Source of the DNA: an uncultured Methanosarcinales archaeon
GTDB lineage: Archaea; Nanobdellota; Nanobdellia; Woesearchaeales; CAZYIM01
NCBI GenBank assembly: GCA_964647565.1
Contig: CAZYIM010000021.1
Location: 1 to 44,947, forward strand
Length of the DNA stretch: 44,947 nt
Reading direction: 5' to 3'
Part shown: in pieces, positions 1 to 44,947 of the stretch
How positions within the stretch are numbered: position 1 is the stretch's first letter
Layout: each line of letters begins with the position of its first letter
The notes under the pieces: generated by a model
What the model was told of the DNA's origin: nothing
The model's input: only the letters and a program-made list of their open reading frames with translations
Databases searched by the model: none
Made by a program: the position numbers and the translations under genes

Positions 1-448
1 AGTTATAATCGTTTTCAAAACAAATCGTATCACTTGTCTGATATGCCCTATTGACGCCATCATCTATAATAAATCCTACATTCTCATTAATTTTCTTTCC
101 ACCTTTTAAAGTTGGAACATATCCGTGAACTGCTTTTACAACTTCTATTCGGATATCATCTAAAGTCAATATATCATCAACCTTCACTATATTTGCAGAA
201 AGTTCTGGATATGCGTCAGCAACTTCTTTAGTAGTATAAAATCTTGTTTTTGGATTTTTCACAATCTCTTTGATGGCCTCGACATGACAATGGTCCCCGT
301 GTTTGTGCGTAACTAAAATAACATCAATATTTTTCCATTCATTATCAGGATAGGATTCTTTGTATTGGAGAGATCCTGGGTCTATAAGGATTCTCTTGTC
401 CTTTGTTTCTATCAGGATGCATGATTGAGCAAAGCGTGTAATTTTCAT
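1..448 (-). CDS. MBL-fold metallo-hydrolase (3'-truncated by window edge)
   Basis: Manual translation from ATG at 448: MKITRFAQSCILIETKDKRILIDPG...ILVTHKHGDHCH...KAVHG. Contains the THxHxDH metallo-beta-lactamase motif. Not in ORF track. Confidence 0.9.
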   Translation of the reverse strand, partial: MKITRFAQSCILIETKDKRILIDPGSLQYKESYPDNEWKNIDVILVTHKHGDHCHVEAIKEIVKNPKTRFYTTKEVADAYPELSANIVKVDDILTLDDIRIEVVKAVHGYVPTLKGGKKINENVGFIIDDGVNRAYQTSDTICFENDYN

Positions 449-611
449 ATTGATACCACTCAAATAGGCAGGGTTTAAATTATTTTCTTTTTTGTGCATG
501 CGATCAATATTGTCTATAATAATATGTTCAAATATTCTAATCTATTTTCAATATTGGCAAAGATTAAATGATCCTCCAAATAAGCCCAAATATGGTAAGG
601 AGGTGAATACC

Positions 612-839
612 ATGGGTTCAAATTGGAAAAAAGATGTTAGCAAGGCAAAGGAATATGTGGGCAGTGCAAAATACGGCACAACGCAGTACAATAGGAATGC
701 TGCCATTGTCCTGTCACAGCACGCAGGCGGAATGAAAGGCGCAACCAAGAGCAAGCTGGAGTCTTTGGCCAGTAGCGGAGATTCGCAGACAAGAAGAATA
801 GCCAGAAACGCCCTCAACGGCAAGAAATATCCAGTCTAA
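612..839 (+). CDS. Small basic hypothetical protein (75 aa)
   Basis: GGAGGTGA Shine-Dalgarno before ATG 612 (MGSNWKKDV...), in frame with ORF 492..839; poly-T tract after the stop. Confidence 0.7.
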   Translation: MGSNWKKDVSKAKEYVGSAKYGTTQYNRNAAIVLSQHAGGMKGATKSKLESLASSGDSQTRRIARNALNGKKYPV

Positions 840-1708
840 TTTTTTTTTTTTTTTAATTCCCCGAACTTCAACGTAAAGATATCTCCATATAATCCATTAA
901 TTATCCTTGCAAGGTTATGCATGTGGATTGTCTTCTGGCTCATCTTCTCGCTAAGCCGTATCTCATTCTTTAAGAGATAGGTCCTGTGCTGATAGTTATT
1001 ATATTTCTTAGTCTCAAACTTATAGAAAAGCTCATAGGCAATCCTAAGAAGAACCTTCACTTCTTTTTTAACCTCTTCTTTCTTTGGAATAACCAACTTC
1101 AACAGCCATTTGAACTCATCGTTGATCTTCTCCAATCTATCAAGTATCAAATAATATAATGGCGTCTTCCTAAAGTCAATATGTCCTTTCTTCATAAGGA
1201 TCCTCTGGCAATAATTAATCAACTTCTTTAAATTACGATCAAGAATCTTTGCCTGCACCAGGTCTTCACATTCAGACAATTCCATCAGCAACAAGAATAT
1301 CCTCCTGAACACTGTTTTAAATTCTTCTTCAGACTCCTTGGTTATATCTTTCACAATAAGATAGTCTTTCTTCTGTTCGACAATCTCATAGCCGATCAGC
1401 TTCTGTTCTACTATCTCAACTATGTCCTCAACTATTTTACTATCAGAATAGCTTATCTTCAATTCACCAACCCCTCTTCTATAAAGCCCCTGCAACACCT
1501 TGATAAGATTCTTTGCATACTCATCACCATTAACTAAAACCCTCTCTGCCTTATCCTTGTATGTAGATATCACAGCCTTGTTGCCGACTATCTCAAGATC
1601 CACAGACCTCTTCTTATCAAGACCAGCCTGCATAACAAATTCTTTTGGCAGTGTGACTGTGAACGACTGCCTTCCTTTAGGCCCTTGAGCAGTAAGTTTC
1701 TTTTCCAT
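836..1708 (-). CDS. AbrB/MazE N-terminal domain + PhoU-like helical regulator
   Basis: KKLTAQG...SFTVTLPKEF AbrB-like N-terminus; LYRRG, LIGYEIVE, FRRIF and LDRLEKIND match the archaeal phosphate-uptake-regulator architecture. Confidence 0.8.
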   Translation of the reverse strand: MEKKLTAQGPKGRQSFTVTLPKEFVMQAGLDKKRSVDLEIVGNKAVISTYKDKAERVLVNGDEYAKNLIKVLQGLYRRGVGELKISYSDSKIVEDIVEIVEQKLIGYEIVEQKKDYLIVKDITKESEEEFKTVFRRIFLLLMELSECEDLVQAKILDRNLKKLINYCQRILMKKGHIDFRKTPLYYLILDRLEKINDEFKWLLKLVIPKKEEVKKEVKVLLRIAYELFYKFETKKYNNYQHRTYLLKNEIRLSEKMSQKTIHMHNLARIINGLYGDIFTLKFGELKKKKN

Positions 1709-1755
1709 ACTATCAATAACTTTAATCAATATTTAAATCTTTCCATTTTATAACA

Positions 1756-1767
1756 TGTAATATTACA
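1756..1767. promoter_or_regulatory. Palindromic operator candidate TGTAATATTACA
   Basis: Perfect 12-bp palindrome between the divergent regulator and the 1859 operon. Confidence 0.4.
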
Positions 1768-1858
1768 ATTATATTTCTATAGAGTTAACTATTTACATAT
1801 AGAATCCTCTCTTTATACTGAGAGGAGGCAGGGAAGATCTTCTCTTGGAGAAAAGAAA

Positions 1859-2098
1859 ATGGCCTTGGAACAGGTAATAAGACAGGACTGGTGGGAATAC
1901 GATGACTGGGGACAGAGCCCGGGCGGATACTCATACCACACAAACCATGACTCACTTAATAAGTTCATCAAGCATGAGCTGGCAAGGAACACATCAACAT
2001 ACGCACTACAACCAAGAGGCACATCATACAGGGTCGGCGTAGATGAAAAAACATACGAGAGGGTCCAAGAGAGCAAGAACGGGACCTGGGAGGCTTAA
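1859..2098 (+). CDS. Hypothetical protein, paralog of next gene
   Basis: Shares LE.VI.Q.W.E...WG..P.GYS.H and VD.KTY....SKNG with 2100..2357. Confidence 0.8.
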   Translation: MALEQVIRQDWWEYDDWGQSPGGYSYHTNHDSLNKFIKHELARNTSTYALQPRGTSYRVGVDEKTYERVQESKNGTWEA

Positions 2099-2099
2099 G

Positions 2100-2357
2100 A
2101 TGAAAAAGCTAGAAATGGTAATCAAACAAGAATGGCTGGAAAGCGAAAGAGGCTGGGGAGCAAGGCCTGACGGATACTCATTGCATCTGACAATGGAAGA
2201 CCGCAAGCAATTCGTAAAGGACTACTGGGCCAGGATGCCGGACACAGTACCTGATGAATACTCCAGGCCATGCGGAAATCCTCAACACATTGATGTGGAT
2301 AAAAAAACCTATCGTGAGATCAAGGCAAGCAAGAACGGAATAAGGAGGTACAGATGA
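2100..2357 (+). CDS. Hypothetical protein, paralog of previous gene
   Basis: ATG at 2100 directly after the upstream stop; same motif set; stop overlaps the HD gene start (ATGA). Confidence 0.8.
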   Translation: MKKLEMVIKQEWLESERGWGARPDGYSLHLTMEDRKQFVKDYWARMPDTVPDEYSRPCGNPQHIDVDKKTYREIKASKNGIRRYR

Positions 2358-2842
2358 ACCTAACTCGACTTGCAGAACAATATGCAAGAAAGTACCATGA
2401 CGGCCAGTACAGGAGATCATCTAACCTGCCTTATTACGTGCATCCCAAGCATGTGGTTGGATACCTGGAAAAGTTCGGTATCAACGACCAAACAACTAAA
2501 GCTATCGGCTGGCTGCATGATACCATCGAGGACACAGAGCTTAATTACAAACAGATCAAACACATATTCGGAAAAAGGATTGCCGAAGGCGTGAATTACC
2601 TGACCAGGAATGTTGACAGGCAAACCTACAAAAACAGACTAAAACACGCTCCAAAAAATGTTATGATGGTCAAGCTCTGTGACACCCTAGACAATATTAA
2701 AACCCTGCACTGCCTCTCAGCTAAAGGCATTGAAAGAAAGGTCAATGACTGCAGGGAATTTTACATACCAATGGCACAAAAGCTCTGCCCTGCAATTGCA
2801 GATAGGATGGAATACCACTTCAAAAGGCAGAATATTTATTAA
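2354..2842 (+). CDS. HD-domain protein, RelA/SpoT-type small alarmone hydrolase (Mesh1/SAH-like)
   Basis: H.GQ.R...PY..HP, WLHDTIEDT, V..LT and VKLCD.LDN motifs. Confidence 0.88.
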   Translation: MNLTRLAEQYARKYHDGQYRRSSNLPYYVHPKHVVGYLEKFGINDQTTKAIGWLHDTIEDTELNYKQIKHIFGKRIAEGVNYLTRNVDRQTYKNRLKHAPKNVMMVKLCDTLDNIKTLHCLSAKGIERKVNDCREFYIPMAQKLCPAIADRMEYHFKRQNIY

Positions 2843-2864
2843 TCCAAATAATTTACCATTATCA

Positions 2865-3134
2865 ATGATTGTAACCATAATAGGCTTTGCCGGAATGTGC
2901 TGCATCCTTTTTGCCTTTGCAATGAACCAGTTCCATAAGTGGAAAGCAAAAGACCCTATCTACGATGCAGTCAACCTGTTGGGCGGAACATTACTGGTGG
3001 TATATTCCATTCTGATTAAGAGCTATCCCTTCATTGGCCTTAACAGCGTTTGGGTGGTTGTCTCATTTGTAGAACTAATAAGGGATTCTAAAAAGAAAAA
3101 GGAGTCACACCTTAGCCATAAGAGAAAGCTTTAA
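2865..3134 (+). CDS. Small membrane protein (CBU_0592-like)
   Basis: Three hydrophobic helices; IG..G...IL.AF, Y...NL.G..LL..YS and PFI.LN.VW pattern. Confidence 0.7.
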   Translation: MIVTIIGFAGMCCILFAFAMNQFHKWKAKDPIYDAVNLLGGTLLVVYSILIKSYPFIGLNSVWVVVSFVELIRDSKKKKESHLSHKRKL

Positions 3135-4264
3135 TGCGGGCGATGATAGCCGCCTCTAACCCCTTCCTTGGAGAACATTATCTGCCACAGCTGGTTGTTT
3201 CTTGCCCTGAAACTGCCTGCACAGCTCAATAAATAATAATCCCACATCCTCTTGAACTTGCCATCAACCCTGTCTTCATAATTATCCTTTATCTTATGCC
3301 AGTTATCGTTGAAGTTCTTGTGCCAGGCCATCAGGGTAGGATCATAGTCAGCGCCGAAATTATGCCAGTCCTCCATCACAAACAAGCCTTCAGAAGCCTT
3401 CATCAACTGCGCTCCTGAGGGCAGCATTCCTCCTGGAAAGATAAACTTATGAGTCCAGGGATCAGTAGCAAAGATTGACTTGTTGCTGCCAATTGTATGC
3501 AATAAGAACATACCGTCATCTGTTAAGCTGTCATGCGCCTTTTTCATATATGTCTTGTAATTCTTATGACCGACATGCTCAGCCATGCCAATGGATACAA
3601 TACGGTCAAACTTCCCTTTTACCTTTGTATAATCTTGTAGCAGGATCTCTACAGGAAGTCCCTTACACCGTTGCCTTGCCAGAGGCGCCTGGTTTTCAGA
3701 CAACGTCACACCGACAACTTCAACATCATAGTTCTCTGCAGCAAACTTGGCAAAGCCGCCCCAGCCACAACCAATGTCCCAAACCCTCATGCCTGGTTGA
3801 AGGCCGATCTTCCTGCATATCATGTCCAGCTTGGCAATTTGGGCATTATCAAGGGTCTGTTGGTCTCTCCAAAAGCCGCAGCTGTAGTTCATGCCTTTAT
3901 CAAGCATAACAGAATAAAGGTCATTTCCAATATCATAATGACTTTGTACATCTTTTTTTGATTTTCTCTTGGTCTGCTGGTTAAAAATTTTAGACTTAGC
4001 AAAATGAGCAAGAATCCGTAAATCGCCCCTGACTTTCTTATCCAGTTTGGCACTAAGAACATGGTCAATAAATTCATCAACCTGTTCACAGTCCCACCAG
4101 CCATCCATGTATGCCTCGCCAAGACCCAGATTTCCCTGAGCAAGTACCCTGGAATAGAGTTTCTCGTTATGGACCTGGATGTCCCAGGGCCTGTCTCCGT
4201 TGACCTTTACATCTGCATGAGCAAGCAATTCTTCAACTATAGATTTAGGGTTGTTTCTTGACAT
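3131..4264 (-). CDS. cfa: Cyclopropane-fatty-acyl-phospholipid synthase
   Basis: GLGEAYMDGWWD, HYDIGNDLY, YSCGFW, DIGCGWGG, FDRIVSIGMAEHVG, IFPGG and RMWDYYLLSCAGSFRAR. Confidence 0.95.
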   Translation of the reverse strand: MSRNNPKSIVEELLAHADVKVNGDRPWDIQVHNEKLYSRVLAQGNLGLGEAYMDGWWDCEQVDEFIDHVLSAKLDKKVRGDLRILAHFAKSKIFNQQTKRKSKKDVQSHYDIGNDLYSVMLDKGMNYSCGFWRDQQTLDNAQIAKLDMICRKIGLQPGMRVWDIGCGWGGFAKFAAENYDVEVVGVTLSENQAPLARQRCKGLPVEILLQDYTKVKGKFDRIVSIGMAEHVGHKNYKTYMKKAHDSLTDDGMFLLHTIGSNKSIFATDPWTHKFIFPGGMLPSGAQLMKASEGLFVMEDWHNFGADYDPTLMAWHKNFNDNWHKIKDNYEDRVDGKFKRMWDYYLLSCAGSFRARNNQLWQIMFSKEGVRGGYHRPH

Positions 4265-4355
4265 GATCACTTTACCTTGTTTCAGTTTGAGACTTTAAAA
4301 CGTCTCTAACTTCTCAGAAACTTTGTTTCAGAGAGTTCTCAGCCTCGTTTTTTTT

Positions 4356-4811
4356 TCACAAAACCGAGACATTTTTAATCTTTGGCGTGTTATGAAAATC
4401 AGTGACCAACCTGTCTGTATCACCAGAATAAATACCTATGAATTGCAGACCTTTCTTATCAGTCTCAAACTCTTGGTACAGGCTCTCTTGTGTAGTTTCC
4501 CTTTGACCTTTCCTGTGAGTGACAGGGCTGTCCACGATGACTGCAACCATATATTCAATTGTCTTAGTGCCATCCAAAACATCGGCATTCAATGCACCTA
4601 CAGGCATCTCTATATTCTTGCCAAAAGACACCTGGCGCAATGATTTGTATGTCCCATGGTCATCATTAAATTCCGGTTTAATGCTTTTTGTATAAGGAGA
4701 ACCTGTTTGGAATTTCAAGAGATGGACCAGTTTCCCTTTTATCACAGCCCAGTCAATTTCTTCCTTGATCTTTTCTGATTCTGCTTCATAGATAAATGCG
4801 TTTATTCCCAT
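4356..4811 (-). CDS. Hypothetical protein
   Basis: About 150-aa ORF filling the gap, with TTTAAA upstream on its strand; no motif recognised. Confidence 0.6.
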   Translation of the reverse strand: MGINAFIYEAESEKIKEEIDWAVIKGKLVHLLKFQTGSPYTKSIKPEFNDDHGTYKSLRQVSFGKNIEMPVGALNADVLDGTKTIEYMVAVIVDSPVTHRKGQRETTQESLYQEFETDKKGLQFIGIYSGDTDRLVTDFHNTPKIKNVSVL

Positions 4812-4926
4812 TGTAAGAGCATGGTAATACCACACTCATTTTAAATATTTCCATTAATAAGTAGTGATCTTCCAGTCAAAACATTTATTAAGTTGTTTTT
4901 AGCATCTTGGATTGAGGTGTTTATTT

Positions 4927-5112
4927 ATGGAAGATGATGCTCTATGTCCATTATTCAAGGAAATCTGCAAGAAAAAGCAATGCGCCTGGTATATCGAAAA
5001 ATACAAGGACCCAAACTCTGATACTGAAGAGCTGATCGGCCAATGCGCAGTCTATTGGACCAGCCAATGGATTGAAGACGTAGCAGTCAGCACGTCTGAG
5101 ATGGAGAAGTAA
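4927..5112 (+). CDS. Small Cys-rich (putative metal-binding) protein
   Basis: GAGGTG SD; CPL...C...CAWY...CA pattern. Confidence 0.7.
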   Translation: MEDDALCPLFKEICKKKQCAWYIEKYKDPNSDTEELIGQCAVYWTSQWIEDVAVSTSEMEK

Positions 5113-5113
5113 T

Positions 5114-6121
5114 TTAATCAATATTTATCAAGGTTTCATTAGTTAATTTCCTGACAATCTCATTTGTCGTGATCAGATTGCCGAGCTCACTGAGATGGAT
5201 GTTGTCCTTATATGCATCAACAAATTCAGGTTCAAGCACGTCCATCATGTCCAGAGAATAGAAACCATTATCTTCTGCTTCATTGACTATCTTGAGATGG
5301 ATTTTTTCATATTTTTCATCTGCATGCCTGATTGGAAAGATAACTAACAAGATTGGGATATCATTTTCCTCAGAGATTTTACCAATCTTCTCAAAAGCTG
5401 ATTTGACTCTGGCCCATTTGCATGTGGAGAGATATGGAGAATAGGTTAAGCTGTCAAGCCCTTTATTAGGCAAAATGATGTTCTCTATGAATGCTTGTCC
5501 TGTTTTATCCCATAATTCACTCCTAAACCTGCAATGGAATGGTACAAAATCATCTGTAATCTTATTCCTTTCTGCCTGATAATCAGCATCAAAAGGAAGG
5601 AAATATACAGGCAAGATATCATTCAGGCTGTAGCCGATGATTATCAGATCTGGTTTGAATCCTAAAACTTTTTTGTCGATATATTCAGCTTCCTGTTCAG
5701 AATTGTAGGCATCAACTCCAAGATTATAGACCTCTATATCTTTAGAGATTTTCTCTTGCAATTTTCTCTCCAAAAGTTTGGGCCACGTTTTATCCAGTTC
5801 AATCTCAACTCCGAATGTCAATGAGTCGCCAACAGTGGCGATCCTAAAAATCCCTTCTTCTTTCTCAACTGAGCTTGTGTAATCCCTCATACCCAACGAA
5901 TTAATCTTATATATGCCAGCTTCATAACCTCTCTTAAGTTCATAGCCCAGGATGAAATTATCAGAAGGTGTTATATATGCTTGGTCACTGCCAGTCTCAT
6001 AAAGGACTGGAAACTCTTTTCCAATTCGAAATATCAATTCTAGAATTATTAGAAGGATAACAATGCCAACAATCAATGCCGCTCTTTTTCTCCTCCTTGC
6101 CCTCTGCCGTTTGAACCCCAT
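5114..6121 (-). CDS. Membrane-anchored SGNH/GDSL hydrolase
   Basis: N-terminal TM; INSLGMRD, GDSLTFG, NLGV, ND and D.IH.S..G blocks. Confidence 0.9.
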   Translation of the reverse strand: MGFKRQRARRRKRAALIVGIVILLIILELIFRIGKEFPVLYETGSDQAYITPSDNFILGYELKRGYEAGIYKINSLGMRDYTSSVEKEEGIFRIATVGDSLTFGVEIELDKTWPKLLERKLQEKISKDIEVYNLGVDAYNSEQEAEYIDKKVLGFKPDLIIIGYSLNDILPVYFLPFDADYQAERNKITDDFVPFHCRFRSELWDKTGQAFIENIILPNKGLDSLTYSPYLSTCKWARVKSAFEKIGKISEENDIPILLVIFPIRHADEKYEKIHLKIVNEAEDNGFYSLDMMDVLEPEFVDAYKDNIHLSELGNLITTNEIVRKLTNETLINID

Positions 6122-6241
6122 CTTCAATCTTAATTATAGTGACTTTTTAAATTTTCCTCATTCCTTTTGGTTTTTTAATTTCAAAAACTTCATTCAGGTT
6201 TTCGAAACTTATATATAGAAACTAAACTGTCAAAAATAACC

Positions 6242-7492
6242 ATGGAAAACCTAATAATGTCGATTGGAAGTGTTTTTTTCTTTGTACTATTTGGTTTCCT
6301 GATATTCCTATTCTCAATATTCATTGTCTCGTTGATAAAGAAAGACCAGAAAAAATCTGGCTTTGAACCTGCAGTGACTGTTGTCATCCCTGTTTACAAC
6401 GAAGAAGACCATATAGCCGCAACCTTAGACTCAATCCTGGCAGAAGACTACCCTAAAGATAAAATAGAGGTGATTGTTGTTGACGATGGATCCAAAGACA
6501 AGACAGTTGAGATTGTCAAGAAATATAAGGCTGTTAGACTAATCAAGCAGGATCACAAGGGTAAGGTCCATGCTCTTAATACAGGAGCAAAAGCAGCCAG
6601 GCATGAGTTCATCCTTACTGTGGATGCAGATACCAGTTTCAATCCTGAATTCATCCGCGAGATGGTAGGCCCGTTTTCTGACAAGATGGTTGCTGCGACA
6701 TCCGGCGCAGTAAGAGTAAAAAACACCCATACTTTTTCAGGCATATTCCAAAACATAGAATATCATCAGAATAATCTAATAAGACGAAGCTTCTCAAAGG
6801 TCTTCAACACGGGCATCTGGTTCTTTGGCTGCCTTGCATGCTACAGGGCTTCAATACTCGAGCAACTTGGAGGCTTCAAGAAAGATACAATGGCAGAGGA
6901 CATGGATATAGCAATGGAGTGCAAGTCAAAGGGATATAAGACCATCAATGTCTCGCATGCAATCGCCTATACAAATGTGCCCACCAACCATAAGGATCTC
7001 TTTGAACAGAGATCAAGATGGTGGATCGGCGGCCTTCAAAGTCTGAGGAAAAACAAGAAGCTCTTCTCACTAAAATCAGATCCTTCAGTGCTTTTCCTCT
7101 TCATAAACCACTATTGGTGGGCATTCTACGCCTTCTTATCATTGCCATTTTTCATATACCAGATCAACTATTGGTTTCCTGCAGGCACCGAACCTTTAAG
7201 CGTTTTCATGTATTTTTTTAGATGGCTAAGCCTTGCAGGACCAGTCTATGTATTATATAAGATACCTGAATGGGGCCTGAACATCTATAATATATTTGGG
7301 GTGATGTCAGGTATTATAGCTACTGCAATGCTTGTTTCAGCTATCAAAGTATACAAGGACAGGCTATCTTTAAAGAATATTTTAGCGATATTTTTTTACT
7401 TCCCCTATACCATATTCCTTAACATTTTATTGGCAGGAAGCGTGATCAGAACATTAAATTTAAAAAAGGACGAGTATTTTATAAGGAAATAA
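6242..7492 (+). CDS. GT2 processive glycosyltransferase (PgaC/IcaA-like)
   Basis: IPVYNEE, DDGS.D, DAD, EDMD, QRSRW; N- and C-terminal TMs. Confidence 0.92.
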   Translation: MENLIMSIGSVFFFVLFGFLIFLFSIFIVSLIKKDQKKSGFEPAVTVVIPVYNEEDHIAATLDSILAEDYPKDKIEVIVVDDGSKDKTVEIVKKYKAVRLIKQDHKGKVHALNTGAKAARHEFILTVDADTSFNPEFIREMVGPFSDKMVAATSGAVRVKNTHTFSGIFQNIEYHQNNLIRRSFSKVFNTGIWFFGCLACYRASILEQLGGFKKDTMAEDMDIAMECKSKGYKTINVSHAIAYTNVPTNHKDLFEQRSRWWIGGLQSLRKNKKLFSLKSDPSVLFLFINHYWWAFYAFLSLPFFIYQINYWFPAGTEPLSVFMYFFRWLSLAGPVYVLYKIPEWGLNIYNIFGVMSGIIATAMLVSAIKVYKDRLSLKNILAIFFYFPYTIFLNILLAGSVIRTLNLKKDEYFIRK

Positions 7493-7504
7493 AGGTTTTA
7501 GCTA

Positions 7505-8836
7505 ATGATAATCACAGATATTGTATTGAAATATGTTGAATTAGCAAGAGCTGCTATGAGTTTCTATCTTAGACATACTGGCGACATACTTGATGGCCTG
7601 CACATCTTCTTTGACAGTACATTCAAGGTAGGCCTGTTGATCGCCATGTTTCTCTCAATCACATTCGTTGTCATCATCCTATTGACAACTATATTTCGAA
7701 GAAAAACAAAGAACTACGAATTCATACGTTCACAGGCACCGACAGTGACTATCCAAATACCGACGCGTAATGAGATAGTAGCTATTAACTGCGCAGAGAA
7801 CTGCCTTAATTTTGACTATCCTGAGGATAAGTTTGATATCCTATTAGGAGATGACAGCGATGATCCTGCAGTCAGTAAGGCATTGGATGAATTTGCAAGC
7901 AAGCATCAGAAAGTGAGGGTGATCAGGAGAAAGCATAACATCGGCTTTAAGCCAGGTAACCTCAATAACATGTTAAAGCATACCGCAGGCGAGATCCTTG
8001 TTATATTTGATTCTGATTATTTACCAAAAGAAGATTTCCTAAAAAGATTGATCGCTCCGTTCCAGCATGATAAAGAACTTGCAGGAACACAGGCCAGATG
8101 GAAACCGATAAACTGCGACACCAACCTGACAACCATGTTTGGGGCTGCATTGACAGAGGTATTCCACCAAATCTTTGTCCCATTCATGTACAAGTTCACG
8201 CCGACAGTCAATTTCTGCGGCTCTGCAGAAGCAGTCAAGAAAAGCACTCTTATAAAACTAGGTGGCTGGAAGACAGGCAGCTTTACTGAAGATATAGAAT
8301 ACACCATGAGGGTCTATAAGAGCGGATACAGGATACAATATATCCATGACCTGCCCTGCGAGATGGAAGTGCCTTACAATGCCAAAGACCTCTGCAAGCA
8401 GCAGATGAGATGGGCCTTTGGAGTCATCTATGCAATCAAGGAGCATTGGTGGGACATAATGAAGGCCAAGATCTCATGGCGGACCAAGATGAACATCTTT
8501 GTGCATGCCAGCGGCTACTGTTTGAGCTCGCTCATATTCTTCCTTTTCCTTTTCGGATCCTTATCATTTATCACACATCCGCCAGGACCTATTGATCTTT
8601 CCTTATTCATCAAGGAGACCATAACCAACATAGTGCTTACAAGCGGATTTTTAATAACATTGGCAGTTGCATTAGTCAGAAGTGGCAGATGGAAGAAGAT
8701 CTTTGCAGCCATACCAACAGCACTATCATTAGGACTGTTGGTCACATTCTATGTCAACAAGGGCATCATCAAGGTGTTCACAGACAAGAAGATGGATTGG
8801 TACCTGATGAAAAAGACAGGCAGGCAGGGAGCATAA
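7505..8836 (+). CDS. GT2 processive glycosyltransferase (cellulose-synthase-like)
   Basis: IQIPTRNE, DDS.D, GFKPGNLN, FDSD, TED, QQMRWA.G. Confidence 0.92.
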   Translation: MIITDIVLKYVELARAAMSFYLRHTGDILDGLHIFFDSTFKVGLLIAMFLSITFVVIILLTTIFRRKTKNYEFIRSQAPTVTIQIPTRNEIVAINCAENCLNFDYPEDKFDILLGDDSDDPAVSKALDEFASKHQKVRVIRRKHNIGFKPGNLNNMLKHTAGEILVIFDSDYLPKEDFLKRLIAPFQHDKELAGTQARWKPINCDTNLTTMFGAALTEVFHQIFVPFMYKFTPTVNFCGSAEAVKKSTLIKLGGWKTGSFTEDIEYTMRVYKSGYRIQYIHDLPCEMEVPYNAKDLCKQQMRWAFGVIYAIKEHWWDIMKAKISWRTKMNIFVHASGYCLSSLIFFLFLFGSLSFITHPPGPIDLSLFIKETITNIVLTSGFLITLAVALVRSGRWKKIFAAIPTALSLGLLVTFYVNKGIIKVFTDKKMDWYLMKKTGRQGA

Positions 8837-8837
8837 G

Positions 8838-9122
8838 ATGACAGAGAAAAAACATAAGGCAGAAGAGAAAAAGAAGGACGCATCATATGCCAACTTAGCA
8901 TTCATATTCGCCCTCCTGTTCTGGATACCCTTGTTTAGCATGTTCCTGATTCCACTGAGCATAGTCTTCTCAATACTAGCTTTAAAAAAGATCAAGAAGG
9001 ATCCTACACATTATTGCGGCAGCAAAAGGGCAATTACAGGCCTTGTGATATCAATCATCTGGATAATCGTGACAATAGTGGCCATAATCTACCTAGGTTT
9101 TGATACTGTCTTCCAACGGTAA
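8838..9122 (+). CDS. DUF4190-like small membrane protein
   Basis: Two hydrophobic segments around ALKKIKK...G...AITGLVI. Confidence 0.7.
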   Translation: MTEKKHKAEEKKKDASYANLAFIFALLFWIPLFSMFLIPLSIVFSILALKKIKKDPTHYCGSKRAITGLVISIIWIIVTIVAIIYLGFDTVFQR

Positions 9123-9174
9123 GATATATAAACATGTAGATATTTCTTATTAAAAAGGTTAGGAGGGTGGTAAT

Positions 9175-9522
9175 ATGGTTGATACACCAGAAGAAAAATC
9201 TAATGGACAAGTTCTGAAAGAAAGAGTGACTGATGCATATAAACAATATGCACCGATTGTACAGGAAAAGGCTGGCAAGGCATATAATGCAGGCAGGGAC
9301 TGGTCATTGAAAAACTTCATCAAGTATGAAGGTAAAATAAACAATGATAACAATTGGAAAGGAGCAGGCATAAGCTTCCTTGTTTGTGCTGTTTCAACAG
9401 CTATTCCTGGTCTGAGATTTTTGGAAGTTGCATCAGGAATAACCACAGGTCTTTTTGGTTACCGCGCATTCAAGGATGATAGGGCAACCAGAACAGAGTA
9501 CAATAAGATAAAGATGGATTAA
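9175..9522 (+). CDS. Hypothetical membrane protein
   Basis: GGAGG SD; C-terminal hydrophobic hairpin; T-tract after the stop. Confidence 0.7.
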   Translation: MVDTPEEKSNGQVLKERVTDAYKQYAPIVQEKAGKAYNAGRDWSLKNFIKYEGKINNDNNWKGAGISFLVCAVSTAIPGLRFLEVASGITTGLFGYRAFKDDRATRTEYNKIKMD

Positions 9523-9549
9523 TTCTTTTTTTTTCTTTTTCTTTATTCT

Positions 9550-10425
9550 TTAATGTTCCAAGTTATCATTTAAATACGCATCTAGATCCTGTTGATTTCT
9601 CTCTTGAAAGATCTGTTCATAATGATGCAATCTTTTCTCTAGTCTATTTTTATTACACTGATAACCATGTCCAAAGGATAATAATCCAATCAAACCCGCA
9701 GCCATAACCGTCCTTACAACTCTTCTGTGAGGCTTCGCTATTTGTAATACAATATCTGAGTTAGTATCTTTTTCTTGGAAATCTTTTAATCGTCTCTCAA
9801 GAAAAGATGTATCTACACCTTCGTGCCCTAACTCTCTAATTCCATTTCTTAATGAATTCAACCTTTTTTGAAGTTTTTGTGAAACATTTTCTTTAGATTT
9901 TTCATATTTATCAATTTCATTAACAAGAGTTATCGTGCTATCTATTTTTCCGAGAATATATTCCTCCGCTCTTTCATAATTTTTTTTTACTATTTCTTGT
10001 GCCTTTGCTTCATCAAAATCAACTCTGAGCTCTTGTGCAACTTCTCTGGCATATTTCAAACTTATTTTACCAAAATCTCCGAATTCAAATTCATTTTCCG
10101 GATTATGTTTAGGAGAATATCTCGTAGCTTCGTCTATATACTCTTCAACCCTTTTTTGCCCCTTTGAGTGTCTACAGATTGTTGCTAATCTATGAATATC
10201 TTTTTTCAAGGAACTGGGCAGAGAATATATAGTTCTAACCAGCCTAAATATTATATCAATTTCTGATCTAGCTTCACCTTCTAATGCACATTTTGATAGG
10301 TTCAATAAAACATGTTGTCCTAAAGTTCCTTCATATTCACCTTTTTTTTGCTCAGCTAGGTAACTTAATCCGTCTTCTACTTTCTGAGTCAATTCTGATA
10401 TGTTTGTTTTTCGATTTTCTGCCAT
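9550..10425 (-). CDS. Hypothetical coiled-coil protein with C-terminal TM
   Basis: 291-aa ORF; helical and charged; TM VMAAGLIGLLSFG. Confidence 0.7.
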   Translation of the reverse strand: MAENRKTNISELTQKVEDGLSYLAEQKKGEYEGTLGQHVLLNLSKCALEGEARSEIDIIFRLVRTIYSLPSSLKKDIHRLATICRHSKGQKRVEEYIDEATRYSPKHNPENEFEFGDFGKISLKYAREVAQELRVDFDEAKAQEIVKKNYERAEEYILGKIDSTITLVNEIDKYEKSKENVSQKLQKRLNSLRNGIRELGHEGVDTSFLERRLKDFQEKDTNSDIVLQIAKPHRRVVRTVMAAGLIGLLSFGHGYQCNKNRLEKRLHHYEQIFQERNQQDLDAYLNDNLEH

Positions 10426-10520
10426 TTTGATTACTAGATAGTGGATTCCGTAGAGATATATAAAACTTTGTTGTGGAAAATAAACGACATATTTATATAC
10501 TATTAAATTAAACTAGTTGT

Positions 10521-11210
10521 ATGAAGGAAGAAATACTAAGATCATTGGGTTTAAGCGATAAAGAAATCAAGATTTATCTGGCGAGCCTTCAACTAGGCTC
10601 CAGTTTAGTGCAAAACATAGCTAATTTTGCAGAGTTGAATAGAACTTCTGCCTATGATTTGCTCAAATCGTTAGAACAAAAAGGATTTGTCAGTTATACA
10701 ATTCAATCTGGAAAGCGATTATATCAAGCAACACAACCAAACAAAATCATTGACATGCTAAAAGAAAGAGAAGAATTAGTAAAAAAGATTCTCCCGGAAT
10801 TAAACACTCTTTCTGGAAGTATAGGGAAAAGACCTAAGGTTGAAGTTTATACTGGTAAAGATGGCTTAAAATCCATTTTCGAGAATATACTGATAGAAGC
10901 AAAATCATTTTCTTGCATTGCTTCAAAAAATCAATTATTCAAACTTTTTGAATTCTATTTTCCACACTTTGTAGATAGAAGAAAGAAGAAAGGAATTAAA
11001 GTAAGGATCATCAGTGAAGTCCGGCCTTTTGACAAAACTGCACCTTATAAAATAGTTAAAAAGAAAATTAAAACTGCAACTTGGCTATATAATGAAAAAA
11101 TTGCAATGATTTCTCTAGAAGAAAAAGAGCCGATAGGAATCTTAATTGATGAAAAGAATTATTATGAAACTCACAAAATGATGTTTGATTTACTTTGGGA
11201 AAACATTTAA
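10521..11210 (+). CDS. TrmB-family transcriptional regulator
   Basis: L..LGLS.KE..IY..L wHTH, R.S.Y..L..L..KG.V, VEVY.G..G, F..LW. Confidence 0.9.
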   Translation: MKEEILRSLGLSDKEIKIYLASLQLGSSLVQNIANFAELNRTSAYDLLKSLEQKGFVSYTIQSGKRLYQATQPNKIIDMLKEREELVKKILPELNTLSGSIGKRPKVEVYTGKDGLKSIFENILIEAKSFSCIASKNQLFKLFEFYFPHFVDRRKKKGIKVRIISEVRPFDKTAPYKIVKKKIKTATWLYNEKIAMISLEEKEPIGILIDEKNYYETHKMMFDLLWENI

Positions 11211-11382
11211 GATTCTTTAAAATAATATAAGCCCGCATATTCTCTTGTTTTTAGAAATGCTTAGAAATTGTAAAACCAATAAGGAATATCAGATCTTAAA
11301 GATGGATTAATTCTTTTTCTTTTTTTCAACTCTTCACAGGAATATAAAGATTTTTAAATCACAACCTTTCACAATCAGCATT

Positions 11383-11874
11383 ATGTATGATCCAAAAAAA
11401 GCCCATTATCTGGTTGTGACAGGAATCATTGTAAAAGATGGAAAATATCTAATCACAAAAAGAGCGCCAACAGAAAAAGCATTTCCAAATCAATGGACTG
11501 TTCCAGGCGGAAAGTTAGAACTGGATGATTACGCAAAGAGACCAAAAGATACTTCTGCTCATTGGTATAATGTTTTTGAAGACGTGTTAAAAAGAGAAGT
11601 CACAGAAGAAGTTGGCTTAACCATGAAAAACATTCGTTATTTAACAAGCCTTTCTTATATTCGTTCAGACAATATACCTACAATAATTGTCAGCCTTTTT
11701 GCAGACCATCATAAAAGGGATGTCAAACTTTGTCCTGCCCTCACAGATCACGCATGGGTAACTCTTGAAGAATCCAGGAATTACGACCTGATTGAAGGAA
11801 TCTATGAAGAATTAGAAATGCTTGATAGACTTCTTAAAGGTGAAGAAGTTGGCAGCTGGGAAAAGAAAGAATAG
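11383..11874 (+). CDS. NUDIX hydrolase
   Basis: WTVPGGKLE...KREVTEEVGL Nudix box with an insertion. Confidence 0.9.
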   Translation: MYDPKKAHYLVVTGIIVKDGKYLITKRAPTEKAFPNQWTVPGGKLELDDYAKRPKDTSAHWYNVFEDVLKREVTEEVGLTMKNIRYLTSLSYIRSDNIPTIIVSLFADHHKRDVKLCPALTDHAWVTLEESRNYDLIEGIYEELEMLDRLLKGEEVGSWEKKE

Positions 11875-11902
11875 TTATTGCTTGGAGAACTTAGGTTAAA
11901 AA

Positions 11903-12118
11903 ATGGACCCTTTCATGGCAATCAGATCAGGCATCTTCTTAGTAGGCGGCCTGGTCAGCATTATCTTTCGAAAACAACTCGATAATATCAAGAATAGTCT
12001 GTTTACAAGACTTAACATATATAAAGTGGGGAAAGACGAAAAAAAAGCTTATGTCAATATTGGAATACTCTTGATGATCATCTCAATAGTCTTGTTTGTG
12101 ATTGCAGTGGCCAGTTGA
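11903..12118 (+). CDS. Small two-TM membrane protein
   Basis: Two hydrophobic segments; directly follows the NUDIX gene. Confidence 0.65.
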   Translation: MDPFMAIRSGIFLVGGLVSIIFRKQLDNIKNSLFTRLNIYKVGKDEKKAYVNIGILLMIISIVLFVIAVAS

Positions 12119-12209
12119 ATTTTCCTTCTTTTTTAACAATCTTTTCTAGAACTGCAGCAACTGTCAAAGGGATATCAACTAAAATTAATTCATGAGACTG
12201 GATTATCCG

Positions 12210-12956
12210 TCATTTTATCTCTCTTAATCTTGATTTAGGCTGAATTTTCCCCAGTTTCCAGAGCTGTTCGAAATGTTTCCTATAACTATCAGCTAACTCC
12301 CTATTTTTCATCAATACAATTGTAAGGGGTTCCCAAACTAAATTCATAACCCTGTCAGAATACGCCGCTATTGGCGTTGGATCAAAGAATTTATTTGGAA
12401 CAAATCTATATGTTGCAGTTCCAGTATCATAAATGATCTTTGTTTCATCGCTTGTTAAAATTCTTTCCTTTATACCAAGTTCCTTTTGTCTTCTGACATG
12501 TTGACGTATTACTGTTTCAGAAAAAGTCTTGATGAATTTCTCCTCATCAACACCCAACCAAATTAAGTCTGATTTTGTACTTAACATATCTTTTAGAACT
12601 GTTTTAAATCCTTCAATTCCCCTATAAACTTCAACTATCACCTCATCTTGTGAGGATGATCTAATTTTTTTCAGTTCAGGAATAATTTTATTTATTTGAG
12701 AACTCAAATCCTCAACATGTCTGATTAATTTTTCAGGTTCAGTTGCTTGATAATAATTAATATTATTCTTGATAACTGAACTAACAAGCCCTTTATTTAA
12801 TAATTTGTCCAGAAAATCATAAATGGATGTTCGATGAAGTTTAGTTTCTAATTTTATTTTATGAACATTGACAGAGCCCAATTTTAGTAACGCCAAATAT
12901 ACTTTGATTTCTCCATCATTTAATCCAACCTTTTTAAGTACTGTTTGAATGTCCAT
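12210..12956 (-). CDS. TrmB-family transcriptional regulator
   Basis: LKKVGLNDGEIKVYLALL, HRTSIYDFL..L..KGLV, VEVYRG.EG, FEQLW. Confidence 0.9.
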   Translation of the reverse strand: MDIQTVLKKVGLNDGEIKVYLALLKLGSVNVHKIKLETKLHRTSIYDFLDKLLNKGLVSSVIKNNINYYQATEPEKLIRHVEDLSSQINKIIPELKKIRSSSQDEVIVEVYRGIEGFKTVLKDMLSTKSDLIWLGVDEEKFIKTFSETVIRQHVRRQKELGIKERILTSDETKIIYDTGTATYRFVPNKFFDPTPIAAYSDRVMNLVWEPLTIVLMKNRELADSYRKHFEQLWKLGKIQPKSRLREIK

Positions 12957-12986
12957 ATAACTAGAAAAATAACACAGCTTTATAAG

Positions 12987-13008
12987 TGTTGTCATTTTTA
13001 TGACAGCA
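12987..13008. promoter_or_regulatory. Inverted-repeat operator candidate in TrmB divergon
   Basis: TGTTGTCAT-TTTT-ATGACAGCA between two TATA-like boxes. Confidence 0.5.
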
Positions 13009-13042
13009 CAAATATAAATATTCTAATGTCAACTCTTATTAT

Positions 13043-13471
13043 ATGGCACTCAAAAACAAAATCATACAATCATTGAAAATTGCCGGAATTGTCACAGGAA
13101 TAGCTTTAGCAATAACGCACCCAATATATCTTGATTATGTGGTAAATGGCCCCTATGAAAGAACTGTATTGGAAGAAATAAACCCTCCAGGCTTGCTCTC
13201 ATTTACCGGACTTGTGAATGAAAACAGAGACAACTCTCCAAGAGTTTTCGATTATGAAAACAAAGATAAAATAATAATTAGAACATCAAAAAGTCCTGCA
13301 CATTGGCTAGGAGTGGATTTAATTGGCTCTCGCCAAAACGGTTTTGAATATGCAAAAATTCCGGCGCCAGTTAGAGGATTAGGTGTCCTCACAGCTAATT
13401 CACATCATCCACACTGGGAAAAATTCAAAGCAACATATAACAAACTCTTTGAAGAATATGAATCAAGATAA
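13043..13471 (+). CDS. Hypothetical exported/membrane-anchored protein
   Basis: N-terminal basic + hydrophobic segment; divergent from TrmB. Confidence 0.7.
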   Translation: MALKNKIIQSLKIAGIVTGIALAITHPIYLDYVVNGPYERTVLEEINPPGLLSFTGLVNENRDNSPRVFDYENKDKIIIRTSKSPAHWLGVDLIGSRQNGFEYAKIPAPVRGLGVLTANSHHPHWEKFKATYNKLFEEYESR

Positions 13472-13569
13472 TTGCACTTTCGATCTTTGATCCCGATTTC
13501 TTTATATGTGTAGTGTTTTTAAACCAAATCCAAACTTAGTGGATTCCTGGCTTTCAGGGCATATAGGCT

Positions 13570-15108
13570 TTACTTTGCATACCAATCAAACTTCAACTTA
13601 ACGCCCTGCTCCCTTCTTCTTAATATGTCTTGAGAACGTCTGTTCCATAGACCATTAATTGTATTTCGCTTTATAGCCTTGACAAGGTAAGGGTCCTCTG
13701 TGTGCGGAGAATGACTATTGTATCGTATCTCATATGCTAATAAATCAACAACACCCCTGCTTTTCATCTGAGTAATCTCTGCATAAGCCTTCTCTTCGTA
13801 GCTGCTTGGAAAACCTGAAGCTTCATCAATCATTTCCCATGTTTCAGCAAACCTGGTAAAATCTTTGTCCATTATATAGGATTGGGCCATCCAATAAAGA
13901 GCATCGTTCCTGCATTTTCCCCCTCTTTGTATCAACCTGTTGAAAAACATTTCACTCCTTTCATCATATAACTCAAAGACCTCATCCAGGGATCCAAAGC
14001 CATTCCTTTCCACTGCCCTCTCAACAGACTCATATACTTCCTTGACCACCAAAGCCTTAGGTTTTCTTAACTCATAATTACTGCCAGTCAGCTCACCATC
14101 TAAGACCTTTTCTGCAATTGCATATGTTTTCCTTAATTGCCTCAAAGCCCTTTTCTCTCTGACATAACTGAATGCAAAGTCACCAAAAAATTCTGCAGCA
14201 ACTTTGGACTCGGGATGTGCATTTACAACTGGCATGATATGTTTTTCTATCAATTTCCAATGATACATGGCCTCAAGGAATGATACGGATCTCTCAATCT
14301 CAATATAGGGCACATTTTGAACTGTATAATACATATACGGTTCACAGAGCACCCACTCCCTGATCTTTCTGGTAAGAGCAGGCAGATCACCTGCATCAAG
14401 ATCATACTTCTCCAGATATTCAGTGGCAAACAGCTGAACTTTCTGATCATCCCGCATATTTACAAACCTCAATACCTCCCGTTTCATGTCATAATCATCC
14501 ATACCCAGCAGAGGCCTGTCTTCTGGTTTTAATCCTGCTCTAGCTCTCCTTGTATCCTGGGTCTTAGGTATTTTAGACTCATCCATCAAAAAAACTTCAA
14601 ATCTATTCTCGCTTGTCTCTTTCTTTACAGGCGCCTTGTCATTCCTGGCCAATTTGACAGCGCCCGAATCTCCAATTCTCGATGAACTAATATCCTGATA
14701 GCCCACCTCAAAATAGAATAGTCCTGCGCCCAGCTCAATAAGCTCTTCTAATGGCGAGACCCTAAAAGCAAACTGCTTGAGATTATCCCCCCAACCAGCC
14801 AGTTCCAACTTTCTCTCATCTGTAGGCCAATTCCCGCGATACTCATCTAACTTTGCAAGCGCGGAATCCAGGTTATGTACAAAAGGTTCAACCTGTTCAG
14901 AAACCTTTTTTGGCGAAAGAGACTTTTCAGCATCTTGCTTTGAATCCTTATTCATCAAGCCAATGACAGAAAGAATAGCCAGATGGGCCAGCACAGATAC
15001 AGTCAATGCAGTACGCATCGGACTCCTTTTCTTCTTACGATCAGGCCTGTTACCTAATGATGGAATCTTCATATCACTCTTGTCAATAAGATAATTTTCA
15101 ATGCACAT
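13570..15108 (-). CDS. Hypothetical membrane-anchored helical protein (TPR-like C-terminal part)
   Basis: TM ALTVSVLAHLAILSVIGL; RNDALYWMAQSY is TPR-like. Confidence 0.7.
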   Translation of the reverse strand: MCIENYLIDKSDMKIPSLGNRPDRKKKRSPMRTALTVSVLAHLAILSVIGLMNKDSKQDAEKSLSPKKVSEQVEPFVHNLDSALAKLDEYRGNWPTDERKLELAGWGDNLKQFAFRVSPLEELIELGAGLFYFEVGYQDISSSRIGDSGAVKLARNDKAPVKKETSENRFEVFLMDESKIPKTQDTRRARAGLKPEDRPLLGMDDYDMKREVLRFVNMRDDQKVQLFATEYLEKYDLDAGDLPALTRKIREWVLCEPYMYYTVQNVPYIEIERSVSFLEAMYHWKLIEKHIMPVVNAHPESKVAAEFFGDFAFSYVREKRALRQLRKTYAIAEKVLDGELTGSNYELRKPKALVVKEVYESVERAVERNGFGSLDEVFELYDERSEMFFNRLIQRGGKCRNDALYWMAQSYIMDKDFTRFAETWEMIDEASGFPSSYEEKAYAEITQMKSRGVVDLLAYEIRYNSHSPHTEDPYLVKAIKRNTINGLWNRRSQDILRRREQGVKLKFDWYAK

Positions 15109-15189
15109 CTAAACATCCACCTGTATCACGTTAAAAAACTATAGATATATAAACTTATGCTTCGATTTATAAAGTCCATAACCTGAATT

Positions 15190-15636
15190 TTACTCAAGCA
15201 TAGACTTCCTGAAGAACTCCCTCATATTATCATGATCCAGTCTTTTCATCACTTCTTTTGCACTAAAGAACCTGACTTCATCAATCTCATCATCCTGCGG
15301 ACCAATATCCGAACCATCGCCAAGATATTCAACCAAAAAGACCGTTGTCTCCTGCCTTTCAAAGCCGAGCTTTTCCTGGACATCCTTGGCAAATGCAAAA
15401 CAGAGCTTTTCATCAAGCTCTCTTATCACTTTATACCTATCAGAGCCAGTCTCTTCTTTCAACTCCCTAAGGACTGCCTTAGAAAGATCCTCACCATCCA
15501 TAACACCTCCCTTGGAGATATCCCATTCCCCTTCAATCTCTTCAGGGCCGTCCTTTCCATCCATCATTTTGACCTTATGCACCAACAGGAACATCTCGCC
15601 TTTCCTTACAATCGCCCCAACAGCTTGTCTTATCAT
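15190..15636 (-). CDS. NUDIX hydrolase (RppH/Ap4A-hydrolase-like)
   Basis: KGG...GE...AVLRELKEETG. Confidence 0.9.
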   Translation of the reverse strand: MIRQAVGAIVRKGEMFLLVHKVKMMDGKDGPEEIEGEWDISKGGVMDGEDLSKAVLRELKEETGSDRYKVIRELDEKLCFAFAKDVQEKLGFERQETTVFLVEYLGDGSDIGPQDDEIDEVRFFSAKEVMKRLDHDNMREFFRKSMLE

Positions 15637-15719
15637 ACAATCCTTGAATCTTACCTCCTATATAAAAGTTTGCGCCTGATTTTGGTAAAATTAATAAACA
15701 ACCAAACAAGACAATATTT

Positions 15720-16742
15720 ATGATTAAAATCCACAAGCATGATTGGGAAAAATATCTGGAGAGAGAACAACCTTTGTTTCTTTTTGCGTCAATCGATGAT
15801 CCATATGGCGAGATGCTGAAGAAAGCGACTGGTTTTGGCTTCTCAAAGCAGCTTTATTATTTTAGAGGCAAGATAGGCGTATTTTACAAGCTAAAAAAAG
15901 AGTTGTCTGAAGCAGACAGCCATTATGCAGGTTTGATTGCTAAAAAAGATCCCAGAATTGAAACCTGGATACAAAAAGAAAAGGCGAGCCATGAATTGGC
16001 AAAGTCCCTGACCACAGACATGCCCCTCAAAGAGATTGTCAGTAAATTCCAGGAAATTCTTCTCTACAATACAACCATACCATTCCGTCTTTTATCTGCA
16101 TCAAAAAAAGTGAAACCAGATAAAAAACTATTCGAACAGCTGGAGAAAATCCGTCTTCATTCAGTATATCCTAACATCCTAGACATATTCTTGCCAAAAG
16201 TGTTCAAAAAACTTAGCCAAAAGTCAGGGATTCCAAAAGGACTATTGTTCTTATGCACGCCTGAAGAATTAATTTCAATTGACCAAGGCTCCAAGACAAT
16301 ATCTGAATCCGATCTAAAACTCCGTATGAAGGGCTGTTATTTCATCAAGGATAAAGAATGGAAATTCATACAGTCGCCAATCGATAAATATGCTGTGGTC
16401 AGCAGTCGAAATGAACTAAAGGGTTCTATTGCCTTTCGAGGGTCTGCAAAAGGCAAAGTGAAAATAATCAACAAGACAGCTGACATGCCTAAATTCTCTA
16501 AAGGCGACGTGCTTGTCTCAATCAATACAAACCCATCATTAATGCCTGTCATTAAGATAAGCAATGCAATTGTCACAGATGAAGGAGGTATCACTTGTCA
16601 CGCTTCAATTGTTGCCAGGGAGTTGAAGAAACCATGCATCATAGGCACTAAGGATGCAACAAAAGTGCTCAAAGATGGAGATTTAGTCGAAGTAGATGCC
16701 AACAAAGGAGTAGTAAGAATCCTCAAAAAGAATAAAGGTTAA
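15720..16742 (+). CDS. Protein with C-terminal PEP-utilising enzyme mobile (phospho-His) domain
   Basis: AIVTDEGGITCHASIVARELKKPCIIG...LKDGDLVEVDA..G.V; no ATP-grasp domain. Confidence 0.9.
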   Translation: MIKIHKHDWEKYLEREQPLFLFASIDDPYGEMLKKATGFGFSKQLYYFRGKIGVFYKLKKELSEADSHYAGLIAKKDPRIETWIQKEKASHELAKSLTTDMPLKEIVSKFQEILLYNTTIPFRLLSASKKVKPDKKLFEQLEKIRLHSVYPNILDIFLPKVFKKLSQKSGIPKGLLFLCTPEELISIDQGSKTISESDLKLRMKGCYFIKDKEWKFIQSPIDKYAVVSSRNELKGSIAFRGSAKGKVKIINKTADMPKFSKGDVLVSINTNPSLMPVIKISNAIVTDEGGITCHASIVARELKKPCIIGTKDATKVLKDGDLVEVDANKGVVRILKKNKG

Positions 16743-16744
16743 AA

Positions 16745-16999
16745 TTATCTGCTGGTAACAAAACCATACCTTACACATTTATTCATGGCCTTATTATGGC
16801 CTAACTTGTGTGCAATACGCTCAAGAACCCCGCATGGTACAGGTGCTGTATTGTGCCTTCTTATCTGGCTTTTCTCGCCATAGTCCCAATTGCCCTTATA
16901 TGTCTCTACCAGTTTCCATGTAGCTTCAACCCTAAGATAACCAGCATCATACATCTGCCTTAATCTTTGAGCTAAACCCATCTTATTGTCTTCCATCAT
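16745..16999 (-). CDS. Hypothetical protein
   Basis: 84-aa ORF convergent on the PEP-domain gene. Confidence 0.55.
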   Translation of the reverse strand: MMEDNKMGLAQRLRQMYDAGYLRVEATWKLVETYKGNWDYGEKSQIRRHNTAPVPCGVLERIAHKLGHNKAMNKCVRYGFVTSR

Positions 17000-17108
17000 C
17001 TAAGGAATACCATATTTCTTATTAATTTTTGGTTTTTCCCACATACCAAAGCATTTAAATAAGAGCGCTGCGAATTATAATACAAATTAATAAGATGAGG
17101 TGAATAAC

Positions 17109-17300
17109 ATGGCAAAATCAGTAAAAAAAGATAAATGTAAACCGCATCCAAACCTGTTCTGTGTTTCAGTCATGGCAGTTGCAATAATTGTCCTGACATG
17201 GCTAGCAAGTGTTTCTGCTACTTGGTCAAGAGTTATAGTCACAATATTGGCCGCAATAATACTTGTCAGAAGCATTGCAGTCAGCTGCTGCCATAAATAA
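17109..17300 (+). CDS. Small two-TM protein
   Basis: GAGGTGA SD; TTTAAATA box upstream; two TMs and a CC tail. Confidence 0.7.
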   Translation: MAKSVKKDKCKPHPNLFCVSVMAVAIIVLTWLASVSATWSRVIVTILAAIILVRSIAVSCCHK

Positions 17301-17352
17301 GCTTGCTTAAGTTCAGCTATGCTTTTCAATAAATTGAATCCGATATAGATTA

Positions 17353-18183
17353 TTACAACGTCTTATCATATCTCTGGAAGAACTGGTACATGTGACTAGC
17401 CTCTTTAGCAATTGCCGCATCATCTACAGAGACTATGTAATCCAGCAATCCTCCAAAATCATTGACCAATCTTCTCTGCAACCCGCCGCTTATCGGAGGA
17501 TAAGGGAACACGCCATCAATCTTCATGATGACAGGTATGTGATTGTAGACAGCACCGCCCAGCATGAACATGGTCTTTCGGTCAAGCTTTTCACCAGTAG
17601 GGAAATGTGCGACTATCATATCATAATCTTTCAGGTTTTCAAAATCCTCTATAATATCTGCAGACTTAAAGTGATAGTTCTTGTCTGGCCGTATCTTTTC
17701 TGCAAACTCAGCCATCCGGTCAAGACCCCTGTCAAGATCCCCGCAGAAATATATATCATTAATAGGGCCCAGCTTCTCAATCCTTTGTTTAGACTCTTTT
17801 GGAACAGGCTCCCAATCCTTAAGAAAGGGGATCAGACCGTTCTCAATGGATTTGAAATACTTAGAAGCTGTCTGTTCAAGAAGATCACTAACTTCATGCG
17901 CTTTAGGAAGCTCATTGGCTGTAAAAATATCATTGCCTGCAGCAAAAGCAGCACCCAATTCAACAAAGGTCATGACTCCAGGAGCCTTGCCTTCTGGAAA
18001 ACAAGCCACCATGGTCGGACATTCGATAGAACCCTCAAGATCATCTGTATTCATGGCATACATGGCAGCCTGCCTGTTATCCCTTGGATCACGAAACTTT
18101 ACATTCGGCAGGGCCTCGATGATCTGATCCCTGAAATTCTTGATATAGCTTCCTGCTAAATAGATATAGTTTGAATTATTCAT
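17353..18183 (-). CDS. Tandem nucleoside 2-deoxyribosyltransferase-like domain protein
   Basis: IYLAGS...DP...DL...G..T.VELG.A.A.G in the first half; degenerate repeat IYFCG...D.IVA...T.F.LG.A...IPV in the second half. Confidence 0.7.
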   Translation of the reverse strand: MNNSNYIYLAGSYIKNFRDQIIEALPNVKFRDPRDNRQAAMYAMNTDDLEGSIECPTMVACFPEGKAPGVMTFVELGAAFAAGNDIFTANELPKAHEVSDLLEQTASKYFKSIENGLIPFLKDWEPVPKESKQRIEKLGPINDIYFCGDLDRGLDRMAEFAEKIRPDKNYHFKSADIIEDFENLKDYDMIVAHFPTGEKLDRKTMFMLGGAVYNHIPVIMKIDGVFPYPPISGGLQRRLVNDFGGLLDYIVSVDDAAIAKEASHMYQFFQRYDKTL

Positions 18184-18282
18184 TATTACAACCCCCGAAA
18201 AACGAGTTTTAGAAACATTAACTATTATTTAAATCTTTGTCTAGGCAAACTTTAATAAATTAAGAAGCATTCCCTTTATTTC

Positions 18283-18600
18283 ATGAGTTCGATCGATGCC
18301 TTTGTAATTGACGTGGAATCATTAAGATTCTGCAGATCTGTTGAAGTATCTAAAGATACTGCTGAAGGATTCAATGTTTTGTTCTTAGGTGCTTTTGACA
18401 GGGTATGGGATCATGTTCAGATGGACATATTGCCAAAATATGAAGATATTGACTTGGATGATGGTTATGCTAGAAATATTACAACACCCATAACTCAAGC
18501 TGTCTGTGATAAATACGGATTTCAATTTAGTGATGGGTTAGCTCAGACCTATAAAGATGGATATAATATCATGACATTTAAATTTGAAAAAAAAGAATAA
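18283..18600 (+). CDS. Hypothetical protein
   Basis: 105-aa acidic ORF with TATA-like box upstream. Confidence 0.65.
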   Translation: MSSIDAFVIDVESLRFCRSVEVSKDTAEGFNVLFLGAFDRVWDHVQMDILPKYEDIDLDDGYARNITTPITQAVCDKYGFQFSDGLAQTYKDGYNIMTFKFEKKE

Positions 18601-18611
18601 GATTAGATTCT

Positions 18612-19004
18612 TTATTTATAATTCATCAAAAGAACAGGAAAGGTAAGAACATAATGTCCAGGACCTTCTAACGGATCAGGTTTAATGTGTGTGGTGTTTT
18701 CACCAGGTTTTCTATGATCGTCCATGGCCACAATACTCTTGTGTTTTGATAAGTGGGCATATTTGGTAGCTTCTTTATCCATTTCACGAAAACTCAGTGC
18801 TATTAGTTCGTTCTGGTTCCAACCCACATACTGCATATTGACTTTCATTTGAGTCTCTTTTACTACCTCAAGGGTATCCGGATCTATAGGATCTTCGCTT
18901 TTTATAGCTTTTTTATTCTCATTTAGGGTGTATGCATAATAGAATCCATTGTCTAATATCACTTTTGTAAGGTCATCATCGTTCTTTGTTATTGTTTTAT
19001 TCAT
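18612..19004 (-). CDS. Hypothetical protein
   Basis: GGAGG SD before ATG 19004. Confidence 0.65.
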   Translation of the reverse strand: MNKTITKNDDDLTKVILDNGFYYAYTLNENKKAIKSEDPIDPDTLEVVKETQMKVNMQYVGWNQNELIALSFREMDKEATKYAHLSKHKSIVAMDDHRKPGENTTHIKPDPLEGPGHYVLTFPVLLMNYK

Positions 19005-19140
19005 TTTTCCTCCATTAAATATGCTATAAATATTCAAATAGATATCTTTATGTTATATTTAAATATTGCGTATAATTGCTACTCAATAGTGAGAATTGGT
19101 TGGTGCCTGATATCTGATAATTTAAAATGAAAATTACGGA

Positions 19141-20058
19141 CTACAACAGAAACAATGCAGCAATATAGAGCAGCACACAAACAGCGCCAAACGGCCTGGA
19201 CAACTTCTTCTTCCAGGCAAGCAAACCAACAATGATAACAGTCGCTCCGACCAGGTAAAGCATGTGGTTGATAGCAACTGAAGAAACAAGAGCTCCCTTG
19301 GTAAAAAGCGCACCAAAGCCTAAACTCAAAGTAGGATCAGTGATATTGCTTCCCAATAAGGTGCCGACACTTAGGGCATAGTTCTTCTTATACGCTGCTG
19401 TCGCAGCAACAAAGAGCTCTGGAAGCGATGTTCCCAAGCCGACTGCAATGAACGCAATCAGATAGGCTGGAACATTCAGGTTCTTGGCAATGGATACTGT
19501 AGCATGCACCAAGAAGCGACTACCGATAAATACCAGAAAAAAACCAAGCAATAATAACCCAGTATAATGGAGCCAATGCTTATTGTGCTTGCGCTTAAAA
19601 GGATGCTTGGTGATATGCTCATTGTTAATAATATATATTAAAAAAATGACATAAGTCAGACAGAGGATCAGTCCATCCTTCCAGTCCAAAACCCCGTCCT
19701 TAAGCAGGATTAAAGCAAGCAGCAATGCCAAGAAAGCAGCAGCCCCATAGAACAGGATCTCTTTTCGCTTTGTCTTAATAGGCCGAATAAAAGCCACAAC
19801 ACCTAAAATAAGCGTAATCTGCACCAGATCAGACCCGATAATATCGCCCAATGCAACGCTTCCAACACCAGTTGCCATGGATATTGCAGAGTTGGCCATC
19901 TCAGGTATCGATGTGCCAACAGATATGATGGTCATACCAATAATTATTGGGTGGATGCCTAAACTATGAGCTATATGCGCAGAAGTGTCAGTAAGTTTGG
20001 AAGCTCCATATAGCAGGGCAGCAAAGCCCGCAATAAACAAGATTATCTCCAAAAGCAT
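19141..20058 (-). CDS. Calcium/sodium antiporter (CaCA, YrbG-like)
   Basis: Two alpha repeats GTSIPE / GTSLPE with GDIIGS / GTLLGSN; about 10 TMs. Confidence 0.93.
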   Translation of the reverse strand: MLLEIILFIAGFAALLYGASKLTDTSAHIAHSLGIHPIIIGMTIISVGTSIPEMANSAISMATGVGSVALGDIIGSDLVQITLILGVVAFIRPIKTKRKEILFYGAAAFLALLLALILLKDGVLDWKDGLILCLTYVIFLIYIINNEHITKHPFKRKHNKHWLHYTGLLLLGFFLVFIGSRFLVHATVSIAKNLNVPAYLIAFIAVGLGTSLPELFVAATAAYKKNYALSVGTLLGSNITDPTLSLGFGALFTKGALVSSVAINHMLYLVGATVIIVGLLAWKKKLSRPFGAVCVLLYIAALFLL

Positions 20059-20139
20059 ATTCTTTCTTTAATAACCCAACTTATAAATATTTTCAATCTG
20101 TCAGAAATATTTATATAAAAATTCTCTTTCCCTTTTCTT

Positions 20140-20754
20140 ATGGACAACTTCAAGTTAGAAGGCATTGCTGAAGCACTACATGGGCAGTCCCTTGTCTATA
20201 GATTGACAAAACCAGATAAGACCAAGGAAGAACTATTCTATTATGCAGCTCCTAAAGAGGCAAACTTTTCCTTGAGGCAGTTAAACAGGATGGTTTTTGA
20301 CCTGGAAAAGAAGATCAAGTCCATGCATTGGGTTGGTACACATCTTTTCAACTATTTCCCGTCTAAGAGAGGCAAGATAATCCTTGGCGGCTTGACATAC
20401 CTGATGGACGAAAAAGAAGAACATAAAAAACCAGACAGGAGTTCTTGGAAAGTGATCATCAACCCAAAAATATGCCCCCGTCAACAGTTAATGCAGGAAG
20501 ATATGTTTTCCAACGAGTTAGATAAAGAAAATGTATATGGTGTGCAGGATCAAGGATCCGAACAGCTGGGTGCTAATAAAAAACCTGCACTAAACTATCG
20601 AATCCACATATTTCTCCTTCCAGAACAAAAGCGGATTAACCAGATAATCGAACAGACAGAGGCAGTACGTCATATCCCTTCTGCACAATTCTACGGTGCT
20701 CCAAGAGGCCTGACCAGGATAAAGAACTTTCTTAGAAGCAGCTATCCTAGTTAA
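20140..20754 (+). CDS. Hypothetical protein
   Basis: 204-aa ORF with TTTATATA box about 25 nt upstream. Confidence 0.65.
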   Translation: MDNFKLEGIAEALHGQSLVYRLTKPDKTKEELFYYAAPKEANFSLRQLNRMVFDLEKKIKSMHWVGTHLFNYFPSKRGKIILGGLTYLMDEKEEHKKPDRSSWKVIINPKICPRQQLMQEDMFSNELDKENVYGVQDQGSEQLGANKKPALNYRIHIFLLPEQKRINQIIEQTEAVRHIPSAQFYGAPRGLTRIKNFLRSSYPS

Positions 20755-20815
20755 CTAGGTATTTTCAATAACTTTAAATATAATTCTCTTCATAATCTAT
20801 CTGAGGTGAATAACA

Positions 20816-21139
20816 ATGGGATTTAGAGATTTTGTGGCTTCTTGGAAAGGACTTATATTATATGTGATATTGTGGATCTTATTTATCTTTTGTGGCGCGG
20901 TTGTATATCCGTGGATTCTGGACACGTTTGGACGAATAATGTGGATCATGCCAGTGTTTGGATTGATCATCCTCTTCTATCCTTTTGTGATGTATATCAC
21001 TGTCCTGGTGGACATGATAATAAGACGTGCAGGCGCCCTATGGATAATATTATGGGTTATCGGATTGATTCCGCTTTTAGGCTTGATAATAATGATACTG
21101 TATTTTGCACTAGGCCAGAAGAAAGAAAAGAAGAAATAA
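20816..21139 (+). CDS. Membrane protein (PLDc_N-like C-terminal hairpin)
   Basis: GAGGTGA SD; three to four TMs; D...R...W.....IP.LG.I.YF. Confidence 0.7.
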   Translation: MGFRDFVASWKGLILYVILWILFIFCGAVVYPWILDTFGRIMWIMPVFGLIILFYPFVMYITVLVDMIIRRAGALWIILWVIGLIPLLGLIIMILYFALGQKKEKKK

Positions 21140-21158
21140 AGTAGTCATCAGGAAATAA

Positions 21159-21719
21159 TCAGCTATCTTTAACCTTCTCCAAAGAGACAAGAACAGACTT
21201 AACATCATCCATTGCATCATGGACATGACCATCAAGTTTAATGCCGAAATGAGTCGACAATGTTCCGCTGGTATAGTTCTCTATAGGAACACCCTTTGAG
21301 GCAAAGAACTGCTTGATATTGACAAACTGATCAGTAAAAGGATTCTCCAACCCATTAATCTCAAGATTCTCATACAACACCAAGAAATCACGACCAAAAG
21401 AAAAACAAACAGTATCGCCAACAAACTCCTTCATCTTTAGCAAAACCTTGTCAAAATGATCTGCCCCATCAATATCATCCTGGCTTATAGCAGTCAACTG
21501 CTTACAATAATCAGACAAGCCAGGATTCCTCAGCGGCTTTACAAAAGACAGAAACTCGCCAACAACTTCCATAGTTCGAGTGTTTATCTTGAGCATGGCA
21601 ATCTGGATGAACTCCCTAAACTGGTTTTTAGAAGCATCCCAACCATTCGCATCGCAGCCTTCCCAACAAGTATACTCTGTATCCCAAAGTATTATAGTGT
21701 CATGTTCAAAAGGATCCAT
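21159..21719 (-). CDS. DEDDh 3'-5' exonuclease (ERI1/KapD-like)
   Basis: WDTEYT, EFIQI, LS.YC..LT.I, HDAMDD. An alternative start at 21734 is possible. Confidence 0.88.
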   Translation of the reverse strand: MDPFEHDTIILWDTEYTCWEGCDANGWDASKNQFREFIQIAMLKINTRTMEVVGEFLSFVKPLRNPGLSDYCKQLTAISQDDIDGADHFDKVLLKMKEFVGDTVCFSFGRDFLVLYENLEINGLENPFTDQFVNIKQFFASKGVPIENYTSGTLSTHFGIKLDGHVHDAMDDVKSVLVSLEKVKDS

Positions 21720-21720
21720 C

Positions 21721-22293
21721 TTATTCTGAGACAATGGTCACAGATTCCATGACAACATCAGTCACAGGTTTGTCACGAGCTCCAGTCTCAGTCACTCCTA
21801 TAGCATCAAGCACATCTTCACCCTCAACAACCTTTCCAAAGACAGCGTGCTTGCCGTCAAGCCATGGTGTGGCTGCCAATGTGATGAAGAACTGTGAGCC
21901 TCCTGAATCAGGACCACTGTTGGCCATTGAAAGAATGCCCTTAGAATCGTGCTTCAAATCAGGATGGAATTCATCCTTGATTGAATAACCTGGGCCGCCT
22001 GTTCCTATTCCATCAGGATCTCCTCCCTGTATCATGAAATTCTTGATCACCCTATGGAAGATCACTCCATTGTAAAACTCTTTCTCTGCAAGATCAATGA
22101 AGTTCTTGGTTGTGATTGGAGCCTTATCCTCGAAAAGCTCGAGTTTCATGGTTCCCATGTTGGTCTTGATAACCGCATATCTATTCATATTATCATCCTC
22201 ATTTGTTGTTCCATCCTGTTCTTCTTCAGTCACATTGTTTGCGCAAGCACTGACCAAAAGAACAGTTATTATTAATAATATTGCCAGTCTCAT
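21721..22293 (-). CDS. Cyclophilin-type peptidyl-prolyl isomerase, lipoprotein-like signal
   Basis: FHRVIKNFMIQGGDP, LSMANSG, GSQFFIT, WLDGKHAVFG; LLVSAC lipobox. Confidence 0.95.
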   Translation of the reverse strand: MRLAILLIITVLLVSACANNVTEEEQDGTTNEDDNMNRYAVIKTNMGTMKLELFEDKAPITTKNFIDLAEKEFYNGVIFHRVIKNFMIQGGDPDGIGTGGPGYSIKDEFHPDLKHDSKGILSMANSGPDSGGSQFFITLAATPWLDGKHAVFGKVVEGEDVLDAIGVTETGARDKPVTDVVMESVTIVSE

Positions 22294-22468
22294 GAATTGC
22301 CCGAAACCCAGACCCATTTTTATAGTTTATTCTTTTTAAACATTAATTTTTCAAGAGAAAGAGTTCGCCCATTGATTTTGAAAATGTTAAAATTTTTTAA
22401 TCTTAAAAACAAAAGCATTATATACTTAGTTTGTTTTCGAGGCAAACAGTTAGGGGGGTTTAGGTATA

Positions 22469-23020
22469 TTGTTCAATAGTATACGTGGCAATTTTATTAA
22501 AATTATTAAAACTAATTATATATTTCTAGCTCTTGTTCTCCTGCTTTTCCTGTCTGCTTGTTCTGAAACCAGGGTTAATTCTGAACAGGTTTTGGAACAA
22601 GAAAATGGTATAAAAAGCCCTTTTGTTGAAGAGGTGCAGGAACTGCTCATAGAAGAAGCAAGCACACAGGAGATTTCTGATGAAGAGGTTGATAAAGTTA
22701 TTGATGATAATCTTGAGTATCTTCAGATGGATAAGGATGACCTGAATCAAAAGCTGGAAGAAGCGGGCCTGACCTACGAACAGTACAGGGAAGAGGTCAG
22801 ATCCCAATTACAGATGGCAAAACTCATACAGGAGAATGTTGACCTGGATGTGGAAGTATCTGTTGAAGAGGTTGACGATTACGTTTCAACATATGAAGAA
22901 GATCTTAAGGACATAATGGATGACCAAGACCTTGAAGTGTTCAAGGCTAAGATACGTAACAGGCTCACAGTAGAGAAACAAAAAGAAAGAGTGATGAAAT
23001 ACGCAGAGAGCCTAAAGTAA
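22469..23020 (+). CDS. SurA/PrsA N-terminal-like chaperone lipoprotein
   Basis: LFLSAC lipobox; LL.EEA...IS.EEVD...L...GLT.E.YRE..R.QL...VS.EEV pattern. Start codon uncertain. Confidence 0.65.
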   Translation: MFNSIRGNFIKIIKTNYIFLALVLLLFLSACSETRVNSEQVLEQENGIKSPFVEEVQELLIEEASTQEISDEEVDKVIDDNLEYLQMDKDDLNQKLEEAGLTYEQYREEVRSQLQMAKLIQENVDLDVEVSVEEVDDYVSTYEEDLKDIMDDQDLEVFKAKIRNRLTVEKQKERVMKYAESLK

Positions 23021-23034
23021 TTATCTGAGGTTGG

Positions 23035-26000
23035 GTGACCATGACCGAAGAAAATAAAACATCACAGATGTGCAATTCCAAGACAATTGGTCTGGCTAAT
23101 AAGAAGTATTTTAACAAGCCAGGAGTCATGCACATCCTTATTCTTTTCCTGATATTTCTTTCATTGATAAATGTGGTGAGTGCACTGGACCCATGGGAGC
23201 TAAAAAAGGCGCATATCGGCGTCATAATTGATCCTGGGCACGGCATGGATTCTGCCTCGGATCCAAACAGCAGTAATAAAACAACTAAAACTAGATATAA
23301 TGTTGGAGGTGCAGTTGGTAGAAGGAATATCCAAGAATGTGATTTTAATACGAACGGCCTTTGGTCAAGACCAGACGGCGGAAAACACTGGTTTAAGAAT
23401 CATACTAACGGCTACATGCGCAGGAATGAAACAGATATTGATTTTGTAGAGCCTGAAGCAAACACATTCTATTCGTTGGCCTTTAAATTGTTACTGGTGG
23501 ACGCCGGAATATTTACAGACTATACCCGTGACTTGGATATAACTTTCAATGAGCTGCGAAACAGCCCATCGCTTGGCATTGGCATGAATAATACAGAGGT
23601 TGATTGGAGGCATGAAGCTCCCAGATATTTTCGCACTAGAAACGATTCAGAACCCTTTAATTTATCACAATCATGGTTTGGTTCTGTTGTAGACAGCCGT
23701 AGAGAATTAGCTAATTGGTATCAAAAGGATAGTCAATACAATATCTCGAAAGATTTTATTTTGATAAGCGTTCACACAGATGCTGACGCTCCTGCAGCTA
23801 CAGGAACCACTGCAATGATTTCAAAGAGGACCAGGGTATGGGGCAACAATGGGGTACCTCCTATAGGAGTTGCCTTAATGCACAACAAGCGGGCTTTGGG
23901 TGAGTATTTGCATAATAGCACTATTGGTGCGATAAGGAGAAGCAATATTGAACCCAACTGGGTCAGTAGACATCCTCTTGCAAATATCAACACTGTTTAT
24001 GAAGGTGAGGGTGGTTATGGCGGGGTGGGGTTGCTGCGCTCACCTATTGTCCCTTCTGCGCTTGTTGAGGTTGGTTTTGCAACAAATTGTGCAAGGGACC
24101 GTCGCACAATATTGAATCTATCAAGACAAGATTCCATTGATACAGTTGGACAAGGTATTTTTGATAGTGTAAAAAGATATTTTAATGCGTCTGTGAACAG
24201 TGTGAACTTATCTGGAAACGGAAGCGATTACTTTCCACTTGGACAGAGATTCTTATATGTTAGAGGAACAGGCTATCCCAGGCCCATACCTTTTAATACA
24301 AATCGAATCGTGAAAATCCATGTCACCAAACATCTAGACTATAATCAAAGCGACAGTGATGTTCCTAATTGGACCAGACTAGTGAAATTCAAAGATGTTG
24401 ATTTTTTTAACATTTCTGCTAAAGTCAATAGGAGCGGGCATTTAATTAACAATACAGGCAATAATGTTGGGATCGTGTCTGTGTTTAAACCTCCCTTTCC
24501 AGGCAAGTTTGACGTTGTTGTTTCTCTTTATAATCATACTCATTTCCATTATGTGGATGCACTAGACAACATGTCTCTAGATGATGAAGTGAAGAGTGTA
24601 CCAGGCTTTGTTGTTCCAGGAGTCTTCCCTGTAAATTCGTCAGAGAACATAACAAAAACCTTCTTTGGCTGGAATAAAGTTAGTTCTGATCTTTATTTCA
24701 AAGCCATGCATCTGCCAAAGGAAACCAATGTTACTGTTTATGTTGTTAAATATGATCCGACCAGAAACTGGAGAGGAAATCCAATCAATCTTGATCAGAT
24801 TAAGATAGTCAATATAACAATTACGACTGATGAAAATGGATCTATAAATACAACTTTGATCTGGAACATTTCCAACTCCAGTGACATGAATGTCTTTAAC
24901 AATAGCGGAAGATTCAATATTGTAGTAGATATAGACAAAGACAAACATTACAACAAATCCCGGGATGTTCTGGATGTTAATGAGATCGGTGTCCTAAAAA
25001 CTGCTAACGGCTTGACACAATTAAATTATAACACTGCTAATGGAAGGCATGCAACTCTGGAATTAAAGGCATTTCTTCATGAGTGGGTGAATTCCAGCCT
25101 TGAAATCAATACAACTTTTGATGCTCTTACAGGCGTAATGCTAAGAAAATATTGGAATTTGAGGAAAATACCTCCTGCAGCCACTAACACATTCGGACCA
25201 AAAACAAATTCCAGAGTGCAATACGATGCAAATATCAGCTTCTTTATTGCTGTTGCAGCAACAGTGAATAAGACCAACAATGTAACCAGATATTTTCCCT
25301 ATACTCGCCAGATTAATGCGACTGCCATGGGCCTTCCGCCGTCTATTGCCGGAGCAAATTCCTTTAATGTCAATGTGACTGCTTATGTTGTGCCCTACAA
25401 CGTCTCTGATGACTGGTCAAAGAATAAAAACTTAGATGATATAAATGTTGCAGTAAAAGAGAAGATTATACTTGACAAAGATGGCGGTTTTACGCAAAAA
25501 CTGATCTGGGAGCCAAAGAATGATGTACAGAAGATCCTGGACAGTAACGGAACCTTTAACCTTGTTGTGGATGTTGACCTGGATAAGCATTATAATGTCA
25601 GCAGGGATATTGTTGACATTGTCGCTTCTGACAATAAATATGGATTCAGGGTCGGTTTTGCAAACACATCTGACGAAAACGGCGTCTTTGATGGTACGCT
25701 TCCGTATGACAGCCCTGTTTATGTAAAAGGAGTCGGCTTTCCAAAAAGAAATGTACACTTATTTGTTGTCAGTAAAGGCGAATGGGCTGAGAATGAGGAT
25801 ATAACAGATCCTATCAATAAGGTTGAGAATGTAGAAATCAAGGCTGATGGCAGGCTGGATAATACCAAGATATGGAATACGCCTGTTAAAGATAATTGTA
25901 ACATAAAATATTATATCATTGTTGATGTGAACCAGGACAATAAATTCAACAAAGAATGGGATGTAATTAGCAGTTTTAACATAATACCGAAGGGTCCGGA

Positions 26001-26586
26001 TGAGGTGTGTGCTGTGGCTAATGCGGCAGATTATGGGGTCCCTCAGAAAAGGAAACGTATTTTTATTATAGGTTCAAAAAAAGGATTTAAAACAAATGAA
26101 CCCAAAAAAACACATTGTCACCCTGATAAATGTGATATTACTGGCCTTCAACCCTATGTTGGTGTTGGTAAAGTAATATCTAAATTTGATAAACCTGAAT
26201 TTTTTGAAAAAGAAGAAATTACTAAAAAAGGAACATATGGACCAGACCTAAAAGAAGTTCCACCTGGAAAAAATTATATTGCTTTAACTGCAAGAAATAA
26301 TTATCCAAATCCTAAATTCGTTGCTGGAAAAAGGTTTTGGAGTTTTTTGCTTAAACTACATCCAGAATTACCTTCTTGGACAATAGCTGCACAACCCGGC
26401 CCGTGGGTAGGACCATTTCATTGGACTTCACGAAGACTAAGAGTGCCTGAGATTGCAGCAATACAAACTTTTCCAGAAAAGTATATCTTTGTTGGTAGCA
26501 GAAGATCTATCCAAAAGCAGATTGGCAACGCAGTCCCACCATTATTAGCACAAAGAATGATTGAATTTTTAAAGGATAACCTATGA
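23035..26586 (+). CDS. Secreted N-acetylmuramoyl-L-alanine amidase (Amidase_3) with beta-rich repeats and PG-binding-like insert, fused in frame to the C-terminal half of a C5 DNA methyltransferase
   Basis: Signal/TM; IIDPGHG, E, ISVHTDA, PSALVEVGF. About four repeats ending FN(I/L)VVD.D.D..(Y/F)N...D. From about 26014: NAADYGVPQKRKR, RRLRVPE, QTFP, KQIGNAVPP. Confidence 0.8.
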   Translation: MTMTEENKTSQMCNSKTIGLANKKYFNKPGVMHILILFLIFLSLINVVSALDPWELKKAHIGVIIDPGHGMDSASDPNSSNKTTKTRYNVGGAVGRRNIQECDFNTNGLWSRPDGGKHWFKNHTNGYMRRNETDIDFVEPEANTFYSLAFKLLLVDAGIFTDYTRDLDITFNELRNSPSLGIGMNNTEVDWRHEAPRYFRTRNDSEPFNLSQSWFGSVVDSRRELANWYQKDSQYNISKDFILISVHTDADAPAATGTTAMISKRTRVWGNNGVPPIGVALMHNKRALGEYLHNSTIGAIRRSNIEPNWVSRHPLANINTVYEGEGGYGGVGLLRSPIVPSALVEVGFATNCARDRRTILNLSRQDSIDTVGQGIFDSVKRYFNASVNSVNLSGNGSDYFPLGQRFLYVRGTGYPRPIPFNTNRIVKIHVTKHLDYNQSDSDVPNWTRLVKFKDVDFFNISAKVNRSGHLINNTGNNVGIVSVFKPPFPGKFDVVVSLYNHTHFHYVDALDNMSLDDEVKSVPGFVVPGVFPVNSSENITKTFFGWNKVSSDLYFKAMHLPKETNVTVYVVKYDPTRNWRGNPINLDQIKIVNITITTDENGSINTTLIWNISNSSDMNVFNNSGRFNIVVDIDKDKHYNKSRDVLDVNEIGVLKTANGLTQLNYNTANGRHATLELKAFLHEWVNSSLEINTTFDALTGVMLRKYWNLRKIPPAATNTFGPKTNSRVQYDANISFFIAVAATVNKTNNVTRYFPYTRQINATAMGLPPSIAGANSFNVNVTAYVVPYNVSDDWSKNKNLDDINVAVKEKIILDKDGGFTQKLIWEPKNDVQKILDSNGTFNLVVDVDLDKHYNVSRDIVDIVASDNKYGFRVGFANTSDENGVFDGTLPYDSPVYVKGVGFPKRNVHLFVVSKGEWAENEDITDPINKVENVEIKADGRLDNTKIWNTPVKDNCNIKYYIIVDVNQDNKFNKEWDVISSFNIIPKGPDEVCAVANAADYGVPQKRKRIFIIGSKKGFKTNEPKKTHCHPDKCDITGLQPYVGVGKVISKFDKPEFFEKEEITKKGTYGPDLKEVPPGKNYIALTARNNYPNPKFVAGKRFWSFLLKLHPELPSWTIAAQPGPWVGPFHWTSRRLRVPEIAAIQTFPEKYIFVGSRRSIQKQIGNAVPPLLAQRMIEFLKDNL

Positions 26587-27647
26587 CAAAAAGAAAACCA
26601 ACTGTAATAAGTATATTCTCAGGTGCGGGTGGTATTGATATCGGCTTTGAGAAAGCAGGATTTAGAATTATTTATTCTACTGATTATTGGGAACCTGCAT
26701 GTAATAGTATGAAAAAGAACAAGATTAGTAATCTTGTTGAATGTAAAGATATTAGAGATGTTGATTTTAAAGCTATTTTGAAAAAAAACAAGCTTAATGA
26801 AATAGATTGCGTAATTGGTGGACCCCCCTGCCCAGCATATTCTAAATCCAGGTTTTATCTTACTCAGAAAAAGAGAGCCTTAGATGATGAAAATGCGTTT
26901 ACACTTTTTGAATACTTTCGAGCCATAAAAGAATTAAAACCTAAAGTCTTTTTTTTTGAGAATGTTCACGGATTTGTTTTTAAACCTCATCTAGCAGCAT
27001 TTAATTTCTTAATGGAAGAATCTGAAAAACTAGGATATGAAATAACGTACAAGGTAGTAAACGCTGCTAACTATGGAGTTCCACAAATCAGAGAGCGATT
27101 CATATGCGTCGGCGTAAAAAAAGGTCAAAGAAAATTTAATTTCCCAGATGAGACTCATTTTAACCCTGATAAAAAAGGAACATTGAACACATTCACAGGT
27201 AAAAAATCTTGGGTGACCTGTAAGGACGTCATTGGAGACTTGGATGTTATTTTACCTGAAGACAAGAATATGCAAGCAGGATCAAAACACAAAAATCTGC
27301 TCAAACAAATTCCTCCCGGACAAAACTATCTATTTTTCACAAAAGAAAGAGGTCATCCTAATCCAAAATTTAAATGGCGTTCTCGATATTGGTCGTTTTT
27401 ATTAAAGCTTTCTCCCGAAAAACCATCTTGGACTATACAAGCAAGTCATTCAAATAATATGGGTCCGTTTCATTGGAAAAACAGATTCTTAAGAATTGCT
27501 GAAATAAAGAGACTACAAACATTTCCTGATGATTATCAGTTTGTAGGAGATTATAGAACACAATGGAGACAAATTGGCAATGCGGTGCCACCATTATTAG
27601 TCCAAAAAATTTCAGAAGCAATAAAAGTCCAATTATTCAGTAATTAA
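26583..27647 (+). CDS. dcm: DNA (cytosine-5)-methyltransferase
   Basis: FSGAGG (motif I), GGPPC (IV), FFFENV (VI), YGVPQ.RER (VIII), RQIGNAVPP (X). Confidence 0.96.
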   Translation: MTKRKPTVISIFSGAGGIDIGFEKAGFRIIYSTDYWEPACNSMKKNKISNLVECKDIRDVDFKAILKKNKLNEIDCVIGGPPCPAYSKSRFYLTQKKRALDDENAFTLFEYFRAIKELKPKVFFFENVHGFVFKPHLAAFNFLMEESEKLGYEITYKVVNAANYGVPQIRERFICVGVKKGQRKFNFPDETHFNPDKKGTLNTFTGKKSWVTCKDVIGDLDVILPEDKNMQAGSKHKNLLKQIPPGQNYLFFTKERGHPNPKFKWRSRYWSFLLKLSPEKPSWTIQASHSNNMGPFHWKNRFLRIAEIKRLQTFPDDYQFVGDYRTQWRQIGNAVPPLLVQKISEAIKVQLFSN

Positions 27648-27834
27648 CTGAACAGTAACATTTATTTTTTAACACATCTCCGATTTTAAATCGCTTATAC
27701 GTATTGCTATGTCTTCTAGACTGGGACAACAATCTCCGTTCGTGATATTATATCAATATAATCGACTTTGTTATAACTCTGCATTAAGAAAGTAGAATAT
27801 AAACTTTTTCCATGTTTTTCCGGAGGTTTTCCGT

Positions 27835-28092
27835 CTAATCAAATAAACCCCTGCTATCAAATCCATGCTCTTTGATCCTTTTATTGATGGCCTGTGTTAT
27901 TTTAACTTTCATATTCTCAGAAAGTTGCCTTTGATTTTTAATAGCTCTGTTTATCACAGATCTATCACAGCCAGCAGCATTTGCAAGCTCATACTGACCT
28001 ATACTAAGCATTTCTAGGATTAGTTCAAGCTTTTTATTATCTGACATTTTAAGAGCCTTATAGAGTTGTTTAGCGTTGACTGGCAAAGTCAT
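27835..28092 (-). CDS. XRE/Cro-like helix-turn-helix protein
   Basis: IGQYELANAAGCDRSVINRAIKNQR. Confidence 0.75.
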   Translation of the reverse strand: MTLPVNAKQLYKALKMSDNKKLELILEMLSIGQYELANAAGCDRSVINRAIKNQRQLSENMKVKITQAINKRIKEHGFDSRGLFD

Positions 28093-28105
28093 ATAAGTAT
28101 AAGGC

Positions 28106-28269
28106 CCCTCAGTAGGTGAACTGAGGGGTGGAGCAAGAGGTATGGCAAAAAAACCTCTCCAAAACCTAAAACTAAACCTTACACTGGGAACCGGTGCGGA
28201 ATATTCATCAGGAAAGTTGGCATCTGCAGATTCTATTCAAATATCTTATTGAATATATACACCTCCGCA
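28106..28269. other. Cluster of stem-loops upstream of HTH gene
   Basis: CCCCTCAGT-aggtga-ACTGAGGGG; GAGG...CCTC; GCGGAATATTCA...TGAATAT...TCCGC. Confidence 0.45.
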
Positions 28270-28469
28270 TGGCCAACATCGAAAAAAAGAGATCCAAATA
28301 AGTAAGTAACGCAACTCATATAAAAATCTATCTGAACGGTTTATTGACGAGAAACCGTCGAAAAATTAAAATATTTATTCGTTTTTTATAGGAGTAATTT
28401 TACATATAAAAATAAAGAATATGAGGATAAAAATAACTTTTTGCCCCACATAATTGAAGTAAAAATACT

Positions 28470-28484
28470 ATGCCCCGAGCGGGA
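28470..28484 (-). repeat. att-like copy of tRNA-Glu 3' end (copy 3)
   Basis: ATGCCCCGAGCGGGA, identical to 33855-33869. Confidence 0.85.
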
Positions 28485-28518
28485 TGGGAAAAAAGTTTAT
28501 AATCTGAAGCATAACTGA

Positions 28519-28932
28519 TTATGAGAAATAAGCATCTTTTATTTCCTTGATAAAGTCCTTAATCTCGGCTAAGACAGCTTCAGCTTCCTTAGCAGATATA
28601 TCTTTACCATAATAATTAATTGCGTTCCTAAGTTTTCTAAAGTTGTCAAAGTTTGATCCGAGCTTTGATGCGTTAAGAATCTCTTTAAGGAAAGCACAAT
28701 AGCACTCATGATTGTAGACCTTAAAGCCTTTTCGTATGGCTAATGCTTCTAAAAGTTCCCTTAATGCATCATAGGACAGGCTTATTTTCGAGGCAGCTGT
28801 TGTATCATCAAGTGGTAGTCTTTCTTGAGTCTTAAACTTGTTTTCAGAGGATTTAAGCAATGCAGATATCAGGTTTTTATCAGTCTTTGCCTGCTTGACA
28901 AGTTTTTTTCGTTTGCATGTTGTCCAATCCAT
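28519..28932 (-). CDS. HEPN-domain protein (toxin of MNT-HEPN pair)
   Basis: Y...RE..EAL...G.K..NHEC; R.LRN.I.YYG (Rx4-6 motif with H replaced by Y); directly downstream of MNT. Confidence 0.8.
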   Translation of the reverse strand: MDWTTCKRKKLVKQAKTDKNLISALLKSSENKFKTQERLPLDDTTAASKISLSYDALRELLEALAIRKGFKVYNHECYCAFLKEILNASKLGSNFDNFRKLRNAINYYGKDISAKEAEAVLAEIKDFIKEIKDAYFS

Positions 28933-28934
28933 GC

Positions 28935-29444
28935 TTACCAACCCCCTACCAGTATCAACCCATCCATGATATTCCTTATGAGCTCTTTGGGAACATCTTC
29001 TTTCTTTGTGAAAACAAATTGCTGGATGGTGCGTCCAAGCTTTTTCTCAAATTTTTCTAGATTAATCTTCTTTTCTGAAGCAGAGAAAATGGCCAGGTCA
29101 ATATCGGAATTCTCGTTTATCTCGGCCTTTGAGAATGAGCCGAAAAGGATTACTAGTGGCTTAACCAACTCTTCTCCAAAGAAATCCGTTAGGCCTGCCT
29201 TTTCAAATATGTAAAGCCAGTATGCTCTCGAGAGGCTGATGAAGAGCTTGTCGTCCTTGTTGGCTGAAAAGTATAGATAGTTCTTTTCAATTTCTCTGAC
29301 CAGTAATCCTTCTTTGTGCAATCTCGAGAGAAATTTAGATGCTGAAGGAGGACTTATCTTGGACAGTCTTGCATATTCTCTAACATTATACCTTTTATAA
29401 TTATCCTCAAAAAAAGGTTTTAAAGTGTTAAATATTTTTAACAT
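28935..29444 (-). CDS. wHTH + minimal nucleotidyltransferase (MNT antitoxin)
   Basis: VREYAR...SPPSASK.L HTH; ILFGSFSK.E...SDIDLAI. Confidence 0.9.
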   Translation of the reverse strand: MLKIFNTLKPFFEDNYKRYNVREYARLSKISPPSASKFLSRLHKEGLLVREIEKNYLYFSANKDDKLFISLSRAYWLYIFEKAGLTDFFGEELVKPLVILFGSFSKAEINENSDIDLAIFSASEKKINLEKFEKKLGRTIQQFVFTKKEDVPKELIRNIMDGLILVGGW

Positions 29445-29471
29445 GTGTTAATATAAATTAACATCTGTTTA
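29438..29471. promoter_or_regulatory. Tandem palindromic operators over MNT start
   Basis: TTAACATGTGTTAA and TTAACATCTGTTTA, 20 bp apart. Confidence 0.6.
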
Positions 29472-29494
29472 AATATTTTTCTGTTTTAGAAAAG

Positions 29495-29539
29495 ATGCCC
29501 TGAGCGGGGCGTGGACTAAAAATTGATAAAACAGGGCAT
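29495..29539 (-). repeat. att-like copy of tRNA-Glu 3' end with inverted end (copy 2)
   Basis: ATGCCCTGAGCGGG (one mismatch to the tRNA) ... CAGGGCAT; 8-bp inverted repeat. Confidence 0.75.
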
Positions 29540-29614
29540 AAAATCCAAGTTTAGTTAATTTATAAAGCCTTTCAGTCAGTTTAAACTAACAGTACAATCT
29601 GAATATTTGTTTAT

Positions 29615-29640
29615 GTTTCCATGTTGAGCAACATAGAAAC
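29615..29640. promoter_or_regulatory. ArsR operator candidate
   Basis: GTTTCcATGTTG-AG-CAACATaGAAAC immediately before a TTTATATA box. Confidence 0.65.
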
Positions 29641-29671
29641 CTTTATATATTTGATATTTTAAGAAACAATC

Positions 29672-29941
29672 ATGCCTGATGAAAAACTAGCAAGAGCGAT
29701 CCGATCAAGAGTCAGAAGGGATATCCTTCATATTCTTGCCAAGAAACCAAAACAACCGGTCCATCTGATAGCTGATGAGCTTGACATAACAGAATCTTCT
29801 GCGTCAAAACACCTGAAATTATTGCATGACCTGGGAATACTGGTATTTAATGACGAGGGGAAGGAAAGATTCTATTCATTAAAGATCGATGAGATAAAAG
29901 ATTTGCTTACAGCCTATGACTTAGTCATAAAAAAACTTTAA
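29672..29941 (+). CDS. ArsR/SmtB-family regulator
   Basis: R..IL..L...V..IA..L....S..S.HL..L...G wHTH. Confidence 0.9.
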   Translation: MPDEKLARAIRSRVRRDILHILAKKPKQPVHLIADELDITESSASKHLKLLHDLGILVFNDEGKERFYSLKIDEIKDLLTAYDLVIKKL

Positions 29942-29958
29942 GTAGATTTATCAAGAAA

Positions 29959-32685
29959 ATGGTTGATTCGGAAATCAATTGGTATTCAAAGACAGTCAGC
30001 GAGACCTTGCTAGAATTAGATACATCTTCAGAAGGTTTGAGTTCTCAAGAGGCTGAAGCAAGATTGAGATTAAACGGGCCGAACTCCCTTGCACATGATG
30101 AAAAAAACAAGACCCTGAAGCTGTTATTCAGAAATTTCAATTCCATACTTATATACATTCTTTTAGTAAGTGCGATCATATCCCTTCTTTCCAGTCATAT
30201 GATTGAGTTAATTGTGATATTGATAATCATATTCTTTACAGGCATTTTTGGATTTATCCAAGAGTATCATGCCGGAAAAGCACTAAATGCACTATCAAAA
30301 ATCGCAGTCAAGAATGTTGAAATAATGCGTGACGGAAAGAAAGTCGAGATTGACAAAGAAGAAATTGTTATCGGAGATATCGTGCTTCTGAAAAGAGGCA
30401 TGATCGTACCAGCAGATATTCGAATAATGGAGTCCAAAGGTTTGTCTGCTGATGAATCAATACTAACAGGAGAGTCAGTCCAGAAATACAAGCGTTCTGA
30501 AGAGATAAACCAAGAAGATATTCTGATAAGTGATCAGGAAGACATACTCTTTGCAGGGACAAGCATCACAAACGGAACTGGGCTTGGAGTGGTTGTTGCA
30601 ACAGGCCTGGAATCAGAGATAGGAAAAATCTCTTTAAGACTTAAAAAGATAGGATTCCAGAAAAGCCCAATTCAAAATCAGATTGATGGTATGAGCAAAA
30701 GGATAGGTATTTTTGTGTTCTTTGCTTGCACTCTATTATTTCTTATATTAATTGGGAAGGATTTCGGACTTTTTCAGTCTCTAATGCTTGTTAGTGCTAT
30801 GGCTGTTTCAGGGATTCCTGAAAGCTTCCCATTGGCTCTGACCATGAGCCTTTCTAATGGCGTAAAAAGAATGGCGCGGACCAATGCTATCGTAAAGGAC
30901 TTGAGCTCGGTTGAGACCCTGGGAACAACAACTGTAATCTGTACAGACAAGACAGGCACCTTGACTGAGAACAAGATGCGTGTTGAACGTATTTTCTTTT
31001 CAGATGGCAAGGAAGTCCAGGTAAAAGGGCATGATTACAATCCAGAGAATGAATTTATTGTCAATGGGAGCGAAACAGACGCAAGATTCTTTGAGAAATA
31101 CCCGGAATTCTTCAATACATGTGTATTGTGCAATAACGCAAATCTTGCCCTTGAAGGGAATGAATGGAAGCTTTCAGGAGAACCTACTGAAGGCTCAATA
31201 CTGTCCTTGGCAAAAAGCACCAACTATAATGATCATCAGTTAAGGAAGGATAATAAACAGATCAAGGAGGTGGCATTTGATCCATTTGAAAAATTCATGA
31301 TAAGTGTCAATGAACATGAAAACGAGAAAACTGCATATCTAAAAGGGGCTTATGAGCAAGTAATAAGAAAATGCAAGTACATTAGGACTTCAAAAGGAAT
31401 AAAAAAACTGACCGCATCCCATATCAAAACTATTGAAAACCAAGCGCACAAATACAGCGATCTGACTTTAAGGATGCTGGCTCTTGCAACAAAGAGCATC
31501 AGGAAAATTGATGAAAGCCTTGAAACAGGGTTTATATTTGAAGGGATGGTAGGAATCGACGATCCTATTCGTAAAGAGGCTTTCAAGGCAATTGAGGAGT
31601 GTCAGAGTGCGAATGTAAAAGTCATAATGATTACAGGCGATCATAAGAAAACTGCCGAGAGCGTCGGAAGAAAGCTAGGGATTGTTACATCTGAAAAAGA
31701 TATGATCCTTGAGGGCCATGAGCTTGACAAGATGACGGATGAAGACCTGGATAAAGTTATACACCAAGTCGCTATATTCTCAAGAACAACACCAGACCAC
31801 AAGTTCAGAATAGTAAACTCACTCCAAAGAAAAGGAGAGATAGTTGCTATGACAGGCGATGGTGTGAATGATGCCCCTTCTTTGAAAAAAGCAGATATTG
31901 GCGTCAGCATGGGCAAGTCAGGTACAGATGTAGCAAGAGAAGCCTCAAACATGATACTAACAGATGACCATTTCTCAACCATAGTCAATGCTATCAGGGA
32001 AGGGAGAACCATCTACAGCAATATCAGGCGTTTCATATACTATCTGCTCACAGGTAACGCAACAGAGGTTCTGCTTATATTCTTAGCTGTCCTGATAGGG
32101 ATAATCACTCCATTGACCGCTTTAATGATCCTATTCATTAACCTTATAACCAGCACATTTCCCGCACTTGCGTTAAGCATAGAGAAGACCCATCTGAAAG
32201 TCATGAAGCAGAAACCCCGTAATCCTGATGAAAAACTATTATCTAACTATATTCTTTTAAAGATATTTGTGTTGGTGCCATTGATATTATTAGGTACTTT
32301 GGCTTTATTCTTATGGGAGTTAAACATAACAGGAGGCGAAATTGAGAAGGCAAGAACCCTTGCCTTTGCAGCACTGATAATATTTGAACTTATGCATGCA
32401 TTCAATGCACGAAATCTGCATACAACAATCTTCAGCAAAGACTTCTTCTCTAACAAGTATATATTCATCGCTGTATTTATATCACTATCCCTGACAATCG
32501 TGGCAATTTATACAAACCTAGGTCAAAGCATATTCCAGACAACTGCCTTGAATCTTACAGAATGGTTGATAATTATCGGAGTCAGCAGTTTAGTCATAGT
32601 TGTTTCTGAAACAATAAAGGCATTGATCAAGAGCGAATTCAAAGAACAGAAAAGGCTTAAAGGCCTGGAAATAAGCGTTGAATAG
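29959..32685 (+). CDS. P-type II cation-transporting ATPase (Ca2+/Na+-type)
   Basis: LTGES, IPESFP, DKTGTLT, KGA, ITGD, TGDGVNDAPSLK. Confidence 0.96.
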   Translation: MVDSEINWYSKTVSETLLELDTSSEGLSSQEAEARLRLNGPNSLAHDEKNKTLKLLFRNFNSILIYILLVSAIISLLSSHMIELIVILIIIFFTGIFGFIQEYHAGKALNALSKIAVKNVEIMRDGKKVEIDKEEIVIGDIVLLKRGMIVPADIRIMESKGLSADESILTGESVQKYKRSEEINQEDILISDQEDILFAGTSITNGTGLGVVVATGLESEIGKISLRLKKIGFQKSPIQNQIDGMSKRIGIFVFFACTLLFLILIGKDFGLFQSLMLVSAMAVSGIPESFPLALTMSLSNGVKRMARTNAIVKDLSSVETLGTTTVICTDKTGTLTENKMRVERIFFSDGKEVQVKGHDYNPENEFIVNGSETDARFFEKYPEFFNTCVLCNNANLALEGNEWKLSGEPTEGSILSLAKSTNYNDHQLRKDNKQIKEVAFDPFEKFMISVNEHENEKTAYLKGAYEQVIRKCKYIRTSKGIKKLTASHIKTIENQAHKYSDLTLRMLALATKSIRKIDESLETGFIFEGMVGIDDPIRKEAFKAIEECQSANVKVIMITGDHKKTAESVGRKLGIVTSEKDMILEGHELDKMTDEDLDKVIHQVAIFSRTTPDHKFRIVNSLQRKGEIVAMTGDGVNDAPSLKKADIGVSMGKSGTDVAREASNMILTDDHFSTIVNAIREGRTIYSNIRRFIYYLLTGNATEVLLIFLAVLIGIITPLTALMILFINLITSTFPALALSIEKTHLKVMKQKPRNPDEKLLSNYILLKIFVLVPLILLGTLALFLWELNITGGEIEKARTLAFAALIIFELMHAFNARNLHTTIFSKDFFSNKYIFIAVFISLSLTIVAIYTNLGQSIFQTTALNLTEWLIIIGVSSLVIVVSETIKALIKSEFKEQKRLKGLEISVE

Positions 32686-32784
32686 CTGAATAAGATGATC
32701 AAAATGGACTGGAACAATTTCATGTAGTGATGAAGAAGATTGTAACGATAATCTGTAATATAGTTAATATACTAGAAAATAAAG

Positions 32785-32828
32785 TGCCCCGAGCGGACAT
32801 AGTACCTTTTTGTGATATTTGATGGGCA
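32785..32828 (-). repeat. att-like copy of tRNA-Glu 3' end with inverted end (copy 1)
   Basis: TGCCCCGAGCGG identical to 33856-33867; site ends in GGGCA. Confidence 0.8.
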
Positions 32829-32834
32829 AACACC

Positions 32835-33791
32835 CTATTTTTTATGTATTTCTCGGAATTTTGAAATAAATTCTTGAGGAGATTCATTATTGATGTAGAA
32901 AATGCTGCTATCTTTTTCTGCTTCATAAAGAACAAGACCATATTTTGAAGTCATCTTTCGTAGCCAATAATGGTTTATTACTGAAAATCCCTCAAAATTC
33001 AGTTCTAGCTCATCACCCACATCATCAAAATACTTATCTAACTTTGTACCTTTGAATAAAGCCATAGTAGAATCAGACAGAAATTGATAAATCTCATTTT
33101 CTAAACCCAATTGTTCAAATGTCATTTGATCTCCTATAATATCTTTTGCGAACTTTTCTCTAAGACCATATATTCCTGAATCATTTTGTTTTAATATAGT
33201 GGTTGTTTGAACTGTTGGAACAAGAAGATATGATTTTGACGGGGTGACAACAATTTCACAAGCACGATTTCCTTGGGGCCTATTCAAATAAGTGTCAAAC
33301 AAAAGGGAATAAAGATCCTTGCCCATCGCCATCGGTGACTCAGTAGGGTGTGTATGAATCCCTATGGTGGCGCGTAATTCCCCTTCATTTTCAGGATCAT
33401 CAGGAAATAAGAATGTATCGCAAGCAACCCTCACAAGATTTCCTGAGTCATCCAATTCAGGAAGTTCAGATCTTTTTATATTGCCTGCTCGCCAATCTGA
33501 CGCATGTTCAGATAAGAATAATTTCCTATAAAACTCCATAAATTTCCATCTTTGTTCTGGATCTTTTTTCAAATCATAATTCTCAAGAAATTTTAGAGAT
33601 AACCTGTCTTTTAAGGAAGGATTCCGAAGGAACCGTTCCCATCTTTTTCTCAATCCAGAAAGGGAATTCGAAATTATAGAATCCGCTAAGTTTAATTCCT
33701 TAGGTAAAGCTCCTTTTTCAGAGTATTTATGATGCTTCACAATATCTTCTATAGCTGATAAAAATTGTATTGAAGTAAAACTATTTGACAT
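32835..33791 (-). CDS. Hypothetical protein with JAB/JAMM-like HxH-x10-D motif
   Basis: IGIHTHPTESPMAMGKDL followed by EIVVTP..Y beta strands; own TTTATAAATA box. Confidence 0.55.
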   Translation of the reverse strand: MSNSFTSIQFLSAIEDIVKHHKYSEKGALPKELNLADSIISNSLSGLRKRWERFLRNPSLKDRLSLKFLENYDLKKDPEQRWKFMEFYRKLFLSEHASDWRAGNIKRSELPELDDSGNLVRVACDTFLFPDDPENEGELRATIGIHTHPTESPMAMGKDLYSLLFDTYLNRPQGNRACEIVVTPSKSYLLVPTVQTTTILKQNDSGIYGLREKFAKDIIGDQMTFEQLGLENEIYQFLSDSTMALFKGTKLDKYFDDVGDELELNFEGFSVINHYWLRKMTSKYGLVLYEAEKDSSIFYINNESPQEFISKFREIHKK

Positions 33792-33855
33792 ATTGAATTA
33801 GGGTAAAATGTATTTATAAAGTTTTCGTTTATTAACCATTTAGAAGTAACAAAAA

Positions 33856-33993
33856 TGCCCCGAGCGGGAATTTCGTCTTGAGACAAAAGCCTTGTTGACT
33901 TTCTCATCAAGTATTCGAACCCACGTCATTGCCTTTCTCTAACCTTTTGGTTGCGAGAGGGCAATATGATTGGCCGGACTACACCATCGGGGC
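33856..33993 (-). tRNA. trnE: tRNA-Glu(CTC) with two introns: 37/38 (33935-33953, 19 nt) and 59/60 (33870-33913, 44 nt)
   Basis: Exons GCCCCGATGGTGTAGTCCGGCCAATCATATTGCCCTCTCG | AGGCAATGACGTGGGTTCGAA | TCCCGCTCGGGGCA fold into a cloverleaf. BHB helices are CTCT/AGAG and TTCG/CGAA. Confidence 0.93.
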
Positions 33994-34016
33994 ATATTTG
34001 ATTGTTAGTTTTTTTT

Positions 34017-34093
34017 TGTGTGGGCTTGAGTGTTAGCGAAACCCACTTCGCTGTCGATGGGCGAAAGCATCGGACTTTGCACCATCGGGGCAT
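34017..34093 (-). other. Structured element beginning with a copy of the tRNA-Glu 5' end
   Basis: ATGCCCCGATGGTG...AGTCCG matches the tRNA-Glu start; hairpins CGATGG/CCATCG, AGCGAA/TTCGCT and GTGGGTTT/AAGCCCAC. Confidence 0.55.
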
Positions 34094-34109
34094 CAAAAGT
34101 CCTATGATA

Positions 34110-34298
34110 TTACATGACATTGTGATCTCTGGCAAGGGCTTCTACAGACCGGTCAAAGGTCGCTTCTCCTTCTTTTGAGAAGAAACATCCAGGAACCTCT
34201 CCATTAGCCCTGTGAAATTCTACACACTCTGAGCATTTCCCGTGTCTTGAACAGCCAGGATATGTACAGGTGCATTCAATACTGTTATCGCATGTCAT
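34110..34298 (-). CDS. Small Cys-rich protein (DUF6485-like)
   Basis: C.CTY..C.RHG.C..CV..HR...EVP.CFF....E.TFDRS; ATG 3 nt after the tRNA-Lys end. Confidence 0.8.
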   Translation of the reverse strand: MTCDNSIECTCTYPGCSRHGKCSECVEFHRANGEVPGCFFSKEGEATFDRSVEALARDHNVM

Positions 34299-34301
34299 GG
34301 A

Positions 34302-34438
34302 TGGGCTCAGAGGGACATTCGCATCATGAGTTTGCACTCGATGACTTTCGAACCCCCGACCCCTTGGTTACTTTTAAAACAAAGTTAAACTTTGTTTATT
34401 AAGAGCCAAGTGCTCTAGCCAGGCTGAGCTATGAGCCC
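34302..34438 (-). tRNA. trnK: tRNA-Lys(CTT) with two introns: 37/38 (34369-34399, 31 nt) and 59/60 (34316-34346, 31 nt)
   Basis: Exons GGGCTCATAGCTCAGCCTGGCTAGAGCACTTGGCTCTTA | ACCAAGGGGTCGGGGGTTCGAA | TCCCTCTGAGCCCA; BHB-like junctions; TTTAAATA box upstream. Confidence 0.93.
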
Positions 34439-34479
34439 ATTTTAACTGTGAAACTTATATCATATTTAAAAGCTTTTCC

Positions 34480-35031
34480 TTAGAAAAACAACTTTTCAAT
34501 GTCTTCTAGCAACTGTACAAACCTATCATACCCTCTTTGTGCTCCAAAGTGATCTGCATCCTTAACCATGATTAGTTCAGAACCTAAGTTTGCAGCAAGT
34601 TCTTCCCCTTTCTTAACAGGAACATATGGATCGTCTGTAGATTGGTAAATAACAAACTTAGAACAGTTCTCCTTAATCTTAGCCCAGTCAAAATCCCTTT
34701 CAGCAAGAGTCTTATTTACAGCATCATAATCTATGTGCAGCGGACCCGTAAATCCTGCAACAAGGAAGCAACATTTAGGTTTCACATCAAGAAGCTCAAT
34801 AACATCCAATACAAATGCGCATCCAACACTGTGTGCAATAATGATAGAGTCATCTAACTTATTATTATATATAGAGATCACTTTCAGCCAGTTGTCTAGA
34901 TTCTGTTGTTCATAACCAGGAAATTGCGGAACATAAACCTCATGACCGAGCTTCTCCAACTTTGCTTTCAACCATTGGAACCAGTGTTCATCAGGATTTC
35001 CATTGGTCCCATGTATGATAAAGGTGTTCAT
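34480..35031 (-). CDS. RBBP9/YdeN-family alpha/beta hydrolase
   Basis: IIHG...HWF.WL, AHSVG, S.DDPYVP, ADHF. Confidence 0.92.
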   Translation of the reverse strand: MNTFIIHGTNGNPDEHWFQWLKAKLEKLGHEVYVPQFPGYEQQNLDNWLKVISIYNNKLDDSIIIAHSVGCAFVLDVIELLDVKPKCCFLVAGFTGPLHIDYDAVNKTLAERDFDWAKIKENCSKFVIYQSTDDPYVPVKKGEELAANLGSELIMVKDADHFGAQRGYDRFVQLLEDIEKLFF

Positions 35032-35071
35032 AGAAGTAAATTAAAAAAAAGAAATATAAAAATTTATTTGT

Positions 35072-35764
35072 TTAGAAGCTGTATTCCATGATTACACCGG
35101 CGTAGAGCTCATCCTGTATGTTTCTTTTGTCTAGCGACTTGGAGAATGAGATGGCAGGTGTTACACTAAGATTGCCGAAATTAATTGGGATTTTGACATT
35201 CAGTTCTGCATGGCTAAATCCGCTGTTTTCCCGGAAATAGTGGTGGTTATATCCTAGCTTTGCACTTATAGATAATGGGAACTTCTCGAAGTCATGGTCT
35301 GCTGAAATTTCTCCATATACTCCATCTCCTTCTTTGAAGTCGTAAACAATACTCATGCTCGGACTCAATAGGGTATCGAGAGAAACCGCTACATAAACTT
35401 CCTGGCTTTTTGCATTGATATCGGGGAAGGTCAGGTATGCATAACCTGCAGATACTGACACGTTCTCGCTCACTAGCATTGTATAGTCCGCAATGATGTC
35501 AGCTTCATTTATTTCTTTTGTGTCGGTCTTATAACTTCCAAAGCCTATGACTGTCAAGTTTTTGTATGTACCACTTACAGTTGGCTGCAATATTGGTTTC
35601 TCTGAGAAGGTCAGACCTCTGAACATGTGTTTGCTCATTGCATCTACCCGCGTACAGAATTCCATCTGGGATTTTGCTTCTTCTTTTTCCTGACTGATTC
35701 CGGGTCTAGCAATAGCTAATCCTCCAAGTAGGATTGCAGTCATTATGGTTTTCATTAGTTTCAT
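35072..35764 (-). CDS. TorF/TIGR02001-like outer-membrane beta-barrel protein
   Basis: Signal peptide; S...FRG......P.LQ, E.D...Y, SQEVY; alternating amphipathic strands; terminal Y-S-F. Confidence 0.7.
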   Translation of the reverse strand: MKLMKTIMTAILLGGLAIARPGISQEKEEAKSQMEFCTRVDAMSKHMFRGLTFSEKPILQPTVSGTYKNLTVIGFGSYKTDTKEINEADIIADYTMLVSENVSVSAGYAYLTFPDINAKSQEVYVAVSLDTLLSPSMSIVYDFKEGDGVYGEISADHDFEKFPLSISAKLGYNHHYFRENSGFSHAELNVKIPINFGNLSVTPAISFSKSLDKRNIQDELYAGVIMEYSF

Positions 35765-35887
35765 TTTTTCACCTGTTTTGTTTTTACTTACTAGTAGTAC
35801 ATTATCTATTCATTATATATAATTTATCTCCCCTGTACGGGGTGTATAATAGAAAGATTTTTATATAATAAAGACATTAATAGCTGA

Positions 35888-36634
35888 ATGACAGAAAATC
35901 CCTTATATGATCTACTAAAGATAGGCCTGACTGAAGGTGAGGCGAAGGTGTACATTGCAATGATAGAGCTGGGTTCATCCACAGTTGGCCCGATAGTAAA
36001 GAAATCAGGAGTGGCCTACTCGAATGTTTATGATATCCTAAACAGGCTTATGGATAAAGGCGTAGCTACTTATATATTGAAGAGTAAGACAAAATATTTC
36101 CAAGCAGTATCTCCTTCCAACCTCTTAGTGTATCTGGAAAAAAAAGAAGCTGAACTAAATCAGCAAAAGAAAGCTCTTAAAAAGGCATTACCTCAGTTGG
36201 AGAGCTTGCAGGAATTTAAAGCCAAACAAGAGGCTGAAATATTTGTGGGCAAAAAGGGGTTAAGAGCTGCATATGAGAAACTCTTTACAACTGTAAACAA
36301 AGACGAAGAAGATCTTTTTTTCTATATCTACCATCCTGAATACGGAAAGGAAGCTGACCTTTTTTATTTAAGTATCCAGGAGATCATAAAAAAATTACCA
36401 ATCAGGGGGATCTCAAACACAGAGGGTAGGGAATCTTTGTTTGCACAGTCAGTTGATTTTATCAGATATAGATTTGTTGATTTTCCCATTCCAGGCAATC
36501 TTGAGGTGTGTGGTGATAAGACGCTGTTTGTGTCCTGGGAAAAGCCAACCATCGGAGTACTCATTACATCCAAGAGCATCGCAGATAACCTGCGTAACTA
36601 TTTCGATACTGTTTGGGTTATTGCCAAAGAATAG
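35888..36634 (+). CDS. TrmB-family transcriptional regulator
   Basis: L.KIGLT.GEAKVY, S.VY.IL..L..KG, EIF.G..G, YFD..W. Confidence 0.9.
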   Translation: MTENPLYDLLKIGLTEGEAKVYIAMIELGSSTVGPIVKKSGVAYSNVYDILNRLMDKGVATYILKSKTKYFQAVSPSNLLVYLEKKEAELNQQKKALKKALPQLESLQEFKAKQEAEIFVGKKGLRAAYEKLFTTVNKDEEDLFFYIYHPEYGKEADLFYLSIQEIIKKLPIRGISNTEGRESLFAQSVDFIRYRFVDFPIPGNLEVCGDKTLFVSWEKPTIGVLITSKSIADNLRNYFDTVWVIAKE

Positions 36635-36692
36635 TTGATTTAATTCTTGTCTAGCAACTTTTTATCATTGAAAATAATGACATTTAATATAC

Positions 36693-36739
36693 ATTTTACT
36701 ATACTAATTGTCCAAAAATTGTACCTAGTATGGTAAAAT
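36693..36739. promoter_or_regulatory. Inverted repeat upstream of 36780 gene
   Basis: ATTTTACTATACTA...TAGTATGGTAAAAT (14-bp arms, one mismatch) before a TATAAATA box. Confidence 0.45.
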
Positions 36740-36779
36740 TACCGAAAACTATATAAATAACTTAATTTAAAAGTAATCT

Positions 36780-37229
36780 ATGAATGAAACTCAGATAACG
36801 GTAACGGAAGCGCATATGGGGGATGAGCTTAGGAAACATGGATTTCTAAAAGAATCGATTGAATCCATTCAAAGTGCTCAACCTGACAGTAAACCACAAC
36901 TAACGCAACATGAAGAACTATTGATTGAACTTAACCAGAAGTTTGTCAGATTCAAAGATATGCATACTGCTAGAGTAGATGAACTTGCTAAGAAGTTGAC
37001 TCTTGCATATGAGCAAATAGCTAAGTTGCAAGCAAATATTAAGGAAATTGGAGATAAAGGATCCACACTCGTGGAAAAAGAGGTGAGTGAGGCTTCTTGT
37101 GCCGAAAAAGTCTCGCCAAAACAAGCCATTGAACCCAAAAAGAAACCCTACTATCAGAAACAGGGAAAATTTAATCCGGGAGATATAGATATTAATGAGA
37201 TATTCTATTTCGGCAATAGGAAAAGATAG
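36780..37229 (+). CDS. Hypothetical coiled-coil protein
   Basis: Heptad-rich centre; compact C-terminal PGDIDINEIFYFG tail. Confidence 0.75.
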   Translation: MNETQITVTEAHMGDELRKHGFLKESIESIQSAQPDSKPQLTQHEELLIELNQKFVRFKDMHTARVDELAKKLTLAYEQIAKLQANIKEIGDKGSTLVEKEVSEASCAEKVSPKQAIEPKKKPYYQKQGKFNPGDIDINEIFYFGNRKR

Positions 37230-37258
37230 GTTCCACGCGGGCACAAGAAGTTATCCAT

Positions 37259-37292
37259 GGCTGGGCGCTTAGGCGCCTGGTTCTTTTTTTTT
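37259..37292 (+). terminator. GC hairpin followed by T-tract
   Basis: GGCTGGGCGC-TTAG-GCGCCTGGTT followed by CTTTTTTTTT. Confidence 0.55.
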
Positions 37293-37357
37293 CTACGGTC
37301 AATTTTCACTAGACATGTCTACGCAGCACTTATAAATCCATATTCTTTTATTAATTT

Positions 37358-38143
37358 ATGATCAGAGAGTCTTTTATTCTTTTAGACAGTATTAGGCAGA
37401 AGAGAGAACAGATGATCTGGCAGCAGGACATAAAGGATTGGAACCAGTTTCTAGACAAAGAAAAAATCAAGGGTATATCACCTTTAAGAAAATCTTTCTA
37501 CAACAGACAGCTTGAGCTCTCAAGAAAGGCCCTGCTCAATGAAAATGCATCTTTCTTCTCAAAAAAACTCCCGCATCAGGAATACTGGCGTCTCTATAAT
37601 GAATTCAAAGAAGACGCTGTTTTTCTGGATATCGAAACAACAAGCTCTTATGGAGGTATCACAATTATTGGTCTATATGATGGAGAAGATACAAAGACCT
37701 TCATAAGAGGTCGAAACCTTGACAAAAAAATATTACAAAAAGTTATTTCCAACTACAAACTGATACTAACCTTTAATGACAGCAGCTTTGACATACCGAT
37801 CATAAATAAATACTTTGCAAATGTAATACCTAAAGAGATCCCACACATTGACTTAAGACATGTCTGTTCAAAGATCCATCTTACAGGGGGTCTTAAATCA
37901 ATAGAAAAACAAATAGGCATCAAAAGACCTTCAGATGTTGAATTAGTCAACGGTGAAGAAGCAGTCCGTTTATGGGATCTTTACTGGGCAACAGGTGATG
38001 ATTACTACCTTAATCTCTTGGTAAAATATAATGAGGAAGACATAATAAATCTCAAACCAGTGGCAGATTTCGCCATCAAGCAGTTGTGGCTGAAAACACG
38101 TAATTTGTGCTCAAAACCCCCTATTTTAGGCAAAAATTTATAA
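37358..38143 (+). CDS. RNase H-like (YprB/RNase_H_2) exonuclease
   Basis: FLDIETT, TFN..FD.P, HIDL, GGLK.IE..G..R, YN.ED..NL. Confidence 0.9.
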   Translation: MIRESFILLDSIRQKREQMIWQQDIKDWNQFLDKEKIKGISPLRKSFYNRQLELSRKALLNENASFFSKKLPHQEYWRLYNEFKEDAVFLDIETTSSYGGITIIGLYDGEDTKTFIRGRNLDKKILQKVISNYKLILTFNDSSFDIPIINKYFANVIPKEIPHIDLRHVCSKIHLTGGLKSIEKQIGIKRPSDVELVNGEEAVRLWDLYWATGDDYYLNLLVKYNEEDIINLKPVADFAIKQLWLKTRNLCSKPPILGKNL

Positions 38144-38233
38144 ATAAGCGCCTCTCAATTAAGCTTAAGGAGTGGTTAAGCACGGATTTTTTGCTTGTTA
38201 CTCGATTTTTCAACAAAGTGAGGAGGTACGAAA

Positions 38234-38377
38234 ATGGCAGAAGGATATTGTGTAAAATGTAAGGCAAAGAGGGAAATGAATAATGCCGAAGAAGTTACCA
38301 TGAAGAACGGCCGAAGAGCAATGAAGGGTAAATGCTCAAAGTGTGGCTGTGGCATGTACAAGATCTTGGGAAAATAA
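38234..38377 (+). CDS. Small zinc-ribbon protein (DUF5679-like), 47 aa
   Basis: Manual translation MAEGYCVKCKAKREM...MKNGRRAMKGKCSKCGCGMYKILGK; GGAGGT SD; T-tract after the stop. Confidence 0.9.
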   Translation: MAEGYCVKCKAKREMNNAEEVTMKNGRRAMKGKCSKCGCGMYKILGK

Positions 38378-38470
38378 ATTTTTTTTTAAATTATATTTAA
38401 CAGTGCCCACTGCAAATTGACATAGTTTTTGTTTGTAGGGGCACACGTTCCCTCATTCTTCAGAAAAAAA

Positions 38471-38608
38471 TTACGCTTCCTCTTCTTCGTTCTCTTCTGT
38501 AGCAATTAGAGAACATTCATCAGAACATGCACTTGCAAGTAAATTTGGAGAAGTCTTTTTAGGATAAAAACAAAATCCTTTGAAATTATATGGACATTCT
38601 TTTTCCAT
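38471..38608 (-). CDS. Small Cys-rich protein with acidic tail, 45 aa
   Basis: Manual translation MEKECPYNFKGFCFYPKK...SACSDECSLIATEENEEEEA; GGAG SD; T-tract after the stop. Confidence 0.6.
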   Translation of the reverse strand: MEKECPYNFKGFCFYPKKTSPNLLASACSDECSLIATEENEEEEA

Positions 38609-38829
38609 TTTATTATCTCCGTATCTTAGTATAATTTTTTGTATACTAGTATTTGATATTAAACACTACTGATATATAAATTTTTCGTTTTTTACTTAAA
38701 AAATATACAACCCCCGACTATAAAACAATAAACTGCTGAAATATATAAATTTTACTAATTCATCCACAACAAGCTTTAAATAAATTCCTTACTTTCTCTA
38801 AATGAATTACATCGGGTGGTAATATAAAT

Positions 38830-40551
38830 ATGAAGCTAGAAGAGATTACAGCTAGAAAAAAGATCGGAGCGGGAAGATCGGCGCAAGTCTTTCATGTGCA
38901 AGAATCAACTGGCCAGGAGTTGGCTATAAAGGTTTTCACAGGCGAGGAAGGCATTGCGAAATTTGTCAACTATATATTTACAGGCGGCCCATTAATCTAT
39001 GGCTGGAATTCAGATGCCCACTCAGCAACTTTATATCGAAGATCTATTCTTAACAATCTTGTTGAATACTGGTTTGGAGATCGACTTAGGGTTCCAAATG
39101 CAAAAGGATTCAATTGGAATGAAGAACATCAAGCTTATGAGTTATATAATGAATTTTCAAAGGGGCGGCATGTAGCTCTTCATCACCCATTCTCTGCTGA
39201 CAGGGAGTCTGAACTTGATGACCTGGTTAACAATATTATGAAGCCACTTGTTAAAAGATTGTATAAGGCGGGATTAGACGGCATGCTTTGGCAGGCAGGA
39301 TATGGACATCCAGTAGGTTTAGGTAATTTCATGCTTGATAAAATAATAGATGATGAAAATCATTGGATCTGGATTGATATTGAATCTGGTATTCCCGCAA
39401 TAGCAGCACCAAGCTTATCTGCATTATCAAATTTTTATATTCCAAAGGCAATTGAATATCGACATATTCTTTTTGATGACGTGAATACAACTAAACTTGA
39501 GTCATATATAACTTCGAACAAACTAGCTATAGAACAGAAACTAAGTCCAGACAGGTACGTTGATATTCTGGATAAGATTCAGTTGTTGAAACTTGCACAG
39601 CATCGGATTAACTCCTTAAAACGAATAGAACGAAGTGTGTTACCAAAGAAAATCAAGGGCAAGATTACCCAGTCTGAGGCTGATTTTTATATCAGGCACC
39701 CATTAAGATGGTATTTCAAAGAAGTATTAAAGATGCCCAAGAAAAGCTTCATGAAAATTGGAGATTTGACTTGGGATATCTACAATAAAGTGACCTTTAA
39801 GCTGATGGATAAAGAATTCTGGAAAAAAACCAAAAAAGCAATCCAATCCCAGGATTATAGGACTGAGATTGTCCGAATTCAAATTGATAAACGAATACAA
39901 GCATGGGAAAAAAGAAAGATGCTAAAATCCCAAGAAGGGGAGTATTTACGAAGACAATTGAACCAGGAGGAAACCAGCCAATATTTTACAGACCTCTTTG
40001 TAATGGGTGCTCTAAAGGTTGCTGATTGGACAGTAATACCTTTGGTTGTTGGAGGTCTGGTTGCCACTAACTATGTCGATCCTTTAGCAGGGGTTGCAAT
40101 GGTTGCTCTAGCAGGCTCTTTTACAAGAACAGGTTATACAGCATCTAAATTTGTGCTGGATCTTATCAAACCTTCAAATCTAAAAAAATTCCCATCAACT
40201 GTGAAGAAGATCAAACAAGCCTCTTACGAAAGCTGTTTGCAACTAGGAATCAATGGATATAAAGCAGGCTTAAAATCCGTATATTCAAATACCCAAGCAG
40301 GAATAAAATCAGTTCTTGGAACCAAACACCTGATTGCACTATCAACTTCCTGGATCCCTGAGTGGGGCAATCTTTGTTATGTTGCGCAGATGGCATATTC
40401 AGAATTCACGACAGACAGCGATGTCGGTAAGTTCCTGCTCTATGATGGTTTTACAGAAATAGGCAAGAAACTACCTGCCTATGGCGGCCCCAACACCCGA
40501 ACCGAACACTTCTTCAACCACATCCCTGATCTGGTAATAAGAAAAAGATAA
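38830..40551 (+). CDS. Protein-kinase-like N-terminal domain with C-terminal membrane hairpin
   Basis: IGAGRSAQVF (Gly loop), LAIKVF, GNFM, WIDIE; two TMs near residues 400-435. Confidence 0.6.
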   Translation: MKLEEITARKKIGAGRSAQVFHVQESTGQELAIKVFTGEEGIAKFVNYIFTGGPLIYGWNSDAHSATLYRRSILNNLVEYWFGDRLRVPNAKGFNWNEEHQAYELYNEFSKGRHVALHHPFSADRESELDDLVNNIMKPLVKRLYKAGLDGMLWQAGYGHPVGLGNFMLDKIIDDENHWIWIDIESGIPAIAAPSLSALSNFYIPKAIEYRHILFDDVNTTKLESYITSNKLAIEQKLSPDRYVDILDKIQLLKLAQHRINSLKRIERSVLPKKIKGKITQSEADFYIRHPLRWYFKEVLKMPKKSFMKIGDLTWDIYNKVTFKLMDKEFWKKTKKAIQSQDYRTEIVRIQIDKRIQAWEKRKMLKSQEGEYLRRQLNQEETSQYFTDLFVMGALKVADWTVIPLVVGGLVATNYVDPLAGVAMVALAGSFTRTGYTASKFVLDLIKPSNLKKFPSTVKKIKQASYESCLQLGINGYKAGLKSVYSNTQAGIKSVLGTKHLIALSTSWIPEWGNLCYVAQMAYSEFTTDSDVGKFLLYDGFTEIGKKLPAYGGPNTRTEHFFNHIPDLVIRKR

Positions 40552-40569
40552 ATAAAAAAATAAAATAAT

Positions 40570-41631
40570 TTATTTGTGCTCATATCCCATAAAGATCATT
40601 TTGTTAACAACATCTTGTGTGTCCGCTATATTGTAATACTTGGTCAGCACTACATGTTCGCTTAAGCCAGTGGCCTTGCTCAGTTCACTCAGATAACCCT
40701 CAACATATTTACATCCATCCTGGATTAACTTCTGTTCTGAGACATTATGGATTGGCATCAATCCTTCTTCGCTTGCAGTTATTGATTCTGCATTGAGATA
40801 GCTGCCGATAGTCTTCAAGAGCTCATATGACTTTTTCTCAAAGTCAGGATCCCTATTTTCAGAAACAGCCAATGAACTAATATATTCATCAACTGTCTTC
40901 ATTACTTTATCTTTAAGCAATCCTGCGCCAAACACCTGTCCTGAACAAACTCTTTTTGTAGTCTCCTTGATAGGATCGAGCGAATTCTTAATATACATGA
41001 TGCCGCCTTCTTTATCTTCCAAGACTTTTTCAAACACTGACTCGCTAAAGTAGTTCTGGATCAGTTTTCTAGCTATATTGAACCACCCAGATGTTCTTGG
41101 CATTATTACTCTATCTAAGTTGTCAGTACATAGTTCTACAGAATTAAACTCATTTACTATTGAGCTAGCTTTTCCATTATTTCTGTCCTTTTCAGCTTGT
41201 AAAAGATCGAGATATGTTTGTTCATCAACATACATGAACTTATAGCTTTCGCAACCTCTTCCACCCTCTGGTGTGAAGGTTGTCAACAGTTCAACATCCA
41301 GTGGCATATCCATTCCTGGCTTTACATCCAAACTTGCAGGGATAATTGATCCTCTTTTATGCTTAACTGTGTATTCAGTACCTTCTTTAGTTTTTAAAAT
41401 GAGGTGATTTTCATTATCCCAGATTTTTGAAAACTTCCTGAGGGTTACTGAAGAGCCATCATCTAATTCCAGTTTCTCACTTGCATAAATACTTCTTGAG
41501 TCCTTATCAAATATCTGCTCTTCTTGCGTTGTTTTTTGGGATATGCTTTTGAAATCTTGTGCAGCAGCTTGTGACCCATATCCCGCAGTCATCAATCCAA
41601 CAATCATTGCTAATGTTTTTGGTGCTTTCAT
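40570..41631 (-). CDS. Hypothetical exported protein
   Basis: Signal peptide ending AAA-Q; GAGGT SD; start overlaps the upstream stop. Confidence 0.75.
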   Translation of the reverse strand: MKAPKTLAMIVGLMTAGYGSQAAAQDFKSISQKTTQEEQIFDKDSRSIYASEKLELDDGSSVTLRKFSKIWDNENHLILKTKEGTEYTVKHKRGSIIPASLDVKPGMDMPLDVELLTTFTPEGGRGCESYKFMYVDEQTYLDLLQAEKDRNNGKASSIVNEFNSVELCTDNLDRVIMPRTSGWFNIARKLIQNYFSESVFEKVLEDKEGGIMYIKNSLDPIKETTKRVCSGQVFGAGLLKDKVMKTVDEYISSLAVSENRDPDFEKKSYELLKTIGSYLNAESITASEEGLMPIHNVSEQKLIQDGCKYVEGYLSELSKATGLSEHVVLTKYYNIADTQDVVNKMIFMGYEHK

Positions 41632-42005
41632 TTTATTTTACCTCTCATAGTTTTTTTTTCAAGTGTTACTGATCCGTCTCGGATATCTGTTAAATAGGGG
41701 GTTTTTGGATCTATGTCCTCTAAAGATCTTATTTTATACCTGAATTTACCTTCATACTTGATTCGCCCATCGTCAAGTTCTATCTTTTTATATTCCTCGC
41801 CAGCTATCTTCTCTATCTCAACTACATCTCCTTTAGTGGGGATCTGATGTTCATCTATCACATAGCCCTGCTCTGTTTCGCTAAATCCGATTGGAGTTTC
41901 AGGCGCATCCCTGATCCCGTCATAAAGCACTGCACCCAAGCCGCCTAACATAATGACTATTGAGAGTGTGCATCCGATTTTTCTGATGTTTTTTGATAGT
42001 TTCAT
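41628..42005 (-). CDS. Hypothetical membrane-anchored protein
   Basis: N-terminal TM; coupled to the downstream gene. Confidence 0.7.
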   Translation of the reverse strand: MKLSKNIRKIGCTLSIVIMLGGLGAVLYDGIRDAPETPIGFSETEQGYVIDEHQIPTKGDVVEIEKIAGEEYKKIELDDGRIKYEGKFRYKIRSLEDIDPKTPYLTDIRDGSVTLEKKTMRGKIK

Positions 42006-42062
42006 TTGTTTCACATCTTTTATTACTATATAATAATAACTTTTCAAATATTAATATCTTTC

Positions 42063-42089
42063 TGATATTATTGATATCATTGATATTAA
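42063..42089. promoter_or_regulatory. Three tandem 9-bp repeats (TGATAT core) in divergon
   Basis: TGATATTAT-TGATATCAT-TGATATTAA. Confidence 0.45.
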
Positions 42090-42130
42090 AATCGAAATAT
42101 TTAAATAGTATTAAAGCTATTATAACAATC

Positions 42131-42970
42131 ATGAAACGCAAACTGATCAAACAGGGCGGAGGAGGCTTGACCTTCTATGTGCCCAAGAAATGGACAGACA
42201 AGCAGAACCTTAAGGCTGGAGACGAACTTAACATCCAAGAATCGGACAACGAACTGCATATATCTGCCCAAGACAAGACCAAGCAGCTCAAAGAACTTAC
42301 TGTTAAAATCGCCAAAGAAAACAAAAACAGGATAAGAACAATAATCTCTTCTGCGTACAGACGGGGTTATGATCAGATATATCTGGTTACAGAGCATGAT
42401 ATGTCCCTAGTTGAGATAAATCATATTGTTGATACACTCCTTGGCTTTGTGGTCACAGAGCAGACAGAGAAGCGTATTGTCATCAAGAATATCATGGCAG
42501 ACAACTTTGAGGATACAGACGCTATAATCAACAAATTGTTCATAACCATCAAATTCTTCATGCAGGCTGTCATAGACTATATCGAGTCAGGTGGTAAAGA
42601 TTCGGAGTTAATAGAGCTTAGCAAGTCTATAATCAAATTGAGGGATTATAGCCAGAGAATGATACATATCACAGAACATGGCGACGATAGATCCTATGAA
42701 TATCATACACTCGTATTCGTTGCTGAGAAGCTCGCAGGCAACTTCAAGCAGTTAATTCGTAATAAGCCCAAGAACAAGAAAGATTGCTTGAAAGAGCTGG
42801 ATCTTGTCTATGATTACTTTTCTACTCTCTTTGAGGCATATCTCAAAAGAAAAATTGAGTCAGTCATAAACATAAATAAAGAGCTGAACAAGAAAACAAA
42901 AGAGAACGATTGTGTAATGTTAGAAAACCTCTTCAGCATTTCTTCAAGACTGATCAGCATCCTGATCTAG
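42131..42970 (+). CDS. AbrB/MazE + PhoU-like regulator
   Basis: MKRKLIKQG...YVPKKW...L..GDEL; AYRRGYD, LLGF, DY..R, EKLA. Paralog of 836..1708. Confidence 0.85.
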   Translation: MKRKLIKQGGGGLTFYVPKKWTDKQNLKAGDELNIQESDNELHISAQDKTKQLKELTVKIAKENKNRIRTIISSAYRRGYDQIYLVTEHDMSLVEINHIVDTLLGFVVTEQTEKRIVIKNIMADNFEDTDAIINKLFITIKFFMQAVIDYIESGGKDSELIELSKSIIKLRDYSQRMIHITEHGDDRSYEYHTLVFVAEKLAGNFKQLIRNKPKNKKDCLKELDLVYDYFSTLFEAYLKRKIESVININKELNKKTKENDCVMLENLFSISSRLISILI

Positions 42971-44304
42971 GCTACTAGAGAATATGATAATCTTTCTTTC
43001 TGTTCTTTTTCCTTTTTGCCTGTCTTCCTTGAGCAGAGACCGCCATATTCCTTGATCATAGGTACGATTGCGATCCTTTTAACTTTCTTAAGCATCTCTT
43101 CAGGGCTTATATCCATCTCAAGTACACCTTCCTGCTGTATCTGGTTCATATATCCCTGAATTTGGCTCAACCATTGTCCTTGAGGTATGTGGTTCAAAGC
43201 AAGATATCCTGCATCATCAAGAGCTGGATCCGTTCTGCAGAGATGCTCAAAATCAAGGAATTTACCTGCTTTAAGATTATCTGGTTTGAGGTCTTTATGA
43301 CAAATCACATAGAGACCAGATTCATTCAATTCTGCTACTGCATCATTGAATTCTGATCTCAGATGTTTGTATAGATTAGGGTTGTCACCTTTTGCAACGT
43401 CATCAAGGATCTTATCAAACTCAGGTGCTTTAAAATCAGGAATAACGATCTCACTAGGCTTAAGGGCTTCTTCTGCATGGCTATGAAGCATGGCGATTGC
43501 AGCCATATAATGATTGCGATTGTAATTTCCACTCTCAACGATCTTATCCTGGACAGTCAGATATATCTGTCCGTTCTCTAATGCAACAGGGAAATATCCT
43601 CTTGCAACCAGATTCGCAAGCTTTTTGTGCTGGGACAGCCAATAGTTTGCAGCAGCCTCCTTATTTGCTTTATCTCCATCACCATTTGCCTTGATGATAA
43701 TATCTCTGCCACTTTCTTTGTGTTTAGCTTCAAAAACCTTATTGTAGCTTATAACATCAAGCTTATCAAACGAAGAAGAATCGACATCTAATTTGCTTTT
43801 AATAGCATTAAAGTTTTCTTCATCCACAACATTATTCAGTCTTGTGATGTGATTTTTGGGTTCGTCAATTGTGTGGTAATACCAAACTGCATTAGAAATA
43901 GCTGAAAATCCCTCCAAGAGTTCTTCTTGGTCGTTAGATAACACTCGGATCTTATCTGATAAATTTTCGTATTTCTTATCATTTAACTTGGTCTTCATAA
44001 TTTTGAATCTTTTTTCTCTTTTTCTTCTTTTAATAAAGTTCATCTGTTTGTGATTTCTAAATTTCCTGATATCTTTAACAGAATCAAGGCTTCCTGCACA
44101 AACTAATGCGTCCATATAATTGACGATATCTCTCTTGGTTATGTCTTTCTTCTTTTGTTCTTTTAAGACTTCTTCTATTAACATATAGGATTGATCCCCT
44201 ACTTCTTTAATCCAGTCAGGACAATCATCATGTCCCGAAATATATAAGTCTAAAGCTCTCTGAGCAGTAACTTCTTTATCTTTGTTTTTAATCCAGAGAC
44301 TCAT
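42967..44304 (-). CDS. APH/choline-kinase-like phosphotransferase
   Basis: N.VF, IIIK, E, A.LH, CHKDLKPDN, FLDFE, D.A. Confidence 0.8.
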   Translation of the reverse strand: MSLWIKNKDKEVTAQRALDLYISGHDDCPDWIKEVGDQSYMLIEEVLKEQKKKDITKRDIVNYMDALVCAGSLDSVKDIRKFRNHKQMNFIKRRKREKRFKIMKTKLNDKKYENLSDKIRVLSNDQEELLEGFSAISNAVWYYHTIDEPKNHITRLNNVVDEENFNAIKSKLDVDSSSFDKLDVISYNKVFEAKHKESGRDIIIKANGDGDKANKEAAANYWLSQHKKLANLVARGYFPVALENGQIYLTVQDKIVESGNYNRNHYMAAIAMLHSHAEEALKPSEIVIPDFKAPEFDKILDDVAKGDNPNLYKHLRSEFNDAVAELNESGLYVICHKDLKPDNLKAGKFLDFEHLCRTDPALDDAGYLALNHIPQGQWLSQIQGYMNQIQQEGVLEMDISPEEMLKKVKRIAIVPMIKEYGGLCSRKTGKKEKEQKERLSYSLVA

Positions 44305-44447
44305 CTTTCCACCTCGTGGTTGTCTAGAAATTGTTTGATGGCTTCTCCAACCATCTGAGATTTGTTCCTGAATTTCTTCTCTCTATATGCTACTCTTATC
44401 TGCTGTACAAGTTCTTCATCCAGAGAGACTGTGAAGACGTGTTTCAT
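44301..44447 (-). CDS. Ribbon-helix-helix (CopG-like) protein, 48 aa
   Basis: Manual translation MKHVFTVSLDEELVQQI...FRNKSQMVGEAIKQFL; TGA overlaps the kinase ATG. Confidence 0.8.
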   Translation of the reverse strand: MKHVFTVSLDEELVQQIRVAYREKKFRNKSQMVGEAIKQFLDNHEVER

Positions 44448-44556
44448 AGTATATTTATGTTATTACTAATATATAAATGTTTCGCTTTTTTTATTACTAT
44501 TGAGTGGTGAAATTTTAAAATAAACTTTATAAATAACATTTACAGATAAAGCTTAA

Positions 44557-44947
44557 ATGGACAAAAAGATCAAGATAAGAAGTTTACTCTATTTCACCTT
44601 AACCTACATTTTGATATTCACGCTGATTGCTGTCACCAACAAGAACTATGAGTTTCTATATTATACAGGCGTTATTTTGGCACTGATCGCGTATATTATC
44701 TGGTTCAACAAGAAGTTCCCGCTTTCAACCAGCATAATAGCTGGATTGTCGCTGATTGCAGCCCTGCACATATTTGGAGGGAACATTCACATTGACGGAA
44801 TAAGGCTTTACGATATCTGGTTCATAGGCAACCTGCTAAGATATGATAATTTTGTGCATCTGGTTGCAACTTTTATCGTAACTTTAGTTGCTTATAGTCT
44901 TCTTGCACCATATCTGGACAAGAAGATCAAGCTCAAAAAAATTGTTC
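44557..44947 (+). CDS. DUF2238/YjdF-like membrane protein (truncated by window edge)
   Basis: Manual translation: TMs, LHIFGG, LYD, RYDNFVH. Confidence 0.75.
   Translation, partial: MDKKIKIRSLLYFTLTYILIFTLIAVTNKNYEFLYYTGVILALIAYIIWFNKKFPLSTSIIAGLSLIAALHIFGGNIHIDGIRLYDIWFIGNLLRYDNFVHLVATFIVTLVAYSLLAPYLDKKIKLKKIV

Follow-up and report, generated by a model that had tools for sequence, protein, structure and literature searches.

The window, which is the whole stretch of DNA that was analysed (44,947 nucleotides), contains an open reading frame of 1183 codons in which a divergent Amidase_3 domain and four beta repeats are followed, in frame, by a fragment of a C5 cytosine methylase. The frame starts with GTG at 23035, and an ATG at 23041 is preceded by a GAGGT motif. 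The initial annotation had placed the end of the gene at 25990; no stop codon occurs there, and the frame continues to 26586 as the methylase fragment. No tRNA or Rfam matches were obtained in the window. The features of the locus, with the evidence on which each was assigned, are as follows.

22469..23020, forward strand: SurA_N-like gene, 183 aa, with a lipobox-like LFLSAC motif (Pfam SurA_N 28.2 bits, cut-off 30.8).
23035..26586, forward strand: whole open frame, amidase protein plus in-frame methylase fragment, 1183 aa.
23128..23184, forward strand: signal-peptide-like hydrophobic stretch, residues 32-50, judged from sequence (VSA end, then LDPWE).
23185..24192, forward strand: catalytic domain of a divergent Amidase_3 type, residues 51-386, carrying two insertions specific to the family (Pfam, PDB matches, alignment and model).
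24220..24600, forward strand: beta repeat 1, residues 396-522, a divergent copy lacking the DxDxD motif (repeat comparison).
24601..24999, forward strand: beta repeat 2, residues 523-655, motif IVVDIDKDKHY (repeat comparison; AF2 beta strands with pLDDT 56-82).
25042..25239, forward strand: PG_binding_1-like three-helix insert, residues 670-735 (alignment with relatives; AF2 helices of low confidence).
25240..25686, forward strand: beta repeat 3, residues 736-884, motif LVVDVDLDKHY (repeat comparison).
25687..25989, forward strand: beta repeat 4, residues 885-985, motif IIVDVNQDNKF, zero sequons (repeat comparison).
26014..26031, forward strand: junction zone, residues V994-D999, where similarity to the relative P0001 stops and similarity to Dcm starts.
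26011..26586, forward strand: C5 cytosine methylase fragment lacking its 5' part (positions 140-320 of the 324 in the PF00145 profile).
26583..27647, forward strand: full-length C5 DNA methylase (Pfam, 217 bits), its start codon overlapping the stop codon of the fused frame (ATGA).

All four Amidase_3 motifs named in the initial annotation were found in the protein, at residues 66-70 (DPGHG), 139-141 (EPE), 245-250 (SVHTDA) and 343-348 (LVEVGF). The profile check that it had proposed gave a borderline answer: PF01520 matched the protein with 27.1 bits (cut-off 27), but a six-frame scan of the genome gave 21.2 bits, which is under the cut-off. Relatives of the domain scored 47.3, 32.7, 53.5 and 37.5 bits (Pfam), and a 2876-aa homologue in a Woesearchaeota MAG (L006; JAGVZD010000003) had no PF01520 match at E ≤ 0.001. 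Matches in the PDB were all to murein amidases, both for the protein itself (4 of 4) and for the family profile (9 of 9, best E 3.4e-8), and in these searches DPGH, ISxH and LVExGF were aligned to the equivalent motifs of AmiB, AmiC and CwlV. Residues H69, E139, E141, H247 and E345 were invariant in the alignment (5/5 sequences).

We take the Amidase_3 site to be the Zn-binding His/Glu/His triad known from CwlV and AmiC. H69 and H247 aligned with the GH and SxH motifs of CwlV and AmiB, and one of E139 and E141, which precede the expected helix, is the proposed second Zn ligand, assigned by position and conservation rather than from an alignment with a solved amidase. E345 aligned with the corresponding residue in LVETGF of AmiB, LVETAF of AmiC and LLEVGY of CwlV. 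H69, E139 or E141, and H247 are thus the proposed Zn ligands and E345 the proposed catalytic residue. The domain is otherwise distinctive, with ~70 extra residues separating the first His from the Glu, ~45 extra residues ahead of the second His, and family-conserved motifs (the N-terminal PWExKxxHIGV, and NDWR). It holds 13 sequons, and no autoinhibitory helix of the AmiB/AmiC type was apparent. No ordinary bacterial amidases (short members of the Amidase_3 family) were matched by phmmer at E ≤ 1e-3.

The AF2 model of the amidase domain had a mean pLDDT of 46.8 and a pTM of 0.57. Among the Foldseek matches listed (ranks 1-24), 21 rows were obtained with this low-confidence model, all of them Amidase_3 enzymes or Amidase_3-containing proteins; target-normalised TM scores were 0.40-0.60 for most, and ten matches had E ≤ 0.001. 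The model of the repeats and insert had a mean pLDDT of 50.9 and matched generic Ig-like adhesin domains only, none at E ≤ 0.001. Because both models are of low confidence, the fold matches serve as an indication only.

About four beta-rich repeats with D.D.D loops had been noted initially, and this description fits the last three. A clear relationship links repeats 2, 3 and 4 (E 1e-22, 2e-11 and 5e-6), which have in common the motif [VIL]3-D-x-[DN]-x-[DN], whereas repeat 1 is weak (E 0.04) and the motif is absent from it. Repeat 1 is conserved beside the amidase domain in the relatives P0001, P0005, P0007 and P0009.

The degenerate PG_binding_1 domain that the initial annotation placed at 25042-25209 was recovered by way of relatives, but not by a match of its own. 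PF01471 did not match the excised piece at E ≤ 10, nor the insert when the alignment or the whole genome was scanned at E ≤ 0.01. The insert aligns column by column with stretches of relatives, and four of the seven aligned sequences scored against PF01471 (best E 7.2e-11). The BLASTP alignments of P0011 and P0006 extended across the module, and a profile built from the alignment matched the PG-binding domain of 1lbu in the PDB weakly (E 0.036). Three helices were placed in the insert by AF2 with pLDDT below 60 (residues 670-686, 697-709 and 722-734, which are 150-166, 177-189 and 202-214 in the model). The PG_binding_1 fold is also found in proteins that do not bind murein. A PG-binding module in the window's copy is put forward only through its relatives.

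The signal or transmembrane segment reported initially was seen again as a hydrophobic, signal-like stretch (residues 33-49) ending in VSA before LDPW. The signal peptide was judged by reading the sequence and by conservation: the same layout, with a mature N-terminus of the form (D/E)PWExK..HIGV, recurs in P0001, P0005, P0007 and the L006 protein. No recognisable anchor was found in the fused protein. The high density of N-x-S/T sequons was also confirmed, with 41 in residues 56-985 against 12.9 ± 3.2 expected (2000 shuffles, maximum 25) and zero in the methylase part. Other giant ORFs in the genome are as sequon-rich (up to 7.2 per 100 aa), and STT3/AglB is encoded in the genome. The SurA_N-like gene of the window shares 28% identity across 116 aa (E 1e-8) with the SurA_N-like gene that directly precedes the L006 homologue, and its product is a possible extracytoplasmic chaperone partner.

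An exhaustive search of 1.84 billion representatives returned five credible relatives of the amidase domain. Their named carriers are a Micrarchaeota MAG and a Woesearchaeota MAG, and the gene of one relative adjoins an archaeal S13-S4-RpoD operon. The Micrarchaeota MAG encodes a natural 494-aa form consisting of the signal, the amidase and one repeat, so the N-terminal module can stand alone. A GH19-like domain (match to 1dxj, E 6e-4) is added in a Micrarchaeota paralogue. Proteases of the S8 and C11 types are found in related giant proteins. A word-index search with residues 31-520, limited to near lengths, gave no match, whereas the exhaustive search did recover relatives. Two candidates were set aside: a locus from a metagenome scan, whose gene order and ORF lengths are those of L006, was rejected as an independent relative, and P0030, a BspA-type LRR protein (E 6e-4, query residues 318-469), was treated as spurious.

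Zero matches to residues 1-985 were found in 40 relatives of the same order. The amidase profile matched two of 401 genomes, the window's own included. In the 400 other genomes of the order there was a single match, and a weak one, so the sampled order offers no close kin and the gene is not a core trait. Runs with the sequence were marine or seawater metagenomes, with no RNA runs among the sequencing runs listed. Literature searches on archaeal or Woesearchaeota N-acetylmuramoyl-L-alanine amidases and on DPANN giant surface proteins and peptidoglycan turned up no description of this amidase family.

The archaeal setting assumed in the initial annotation held: the SSU rRNA scored 1405 bits with the archaeal model and 1048 with the bacterial one. 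A bacterial or chimeric contig, which had been raised there as an objection, was not borne out, as the tetranucleotide correlation of the contig with the rest of the genome (r = 0.994) equals the values for the 16S and ribosomal-protein contigs. The segment with the gene gave 0.846, against 0.904 ± 0.073 for other 3-kb pieces of the genome and 0.37-0.58 for proteobacterial loci. The window encodes three TrmB regulators. From the small genomes of the order and the named relatives, we regard this as a small-genome, DPANN-type archaeon. One Mur-ligase match and no PBP match were obtained in the genome (87% completeness), which also encodes two further secreted proteins with domains of murein-hydrolase type: an M23 protein and, on contig C24, an SLT protein of 823 aa whose N-terminus bears a hydrophobic anchor.

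From these features we consider it on balance probable that the product is exported by the Sec pathway and N-glycosylated, that a small-genome, DPANN-type marine archaeon displays it on its surface or secretes it, and that its amidase most likely acts on bacterial murein. The bacterial-wall target is the most economical reading because the catalytic residues are kept, the genome gives a single Mur-ligase match and none for PBP, and both SLT and M23 proteins are present. The initial annotation had proposed an enzyme directed against bacteria; the archaeal setting, the catalytic residues and the SLT and M23 proteins support that proposal, while the truncation of the gene and a binding module seen through relatives only weaken it. 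As a mechanism, a zinc amidase of the Amidase_3 fold would most likely hydrolyse the MurNAc-L-Ala amide bond of bacterial peptidoglycan. The four Ig-like beta-sandwich repeats would serve as a stalk or adhesive spacer, the DxDxD loops in three of them may bind calcium, and the PG_binding_1-like three-helix module, lying between repeats 2 and 3, would keep the enzyme attached to murein. The conserved SurA_N-like upstream gene may aid folding or export of the protein.

The frame beyond repeat 4 bears on whether such a protein is still made and active, as our reading presumes. The methylase fragment aligns with residues 158-351 of the downstream Dcm at 47% identity, and its N-terminal ~157 residues are missing. 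It covers only positions 140-320 of the profile and does not carry the full C5 methyltransferase motif set, which includes the N-terminal SAM-binding motif and the catalytic Pro-Cys. A separate N-terminal methylase half was not found elsewhere in the genome, where the two PF00145 matches are both at this locus. P0001, a metagenomic protein of 2407 aa, was 44% identical over residues 26-981 of the window ORF, the aligned part being its residues 16-958, and nothing matching its remainder was found anywhere in the genome. The window's copy is a truncated remnant because relatives reach 2407-2876 aa. Contigs from public runs bridged the junction with zero mismatches (X1, 25894-26044; X2 and X4, 25852-26132), although these runs may include the window's own assembly sample and two runs may in some cases represent a single data set. 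At the junction the public-run contigs showed neither an alternative joint nor a loose end; contigs drop rare variants, and an intact allele may persist in the population. No direct or inverted repeats were found to bound the methylase island. The distal part was probably lost through a deletion or insertion at this low-GC island (GC 0.34-0.35 just downstream), and the same event would have fused the amidase frame with the C-terminal half of a dcm gene. The window's copy is the N-terminal ~40% of an architecture to which the relatives add a phosphodiesterase domain.

With ~190 residues of a cytoplasmic enzyme at its end and an anchor absent, the fused protein may be misfolded or decaying. The gene could thus be an inactive relic, a decaying pseudogene from which the island deleted the distal 1400-1900 codons, with a product that is unmade, unexported or unfolded; its intact-looking motifs would then reflect only how recent the event was. 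The shortness of the copy beside P0001 and the L006 protein, the in-frame fusion to a methylase fragment without its N-terminal half, the loss of the remaining architecture from the genome and the drop in GC all fit this explanation. We nevertheless think decay unlikely, since 985 codons are free of stops and frameshifts, all catalytic positions are kept, the 494-aa Micrarchaeota form shows that the N-terminal module can stand alone, and the break lies directly after repeat 4, at a domain boundary.

An active enzyme of the same fold might instead have another substrate, such as free muropeptides taken as food, the pseudomurein of a methanogen host, or an archaeal or eukaryotic amide-linked glycoconjugate. 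The great distance of the domain from canonical Amidase_3, with its two large insertions and no phmmer match to an ordinary bacterial amidase, would agree with this, as would the missing PG_binding_1 signal in the window's own copy. A general degradative role also fits, because a phosphodiesterase accompanies the amidase in the full-length relatives and S8 and C11 proteases occur in related giant proteins. This alternative seems to us quite unlikely, given that the structural and profile matches are all murein amidases and that SLT and M23 proteins co-occur in the genome. The marine or seawater origin of the metagenomes that hold the sequence speaks against pseudomurein in particular, as methanogens with pseudomurein walls are not expected to be common in such settings.

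Contamination, in which the amidase gene would come from a bacterium by misbinning or misjoining, might be suspected from the Amidase_3 matches in control genomes (eight bacterial, zero archaeal) and from two flanking genes that are essentially unmatched in the 40 relatives of the order and so cannot anchor the contig, but it is very improbable in view of tetranucleotide values that fit the host genome for both contig and segment, a sequon excess like that of the genome's other giant ORFs, homologues in DPANN MAGs (one of them by the S13-S4-RpoD operon), the three TrmB regulators and the bridged junction.

A wider reading that extends the murein-directed one is doubtful in our view, and we offer it tentatively. 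The divergent Amidase_3 clade would be the cutting head of DPANN-specific giant, glycosylated, multi-enzyme surface proteins with a PG-binding module, a phosphodiesterase and a dedicated SurA-like chaperone, by which Woesearchaeota- and Micrarchaeota-type archaea open bacterial walls; the head would remain useful even after the cut by the methylase island. If this were true, the hosts of some marine DPANN would be bacteria and not archaea. DPANN archaea are regarded as dependent on other cells, few of which are known; murein-directed wall-cutting enzymes are among the few genomic clues to bacterial partners. The amidase family would be largely invisible to Pfam-based surveys, and the defined domain of residues 51-400 is suited to expression and assay. 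The locus also illustrates how a mobile methylase island can shorten a giant surface-protein gene with its frame unbroken. It opens no new question, and the concept of murein cutting by DPANN is already described in publications (PMC12352652, PMC9723730); the amidase family itself is rare and highly divergent.

Archaeal peptidoglycan hydrolases that kill bacteria are described by Strock et al. (2025, PLoS Biol, PMC12352652), where modular enzymes of this kind are prominent in Nanoarchaeota. The window's protein has in common with them a predicted murein-cleaving domain, a putative cell-wall-binding module, a signal peptide and a patchy distribution. Strock et al. assayed M23 peptidases from a haloarchaeon, not amidases on Ig-like stalks. 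Pfam matches to both a catalytic and a binding domain were required in their survey, with Amidase_3 among the catalytic domains (S10 Table), and the window's protein, although it would function as such an enzyme does, falls outside this definition, its catalytic domain being borderline and its binding domain undetected. A survey of that type would probably have missed it, since Amidase_3 only just reaches its threshold and PG_binding_1 gives no match.

Large lytic murein transglycosylase (GH23/SLT) proteins of Woesearchaeota are reported by Vigneron et al. (2022, PMC9723730), with the AR20 genome cited there. These and the window's protein are both large, exported DPANN proteins read as degraders of bacterial walls, and the window's genome also has an SLT protein. 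The two are not homologous: an amidase frees the peptide stem from MurNAc, whereas a transglycosylase cuts the glycan strand.

The domain has in common with the bacterial cell-separation and sporulation amidases AmiA/B/C (8c2o, 8c0j, 4bin), CwlV (1jwq), CwlD (7rag, 4rn7) and Ami1/Rv3717 (4lq6, 7agl) the predicted fold, the Zn-site motifs and the position of the catalytic Glu. Foldseek identity to the bacterial Amidase_3 enzymes is only 11-15%, and the window's domain differs from them in its two insertions, its sequons and its N-terminal place in a multi-repeat glycoprotein. P0001 and the L006 protein are homologues. In P0001 the amidase, the repeats and the PG_binding_1-like insert stand in the same order, with a PF01471 match of 19.5 bits, and in L006 the domain order and the SurA_N-like upstream gene are the same. 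Both run on for 1400-1900 further residues, including Phosphodiest (PF01663), whereas the window's copy ends after repeat 4 in the dcm fragment.

The putative amidase was encoded by a single open reading frame of 1183 aa, on a window that is one entire contig (C21) of a 2.68-Mb assembly (G000, the window's own genome) with 86 contigs, 86.9% completeness and 1.85% contamination. The anatomy described in the initial annotation is real except for the 3' end, which had been placed at 25990; the open frame continues to 26586. Two Pfam families were matched in the ORF, Amidase_3 and DNA_methylase.

Features of the putative amidase ORF and its neighborhood
21721-22317, - strand, cyclophilin-type PPIase (184 bits), hydrophobic stretch at the N-terminus, lipobox-like motif LLVSAC
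23035-26586, + strand, amidase ORF, single open frame, 1183 aa
residues 238-365 of the ORF, + strand, Amidase_3 (Pfam 27.1 bits, cut-off 27)
residues 993-1177 of the ORF, + strand, DNA_methylase fragment (Pfam, profile positions 140-320 of 324 only)
26583-27647, + strand, complete C5 methylase gene (Dcm), start overlapping the stop of the amidase ORF
27835-28092, - strand, Cro-like HTH gene, within a low-GC stretch
28519-28941, - strand, 140-aa gene, overlapping the nucleotidyltransferase gene
28935-29444, - strand, nucleotidyltransferase gene, overlapping the 140-aa gene

All four Amidase_3 motifs named in the initial annotation were found, and the PF01520 score was just above the cut-off. 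The score is weak because of two family-specific insertions, one of ~70 residues from DPGHG to EPE and one of ~45 residues before ISxH that bears a conserved NDWR motif. Residues H69, E139, E141, H247 and E345 were invariant in an alignment of five family sequences. Searches of the PDB returned murein amidases exclusively, both with the protein itself (4 of 4 matches, E 0.0013 to 0.66) and with the family profile (9 of 9, best E 3.4e-8). The AlphaFold model of the domain, built on a shallow alignment, was poor (mean pLDDT 46.8), but in a Foldseek search with this low-confidence model, which is indicative only, all 21 listed rows within ranks 1-24 were Amidase_3 enzymes.

The proposed signal or transmembrane segment corresponds to an N-terminal hydrophobic stretch (ILILFLIFLSLINVVSA), after which comes LDPWELKK; every relative possessing an N-terminus shares this layout. 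The claim of high sequon density also held, with 41 sequons in residues 56-985 versus 12.9 ± 3.2 in 2000 shuffles (maximum 25), and none in the methylase part of the ORF. Approximately four beta repeats with D.D.D loops had been suggested; repeats 2, 3 and 4 were clearly related (pairwise E 1e-22, 2e-11 and 5e-6) and each bears the motif [VIL]3-D-x-[DN]-x-[DN]-x-x-[YF], but repeat 1 showed weak similarity (E 0.04) and lacks the motif. The insert at 25042-25209, previously said to resemble a degenerate PG_binding_1 domain, had no Pfam match of its own but could be aligned to the corresponding module in related giant proteins; 4 of the 7 aligned sequences scored as PG_binding_1 (best E 7.2e-11). 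The profile of this alignment matched the PG-binding domain of 1lbu (E 0.036), and three helices were predicted, with low confidence, at exactly the same place.

Searched exhaustively with phmmer, 1.84 billion cluster representatives yielded 31 proteins at E <= 1e-3, six of which reach the amidase region; one of these six, the LRR protein P0030, is probably spurious. The representative protein P0001 (2407 aa) shares 44% identity over residues 26-981 and carries further repeats and a Phosphodiest domain beyond the aligned part. When one genome per species was scanned, two named DPANN MAGs proved to carry the family. The Micrarchaeota MAG (JACRGB010000017, L005 7974-11681) encodes tandem amidase paralogues of 738 and 494 aa; as the natural 494-aa form shows, the head module can exist by itself. 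The 738-aa paralogue has a GH19-like C-terminal domain (E 6e-4 to the class II chitinase 1dxj; weaker rows were phage endolysins), a two-enzyme, lysin-like layout. The Woesearchaeota MAG (locus L006) encodes a 2876-aa family protein, also with a Phosphodiest domain, whose gene adjoins S13, S4 and RpoD and has a SurA_N-like gene immediately upstream. The remaining phmmer matches share the repeat and PG_binding_1 modules only; their other domains are S8 or C11 proteases, TSP_3 and Laminin_G_3. In the metagenomic protein P0026 (484 aa; Laminin_G_3, He_PIG and DUF11 domains), the last 38 residues, at which the record stops, are the start of the same amidase head (PWEWKKEHIGVVIDPGHG); the amidase is therefore not N-terminal in this protein. 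Of modest interest is the rarity of this amidase subfamily, which Pfam all but misses.

The initial annotation had raised the possibility of a bacterial or chimeric contig. The tetranucleotide profile of C21 correlated at 0.994 with the other large G000 contigs, and the amidase gene segment alone gave 0.846, versus 0.904 ± 0.073 for random 3-kb pieces elsewhere in G000 and 0.37-0.58 for gammaproteobacterial loci. Because of this fit, and because other giant ORFs in G000 match the sequon richness of the amidase ORF, contamination or a bacterial chimera is very unlikely. G000 is archaeal: its SSU rRNA scored 1405 bits on the archaeal model versus 1048 on the bacterial, it encodes an STT3/AglB oligosaccharyltransferase that among the controls matched only the four archaeal ones, and its archaeal S13-S4-S11-RpoD cluster is 43-67% identical to that of the named Woesearchaeota MAG. 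The lineage is probably DPANN. A 400-genome sample of its order covers >130 families, and 40 listed members have genomes of 0.6-2.1 Mb, compared with 2.68 Mb for G000 at 87% completeness. G000 has 42 open frames of at least 1000 aa, several very sequon-rich (5053 aa on C26, 5.7 per 100 aa; 1236 aa on C3, 7.2 per 100 aa). The 45-kb window also encodes three TrmB-family regulators (10521-11210, 12210-12995, 35888-36634) and two larger proteins, each containing a MazE/AbrB-like domain (836-1729, 41993-42970).

Similarity to P0001 extends to ~residue 999 and similarity to Dcm begins at residue 994 (Dcm residues 158-351, 47% identity), placing the join at ~26014-26031, possibly with a short stretch fitting both sides. 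Elsewhere in the assembly, nothing similar to the remainder of P0001 and no N-terminal methylase half were found. GC drops to 0.34-0.35 from ~26000 to 29500, a stretch holding the dcm fragment, full dcm, the Cro-like HTH gene, and the nucleotidyltransferase gene with its small neighbor, in which neither a restriction enzyme nor terminal repeats were recognized. The latter two genes resemble a toxin-antitoxin pair of the MNT/HEPN type. The junction was bridged with zero mismatches, at low depth (~4), by independently assembled contigs of public marine/seawater runs; these come from two studies, and the source sample or duplicate filings may be among them. We take the junction to reflect a genuine deletion or insertion rather than a scaffolding error. 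It is of modest interest that the frame stayed open when a methylase island truncated the gene.

Just upstream, the ORF at 22469-23020 is a homologue of the L006 SurA_N-like gene (28% identity over 116 aa, E 1e-8). The PPIase gene is adjacent to it and divergent, so two extracytoplasmic folding factors lie beside the giant surface-protein gene. A second SurA_N-like match, 26% identical to the L006 protein, lies inside a 468-aa frame on contig C5 (~9335-10738, - strand), with no giant ORF adjacent.

G000 contained one Mur-ligase match, no PBP match, and two further murein-hydrolase-type proteins.

Further murein-hydrolase-type proteins in G000
contig C24 35679-38150 (locus L022 832-3303), SLT protein, 823 aa (SLT 46 bits), N-terminal hydrophobic anchor/segment
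contig C8 (locus L023 1003-3156), - strand, Peptidase_M23 protein, 717 aa (32.4 bits)

On this inventory, the simplest reading is that the ORF encodes an exported zinc amidase, which would strip stem peptides off bacterial murein, both substrate and secretion being putative. The PG_binding_1-like module would keep the enzyme on its substrate and the Ig-like repeats may act as a spacer, possibly with calcium binding; the SurA-like gene product may serve as a chaperone, and the fused product may be active.

The initial annotation's view of an enzyme directed at bacteria is reasonable but unproven, and it is not new. In Strock et al. 2025 (PMC12352652), modular peptidoglycan hydrolases are reported in 175 of 3706 archaeal genomes and called prominent in Nanoarchaeota, and two haloarchaeal M23 enzymes kill a bacterium. 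The definition given there needs Pfam matches for both domains, and the amidase ORF would not give both. Vigneron et al. 2022 (PMC9723730) describe GH23 transglycosylases in Woesearchaeota and propose predation on bacteria. The amidase ORF is a divergent further member of this already described class of proteins.

Follow-up and report, generated by a model that had tools for sequence, protein, structure and literature searches.

Tandem integrase-less gene units between copies of a tRNA-Glu 3′ end in a Woesearchaeota-type archaeon

The described systems closest to the locus reported here include the islands that tyrosine integrases insert at tRNA genes. In two studies, such islands keep an intact tRNA gene on one side, and direct repeats of the 3′ part of that gene mark the far ends (PMC8371274, PMC9897764), with several inserts at one tRNA gene (PMC8371274) and, in Thermococcaceae, partial tRNA copies that stem from integration (PMC9897764). 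The former source also records archaeal elements without an integrase and ascribes these to loss (PMC8371274), and gene capture in archaeal chromosomes is a subject of Badel et al. 2020 (PMC7253208). In the Tycheposon islands of Prochlorococcus, as a preprint relates, repeated integration at the same tRNA gene pushes older elements inward, partial tRNAs and degenerate remnants lie scattered, and the cargo behaves like plug-in cassettes; what defines Tycheposons is that they bring an integrase and replication modules of their own, which the array described below lacks (bioRxiv 10.1101/2020.12.28.424599).

Our window is a stretch of 44,947 nucleotides and forms an entire contig (C21) in the assembly (G000) of an uncultured, small-celled Woesearchaeota-type archaeon, which comprises 2,676,741 bases in 86 contigs. 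It holds an array of small gene units behind a tRNA-Glu(CUC) gene, with short copies of the tRNA 3′ end between them (Table 1). The array shares with tRNA islands the intact tRNA gene at one end, the 3′-part direct repeats and the presence of several inserts. It differs from them in its small units, each of which spans 1.0–3.3 kb and contains a single gene or operon, in a repeat of just 12–15 nt, in a target tRNA with an intron exactly at the repeat’s left edge, in its host, and in having no integrase gene inside the element, which the definition of such islands includes. Like integrons, it consists of tandem small recombinase-less units with toxin–antitoxin-type cargo among them, but no IntI or attI adjoins it, the units have no attC-like folded ends in common and seem to have their own promoters, and the anchor is a tRNA gene. 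Cis-mobilizable elements (CIMEs) and tandem accretion are known from the ICESt1/ICESt3-type elements of streptococci; a CIME is flanked by attachment sites, carries none of the genes for recombination, and stands in tandem with, and depends on, a related integrase-bearing element. The array likewise has att-type sites at both ends and lacks recombination and transfer genes, whereas it has an archaeal host, much smaller units, no conjugation context and no adjoining helper; beyond the core, a 17-nt motif in one of its units recurs at an integrase locus on contig C22. ‘Suicidal’ integration of the SSV type in archaeal chromosomes, reportedly described by She et al. in 2001, similarly leaves archaeal elements trapped behind a tRNA gene without a working integrase, but there the integrase gene is split into two fragments at the element ends, and a six-frame search of our contig found no such fragments. 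In the literature on Woesearchaeota-type archaea, we found no paper on elements of this kind. The array is a very stripped-down form of the usual scar of mobile DNA docking at tRNA genes.

Table 1. Features of the tRNA-Glu(CUC) locus and of the elements and units compared with it. Positions are those of the window; borders of the tRNA introns carry an uncertainty of 1–2 nt.
Feature	Position	Length	Strand	Remarks
Block beyond the last copy	23035..28092			HTH/methylase genes
Two-part protein	23035-26586	1183 aa	+	amidase part and C-terminal half of a C5 methylase
C5 DNA methylase	26583-27647		+	
Cro/HigA-like HTH	27835-28092		-	
Repeat copy 4, outermost	28470..28484	15 nt	-	identical to copy 1
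Unit C	28485..29494	~1.01 kb	-	wHTH-MNT and HEPN-like partner
HEPN-like partner, unit C	28519-28941		-	PADLOC PDC-M05B
wHTH-nucleotidyltransferase (MNT), unit C	28935-29444		-	PF18765/PF01909
Repeat copy 3	29495..29508	14 nt	-	one mismatch to tRNA copy: G to A in acceptor strand
Unit B	29509..32784	~3.28 kb	+	repressor and ATPase
ArsR/SmtB-type repressor, unit B	29672-29941		+	
Type IIA-like P-type cation ATPase, unit B	29959-32685		+	
Repeat copy 2	32785..32796	12 nt	-	exact, identical to tRNA copy
Unit A	32797..33854	~1.06 kb	-	one gene, adjoins tRNA
Unit A gene	32835-33791	318 aa	-	orphan with HTHP...GKD motif
Repeat copy 1, attL-type core	33855..33869		-	tRNA 3′ exon and one base beyond
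tRNA-Glu(CUC) gene	33856..33993	138 nt	-	own scan, in-silico splicing, fold
tRNA-Glu(CUC) exon 3	33869-33856		-	
tRNA-Glu(CUC) T-loop intron	33913-33870	44 nt	-	
tRNA-Glu(CUC) exon 2	33935-33914		-	
tRNA-Glu(CUC) intron 1	33954-33936	19 nt	-	after anticodon
tRNA-Glu(CUC) exon 1	33993-33955		-	
Upstream ‘head’	33994..34091		-	second copy of tRNA first 12 nt, then two hairpins; likely tRNA promoter region
G025 element		7,224 nt		integrase-bearing, at tRNA-Glu(CUC); repeat 12/13
G022 element		11,209 nt		integrase-bearing
G056 element		10,830 nt		integrase-bearing
L038 unit		759 nt		MNT+HepT; likewise L051, L055, L066
L049 units		1464 and 1113 nt		two wHTH-MNT pairs
L062=L025=L064 unit		~1.09 kb		Fic

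A sequence-only reading of the window had the tRNA-Glu 3′ end recurring in the same orientation at 32785, 29496 and 28471, and our search bears this out. With at most one mismatch allowed, TGCCCCGAGCGG matches four times, always on the plus strand (exactly at 28471, 32785 and 33856, with one mismatch at 29496), against a mean of 0.06 matches over 100 shuffles, none of which reaches four. The same search over the whole assembly returned six matches, and the array locus contains all three exact ones and one of the three with a mismatch, so that the 12-mer is not common genome-wide; had it been common, this would have counted against the proposal. With four co-oriented copies, one of them in a complete tRNA gene, the proposal that these are tRNA 3′-end duplicates of the integration type is supported. 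Conservation among the aligned copies stops at the edges of the core. Copy 1 spans the last T-loop base, the 3′ strand of the T stem, the 3′ acceptor strand and the discriminator, and copy 2 has a T at the position matching the first C of the T-stem strand. Copy 3 pairs with 29532-29539, a stretch resembling a tRNA 5′ end with a compensating C to T change, in a helix of 8 bp (z −2.7, equalled by 1 of 200 shuffles); it is the only one of the three distal copies to lie in a helix better than shuffles. Copy 3 and its 5′ strand have the look of a remnant left by another tRNA-Glu allele, and the compensating strand shows that this copy is not the product of local duplication. The best-conserved copy is the outermost one, a pattern not expected if the units had simply been added one after another at the tRNA gene. 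Left of 28470, no degenerate further copy was found at up to three mismatches; GTGGGGCA at 28442-28449 was considered as an extra copy and rejected as too short to count. In G+C composition, the array is not conspicuous.

The tRNA gene itself is missed by standard annotation because of its 19-nt and 44-nt introns: on the unspliced window ARAGORN reports no tRNA and Rfam gives no match. Once both introns are cut in silico, ARAGORN reports a 75-nt tRNA-Glu(ctc). Folding of the precursor gives z = −4.9; the acceptor stem has 7 bp, and the T-loop intron is bulge-helix-bulge-like. The upstream ‘head’ is a separate gene-end duplication that lies outside the array.

Each interval between the copies is filled by intact genes, with 33–165 nt left at the ends and pseudogene debris absent, and the gene content is that of the sequence-only reading, in which the copies cut the downstream DNA into three self-contained units and an HTH/methylase block lies beyond the last one. 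This block may be a fourth, unbounded unit. The unit A protein had been called JAB-like, in agreement with an HxH...D motif; this motif is the sole feature pointing that way, and the protein has no match in Pfam, NCBIfam, PADLOC or the PDB. Among 5.8 billion clusters it retrieves only itself, and among 1.84 billion representatives one remote relative at 27% identity, with HxH and D kept; viral contigs contain no relative. Its fold model is unusable (pLDDT 36.8), and an atlas lead is weak (score 0.80, Prok-JAB on 13% of members). Upstream of the gene, a TATA-like box can be seen by eye. At its tRNA-distal end (29509-29526), unit B bears the 17-nt motif, CAATTTTTAGTCCACGC, whose sole near-identical partner in the genome is on contig C22, in the stretch that separates a tRNA from an intact integrase. 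A homologue of the unit B ATPase, with 65–68% DNA identity, is found in genome G031; neither a tRNA nor a GC-rich repeat lies around it, and there is no sign there of unit B moving as a unit. The unit C pair corresponds to PADLOC candidate system PDC-M05, components A and B. The MNT scores 30.3 bits against the MntA profile, for which the cut-off is 60, and the partner has no Pfam HEPN match, matches the Csx1/Csm6 HEPN weakly and, by eye, has an R-N-A-I-N-Y-Y stretch without the His of the Rx4-6H motif. Identity to an L049 pair (see below) is 31% and 23%, and MNT/HEPN relatives in genomes G005 and G001 have no tRNA-type repeats. A palindrome lies at the unit C promoter.

The window holds no integrase, as had been noted from its letters: the contig has none of the six Phage_integrase matches of the genome (six-frame search, E ≤ 0.01), Resolvase has no match in the whole genome, no recombinase domain occurs in the 52 scanned ORFs, and small ORFs crossing the repeat copies have no Pfam match. 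A split integrase across the unit A junction was rejected, being out of frame by hand check and without a Pfam match. Elsewhere in the genome, two intact integrase paralogues lie on C22 (90 nt after a tRNA) and on C2, and contig C33 carries a truncated one, a 168-aa N-terminal fragment 83 nt after a tRNA. At E ≤ 1e-20, the integrase family is present in 9 of 61 genomes of the order, this one included, at 13 places. A tRNA 3′ end lies ~60–130 nt upstream of the integrase gene in 8 of 12 inspected loci, and in full elements the integrase comes directly after the tRNA. For three integrase-bearing elements in genomes of the order we sought the far end, and all three have an 11–13-nt direct repeat that covers the T-stem end, acceptor strand and discriminator, the same geometry as that of the array repeat. 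The G025 element also has terminal inverted repeats. Its integrase, as a single query, has no match in viral contigs, among which no free attP form was found either. The 20-nt tRNA end occurs in four viral contigs only, each time in a tRNA gene followed by CCA, and these genes can be read as probable bacterial-phage tRNAs. A T-rich TTTCTAA-like motif after the cores was dropped as a link to the integrase loci, as many tRNA genes normally end in such a T-rich trailer.

Integrase-less one-operon units bounded by tRNA-Glu 3′ ends recur in three other lineages. Across related lineages, the content behind tRNA-Glu varies exactly at the repeats, as would be expected of the proposed cassettes: L038 has MNT–HepT, L049 has two wHTH–MNT pairs and L062 has Fic. 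Units of the latter two, L049 and L062, have in common a ~32-nt left arm and a ~25-nt right arm around different cargo, and the Fic unit ends in 19-nt terminal inverted repeats that none of 300 shuffles reaches. No arms or terminal inverted repeats common to the three units of our window were found (176, 258 and 267 of 300 shuffles score equally). In 401 genomes of the order, the left-arm pattern of L049/L062 gave five matches, one of them genuine and in L062’s genome, where the right-arm pattern matches only the known site and, by chance, coding sequences. The cargo of the seven small units includes four MNT/HEPN-type pairs and one Fic. Across 20 loci, none of the 87 ORFs that follow tRNA-Glu is an integrase, and a helper is therefore never seen beside a small unit; G024, a 78% complete genome that holds the Fic unit, has no Phage_integrase match.

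Parts of the locus occur in eight public runs from two studies, all as contigs with a depth of ~1–6. Four runs compared with the locus have no joint at any repeat, and no excised, circular or empty form appears in the public-run contigs, which at low depth (~4x) is uninformative either way. The two joints listed, 29671 to 36312 (one run) and 29694 to 29784 (two runs), have sides of 21–23 letters and lie away from the repeats. Among the species representatives searched, the nearest genomes belong to other families.

We tentatively favor the reading, in our judgment a shade short of probable, that the array is a tandem series of modules without an integrase, stacked where a family of tRNA-targeting tyrosine integrases has its attachment site, at least some of them brought by an integrase supplied in trans. 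The four copies would be the attachment-site core of the integrase family common in this archaeal order, with the tRNA-Glu(CUC) gene as docking site. By recombination within or beside the T loop, the tRNA 3′ exon would be rebuilt from the incoming DNA and a duplicate of it would stay behind where the insert ends distally, and three inserts would have been stacked in tandem: the orphan gene, ArsR with the P-type ATPase, and the MNT/HEPN-like pair. None of them encodes a recombinase and therefore none is self-mobile; in support of the earlier suggestion, any recombinase would need to work on them in trans. At least some of the arrivals were most likely small integrase-less modules or a pre-stacked composite, for which a full 7–11-kb element of the family may have supplied the integrase; in this genome the units now look largely fixed. 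That an integrase made the repeats and acted in trans, and in which order the units arrived, we infer from several observations: the number of copies against the shuffles, the identity of the repeat with the 3′ exon, the tRNA-linked integrase family, the motif on C22, the 5′ strand of copy 3, the units of other lineages, the conserved arms and the inverted repeats of the Fic unit. Against this reading, the units of our window appear to have no maintained recombination site beyond the 12–15-nt core, no helper is seen beside small units, and no tRNA-Glu-specific integrase was found in the 86.9% complete genome, whose paralogues are at other tRNAs.

A possible alternative, which we rate as somewhat less likely, is shrinkage in place: three full 7–11-kb integrase-bearing elements would have integrated successively at tRNA-Glu and then lost the integrase and most genes by deletion, leaving what selection or addiction keeps (the orphan gene, the regulated ion pump with the gene for its regulator, and a toxin–antitoxin-like pair). 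Since the integrase sits directly after the tRNA in full elements, one deletion starting behind the tRNA would remove it, and the C33 fragment exemplifies such decay in the same genome. Conserved arms are absent from the units of our window, the cargo of small units is enriched for addiction-type modules, which are resistant to loss, and passages of PMC8371274 note that archaeal integrated elements are often without an integrase, presumably lost, and that tandem integration occurs. Decay of this kind is harder to reconcile with the absence of any integrase match on the contig, with genes that fill their intervals free of debris, and with the L049 and L062 arms, complete on both sides of unrelated cargo, and both inverted repeats of the Fic unit, end structures that random deletions would seldom spare.

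Because the truncated integrase on C33 lies beside another tRNA, shrinkage of full elements is also a live alternative to the integron-like accretion platform that the sequence-only reading had proposed. In the strong form of that proposal, a recombinase encoded by the host would serve a dedicated platform, picking up minimal cassettes at the tRNA one after another as a standing route of gene acquisition. Tandem, small, integrase-less units in four lineages, the exchange of cargo at the repeats between related lineages, and the intact arms of the G024 unit in the absence of a detectable element integrase would suit such a platform. We nonetheless consider it quite improbable and find the integron-like part of the proposal unsupported: a recombinase adjoins the site in none of 20 loci and none is on the contig, the units of our window have no conserved cassette ends or common end structure and appear, from promoters read by eye, to have their own promoters, and ordinary mobile elements that bring an integrase along show the same repeat geometry. 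We give scarcely any credence to a function at the RNA level, with the distal copies serving as spare 3′ exons (split-tRNA pieces that the splicing endonuclease would join) or as tRNA-like tags for the processing of neighboring transcripts. The copies do match the 3′ exon exactly, archaea have split and multi-intron tRNA genes, and many tRNA genes of this genome have nearby end duplicates with folded inserts. However, the resident tRNA-Glu is complete and a second tRNA-Glu gene lies on contig C48, the copies contain mismatches, the bulge-helix-bulge leader of split or tri-split tRNAs is absent upstream of the distal copies, their flanks lack the CGAA/TTCG helix and the bulges framing the real T-loop intron, and two of three flanks fold no better than shuffles.

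End duplications are not confined to the array. ‘Heads’, which repeat the first 12–25 nt of a tRNA, or ‘tails’, which repeat the last 13–21 nt, occur with inserts of ~50–120 nt at 14 of the ~33 recognizable tRNA genes of this genome, and also behind tRNA-Glu in other lineages. The T-loop intron has its 3′ border exactly where the attachment core begins on the left. It is conceivable, if unlikely, that in this lineage both ends of tRNA genes are general docking sites of one recombination system, for anything from ~50–120-nt structured non-coding inserts to 3-kb cassettes, and that T-loop introns are domesticated insertion scars; in that case, non-canonical tRNA introns of DPANN-type archaea would owe their origin in part to integrase traffic. 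Since the attachment core abuts the T-loop intron, the locus lends itself to testing the long-standing idea of an interplay between tRNA introns and integrating elements. To our knowledge, few mobile elements have been described in small-genome archaea of this type, and here a scar of 12–15 nt ties together a tRNA-targeting integrase family, elements of 7–11 kb and integrase-less one-operon units. Copies of the tRNA-Glu 3′ exon therewith provide a simple handle for recently acquired genes in Woesearchaeota-type genomes, and the genes found in this way are mostly toxin–antitoxin or defense-type modules.

The repeated word behind tRNA-Glu, which the sequence-only reading had taken for the 3′ end of that tRNA from the raw sequence, is just that. 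ARAGORN found no tRNA in the window (none on the contig even with introns allowed), and Rfam gave no match there at the gathering score or at E up to 10. We located the gene with a purpose-built scan, a heuristic that looks for acceptor strands able to pair, D-arm landmarks and a T arm and that returned 82 candidates in the genome, about 33 of them plausible loci. Once 19 nt after the anticodon and 44 nt of the T loop are removed, ARAGORN recognises a tRNA-Glu(ctc) of 75 nt whose cloverleaf is normal. The unspliced precursor, with a folding energy of −54.3 kcal/mol (z = −4.9), shows a 7-bp acceptor stem, and its T-loop intron, like the other with borders uncertain by one or two bases, forms a 4-bp helix (UUCG/CGAA) with bulges on opposite strands, as expected of a splicing-endonuclease substrate. 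The 14 nt that follow this intron comprise the last T-loop base, the 3′ T-stem strand, the 3′ acceptor strand and the discriminator, so that the repeated piece is exactly the 3′ exon of tRNA-Glu.

Such introns are common in this genome. A tRNA-Lys(CUU) gene, recognised by reading the sequence and missed by both ARAGORN and Rfam, has one intron after the anticodon and one in the T loop, where its position matches that in tRNA-Glu. T-loop introns of about 30-45 nt occur in most recognisable tRNA genes of the genome, often alongside a canonical intron, and ARAGORN with introns allowed reports only 18 tRNAs in 2.68 Mb. They end in similar words (GAAAGT, GAGAGT), which suggests a single intron family.

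With up to one mismatch, the 12-mer TGCCCCGAGCGG has four matches in the window, all on the + strand (Table), while 100 dinucleotide-preserving shuffles gave a mean of 0.06 and none reached four. Across the assembly (2,676,741 bases in 86 contigs, with the window as all of C21), every exact copy (three in all) and one of three copies with a single mismatch fall in the tRNA-Glu locus; the repeat is thus not common genome-wide. Many 12-mers of the genome do recur at least three times inside 12 kb, most in runs of overlapping words that are presumably repeated genes, whereas the repeat at this locus is one GC-rich word standing alone. When 150 nt around each copy were aligned (A1), no conservation appeared beyond the core, and a search allowing up to three mismatches found no further copy past the outermost one. 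Conservation is highest in that outermost copy (15/15), which fits a stack imported or last used as a whole better than units added one by one at the tRNA. Upstream of the copy at 29496 lies ATGCCCTG, with which this copy pairs in an 8-bp helix, reached by 1 of 200 shuffles. Since ATGCCCTG mimics the 5′ end of tRNA-Glu and carries a compensating change for the mismatch of this copy, the copy probably derives from a different tRNA-Glu allele and not from local duplication.

Table. Positions of the tRNA-Glu locus, integrase genes and related features. Bare positions are in the window; C, contigs of the same assembly; G, genomes of the same order; L, loci from other lineages.
Feature	Location	Strand	Description
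tRNA-Glu gene	33993 to 33856	−	138 nt, from heuristic scan
3′ exon after T-loop intron	33869-33856	−	14 nt
Copy 1	33856	+	exact TGCCCCGAGCGG by pattern search; inside tRNA-Glu gene
Copy 2	32785 (32785-32796)	+	exact TGCCCCGAGCGG by pattern search; read base by base, 12 nt identical to tRNA copy
Copy 3	29496 (29495-29508)	+	TGCCCCGAGCGG with one mismatch by pattern search; read base by base, 14 nt, one mismatch to tRNA copy
Copy 4	28471 (28470-28484)	+	exact TGCCCCGAGCGG by pattern search; read base by base, 15 nt identical to tRNA copy
Unit A	32797-33854	− (tRNA's strand)	one gene, 318 aa
Unit B	29509-32784		ArsR/SmtB-type repressor, type IIA-like P-type cation ATPase
Unit C	28485-29494		winged-helix nucleotidyltransferase, HEPN-like partner
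Past last copy			Cro/HigA-like HTH gene, C5 methylase, 1183-aa methylase-amidase fusion
1183-aa ORF	23035-27647 (with C5 methylase gene)	+	
tRNA-Lys(CUU)	34302-34438	−	
AbrB/MazE-like proteins	836-1729	−	
	41993-42970	+	
	L030:632-1549; L034:8133-9053		
Integrase, C22	42252-43749		intact; starts 90 nt after intron-bearing tRNA; contig ends 0.9 kb further
Integrase, C33	26823-27473		168-aa N-terminal fragment, same family; 83 nt after tRNA
Integrase, C2	124630-126186		intact; 330 nt after orphan tRNA-end-like word
G025 element	L093 (G025:C1:436000-455800), oriented 273-7571		7,224 nt, at tRNA-Glu(CUC)
G022 element			11,209 nt, integrase-bearing
G056 element			10,830 nt, integrase-bearing
L038 (= L051, L055, L066)			759-nt interval; MNT and HepT genes
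L049	copies at 138, 1602, 2715		intervals of 1464 and 1113 nt
L062 (identical to L025, L064)			interval of about 1.09 kb; single Fic gene; degenerate end copy
Heads	33994-34091	−	
	C2:23209-23279; C6:12126-12363; C8:9926-10027; C19:49917-50019; C31:10863-10957; C36:18321-18422; C26:36250-36384; L062 upstream of tRNA-Glu		two units on C6
Tails	C1:106928-106987; C4:66234-66303; C22:32677-32770; C22:21797-21966; C48:14455-14521; C63:5547-5610		91-nt unit twice at C22:21797-21966

The intervals between copies are filled with genes, with 33-165 nt left at the ends. By eye, each unit appears to have a TATA-like box, and units B and C a palindrome ahead of the first gene. The protein of unit A (gene at 32835-33791, −) had no match in Pfam, NCBIfam, PADLOC or the PDB and no relative in a word search of 5.8 billion clusters; among 1.84 billion representatives it has one relative (337 aa, 27% identity). 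The motif behind the earlier label ‘JAB-like’ has its HxH and D both kept in this one relative. A fold prediction from the two sequences was unusable (mean pLDDT 36.8). The unit C pair matches both proteins of the PADLOC candidate system PDC-M05. Past the last copy, the 1183-aa ORF combines an Amidase_3-like stretch with a C5 DNA methylase represented by its C-terminal half alone, and overlaps the start of the complete C5 methylase gene by 4 nt. The window also encodes two proteins of about 300 aa whose N-terminal domain is AbrB/MazE-like; in two other lineages such proteins lie no more than about 1.5 kb downstream of tRNA-Glu.

A six-frame Phage_integrase search of the whole genome gave six matches, none on C21; Resolvase had no match anywhere in the genome, and Pfam placed no recombinase or transposase domain in the 52 window ORFs scanned (of 98 with at least 70 aa), in agreement with the sequence-only reading, which saw no integrase or transposase in the window. 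Two of the six integrase matches are intact paralogues, 410-435 aa long, that carry a zinc ribbon at the C terminus and share 60% identity. The family is found at 13 places in 9 of 61 genomes of the order, this one counted (E ≤ 1e-20), and in 8 of the 12 loci examined the integrase gene follows a tRNA 3′ end at a distance of about 60-130 nt.

Far ends were found downstream for three integrase-bearing elements, in G025, G022 and G056. The first, in a complete 0.77-Mb genome, carries the integrase, a NikA-like gene and a SacI-type restriction-modification pair (C5 methylase and SacI-type endonuclease), and its far end is a 12/13 copy of the tRNA end. Its arms, about 50 nt on each side, are mutual inverted repeats, and no shuffle of 300 reached its terminal repeats. 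In all three elements the repeat is 11-13 nt long, covering the T-stem end, acceptor strand and discriminator, so the short core of our array is not odd; the first T-stem base tends to differ, as in the copy at 32785. From these sequences, a short core appears to be a signature of the tRNA-linked integrase family. Given exchange in the T loop (sublocation preference), a tRNA without encoded CCA could hardly be rebuilt from a piece shorter than such a core. At the tRNA-distal end of unit B lies CAATTTTTAGTCCACGC, whose only near-identical partner in the genome sits between tRNA and integrase on C22; the related TTGTCCACG is the word forming the terminal inverted repeats of the Fic unit at L062. 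The CAATTTTTAGTCCACGC match and the ATGCCCTG pairing would tie the array to mobile DNA.

Collecting loci by the first 28 nt of tRNA-Glu gave 22 loci from species-representative genomes and 21 from metagenomes, 31 distinct sequences in total. The records sharing this 5′ part are mostly labelled as Woesearchaeota or Nanobdellota MAGs, and the closest genomes among those searched belong to other families of the order. Gene-bearing intervals bounded by tRNA-Glu 3′ ends occur in three further lineages, at L038, L049 and L062. The repeat that closes the L038 interval is 18 nt long and extends into the T loop by three bases. Each L049 interval holds a winged-helix MNT and a partner, the two pairs on opposite strands, and the two proteins of the 1113-nt unit share 31% and 23% identity with those of unit C. 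The tRNAs of L049 and L062 are 82% identical, introns included, which indicates different organisms; in alignment A2 their distal junctions nevertheless have a common left arm (about 32 nt) and their proximal junctions a common right arm (about 25 nt) around unrelated cargo. The Fic unit has 19-nt terminal inverted repeats, with 0 of 300 shuffles as good. No integrase was found among 87 ORFs downstream of tRNA-Glu in 20 loci, and Phage_integrase had no match in L062's genome (78% completeness).

Non-coding repeats of tRNA ends were also observed. Eight tRNA genes are preceded, at 71-135 nt, by ‘heads’: a second copy of the first 12-25 nt of the gene itself, then a conserved hairpin (CAAAC..GTTTGAT), another hairpin that is T-arm-like, and a spacer rich in A; the copied 5′ part varies by tRNA, and the remainder is a common family. 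In ‘tails’, 60-101 nt downstream, the tRNA's final 13-23 nt recur, at six tRNA genes of this genome and after tRNA-Glu in five other loci (L023, L030, L037, L042 and L053; 82-101 nt, ending in a second tRNA-end copy). Of five tails folded from this genome, four contain a minihelix that combines the T stem and an internal hairpin with a portion of the 5′ acceptor strand; that hairpin is AGCAAC..GTTGCT in three, and a T-run follows the second copy. The L023 tail has the same two hairpins as the heads, in reversed orientation.

The four copies are very probably attachment-site scars of the tRNA-linked integrase family. It is highly improbable that the distal ones are instead spare 3′ exons: the resident tRNA-Glu gene is complete, their flanks have no bulge-helix-bulge frame, and a second tRNA-Glu gene is present on C48. 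As for the integron-like array proposed from sequence only, its integrase-less units bounded by tRNA 3′ copies hold up, but a dedicated platform of that kind is very unlikely at a site without a recombinase, where the units have no common cassette-end structure and apparently possess their own promoters.

Our tentative preference is for trans-mobilised arrival, in which the units would have come as small modules, or as a pre-stacked composite, via an integrase in trans. We lean this way because integrase-less units number seven across four lineages, the intervals are tightly filled by genes and free of integrase debris, and arms and terminal repeats are kept around differing cargo in the L049/L062 lineage. 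Shrinkage in place of full elements that lost their integrase is a less probable but serious alternative: the integrase of full elements lies directly behind the tRNA, where one deletion takes it out, a truncated integrase is seen on C33, and addiction-type modules are the expected survivors of a decaying island. At units A-C, arms and terminal repeats do not exceed chance (176, 258 and 267 of 300 shuffles), which also fits shrinkage.

Cis-mobilizable elements are a further comparator for trans-mobilised units, beside published insertions at tRNAs. For archaea, a review states tandem integration at one tRNA and integrated elements without an integrase (PMC8371274). Other reports describe partial tRNA copies left by integration in Thermococcaceae (PMC9897764), an insert of 1.8 kb in Caldiarchaeum that carries a recombinase and lies between a tRNA fragment and its gene (PMC3293823), and tycheposons, which stack at tRNAs, displacing older elements inward and leaving remnants (10.1101/2020.12.28.424599). 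Literature searches on DPANN or archaeal tRNA-linked elements turned up no description of such arrays in Woesearchaeota-type archaea. Tandem and integrase-less insertion anchored at tRNAs is already known, and the array adds another case; it gains a little interest from recurring behind tRNA-Glu in several lineages, from units that each span one operon, and from a core that directly adjoins the T-loop intron.

Follow-up and report, generated by a model that had tools for sequence, protein, structure and literature searches.

The sites that bound small gene cassettes downstream of a tRNA-Glu(CUC) gene in an archaeal contig are probably att junctions, formed as one small cassette after another was inserted site-specifically at the 3' end of this tRNA gene. 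Integration at a tRNA end is a known kind of process, and it is found here in an unusual integrase-free form. The analysed stretch of DNA comprises 44,947 nucleotides (the window) and belongs to a genome of 2.68 Mb (G000). The sites are read as recombination (att) sites because their inner arm is common to several hosts and the core tracks the tRNA of the host. A preliminary description had already placed recombination sites at the cassette boundaries, which was borne out by copies of the tRNA 3' end and by arms shared with other genomes. The features of the locus are the following:

34019–34091, minus strand: second copy of the tRNA 5' end, ATGCCCCGATGGTG (34093–34080), then a conserved hairpin (34046–34019), 98 nt upstream of the tRNA
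33993–33856, minus strand: tRNA-Glu(CUC) gene with two introns (hand parse and ARAGORN on the spliced sequence)
33993–33954, 33934–33914 and 33869–33856, minus strand: tRNA-Glu(CUC) exons
33953–33935, minus strand: intron 1, 19 nt, position 37/38
33913–33870, minus strand: intron 2, 44 nt, T-loop position 59/60
33856–33867, minus strand: core copy 1, CCGCTCGGGGCA, which is the 3' end of the tRNA itself, attL-like, T-rich flank after it
32829–33855, minus strand: cassette A, a single 318-aa ORF (32835–33791), ORFan
32770–32828, minus strand: site 1, type I, with P arm (32828–32797), core (32796–32785) and T-rich P' arm to about 32770
29539–32784, plus strand: cassette B, with ArsR-type regulator (29672–29941), P-type (Ca-type) ATPase (29959–32685) and the truncated beginning of a small membrane ORF to about 32761 (Pfam, NCBIfam)
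29496–29538, minus strand: site 2, with an arm of the orphan type, TGCCCTG...CCGCTCAGGGCA, inverted ends of 7 bp and one mismatch in the core
28512–29495, minus strand: cassette C, with HTH-nucleotidyltransferase (MntA-like, 28935–29444; Pfam PF18765, PF01909; NCBIfam MntA-like) and a 140-aa partner (28519–28941)
28471–28511, minus strand: site 3, type II, decayed 5' end TGCTTC, outermost core copy

Copies of the tRNA 3' end and structure of the sites

The last 12 nt of tRNA-Glu(CUC) are repeated downstream at 32785, 29496 (one mismatch) and 28471, all on the same strand. Including the tRNA's own end, this makes four copies, three exact and one with a single mismatch, which span 5.4 kb and have the intact tRNA at one end. 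The exact 12-mer occurs three times in the whole 2.68-Mb genome, every time at this locus. With up to two mismatches, four matches were observed versus 0.43 expected, a number reached by none of 100 shuffles, and at three mismatches no further copies beyond chance were found.

Site 1 (32828–32785, minus strand, 44 nt) reads TGCCCATCAAATATCACAAAAAGGTACTATGTCCGCTCGGGGCA and site 2 (29538–29496, minus strand, 43 nt) reads TGCCCTGTTTTATCAATTTTTAGTCCACGCCCCGCTCAGGGCA, both as given in the preliminary description, whose placement of TATCA was also confirmed: in each of the two sites, the distance from the start of this motif to the 3' end is exactly 33 nt. TGCCC stands 43–44 nt upstream of the 3' end in these two sites, and site 3 has a TGC 41 nt from its 3' end. 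Between the 5' TGCCC arm and the core lie 24–27 nt in the sites. The inverted ends of site 1 pair over 5 bp only. For site 2, an inverted repeat of 8 bp had been proposed, of which 7 bp are perfect (TGCCCTG/CAGGGCA) and the eighth requires the A and T that flank them. The mirrored G-to-A/C-to-T change in this site, earlier regarded as compensatory, is real and is a single case.

Comparison by shuffles linked the arm of site 1 to sites in the genome G077 (0/2000 shuffles) and that of site 3 to a site starting TGCCCC in another genome (G023:C29 6087–6128; 0/2000 shuffles), in line with the earlier view of the 28471 copy as a decayed site. No significant relative was found for the arm of site 2 in this comparison. 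An earlier caveat that chance might explain the 5' arms was countered by an empirical null, in which the upstream 60-mers were swapped 200,000 times for random genomic 60-mers. At least two of three sites with an arm of at least 5 nt were obtained with a probability of 0.003, or of 0.000275 if the spacing also agreed within 2 nt, and any arm of at least 7 nt with a probability of 0.005. Chance is an unlikely origin of the 5' arms, even allowing for post-hoc choice.

Cassettes

The cassettes are accessory and mutually unrelated (an ORFan, a regulator with an ATPase, and a toxin-antitoxin-like pair), gene orientation is mixed among them, and they are not set apart by GC content. For the 318-aa ORF of cassette A, no Pfam, NCBIfam or PHROG family and no viral relative were found, and among 5.8 billion clusters it matched only itself; the atlas held no named kin and only a weak JAB-like lead at 0.80. 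A hidden recombinase in this ORF was considered and rejected, as it has no family and no relatives and is unlike the 326-aa ORF at the same position in G077.

Cassette B shares 75% nucleotide identity (29612–32761) with a locus in L044, another Nanoarchaeia MAG, and that locus is without such sites. The homology ends 24 nt from the core, within the neighbouring ORF, which is whole at 108 aa in L044 and truncated in cassette B. Cassette C is likely a toxin-antitoxin pair as judged from its family matches; the 140-aa partner gave a weak match only (DUF2096_N, E 0.005), and the pair is termed nucleotidyltransferase/HEPN-like.

In Logan contigs, the stretch was present in 8 runs from 2 studies, possibly including the source sample; contigs of 4 runs were identical to it where aligned and run across 29496, 28471 and the tRNA. 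No cassette-skipping joint was found in these contigs, which at a depth of about 3 and as contigs only are uninformative on mobility. No empty site or circular form was seen in the low-depth contigs or in the comparison genomes, all of which belong to other families.

Related sites in other genomes

Arrays downstream of the host's tRNA-Glu are also present in G077 and G173, two genomes from the same DPANN order, and in them the same inner block of about 20 nt (TTCACAAAAAGGTat.ATGA) is joined to the 3' end of the own tRNA. The cores follow the host tRNA, with CCGCTCGGGGCA in G000 and CCGAACGGGGCA in G077. In G077, which represents a different family, tRNA-Glu is followed by four core copies 0.5–1.8 kb apart, which bound an unknown ORF of 326 aa, a nucleotidyltransferase pair and a radical-SAM gene; the array has no integrase. 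G173 keeps cassettes 2 and 3 of G077; the orthologous sites there have decayed cores, and the array is therefore old and static. Across hosts, type I arms were found in G000, G077 and G173 and type II arms in G000 and G023. The own tRNA 3' 12-mer recurs downstream at 6 of 20 tRNA loci of relatives, one of the six (L029) being doubtful.

A search of 401 genomes for the arm-core pattern gave 13 matches, with those outside G183, G068 and G191 read in context; the sites in G023 and G100 were found with TGCCC required and carry an ascertainment bias. Four of the 13 are true tRNA-Glu genes, in which TGCCC of the anticodon stem lies 45 nt from A73, compared with 42–44 nt in the sites. A vestige of this anticodon stem was rejected as the source of the 5' TGCCC, since site interiors are not tRNA-like and the array-side tRNA-Glu of G077 has the stem CCGGC; the likeness in spacing is left as coincidence.

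Other candidates were discarded as well. The core plus P' arm pattern GGGCACTTNNTTTTCT gave 11 matches in the 401 genomes versus 6 in the control, of which three are the known G000/G077 sites and the other eight are not site-like. A loose type I pattern (two mismatches, five genomes) added three matches (G100 C343, G100 C363 and G173 C141) that are not sites. The type I pattern had no match in viral contigs and four loci in metagenome contigs, all unrelated DNA (three GC-rich) without a tRNA-like core, and no free element bearing a type I site was found in the viral and metagenome collections searched. The C14 repeat array was dismissed as a set of recombination sites because it codes for the N-terminus in a family of paralogous genes.

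Proposed mechanism and search for a recombinase

The steps of array formation would follow the standard attP x attB scheme. In each insertion, an element-borne site (P arm, 12–14-nt core identical to the tRNA, T-rich P' arm) would recombine with the tRNA-proximal core, which would keep the tRNA intact and push older cassettes outward. Because each insertion would be tRNA-proximal, the internal junctions are read as P(new)-core-P'(old). The youngest cassette would then be the ORFan adjoining the tRNA, and the oldest and most decayed site, at 28471, would lie farthest away. The acceptor-stem likeness noted earlier arises because the 3' arm copies tRNA positions 62–73 and so consists of the 3' strand of the T-stem and acceptor stem of this very tRNA. 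A folded acceptor-stem-like structure is unsupported. The 5' TGCCC would be part of the element-borne P arm and most likely a second, inverted copy of a recombinase half-site GGGCA. The sites would work as duplex DNA rather than as a folded strand, and the recombinase, probably of the tyrosine type, would act in trans or have been lost.

Counting for the att reading are the same-strand copies of the tRNA 3' end that are unique to this locus, the accessory and mutually unrelated nature of the cassettes, the match of cassette B to a locus without such sites, the same architecture in another family, that of G077, the arms common to several hosts with cores that track the host tRNA, the recurrence of the own 3' 12-mer at tRNA loci of relatives, and the published parallels given below. 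Counting against it are the lack of an integrase in either array, the lack of any empty site, circle, skipping joint or free element in the material searched, the tRNA identity of 12–14 nt, which is close to the lower limit of the lengths known for att sites in archaea, and the absence of the TGCCC arm, whose role is putative, from 4 of 8 core copies found without requiring TGCCC (G000, G077, G173).

By Pfam, no integrase or remnant was found in the window array or the G077 array, and the 45-kb window is without any recombinase. All seven cassettes in the two genomes (three in the window, four in G077) are without an integrase gene or remnant. When the arrays were searched by tblastn for matches to four recombinases, the best E was 0.069, and no Int(N) or Int(C) pieces were detected. 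The G000 genome has six PF00589 matches, all on other contigs. Tyrosine recombinases of about 410–430 aa are encoded on C2 and C22 of G000, with a partial copy on C33, and on C7 of G077, with a mutual identity of 50–60%; they were rejected as makers of the sites, as only the C22 copy is beside a tRNA and no site-like repeats are nearby. G023, G100 and G173 have shorter recombinases only.

Alternative explanations

An unlikely alternative is an integron-like platform, in which integrase-free cassettes with one P-core-P' site each (in an attC-like role) would be captured at the tRNA-Glu 3' end (in an attI-like role) by a host recombinase that binds inverted TGCCC/GGGCA about 43 bp apart. It would account for cassettes without recombinase genes or remnants in both arrays, for their size of 0.5–3.3 kb with one or two genes and a toxin-antitoxin-like pair in each array, for both arms being kept at internal sites, and for a P arm that begins, by direct reading, 6–7 nt past the stop codon in cassettes A and C. 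It would also fit TGCCC at 42–44 nt in arm families that cannot otherwise be aligned (type I, type II in G023 and the orphan arm at 29496). However, no recombinase is linked to the sites, gene orientation is mixed, the G173 array with its decayed cores is old and static, the G023 and G100 sites carry the bias mentioned above, and decay of ordinary integrated elements yields the same architecture equally well.

An origin of the sites from tRNA-Glu copies with internal deletions, or from att sites that go back to the whole tRNA gene of a previous host, is improbable. The 5' arm would then be a true acceptor 5' strand, and its complementarity, including the T/A pair at 29496, would be inherited and not selected. 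The arms do begin with (A)TGCCC like tRNA genes (tATGCCCCG in G000, aATGCCCCG in G077), the tRNA-Glu of G011 has the acceptor GCCCTGG...CCAGGGC and thus a natural T/A variant, TAGTCCACGCC at 29496 resembles the D-loop TAGTCCGGCC by direct reading, and a 5' tRNA fragment is present upstream of the gene. However, the interiors do not resemble a tRNA, that of type I is a non-tRNA sequence conserved in two families, a shared 6-mer between sequences of 30 nt and 138 nt is by our estimate expected by chance, and the 5' end is not duplicated when integration takes place at a 3' core.

The 5' TGCCC arm may instead be coincidence or shared descent of one arm family, with only the direct repeats meaningful, which we regard as very unlikely. 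In favour of it, the arm is missing from all 8 downstream copies at the tRNA loci of six other relatives and from G077_c, G077_d and G173_5, and arms of 5 bp are short. This is opposed by the empirical null (for two arms at the same spacing and for a 7-nt arm) and by the occurrence of TGCCC in arm families that do not align with each other.

Folding of the inverted ends, either in single-stranded DNA (attC-like) or in RNA (acceptor-stem minihelix) and kept by compensatory change, is highly improbable: the perfect stem with its mirrored substitution at 29496 and RNA z-scores near -1.9 to -2.0 in two of seven sites (29496, G077_a) are outweighed by weak folds of the seven sites overall (DNA -1.7 to -4.6 kcal/mol, z -1.61 to +1.05; RNA z -1.97 to +1.05). 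By direct reading, the 29496 stem and the centroid folds close a largely unpaired loop of 29–34 nt, the T-stem strand CCCGC has no partner and a GTTRRRY-type attC core is absent. In the test for a tRNA-like minihelix, no 12-bp acceptor/T helix was found and the terminal stem had 5–7 bp only; the nucleotides between arm and core are unpaired, and no T-arm can form. Nor was covariation found in nine homologous type I sites: TGCCC was exact in five, GGGCA in five and both in only three, and two G173 sites keep TGCCC despite a lost GGGCA, so that the two ends decay independently. The sixth arm position forms a Watson-Crick pair in two of six intact sites, about the chance rate. Of the earlier suggestion that symmetry or folding matters, the part on paired recombinase-binding arms may hold, and the attC-like hairpin or RNA minihelix is unsupported.

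Comparison with known systems

Serial insertion at the tRNA end has close parallels. Partial tRNA copies mark attR sites, and PYG1 has 44-bp repeats (PMC9897764). Archaeal att sites range from 13–14 bp to more than 100 bp, and tandem integration is known (PMC8371274); the Dehalococcoides ssrA islands offer a further comparison for tandem integration (PMC3146451). CIMEs are described as decayed elements of bacterial ICEs and IMEs that keep att sites and accrete in tandem (PMC5704250). They are alike in that the 3' end of the target RNA gene recurs as direct repeats, the gene is intact on one side, the units lie in tandem, and att sites are kept without integration genes. In contrast to CIMEs as described there, the units here measure 1.0–3.3 kb with one or two genes, belong to a DPANN host, have an identity of 12–14 nt, and include no integrase or remnant in any of seven cassettes.

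Archaeal gene capture at tRNA genes by SSV-type suicidal and pNOB8-type tyrosine integrases (PMC8371274, PMC7253208) likewise uses the tRNA 3' part as att and leads to tandem integration and trapped elements. At a type I site, an ATG stands immediately in front of the core and opens a short ORF that runs through it, as the start of a split SSV-type integrase would. This ORF (12–30 codons) crosses the core in three type I sites, whose P' arms have similar translations, RGT(L/Y/F)FS; a T-rich terminator accounts equally well for this conservation. In contrast, the att identity of known archaeal integrative elements is usually 40–50 bp, and no Int(N)/Int(C) was found here. The term 'DPANN' is absent from that review, published in 2021, on tyrosine recombinases of archaea.

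Integrons, including archaeal ones (PMC9668308), share small promoter-poor cassettes without their own recombinase, sites with inverted ends and toxin-antitoxin-like cassettes. Unlike them, the array has no IntI beside it, its sites are without attC folding or core motifs, it is tRNA-anchored and its orientation is mixed; 'tRNA' does not occur in the archaeal integron paper (PMC9668308). The disruption of Caldiarchaeum tRNA-Thr by mobile elements (PMC3293823) also combines a multi-intron tRNA, its own 5' fragment upstream and mobile DNA beside it, but the repeats here match exon 3 only, the fragment is 98 nt and not 1.8 kb away, and no recombinase-bearing insertion sequence was seen.

Possible significance

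Little has been described of the mobile elements of DPANN archaea and of their gene flow. At this locus, a cation pump, a toxin-antitoxin-like pair and an orphan gene would have entered at a tRNA end as very small integrase-free units, and the site families are common to different families of the order. The defined substrates (a 12–14-nt core and two arm families) could be used for finding the recombinase. More speculatively, and with a rather low probability, Woesearchaeota-type DPANN may have a tRNA-Glu-anchored gene-capture platform, integron-like but built differently, with integrase-free cassettes that carry one P-core-P' site of about 60 nt each. A trans-acting recombinase would insert them at the last 12–14 nt of the tRNA by reading inverted TGCCC/GGGCA about 43 bp apart, and the two introns of the tRNA would now break up the target geometry.

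The tRNA-Glu(CUC) gene and its 5' fragment

In raw DNA, the tRNA-Glu(CUC) gene was overlooked by ARAGORN and by Rfam because of its two introns. With both introns removed in-script, ARAGORN recognised a canonical tRNA-Glu(ctc) of 75 nt. The folding energy of the precursor is -54.3 kcal/mol (z -4.93), and none of 200 shuffles was as good. Arrays like this one look like repeats without a source because multi-intron tRNA genes escape standard finders. A split or alternatively spliced tRNA with extra 3' exons was rejected, since by direct reading the helix strand CGAA, found ahead of exon 3 in the tRNA gene itself, is missing from the core copies, so that no bulge-helix-bulge is present at the exon border.

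One idea holds that introns shield tRNA genes against integration. In tRNA-Glu(CUC), one intron lies in the anticodon loop and the other in the T-loop, where integrases usually cross over, and the gene adds a case of introns at exactly these positions. The copy of the 5' end with its hairpin upstream of the tRNA may be a 5'-side scar, with a putative relation to the cassette array. The same hairpin occurs 5' of tRNA-Glu in G024, in the T-loop intron of tRNA-Glu in G011 and in an intergenic position in G019.

The repeated core and its tRNA-Glu gene

On the minus strand of the window, the 12-mer CCGCTCGGGGCA is present in four copies, of which the first is the 3' end of a tRNA gene:

33993-33856, minus strand: tRNA-Glu(CUC) gene, 3' end = core copy 1 (33867-33856)
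Intron 1 of this gene: 19 nt, after position 37, bulge-helix-bulge arrangement with a CUCU/AGAG helix
Intron 2 of this gene: 44 nt, interrupting the T-loop behind position 59, with a UUCG/CGAA helix
32796-32785, minus strand: core copy of site 1
29507-29496, minus strand: core copy of site 2, reading CCGCTCAGGGCA
28482-28471, minus strand: core copy of site 3

At up to two mismatches, 0.43 copies would be expected, and 0 of 100 shuffles gave four. The exact 12-mer occurs at only three places in the whole 2.68 Mb assembly, all among these copies. With one mismatch, 29496 was the sole extra copy in the region, next to two unrelated matches on other contigs, and a three-mismatch search found 8 copies against 7.56 expected, none beyond chance.

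ARAGORN (with or without the intron option) and Rfam reported no tRNA on the raw window DNA. Parsed by hand, 33993-33856 reads as a tRNA with two interruptions, and once both introns were cut out by coordinates with a script, ARAGORN called a canonical 75-nt tRNA-Glu(ctc). The 138-nt precursor was predicted to fold into a cloverleaf with two extended arms (-54.3 kcal/mol, z -4.93, 0/200 shuffles as good). Its third exon is TCCCGCTCGGGGCA; the downstream copies share 12-14 nt with it and show no intron match. The preliminary description took the 3' arms of the sites for mimics of the acceptor stem. The likeness is real, but since the copies match exon 3 only, it is not mimicry but a literal copy of tRNA positions 62-73. 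In relatives, introns of tRNA-Glu genes were found in the D-loop, anticodon-loop and T-loop as well.

Cassettes between the core copies

The core copies delimit three gene units:

32829-33855: cassette A, a single 318-aa ORF that has neither a family nor a relative
29539-32784: cassette B, an ArsR-type regulator and a 908-aa P-type ATPase
28512-29495: cassette C, an MntA-like HTH-nucleotidyltransferase and a 140-aa partner

GC content did not set them apart from their surroundings. At the nucleotide level, cassette B is 75% identical over window 29612-32761 to a locus (L044) of another Nanoarchaeia MAG that lacks flanking sites of this kind and has an intact 108-aa ORF downstream of the ATPase. 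A remnant of this small membrane ORF lies in the window at 32689-32784 (plus strand), truncated about 24 nt from the site 1 core, and its frame now stops inside the site. Homology to a site-free locus together with this truncation indicates that cassette B is a piece of foreign chromosome ending in a recombination joint. Logan contigs from public marine runs, among which the source sample may be, match the window exactly and span site 2, site 3 and the tRNA; the arrangement is therefore not an assembly artefact.

The 318-aa ORFan (32835-33791, minus strand) lies directly behind the tRNA, where an integrase would be expected; it contains an HTHP...S..D-like stretch and gave a weak JAB-like lead only (protein atlas, score 0.80). 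Possibly another accessory block lies just outside the array at 23035-28092, with genes for a C5 cytosine methylase of 354 aa, a HigA/Cro-like HTH protein of 85 aa and a protein of 1183 aa that combines amidase-like and C5-methylase parts.

Related sites in other genomes

The 40 nearest genomes compared all belong to one order and to families other than that of the window. In 6 of 20 tRNA loci excised from relatives, the locus's own tRNA 3' 12-mer was found again downstream (L024, L027 twice, L033 twice, L034, L036 and, doubtfully, L029), and none of these downstream copies had a complementary 5' arm. An order-wide search of 251 genomes with the pattern TGCCC-N24-29-CCGNNCNGGGCA gave 13 matches in 11 genomes, compared with 1 for the reversed pattern used as control. 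Two were the window's own sites, four were true tRNA-Glu genes matched from anticodon stem to end, four were new sites (two in G077, one each in G023 and G100) and the remaining three were left unclassed.

The G077 sites read TGCCC(T/C)AA(A/T)T(C/A)TTCACAAAAAGGT(C/A)TTATGA + CCGAACGGGGCA, and their arms are clearly related to that of site 1 in alignment (0/2000 shuffles). The G077 array has the architecture of the window: a multi-intron tRNA-Glu(UUC), recognised by reading, has four core copies behind it at intervals of 0.5-1.8 kb, and the cassettes hold a 326-aa protein of unknown function, a nucleotidyltransferase pair, a radical-SAM gene and a short unit, with no integrase. G173, a congener of G077, retains cassettes 2 and 3 of that array at 75-77% identity and has five sites of this family (type I), with cores partly decayed. 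Site 3 of the window was described as an older copy in which just TGC is left of the 5' arm; this holds, the TGC standing 41 nt from the 3' end, and the arm is homologous to that of the G023 site, which starts TGCCCC (0/2000 shuffles). For the site 2 arm, these comparisons gave no significant relative.

The three sites of the window thus represent three arm families, each combining an element-borne arm with a core that matches the tRNA of its own locus, which is the signature of att sites. The proposal that these are recombination sites is supported, with arms shared with G077, G173 and G023. The flanks after the core are also alike in several sites (CTTTATTTTCTAG, CTTATTTTTCTCG, CTTTCTTTTCTCG), which fits internal junctions P(new)-core-P'(old) left by tandem integration.

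Miniature repeats without a cassette were seen at L027 (G003:C81, minus strand), where two tandem 62-nt units lie just downstream of the tRNA-Glu (10-84, minus-strand counting) and both finish with a slightly altered tRNA 3' 12-mer. Many tRNA-Glu genes of relatives lie about 1 kb or less from a contig end (e.g. G003:C81, G021:C13, G026:C30, G034:C9, G037:C70), as variable or repeated flanks would produce.

The inverted 5' arms

TGCCC begins 44 nt from the 3' end at site 1, and TGCCCTG 43 nt from it at site 2. When the upstream 60-mers were swapped 200,000 times for random genomic 60-mers, P was 0.003 for at least 2/3 sites with an arm of at least 5 nt, 0.000275 when spacing had also to agree within 2 nt, and 0.005 for any arm of at least 7 nt; the arms are therefore unlikely to be chance. 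Among eight core copies found without requiring TGCCC, four have it (2/3 in the window's own genome, 2/4 in G077, 0/1 in G173). It recurs at 42-44 nt in arm families that cannot be aligned with each other, the G023 and G100 sites having been found with a pattern that requires it, and this recurrence points to a role in its own right. The simplest would be that of a second, inverted recombinase half-site. TGCCC may also come from the acceptor 5' strand, the site then being derived from a tRNA, or echo the TGCCC of the anticodon stem, whose distance from the end is 45 nt in tRNA-Glu genes that lack introns; the tRNA-Glu of G077 does not fit the latter reading.

Folding and covariation

The inverted ends had been thought to fold like attC or an RNA minihelix. 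Seven intact sites were folded as single-stranded DNA (-1.7 to -4.6 kcal/mol, z -1.61 to +1.05) and as RNA (z -1.97 to +1.05, only two near -2). Only 5-7 terminal pairs form, the stretch from arm to core is left unpaired, and nothing in the site can pair with the T-stem strand; the proposed fold is not supported. The proposed covariation check likewise gave no support: among nine homologous type I sites, TGCCC and GGGCA are each exact in 5/9 and both in only 3/9. Two G173 sites keep TGCCC and have lost the 3' end, and two other sites keep GGGCA with no TGCCC. The best conserved block of the alignment is TTCACAAAAAGGTAT.ATGACC, adjoining the core.

At site 2, the inverted repeat described as 8 bp measures 7 bp, and 8 bp only with the flanking A and T. 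The sixth arm position is Watson-Crick in 2/6 intact sites (T-A at 29496, C-G at G077_b), G-U in one and mismatched in three. The mirrored change at site 2 is real but has no backing outside this one case. A tRNA-Glu allele in which T5 pairs with A68, of the kind seen in G011, could equally have passed it on.

Search for a recombinase

No recombinase was found among the 43 larger window ORFs scanned, and tblastn with four tyrosine recombinases detected no remnant in the window (best E 0.14). The genome contains six PF00589 matches, none on the window contig. Two full-length recombinases of about 410-430 aa, encoded on contigs C2 (124969-126198) and C22 (42523-43752), share 50-60% mutual identity with a partial copy on C33 and with one from G077; these proteins are candidates only for the enzyme of the sites. 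At the C22 locus (42253-43752; L076 12254-13753), the gene of the 409-aa enzyme begins about 90 nt after a putative multi-intron tRNA, recognised by reading. An inverted copy of this tRNA's last 7 nt (TAGCCCC) lies 16 nt downstream, and the locus resembles an integrated element that is cut off by the end of the contig.

In type I sites, an ATG directly precedes the core, short ORFs run across it and the flanks after it (P' arms) translate alike. The start of a split suicidal integrase was considered; tblastn with the four tyrosine recombinases found nothing resembling Int(C), and the P' conservation is equally well explained by a T-rich terminator. Viral and metagenome collections yielded no free element with a type I site.

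A 14-nt repeat word with about 38 matches on C14 (whole 59.6 kb), C68 and C69 was rejected as a recombination site. The word encodes the N-terminus (M..LI.AGSGKKKK) of ~250-aa paralogs, which form a large tandem family with a spacing of ~0.7-0.8 kb.

Relation to known systems

In the available portions of earlier reports, partial tRNA copies as attR sites (PMC9897764) and tandem integration with gene capture in archaea (PMC8371274) are well known, and decayed integrase-free units retaining att sites are described as CIMEs and accretion (PMC5704250). Archaeal integrons have canonical folded attC sites, and 'tRNA' occurs 0 times in the available text of that paper (PMC9668308); the window's sites, in contrast, do not fold like attC and are anchored on a tRNA. 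It is unusual that the cassettes of two unrelated arrays are all very small and free of an integrase, that the core is short, that arm families are common to several families of one DPANN order, and that the target is a hidden two-intron tRNA.

Upstream of the tRNA gene, 34019-34093 (minus strand) carries a 14-nt second copy of the gene start (ATGCCCCGATGGTG) and, after it, a conserved hairpin, GTGGGTTTCGCT...CTCAAGCCCAC. This hairpin was also found after a longer tRNA-Glu 5' fragment (G024), within a tRNA-Glu T-loop intron (G011) and beside tRNA ends (G019); it may represent a small RNA or a mobile module similar to an intron.

Follow-up and report, generated by a model that had tools for sequence, protein, structure and literature searches.

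It is likely that the tRNA-Glu(CUC) and tRNA-Lys(CUU) genes described here are working genes, each interrupted by two introns, and that the region downstream of tRNA-Glu is an old tandem array, now integrase-less, inserted at an ordinary if heavily interrupted tRNA. The evidence comes from gene structures and repeats within the window (the whole 44,947-nucleotide stretch of DNA that was analysed), from the spread of one of the introns through the genome and the order, and from the position and att blocks of an integrase family found in that order. The most conspicuous feature of the locus, a repeat that coincides with the last exon of tRNA-Glu, is best explained without any role for the T-loop intron in shaping the insertion site.

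Both tRNA genes lie on the minus strand and are composed as follows:

33856-33993, minus strand: tRNA-Glu(CUC) gene (in-silico splicing then ARAGORN; fold z -4.9)
33954-33993, minus strand: tRNA-Glu(CUC) exon 1
33935-33953, minus strand: tRNA-Glu(CUC) 37/38 intron, 19 nt
33914-33934, minus strand: tRNA-Glu(CUC) exon 2
33870-33913, minus strand: tRNA-Glu(CUC) 59/60 intron, 44 nt
33856-33869, minus strand: tRNA-Glu(CUC) exon 3, 14 nt
34302-34438, minus strand: tRNA-Lys(CUU) gene (in-silico splicing then ARAGORN; fold z -5.9; pair list)
34400-34438, minus strand: tRNA-Lys(CUU) exon 1
34369-34399, minus strand: tRNA-Lys(CUU) 37/38 intron, 31 nt
34347-34368, minus strand: tRNA-Lys(CUU) exon 2
34316-34346, minus strand: tRNA-Lys(CUU) 59/60 intron, 31 nt
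34302-34315, minus strand: tRNA-Lys(CUU) exon 3, 14 nt

ARAGORN reports no tRNA gene in the raw window and makes no call on the unspliced Glu and Lys precursors, and Rfam returns nothing on the raw window at its gathering score and, at permissive thresholds, a single tRNA match of 14.9 bits over the Lys gene. Once a script has excised both introns, ARAGORN recognises full cloverleaves, one for tRNA-Glu(ctc) and one for tRNA-Lys(ctt). The precursor folds stand well apart from those of shuffled sequences (z -4.9 for Glu and -5.9 for Lys; for neither gene did any of 200 shuffles match the native fold), and both genes retain all their stems, their conserved bases and the two splice motifs. The Glu(CUC) and Lys(CUU) loci carry archaeal bulge-helix-bulge tRNA introns, the removal of which restores the cloverleaf. 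An earlier sequence-only reading of this DNA, which had placed introns at 37/38 and 59/60 in both genes and had classed them as multi-intron tRNAs with one intron at a non-canonical position, is borne out on both points, 59/60 being a known site. It had also named intact intron-less copies elsewhere as grounds for doubt; Rfam finds no other Glu(CUC) or Lys(CUU) gene, and a BLAST search with the Glu gene no second copy of it, in the 2.68-Mb assembly, which is 87% complete and may still be missing further gene copies or a second EndA subunit. On that assembly Rfam gives 10 tRNA matches over its cut-off, none of them Glu or Lys, and lists 16 at E<=10.

In both 59/60 introns a 4-bp helix joins U54-G57 (UUCG) to a CGAA close to the intron 3' end; it is bordered on the T-stem side by a 3-nt bulge, AUU in Glu and UGU in Lys, and on the other side, in the predicted folds, by a bulge of 3-4 nt facing one unpaired base. 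The TTCG/CGAA central helices and 3-nt bulges claimed beforehand are therefore seen in the predicted folds of both T-loop introns, and the arrangement that defines a bulge-helix-bulge, two bulges of about 3 nt and a 4-bp helix at the exon-intron borders, is present; the 59/60 motif is predicted to be a near-canonical, slightly relaxed version of it. As read from predicted folds, the 37/38 intron of Glu forms a strict 3-4-3 bulge-helix-bulge, and that of Lys has a central helix of only 3 bp and is hence relaxed. Each transcript would undergo two rounds of cutting and joining, at 37/38 and at 59/60, by the archaeal splicing endonuclease and a ligase, the bulge-helix-bulge at 59/60 arising from the pairing of T-loop bases 54-57 with the intron's 3' end, and we infer that such splicing occurs in vivo.

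A splicing endonuclease of relaxed specificity had been expected for introns of this kind. A single gene encodes EndA, with an N-terminal and a catalytic domain (PF02778 and PF01974), no second gene is detected in the 87%-complete genome even at E<=10, and of 101 near-complete genomes in the order 98 have exactly one EndA match. The enzyme is of the single alpha type and would presumably act as a homotetramer (alpha4). Aligned to the M. jannaschii enzyme (1A79), the protein has zero gaps over the stretch that aligns, from query residue 92 to 238, and it does not have the 6-residue insert that the alpha subunit of N. equitans carries; sequence alignment to these two proteins locates no L3-type loop insert. 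About 67 lysine-rich residues precede the first mapped domain.

Multi-intron tRNAs and intron transposition are familiar from the Thermoproteales, which have in common with the present genome at least two introns per tRNA and a likeness among introns of unrelated tRNAs, and differ in belonging to another phylum and in having an (alpha-beta)2 endonuclease with the crenarchaeal loop. A closer parallel is ARMAN-2 (Micrarchaeum), a DPANN host with many disrupted tRNA genes, as here, for which passages of Fujishima et al. (2011; PMC3239211) describe pre-tRNA-Cys(GCA) and pre-tRNA-Pro(GGG) with 59/60 introns in strict or relaxed bulge-helix-bulge motifs, and cleavage of the 59/60-intron-bearing pre-tRNA-Cys in vitro by the organism's own endonuclease. 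According to the same passages, the ARMAN-2 enzyme is of the three-unit epsilon2 type with a special loop, whereas a single alpha unit is found here, and the ARMAN-2 59/60 introns are 13 nt long, in contrast to the 16-44 nt of those across this genome, which are stereotyped across the order (PMC3239211). Portions of Kaneta et al. (2018; PMC5829648) report an alpha4-type EndA in DPANN archaea, including a Woesearchaeota genome, along with many disrupted or undetected tRNA genes, and tie disruption to the L3 loop, whereas no such insert was located here. Introns at 59/60 are thus already described in ARMAN-2, and the Glu and Lys genes and the array add to known kinds. Searches of the literature on Woesearchaeota and DPANN archaea for integrase sites or for introns at 59/60, a term whose slash is unsearchable, turned up nothing beyond general statements about DPANN.

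The T-loop intron is a stereotyped, lineage-wide trait and is not peculiar to the Glu/Lys locus. A genome-wide splice-and-scan with 190-nt flanks was made, and a strict structural scan for the signature of T-stem, central helix and acceptor identifies 17 tRNA genes in this genome and none in the reversed genome; it replaced a permissive scan, in which 62 loci compared with 25 for the control. T-loop introns from unrelated tRNAs are about 80% alike. In the Woesearchaeota-like order that was sampled, the pattern GGTTCRAA-N15-45-YGARAGTCC is present in 193 of 301 genomes (185 of 293 when 8 unpublished genomes are set aside), with the reversed-pattern control yielding 13 matches in 12 genomes. Five of 18 tRNA-Glu loci of relatives have a T-loop intron, and one relative has adjoining Glu(ctc) and Lys(ctt) genes with the intron in both.

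Two further features occupy the space between the tRNA genes:

34020-34093, minus strand: decayed tRNA-Glu-like fragment (exact 14-nt repeat; alignment to spliced tRNA-Glu)
34110-34298, minus strand: small Cys-rich ORF, DUF6485, between tRNA-Lys and the tRNA-Glu fragment (PF20095, E 1.2e-7)

The fragment, 98 nt upstream of the tRNA-Glu gene, retains a 5' acceptor strand, the start of a D-arm, an anticodon-arm-like hairpin with the loop CTTTCGCC and a T-stem-like GTGGG...CCCAC, and its 3' acceptor strand is absent. Its first 14 nt (34080-34093) repeat 33982-33995, two occurrences being found against 0.08 expected, and it aligns to spliced tRNA-Glu with a score of 43, compared with a maximum of 27 for shuffles; the unspliced gene aligns less well. 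Elsewhere in the genome, short hairpin elements of 50-95 nt follow four tRNAs, each ending in a tRNA copy that begins at 60/61, and one further hairpin element was seen in a member of another family of the same order. Three tRNAs that have no T-loop intron are followed by short duplications that likewise begin at 60/61. The hairpin core, CAGCAAC...GTTGCTC, is found in 20 of 201 genomes (19 of 200 with one unpublished genome left aside), with most matches in coding-like sequence, and in this core search of 201 genomes a single relative (L121) has the same arrangement downstream of a tRNA.

Downstream of tRNA-Glu, copies of its last exon separate three segments:

32799-33855, minus strand: segment 1, one ORF of 318 aa at 32835-33791 (ORF list)
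32785-32798, minus strand: imperfect exon-3 copy GTCCGCTCGGGGCA, 2 mismatches, identity from position 62, T-rich tract after it (repeat search)
29510-32784, plus strand: segment 2, ArsR/SmtB-type regulator at 29672-29941 and P-type cation ATPase at 29959-32685 (Pfam, NCBIfam)
29496-29509, minus strand: imperfect exon-3 copy CCCCGCTCAGGGCA, 2 mismatches (repeat search)
28485-29495, minus strand: segment 3, MntA-like nucleotidyltransferase at 28935-29444 and overlapping 140-aa partner ORF at 28519-28941 (PF18765, PF01909)
28470-28484, minus strand: exact exon-3 copy plus the next T, 15 nt, at the distal end of the array (repeat search)

The exon-3 sequence of tRNA-Glu, TCCCGCTCGGGGCA, has four occurrences in the window at up to 2 mismatches, where 0.04 would be expected, and all copies are on the tRNA strand, downstream of tRNA-Glu, and precede a T-rich tract, as tRNA-Glu itself does. 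The exact copy at 28471-28484 starts at T60, the intron/exon junction, and for this copy it is true, as had been claimed, that the duplicated sequence equals the 14-nt terminal exon and ends at the junction (15 nt with the next T). Identity begins only at position 61 or 62 in the two imperfect copies. The outermost copy is exact and the two inner copies differ at 2 positions each, which fits differing attP sequences. Past the distal copy, the trailer resembles that of tRNA-Glu (repeat family D1, 70-77% identity over 30 nt), and a search that allowed as many as 4 mismatches finds no older att copy left of 28471. An extension of the repeat upstream into a contiguous T loop, with 4/6 and 5/10 matches, is not significant by estimate, and contigs C2 and C32 share a 14-nt candidate att pair with 1 mismatch that is by estimate no better than chance and lies inside a long open frame.

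As to the cargo, neither Pfam nor NCBIfam has a match for the 318-aa ORF, which gives weak leads in the Atlas, with scores <=0.88 and a weak Prok-JAB lead. The NCBIfam MntA match in segment 3 is below its cut-off and the 140-aa partner has no above-threshold family match; the two ORFs resemble a toxin-antitoxin pair. The direct repeats expected of a tRNA-targeting integrase element are present and the integrase gene is not: PF00589 is absent from the 29 ORFs of the window, and tblastn with two integrases of the genome gives nothing better than E 0.5 there. In four metagenome DNA runs, whose contigs over 27000-35500 are short, no empty site or alternative junction was seen at the repeats.

Two other kinds of element were considered and rejected. 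Casposons generate a 14-15-bp target duplication, and the 15-nt repeat fits that length, but terminal inverted repeats are absent at the segment ends and Cas1 is absent from the assembly. For an integron, the integrase is absent from the window, the segment ends share tRNA 3' sequence and attC-like palindromes are absent.

A tyrosine integrase family of the order provides a comparison. Present in 46 of 301 genomes and, by profile matches, XerA-like with a C-terminal zinc ribbon, it is encoded such that at 23 of 30 loci the integrase start follows the end of a co-directional tRNA gene at a distance of about 100 nt. The neighbouring tRNA is Glu(ctc) at 2 of the 23 and Glu(ttc) at 1, and at 3 of them, one in this genome, it has a T-loop intron. 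Sixteen regions were fetched for a survey of att blocks; a tRNA stands at the head of 14, and in 10 of these 13-19 nt of the tRNA 3' end are exactly repeated at a distance of 5-19 kb (in one element the copy is 11 + 12 nt). The integrase-adjacent tRNA of one genome (L136) has an interrupted T arm and was left out of the counts. The 10 copies start at positions 62, 63, 63, 63, 58, 59, 57, 63, 60 and 61, the att blocks thus running from 57-63 to the tRNA 3' end at T loops that are all uninterrupted. No relatives of the cargo were detected in the fetched elements with the sole exception of a C5 methylase, the window copy of which lies outside the array. The window repeats have the same length and position as these att blocks, and a repeat of about 14 nt matching the last exon is thus the normal footprint of the integrase family. 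That the repeats are att copies is plausible.

On this basis tRNA-Glu has probably served as an attachment site for the tRNA-targeting tyrosine integrases of the order, for which attL/attR identity is normally limited to the 3' strand of the T-stem and the acceptor stem (57-63 to the 3' end). Three successive insertions would have produced a 5.4-kb tandem array whose segments, now without integrase, are each closed by a copy of the last 12-15 nt of tRNA-Glu, and we infer an integrase origin for it. The repeat would equal the last exon because the intron site, 59/60, coincides with the usual 5' limit of att identity. A review of archaeal integrases (PMC8371274) describes a preference for tRNA 3' ends, variable 5' limits, tandem integration and frequent loss of the integrase gene; the array shares with such tandem elements the tRNA 3' target and short direct repeats, and differs in that this window is without an integrase. 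The proposal that the repeat ends at 60 because of the intron finds no support in the 10 elements starting at 57-63 of uninterrupted T loops or in the 60/61 starts of the short duplications at three tRNAs free of the T-loop intron. The related suggestion that the elements target only the terminal exon is correct as a description, but the integrase family shows this behaviour whether or not the tRNA carries the intron.

A first alternative is that the integrases of the order evolved to need identity to the last exon only, T-loop introns being common there. All 10 att blocks are short and none extends upstream of 57, the intron signature is widespread in the order, and integrases do occur beside intron-bearing tRNAs. 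Yet 3 of the 10 blocks cross 59/60, an identity block is different from an integrase binding site, and short att sites at tRNA 3' ends are known in archaea without such introns, for example SNJ2 (PMC8371274), and the idea appears unlikely. It is decidedly improbable that the repeats are local duplications of a module of tRNA end plus terminator, or were retained by chance, among segments of ordinary chromosomal genes. Such an origin would suit a window without integrase and the T-rich tract after each copy, and simple local duplication could likewise produce similarity that runs into the trailer; it fits poorly with four copies against 0.04 expected, all of one strand and all downstream of the tRNA, with cargo typical of islands (a metal-type regulator with its ATPase, and an MntA-like pair) and with the match in length and position to the proven att blocks of the 10 elements.

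More radically, the 59/60 introns could have been born from, or spread by, insertions at the crossover limit of integrases, with the hairpin att-elements as intermediates. The intron site coincides with the att limit, the hairpin elements at four tRNAs and one elsewhere end in tRNA copies from 60/61, a decayed tRNA-Glu fragment stands upstream of the gene, and the T-loop introns of unrelated tRNAs are alike. A similar model was proposed for Caldiarchaeum, where, at the tRNA-Thr locus (Sugahara et al., 2012; PMC3293823), an intron-bearing copy is preceded by a 5' tRNA fragment, with mobile DNA adjoining, as here; in the present case, by contrast, the fragment is 98 nt upstream and no recombinase lies between fragment and gene. 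Judged by eye, however, the introns are unlike exon 3, the hairpin core and the element ends, the hairpin elements have no YGAA box, which a bulge-helix-bulge requires, and other routes of spread are open to intron families, leaving this origin only a slim chance. An extension of this, likewise improbable, is that the coincidence of 59/60 and att limit is mechanistic, with the T-loop introns of Woesearchaeota-like archaea made or spread by integrase-type insertions at the terminal 14 nt of tRNA genes and the Glu array an integron-like platform served by integrases in trans.

It is very unlikely that tRNA-Glu acquired or retained its 59/60 intron for defence, the split T arm no longer serving as an integrase target and the hotspot thereby being protected. 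The idea is already in print (Randau and Soll, 2008, as summarised in PMC4090602), and the locus resembles what it describes, with an intron that adjoins an integration site and immediately precedes the repeat; such an intron would cut those att blocks of relatives that start at 57-59, 3 of the 10. The other 7 start at 60-63, such that most att blocks begin downstream of the intron site, and integrases are not kept away from such tRNAs. The sequence-only reading had offered the T-loop intron as a device that arose to disrupt this hotspot, a claim that is not supported, given its presence in 17 tRNA genes when kb-scale repeats of the last exon occur at Glu alone, and given a signature that extends across the order (193 of 301 sampled genomes). 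The comparison of intron presence with downstream elements in relatives, which that reading had suggested as a check, also goes against it, with integrases directly after T-loop-intron tRNAs at 3 of 23 loci, one of them in this genome. Finally, that the Glu and Lys loci are dead tRNA genes, as their being overlooked by raw-sequence finders and the decayed fragment adjoining Glu might hint, is barely credible given intact stems, conserved bases and splice motifs, an architecture that recurs in 17 genes here and in relatives, and the failure to find other Glu(CUC) or Lys(CUU) genes.

The preferred reading, of working two-intron tRNAs beside an old array at an ordinary tRNA, has several consequences. 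The locus has the appearance of a textbook case for introns that fend off integrative elements, and the same fit between repeat and tRNA end is found at tRNAs without the T-loop intron, for which reason it should not be cited in support of that idea. Only about 10 tRNA genes are visible to standard tools in this 2.7-Mb genome because most of its tRNA genes are interrupted; the signature recovers 17 more, and since about two-thirds of the sampled genomes have it, tRNA counts for archaea of this order are systematically underestimated in annotation. An order in which 59/60 introns are common and EndA is a one-subunit enzyme without an obvious extra loop is, in addition, a good test case for the substrate range of the archaeal splicing endonuclease.

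The minus-strand stretch 33856-34438 carries two tRNA genes:

33993 down to 33856, minus strand: tRNA-Glu, as exon of 40, intron of 19, exon of 21, intron of 44 and exon of 14 nt
34438 down to 34302, minus strand: tRNA-Lys, as exon of 39, intron of 31, exon of 22, intron of 31 and exon of 14 nt

In the raw window ARAGORN reports no genes and Rfam no matches at the gathering score; with permissive thresholds the sole Rfam tRNA match lies over the Lys gene, at 14.9 bits and broken at the T arm. Once the four proposed introns had been located and cut out in silico by a script, ARAGORN read the intron-free sequences as full cloverleaves, tRNA-Glu(ctc) and tRNA-Lys(ctt), while making no call on the unspliced precursors. 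The precursor folds scored z values of -4.9 and -5.9 against shuffles, none of 200 being equally good for either precursor. In the T-loop introns of both genes UUCG (bases 54-57) pairs with CGAA near the intron 3' end, with a 3-nt bulge next to the T stem and a 3-4-nt bulge opposite one unpaired base on the intron side. In archaeal tRNA introns cleavage follows the second bulge base, and this rule, applied to the T-loop folds, puts the predicted cuts at 59/60. The 37/38 intron of Glu forms a strict 3-4-3 motif, and that of Lys has a central helix of 3 bp. Given the spliced cloverleaves and these folds, the sequence-only reading was correct in describing both genes as bearing 37/38 and 59/60 introns with TTCG/CGAA helices and 3-nt bulges, and the introns are predicted to be spliced in vivo.

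Metagenome contigs from other organisms match Glu exon 1 (window 33953-33995) and diverge at 33953-33955, the border of exon 1 and intron, which fits conservation of the exon alone. The live tRNA-Glu gene has, 98 nt upstream, a decayed tRNA-Glu-like fragment (window 34020-34093, minus strand), which aligns better with the spliced tRNA than with the gene, has a UUC-like anticodon loop that is one base longer, and at 34080-34093 exactly repeats 33982-33995, the first 12 nt of the gene and 2 nt upstream.

The T-loop intron is found well beyond this locus. The host assembly (2.68 Mb, 87% complete, 38% G+C, with the window as contig C21) yields 8 tRNA genes to ARAGORN by default and 18 with anticodon-loop introns allowed, and only 10 tRNAs pass with Rfam. 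Splice-and-scan and a strict structural scan (which asked for at least three G-C pairs in the T stem, four base pairs in the 54-57 helix and, upstream, a 5' acceptor strand that fits) recovered 17 loci with a 59/60 intron, the window Glu and Lys genes included, against none in the reversed genome. Every one of the 17 reads GGTTCRAA, 16-44 nt, YGARAG, TCC. A reduced pattern occurs in 193 of 301 sampled genomes of the order (185 of 293 without eight unpublished genomes, each of which has matches), with 407 matches in addition to those listed, compared with 13 matches in 12 genomes for the reversed-pattern control. Among tRNA-Glu loci of 18 relatives, five have the intron, and in a genome from another family of the order (G022:C1:290784-293823, locus L003) Glu(ctc) and Lys(ctt) adjoin and both contain 76-nt T-loop introns that resemble one another. 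The Glu T-loop intron of the window is 79-81% identical to 44-nt T-loop introns of unrelated tRNAs:

C2:4320-4478 of the host genome (G000), minus strand: tRNA with a Glu-like 44-nt T-loop intron
Locus L011 (G023:C62), another family: tRNA with a Glu-like 44-nt T-loop intron

These results mark the T-loop intron as old, partly mobile and order-wide, and not as something local to this hotspot. Beside the C2 tRNA, on its 3' side, the contig ends within a paralogue of the window P-type ATPase (35% identity). By eye, a tRNA-Glu(UUC) at C48:14578-14722 of the host, wrongly labelled Cys(aca) by ARAGORN, has a D-loop insert and a 59/60 intron without a 37/38 intron.

The splicing endonuclease, EndA, is encoded by one gene (C4, locus L001 1474-2190, minus strand), head-to-head with an RNase Z-like gene, whose 238-aa product has one N-terminal and one catalytic domain; no second subunit appears in the assembly even at E<=10. 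Among the 101 genomes of the order with a completeness of 95% or more (100 when one unpublished genome is set aside), 98 have exactly one EndA match, two have two matches, in one of which the gene is split at contig ends, and one has none. The architecture is therefore of the one-subunit (alpha4) kind, and EndA would form a tetramer. The closest relatives of EndA lie in public records that are mostly titled Woesearchaeota or Nanoarchaeota, which makes the order probably Woesearchaeota-like, and its best solved relatives are the N. equitans alpha subunit, whose 6-residue insert is absent from EndA, and the M. jannaschii enzyme, with which residues 92-238 align without a gap; about 67 lysine-rich residues precede the first mapped domain. 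Kaneta et al. describe, for DPANN lineages, alpha4-type enzymes with an 'L3' loop alongside more disrupted tRNA genes (PMC5829648). No such loop could be identified in this EndA.

The window contains four copies of the 14-nt last exon of tRNA-Glu at up to two mismatches, against 0.04 expected. The three outside the gene are on its strand and downstream of it:

28471-28484, tRNA strand: exact copy, 15 nt counting the next T, starting at T60
29496-29509, tRNA strand: imperfect copy, two mismatches
32785-32798, tRNA strand: imperfect copy, two mismatches

In the two imperfect copies the match begins at position 61 or 62, and similarity of 70-77% extends about 18 nt into the trailer. Each copy closes one of three segments, whose contents are:

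a 318-aa ORF of no known family
an ArsR-type regulator and a P-type ATPase
an MntA-like nucleotidyltransferase and a small partner ORF

No integrase gene or remnant was found in the window, no further copy lies left of 28471, and the tRNA-Lys last exon has no second copy within the window; four DNA runs gave only short contigs and no joint at the repeats. Separately, three DNA runs each yielded a single contig that lacks 89 nt of the ArsR-type gene (window 29694-29784), the shorter side of the joint being just 23 nt, so that another organism may be the source. At 23035-27647 lies an open frame of 1183 aa in which a large protein of secreted appearance, weakly matching Amidase_3, is fused to the C-terminal half of a C5 DNA methylase, and a full-length C5 methylase gene (26583-27647) directly follows; the frame looks like a cut-down methylase read through from the upstream gene.

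Six tyrosine-recombinase matches occur in the host genome, among them:

C22:42523-43749: integrase gene, starting 90 nt after a tRNA with a T-loop intron
C2: integrase paralogue, following a bare tRNA-end fragment
C33: truncated integrase copy, following tRNA-Ser

Relatives of the C22 integrase are found in 46 of 301 genomes of the order, and at 23 of 30 examined loci the integrase start is closely preceded by the end of a tRNA gene of like orientation (Ser, Thr, Glu with ctc twice and ttc once, Phe, Cys and others); two further loci have, by eye, interrupted tRNA-Ser genes. A search for att sites up to 20 kb downstream covered 16 elements, 14 of them with a head tRNA. In ten of the 14, 13-19 nt of the tRNA end recur exactly at a distance of 5-19 kb (in one case 11 + 12 nt), and no such recurrence was seen in L165, L166, L169 and L173. 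With positions numbered from the T loop, the identical stretch begins at 62, 63, 63, 63, 58, 59, 57, 63, 60 and 61 and extends to the tRNA 3' end or at most 14 nt past it; the att block of a tRNA-Glu(ctc) in G025 spans 13 nt from position 62. The window copies, starting at 60, 61 and 62 and 12-15 nt long, fall inside this range, and their position, length and strand, with the kind of cargo, suggest that the three segments belong to this integrase family. A review of archaeal tyrosine recombinases describes the same habits: the 3' end of tRNAs is favoured, with a 5' limit that varies, elements integrate in tandem, and the integrase is often lost (PMC8371274).

All ten tRNAs with a second copy have uninterrupted T loops. 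The match of repeat to last exon is what the integrase family yields at tRNAs with and without the intron; independent support comes from short duplications after three host tRNAs that lack a T-loop intron (C1 Ser, C63 and C22 Gly), which start at 60 or 61 as well. That the short att site is an adaptation to intron-rich hosts is unlikely, as is the seeding of 59/60 introns by insertions at the att limit, a process proposed for Caldiarchaeum (PMC3293823). It was Randau and Soll who put forward the general idea that introns block integration (summary in PMC4090602); the proposal that the T-loop intron arose to break this particular hotspot finds no support in an intron that is order-wide and in integrases that lie beside intron-bearing tRNAs. 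Since three of the 23 integrase-adjoining tRNAs have it, the T-loop intron does not keep integrases from such tRNAs.

Two kinds of smaller sequence related to tRNA ends were seen. Ser-like 3' ends (CGGGCCGTGGCG, one with one mismatch) without a tRNA body occur at C2:124871-124882, where an integrase gene follows, C27:1880-1891 and C44:17795-17806 of the host, each behind a similar motif, CTACGY or TATCGT; no matching tRNA was found in the assembly. Hairpin elements of 50-95 nt lie directly 3' of some tRNA genes:

C48:14456-14521 of the host: hairpin element
C63:5547-5610 of the host: hairpin element
C22:32677-32770 of the host, minus strand: hairpin element
C1:106929-106990 of the host: hairpin element
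Locus L121 (G069:C95): hairpin element

They begin with inverted acceptor and T-stem 3' strands, GCCY, an AGCAAC-NNN-GTTGCT hairpin and CRTG, and end with a direct 15-18-nt tRNA copy from 60/61 and a T run, the outer stem matching the neighbouring tRNA in each case; the core recurs with unrelated outer stems at C41:12939, C56:3635, C8:10194 and C27:23922. They may represent either miniature att elements or hairpins resembling terminators.

The locus belongs with systems already described: 59/60 introns, cut in vitro in ARMAN-2 (PMC3239211), the multi-intron tRNAs and disrupted tRNA sets of DPANN (PMC5829648), and tandem arrays at tRNA 3' ends (PMC8371274). Of modest interest are a stereotyped T-loop intron found across an order and served by a one-subunit enzyme, an integrase family with short att sites, and the small hairpin elements.
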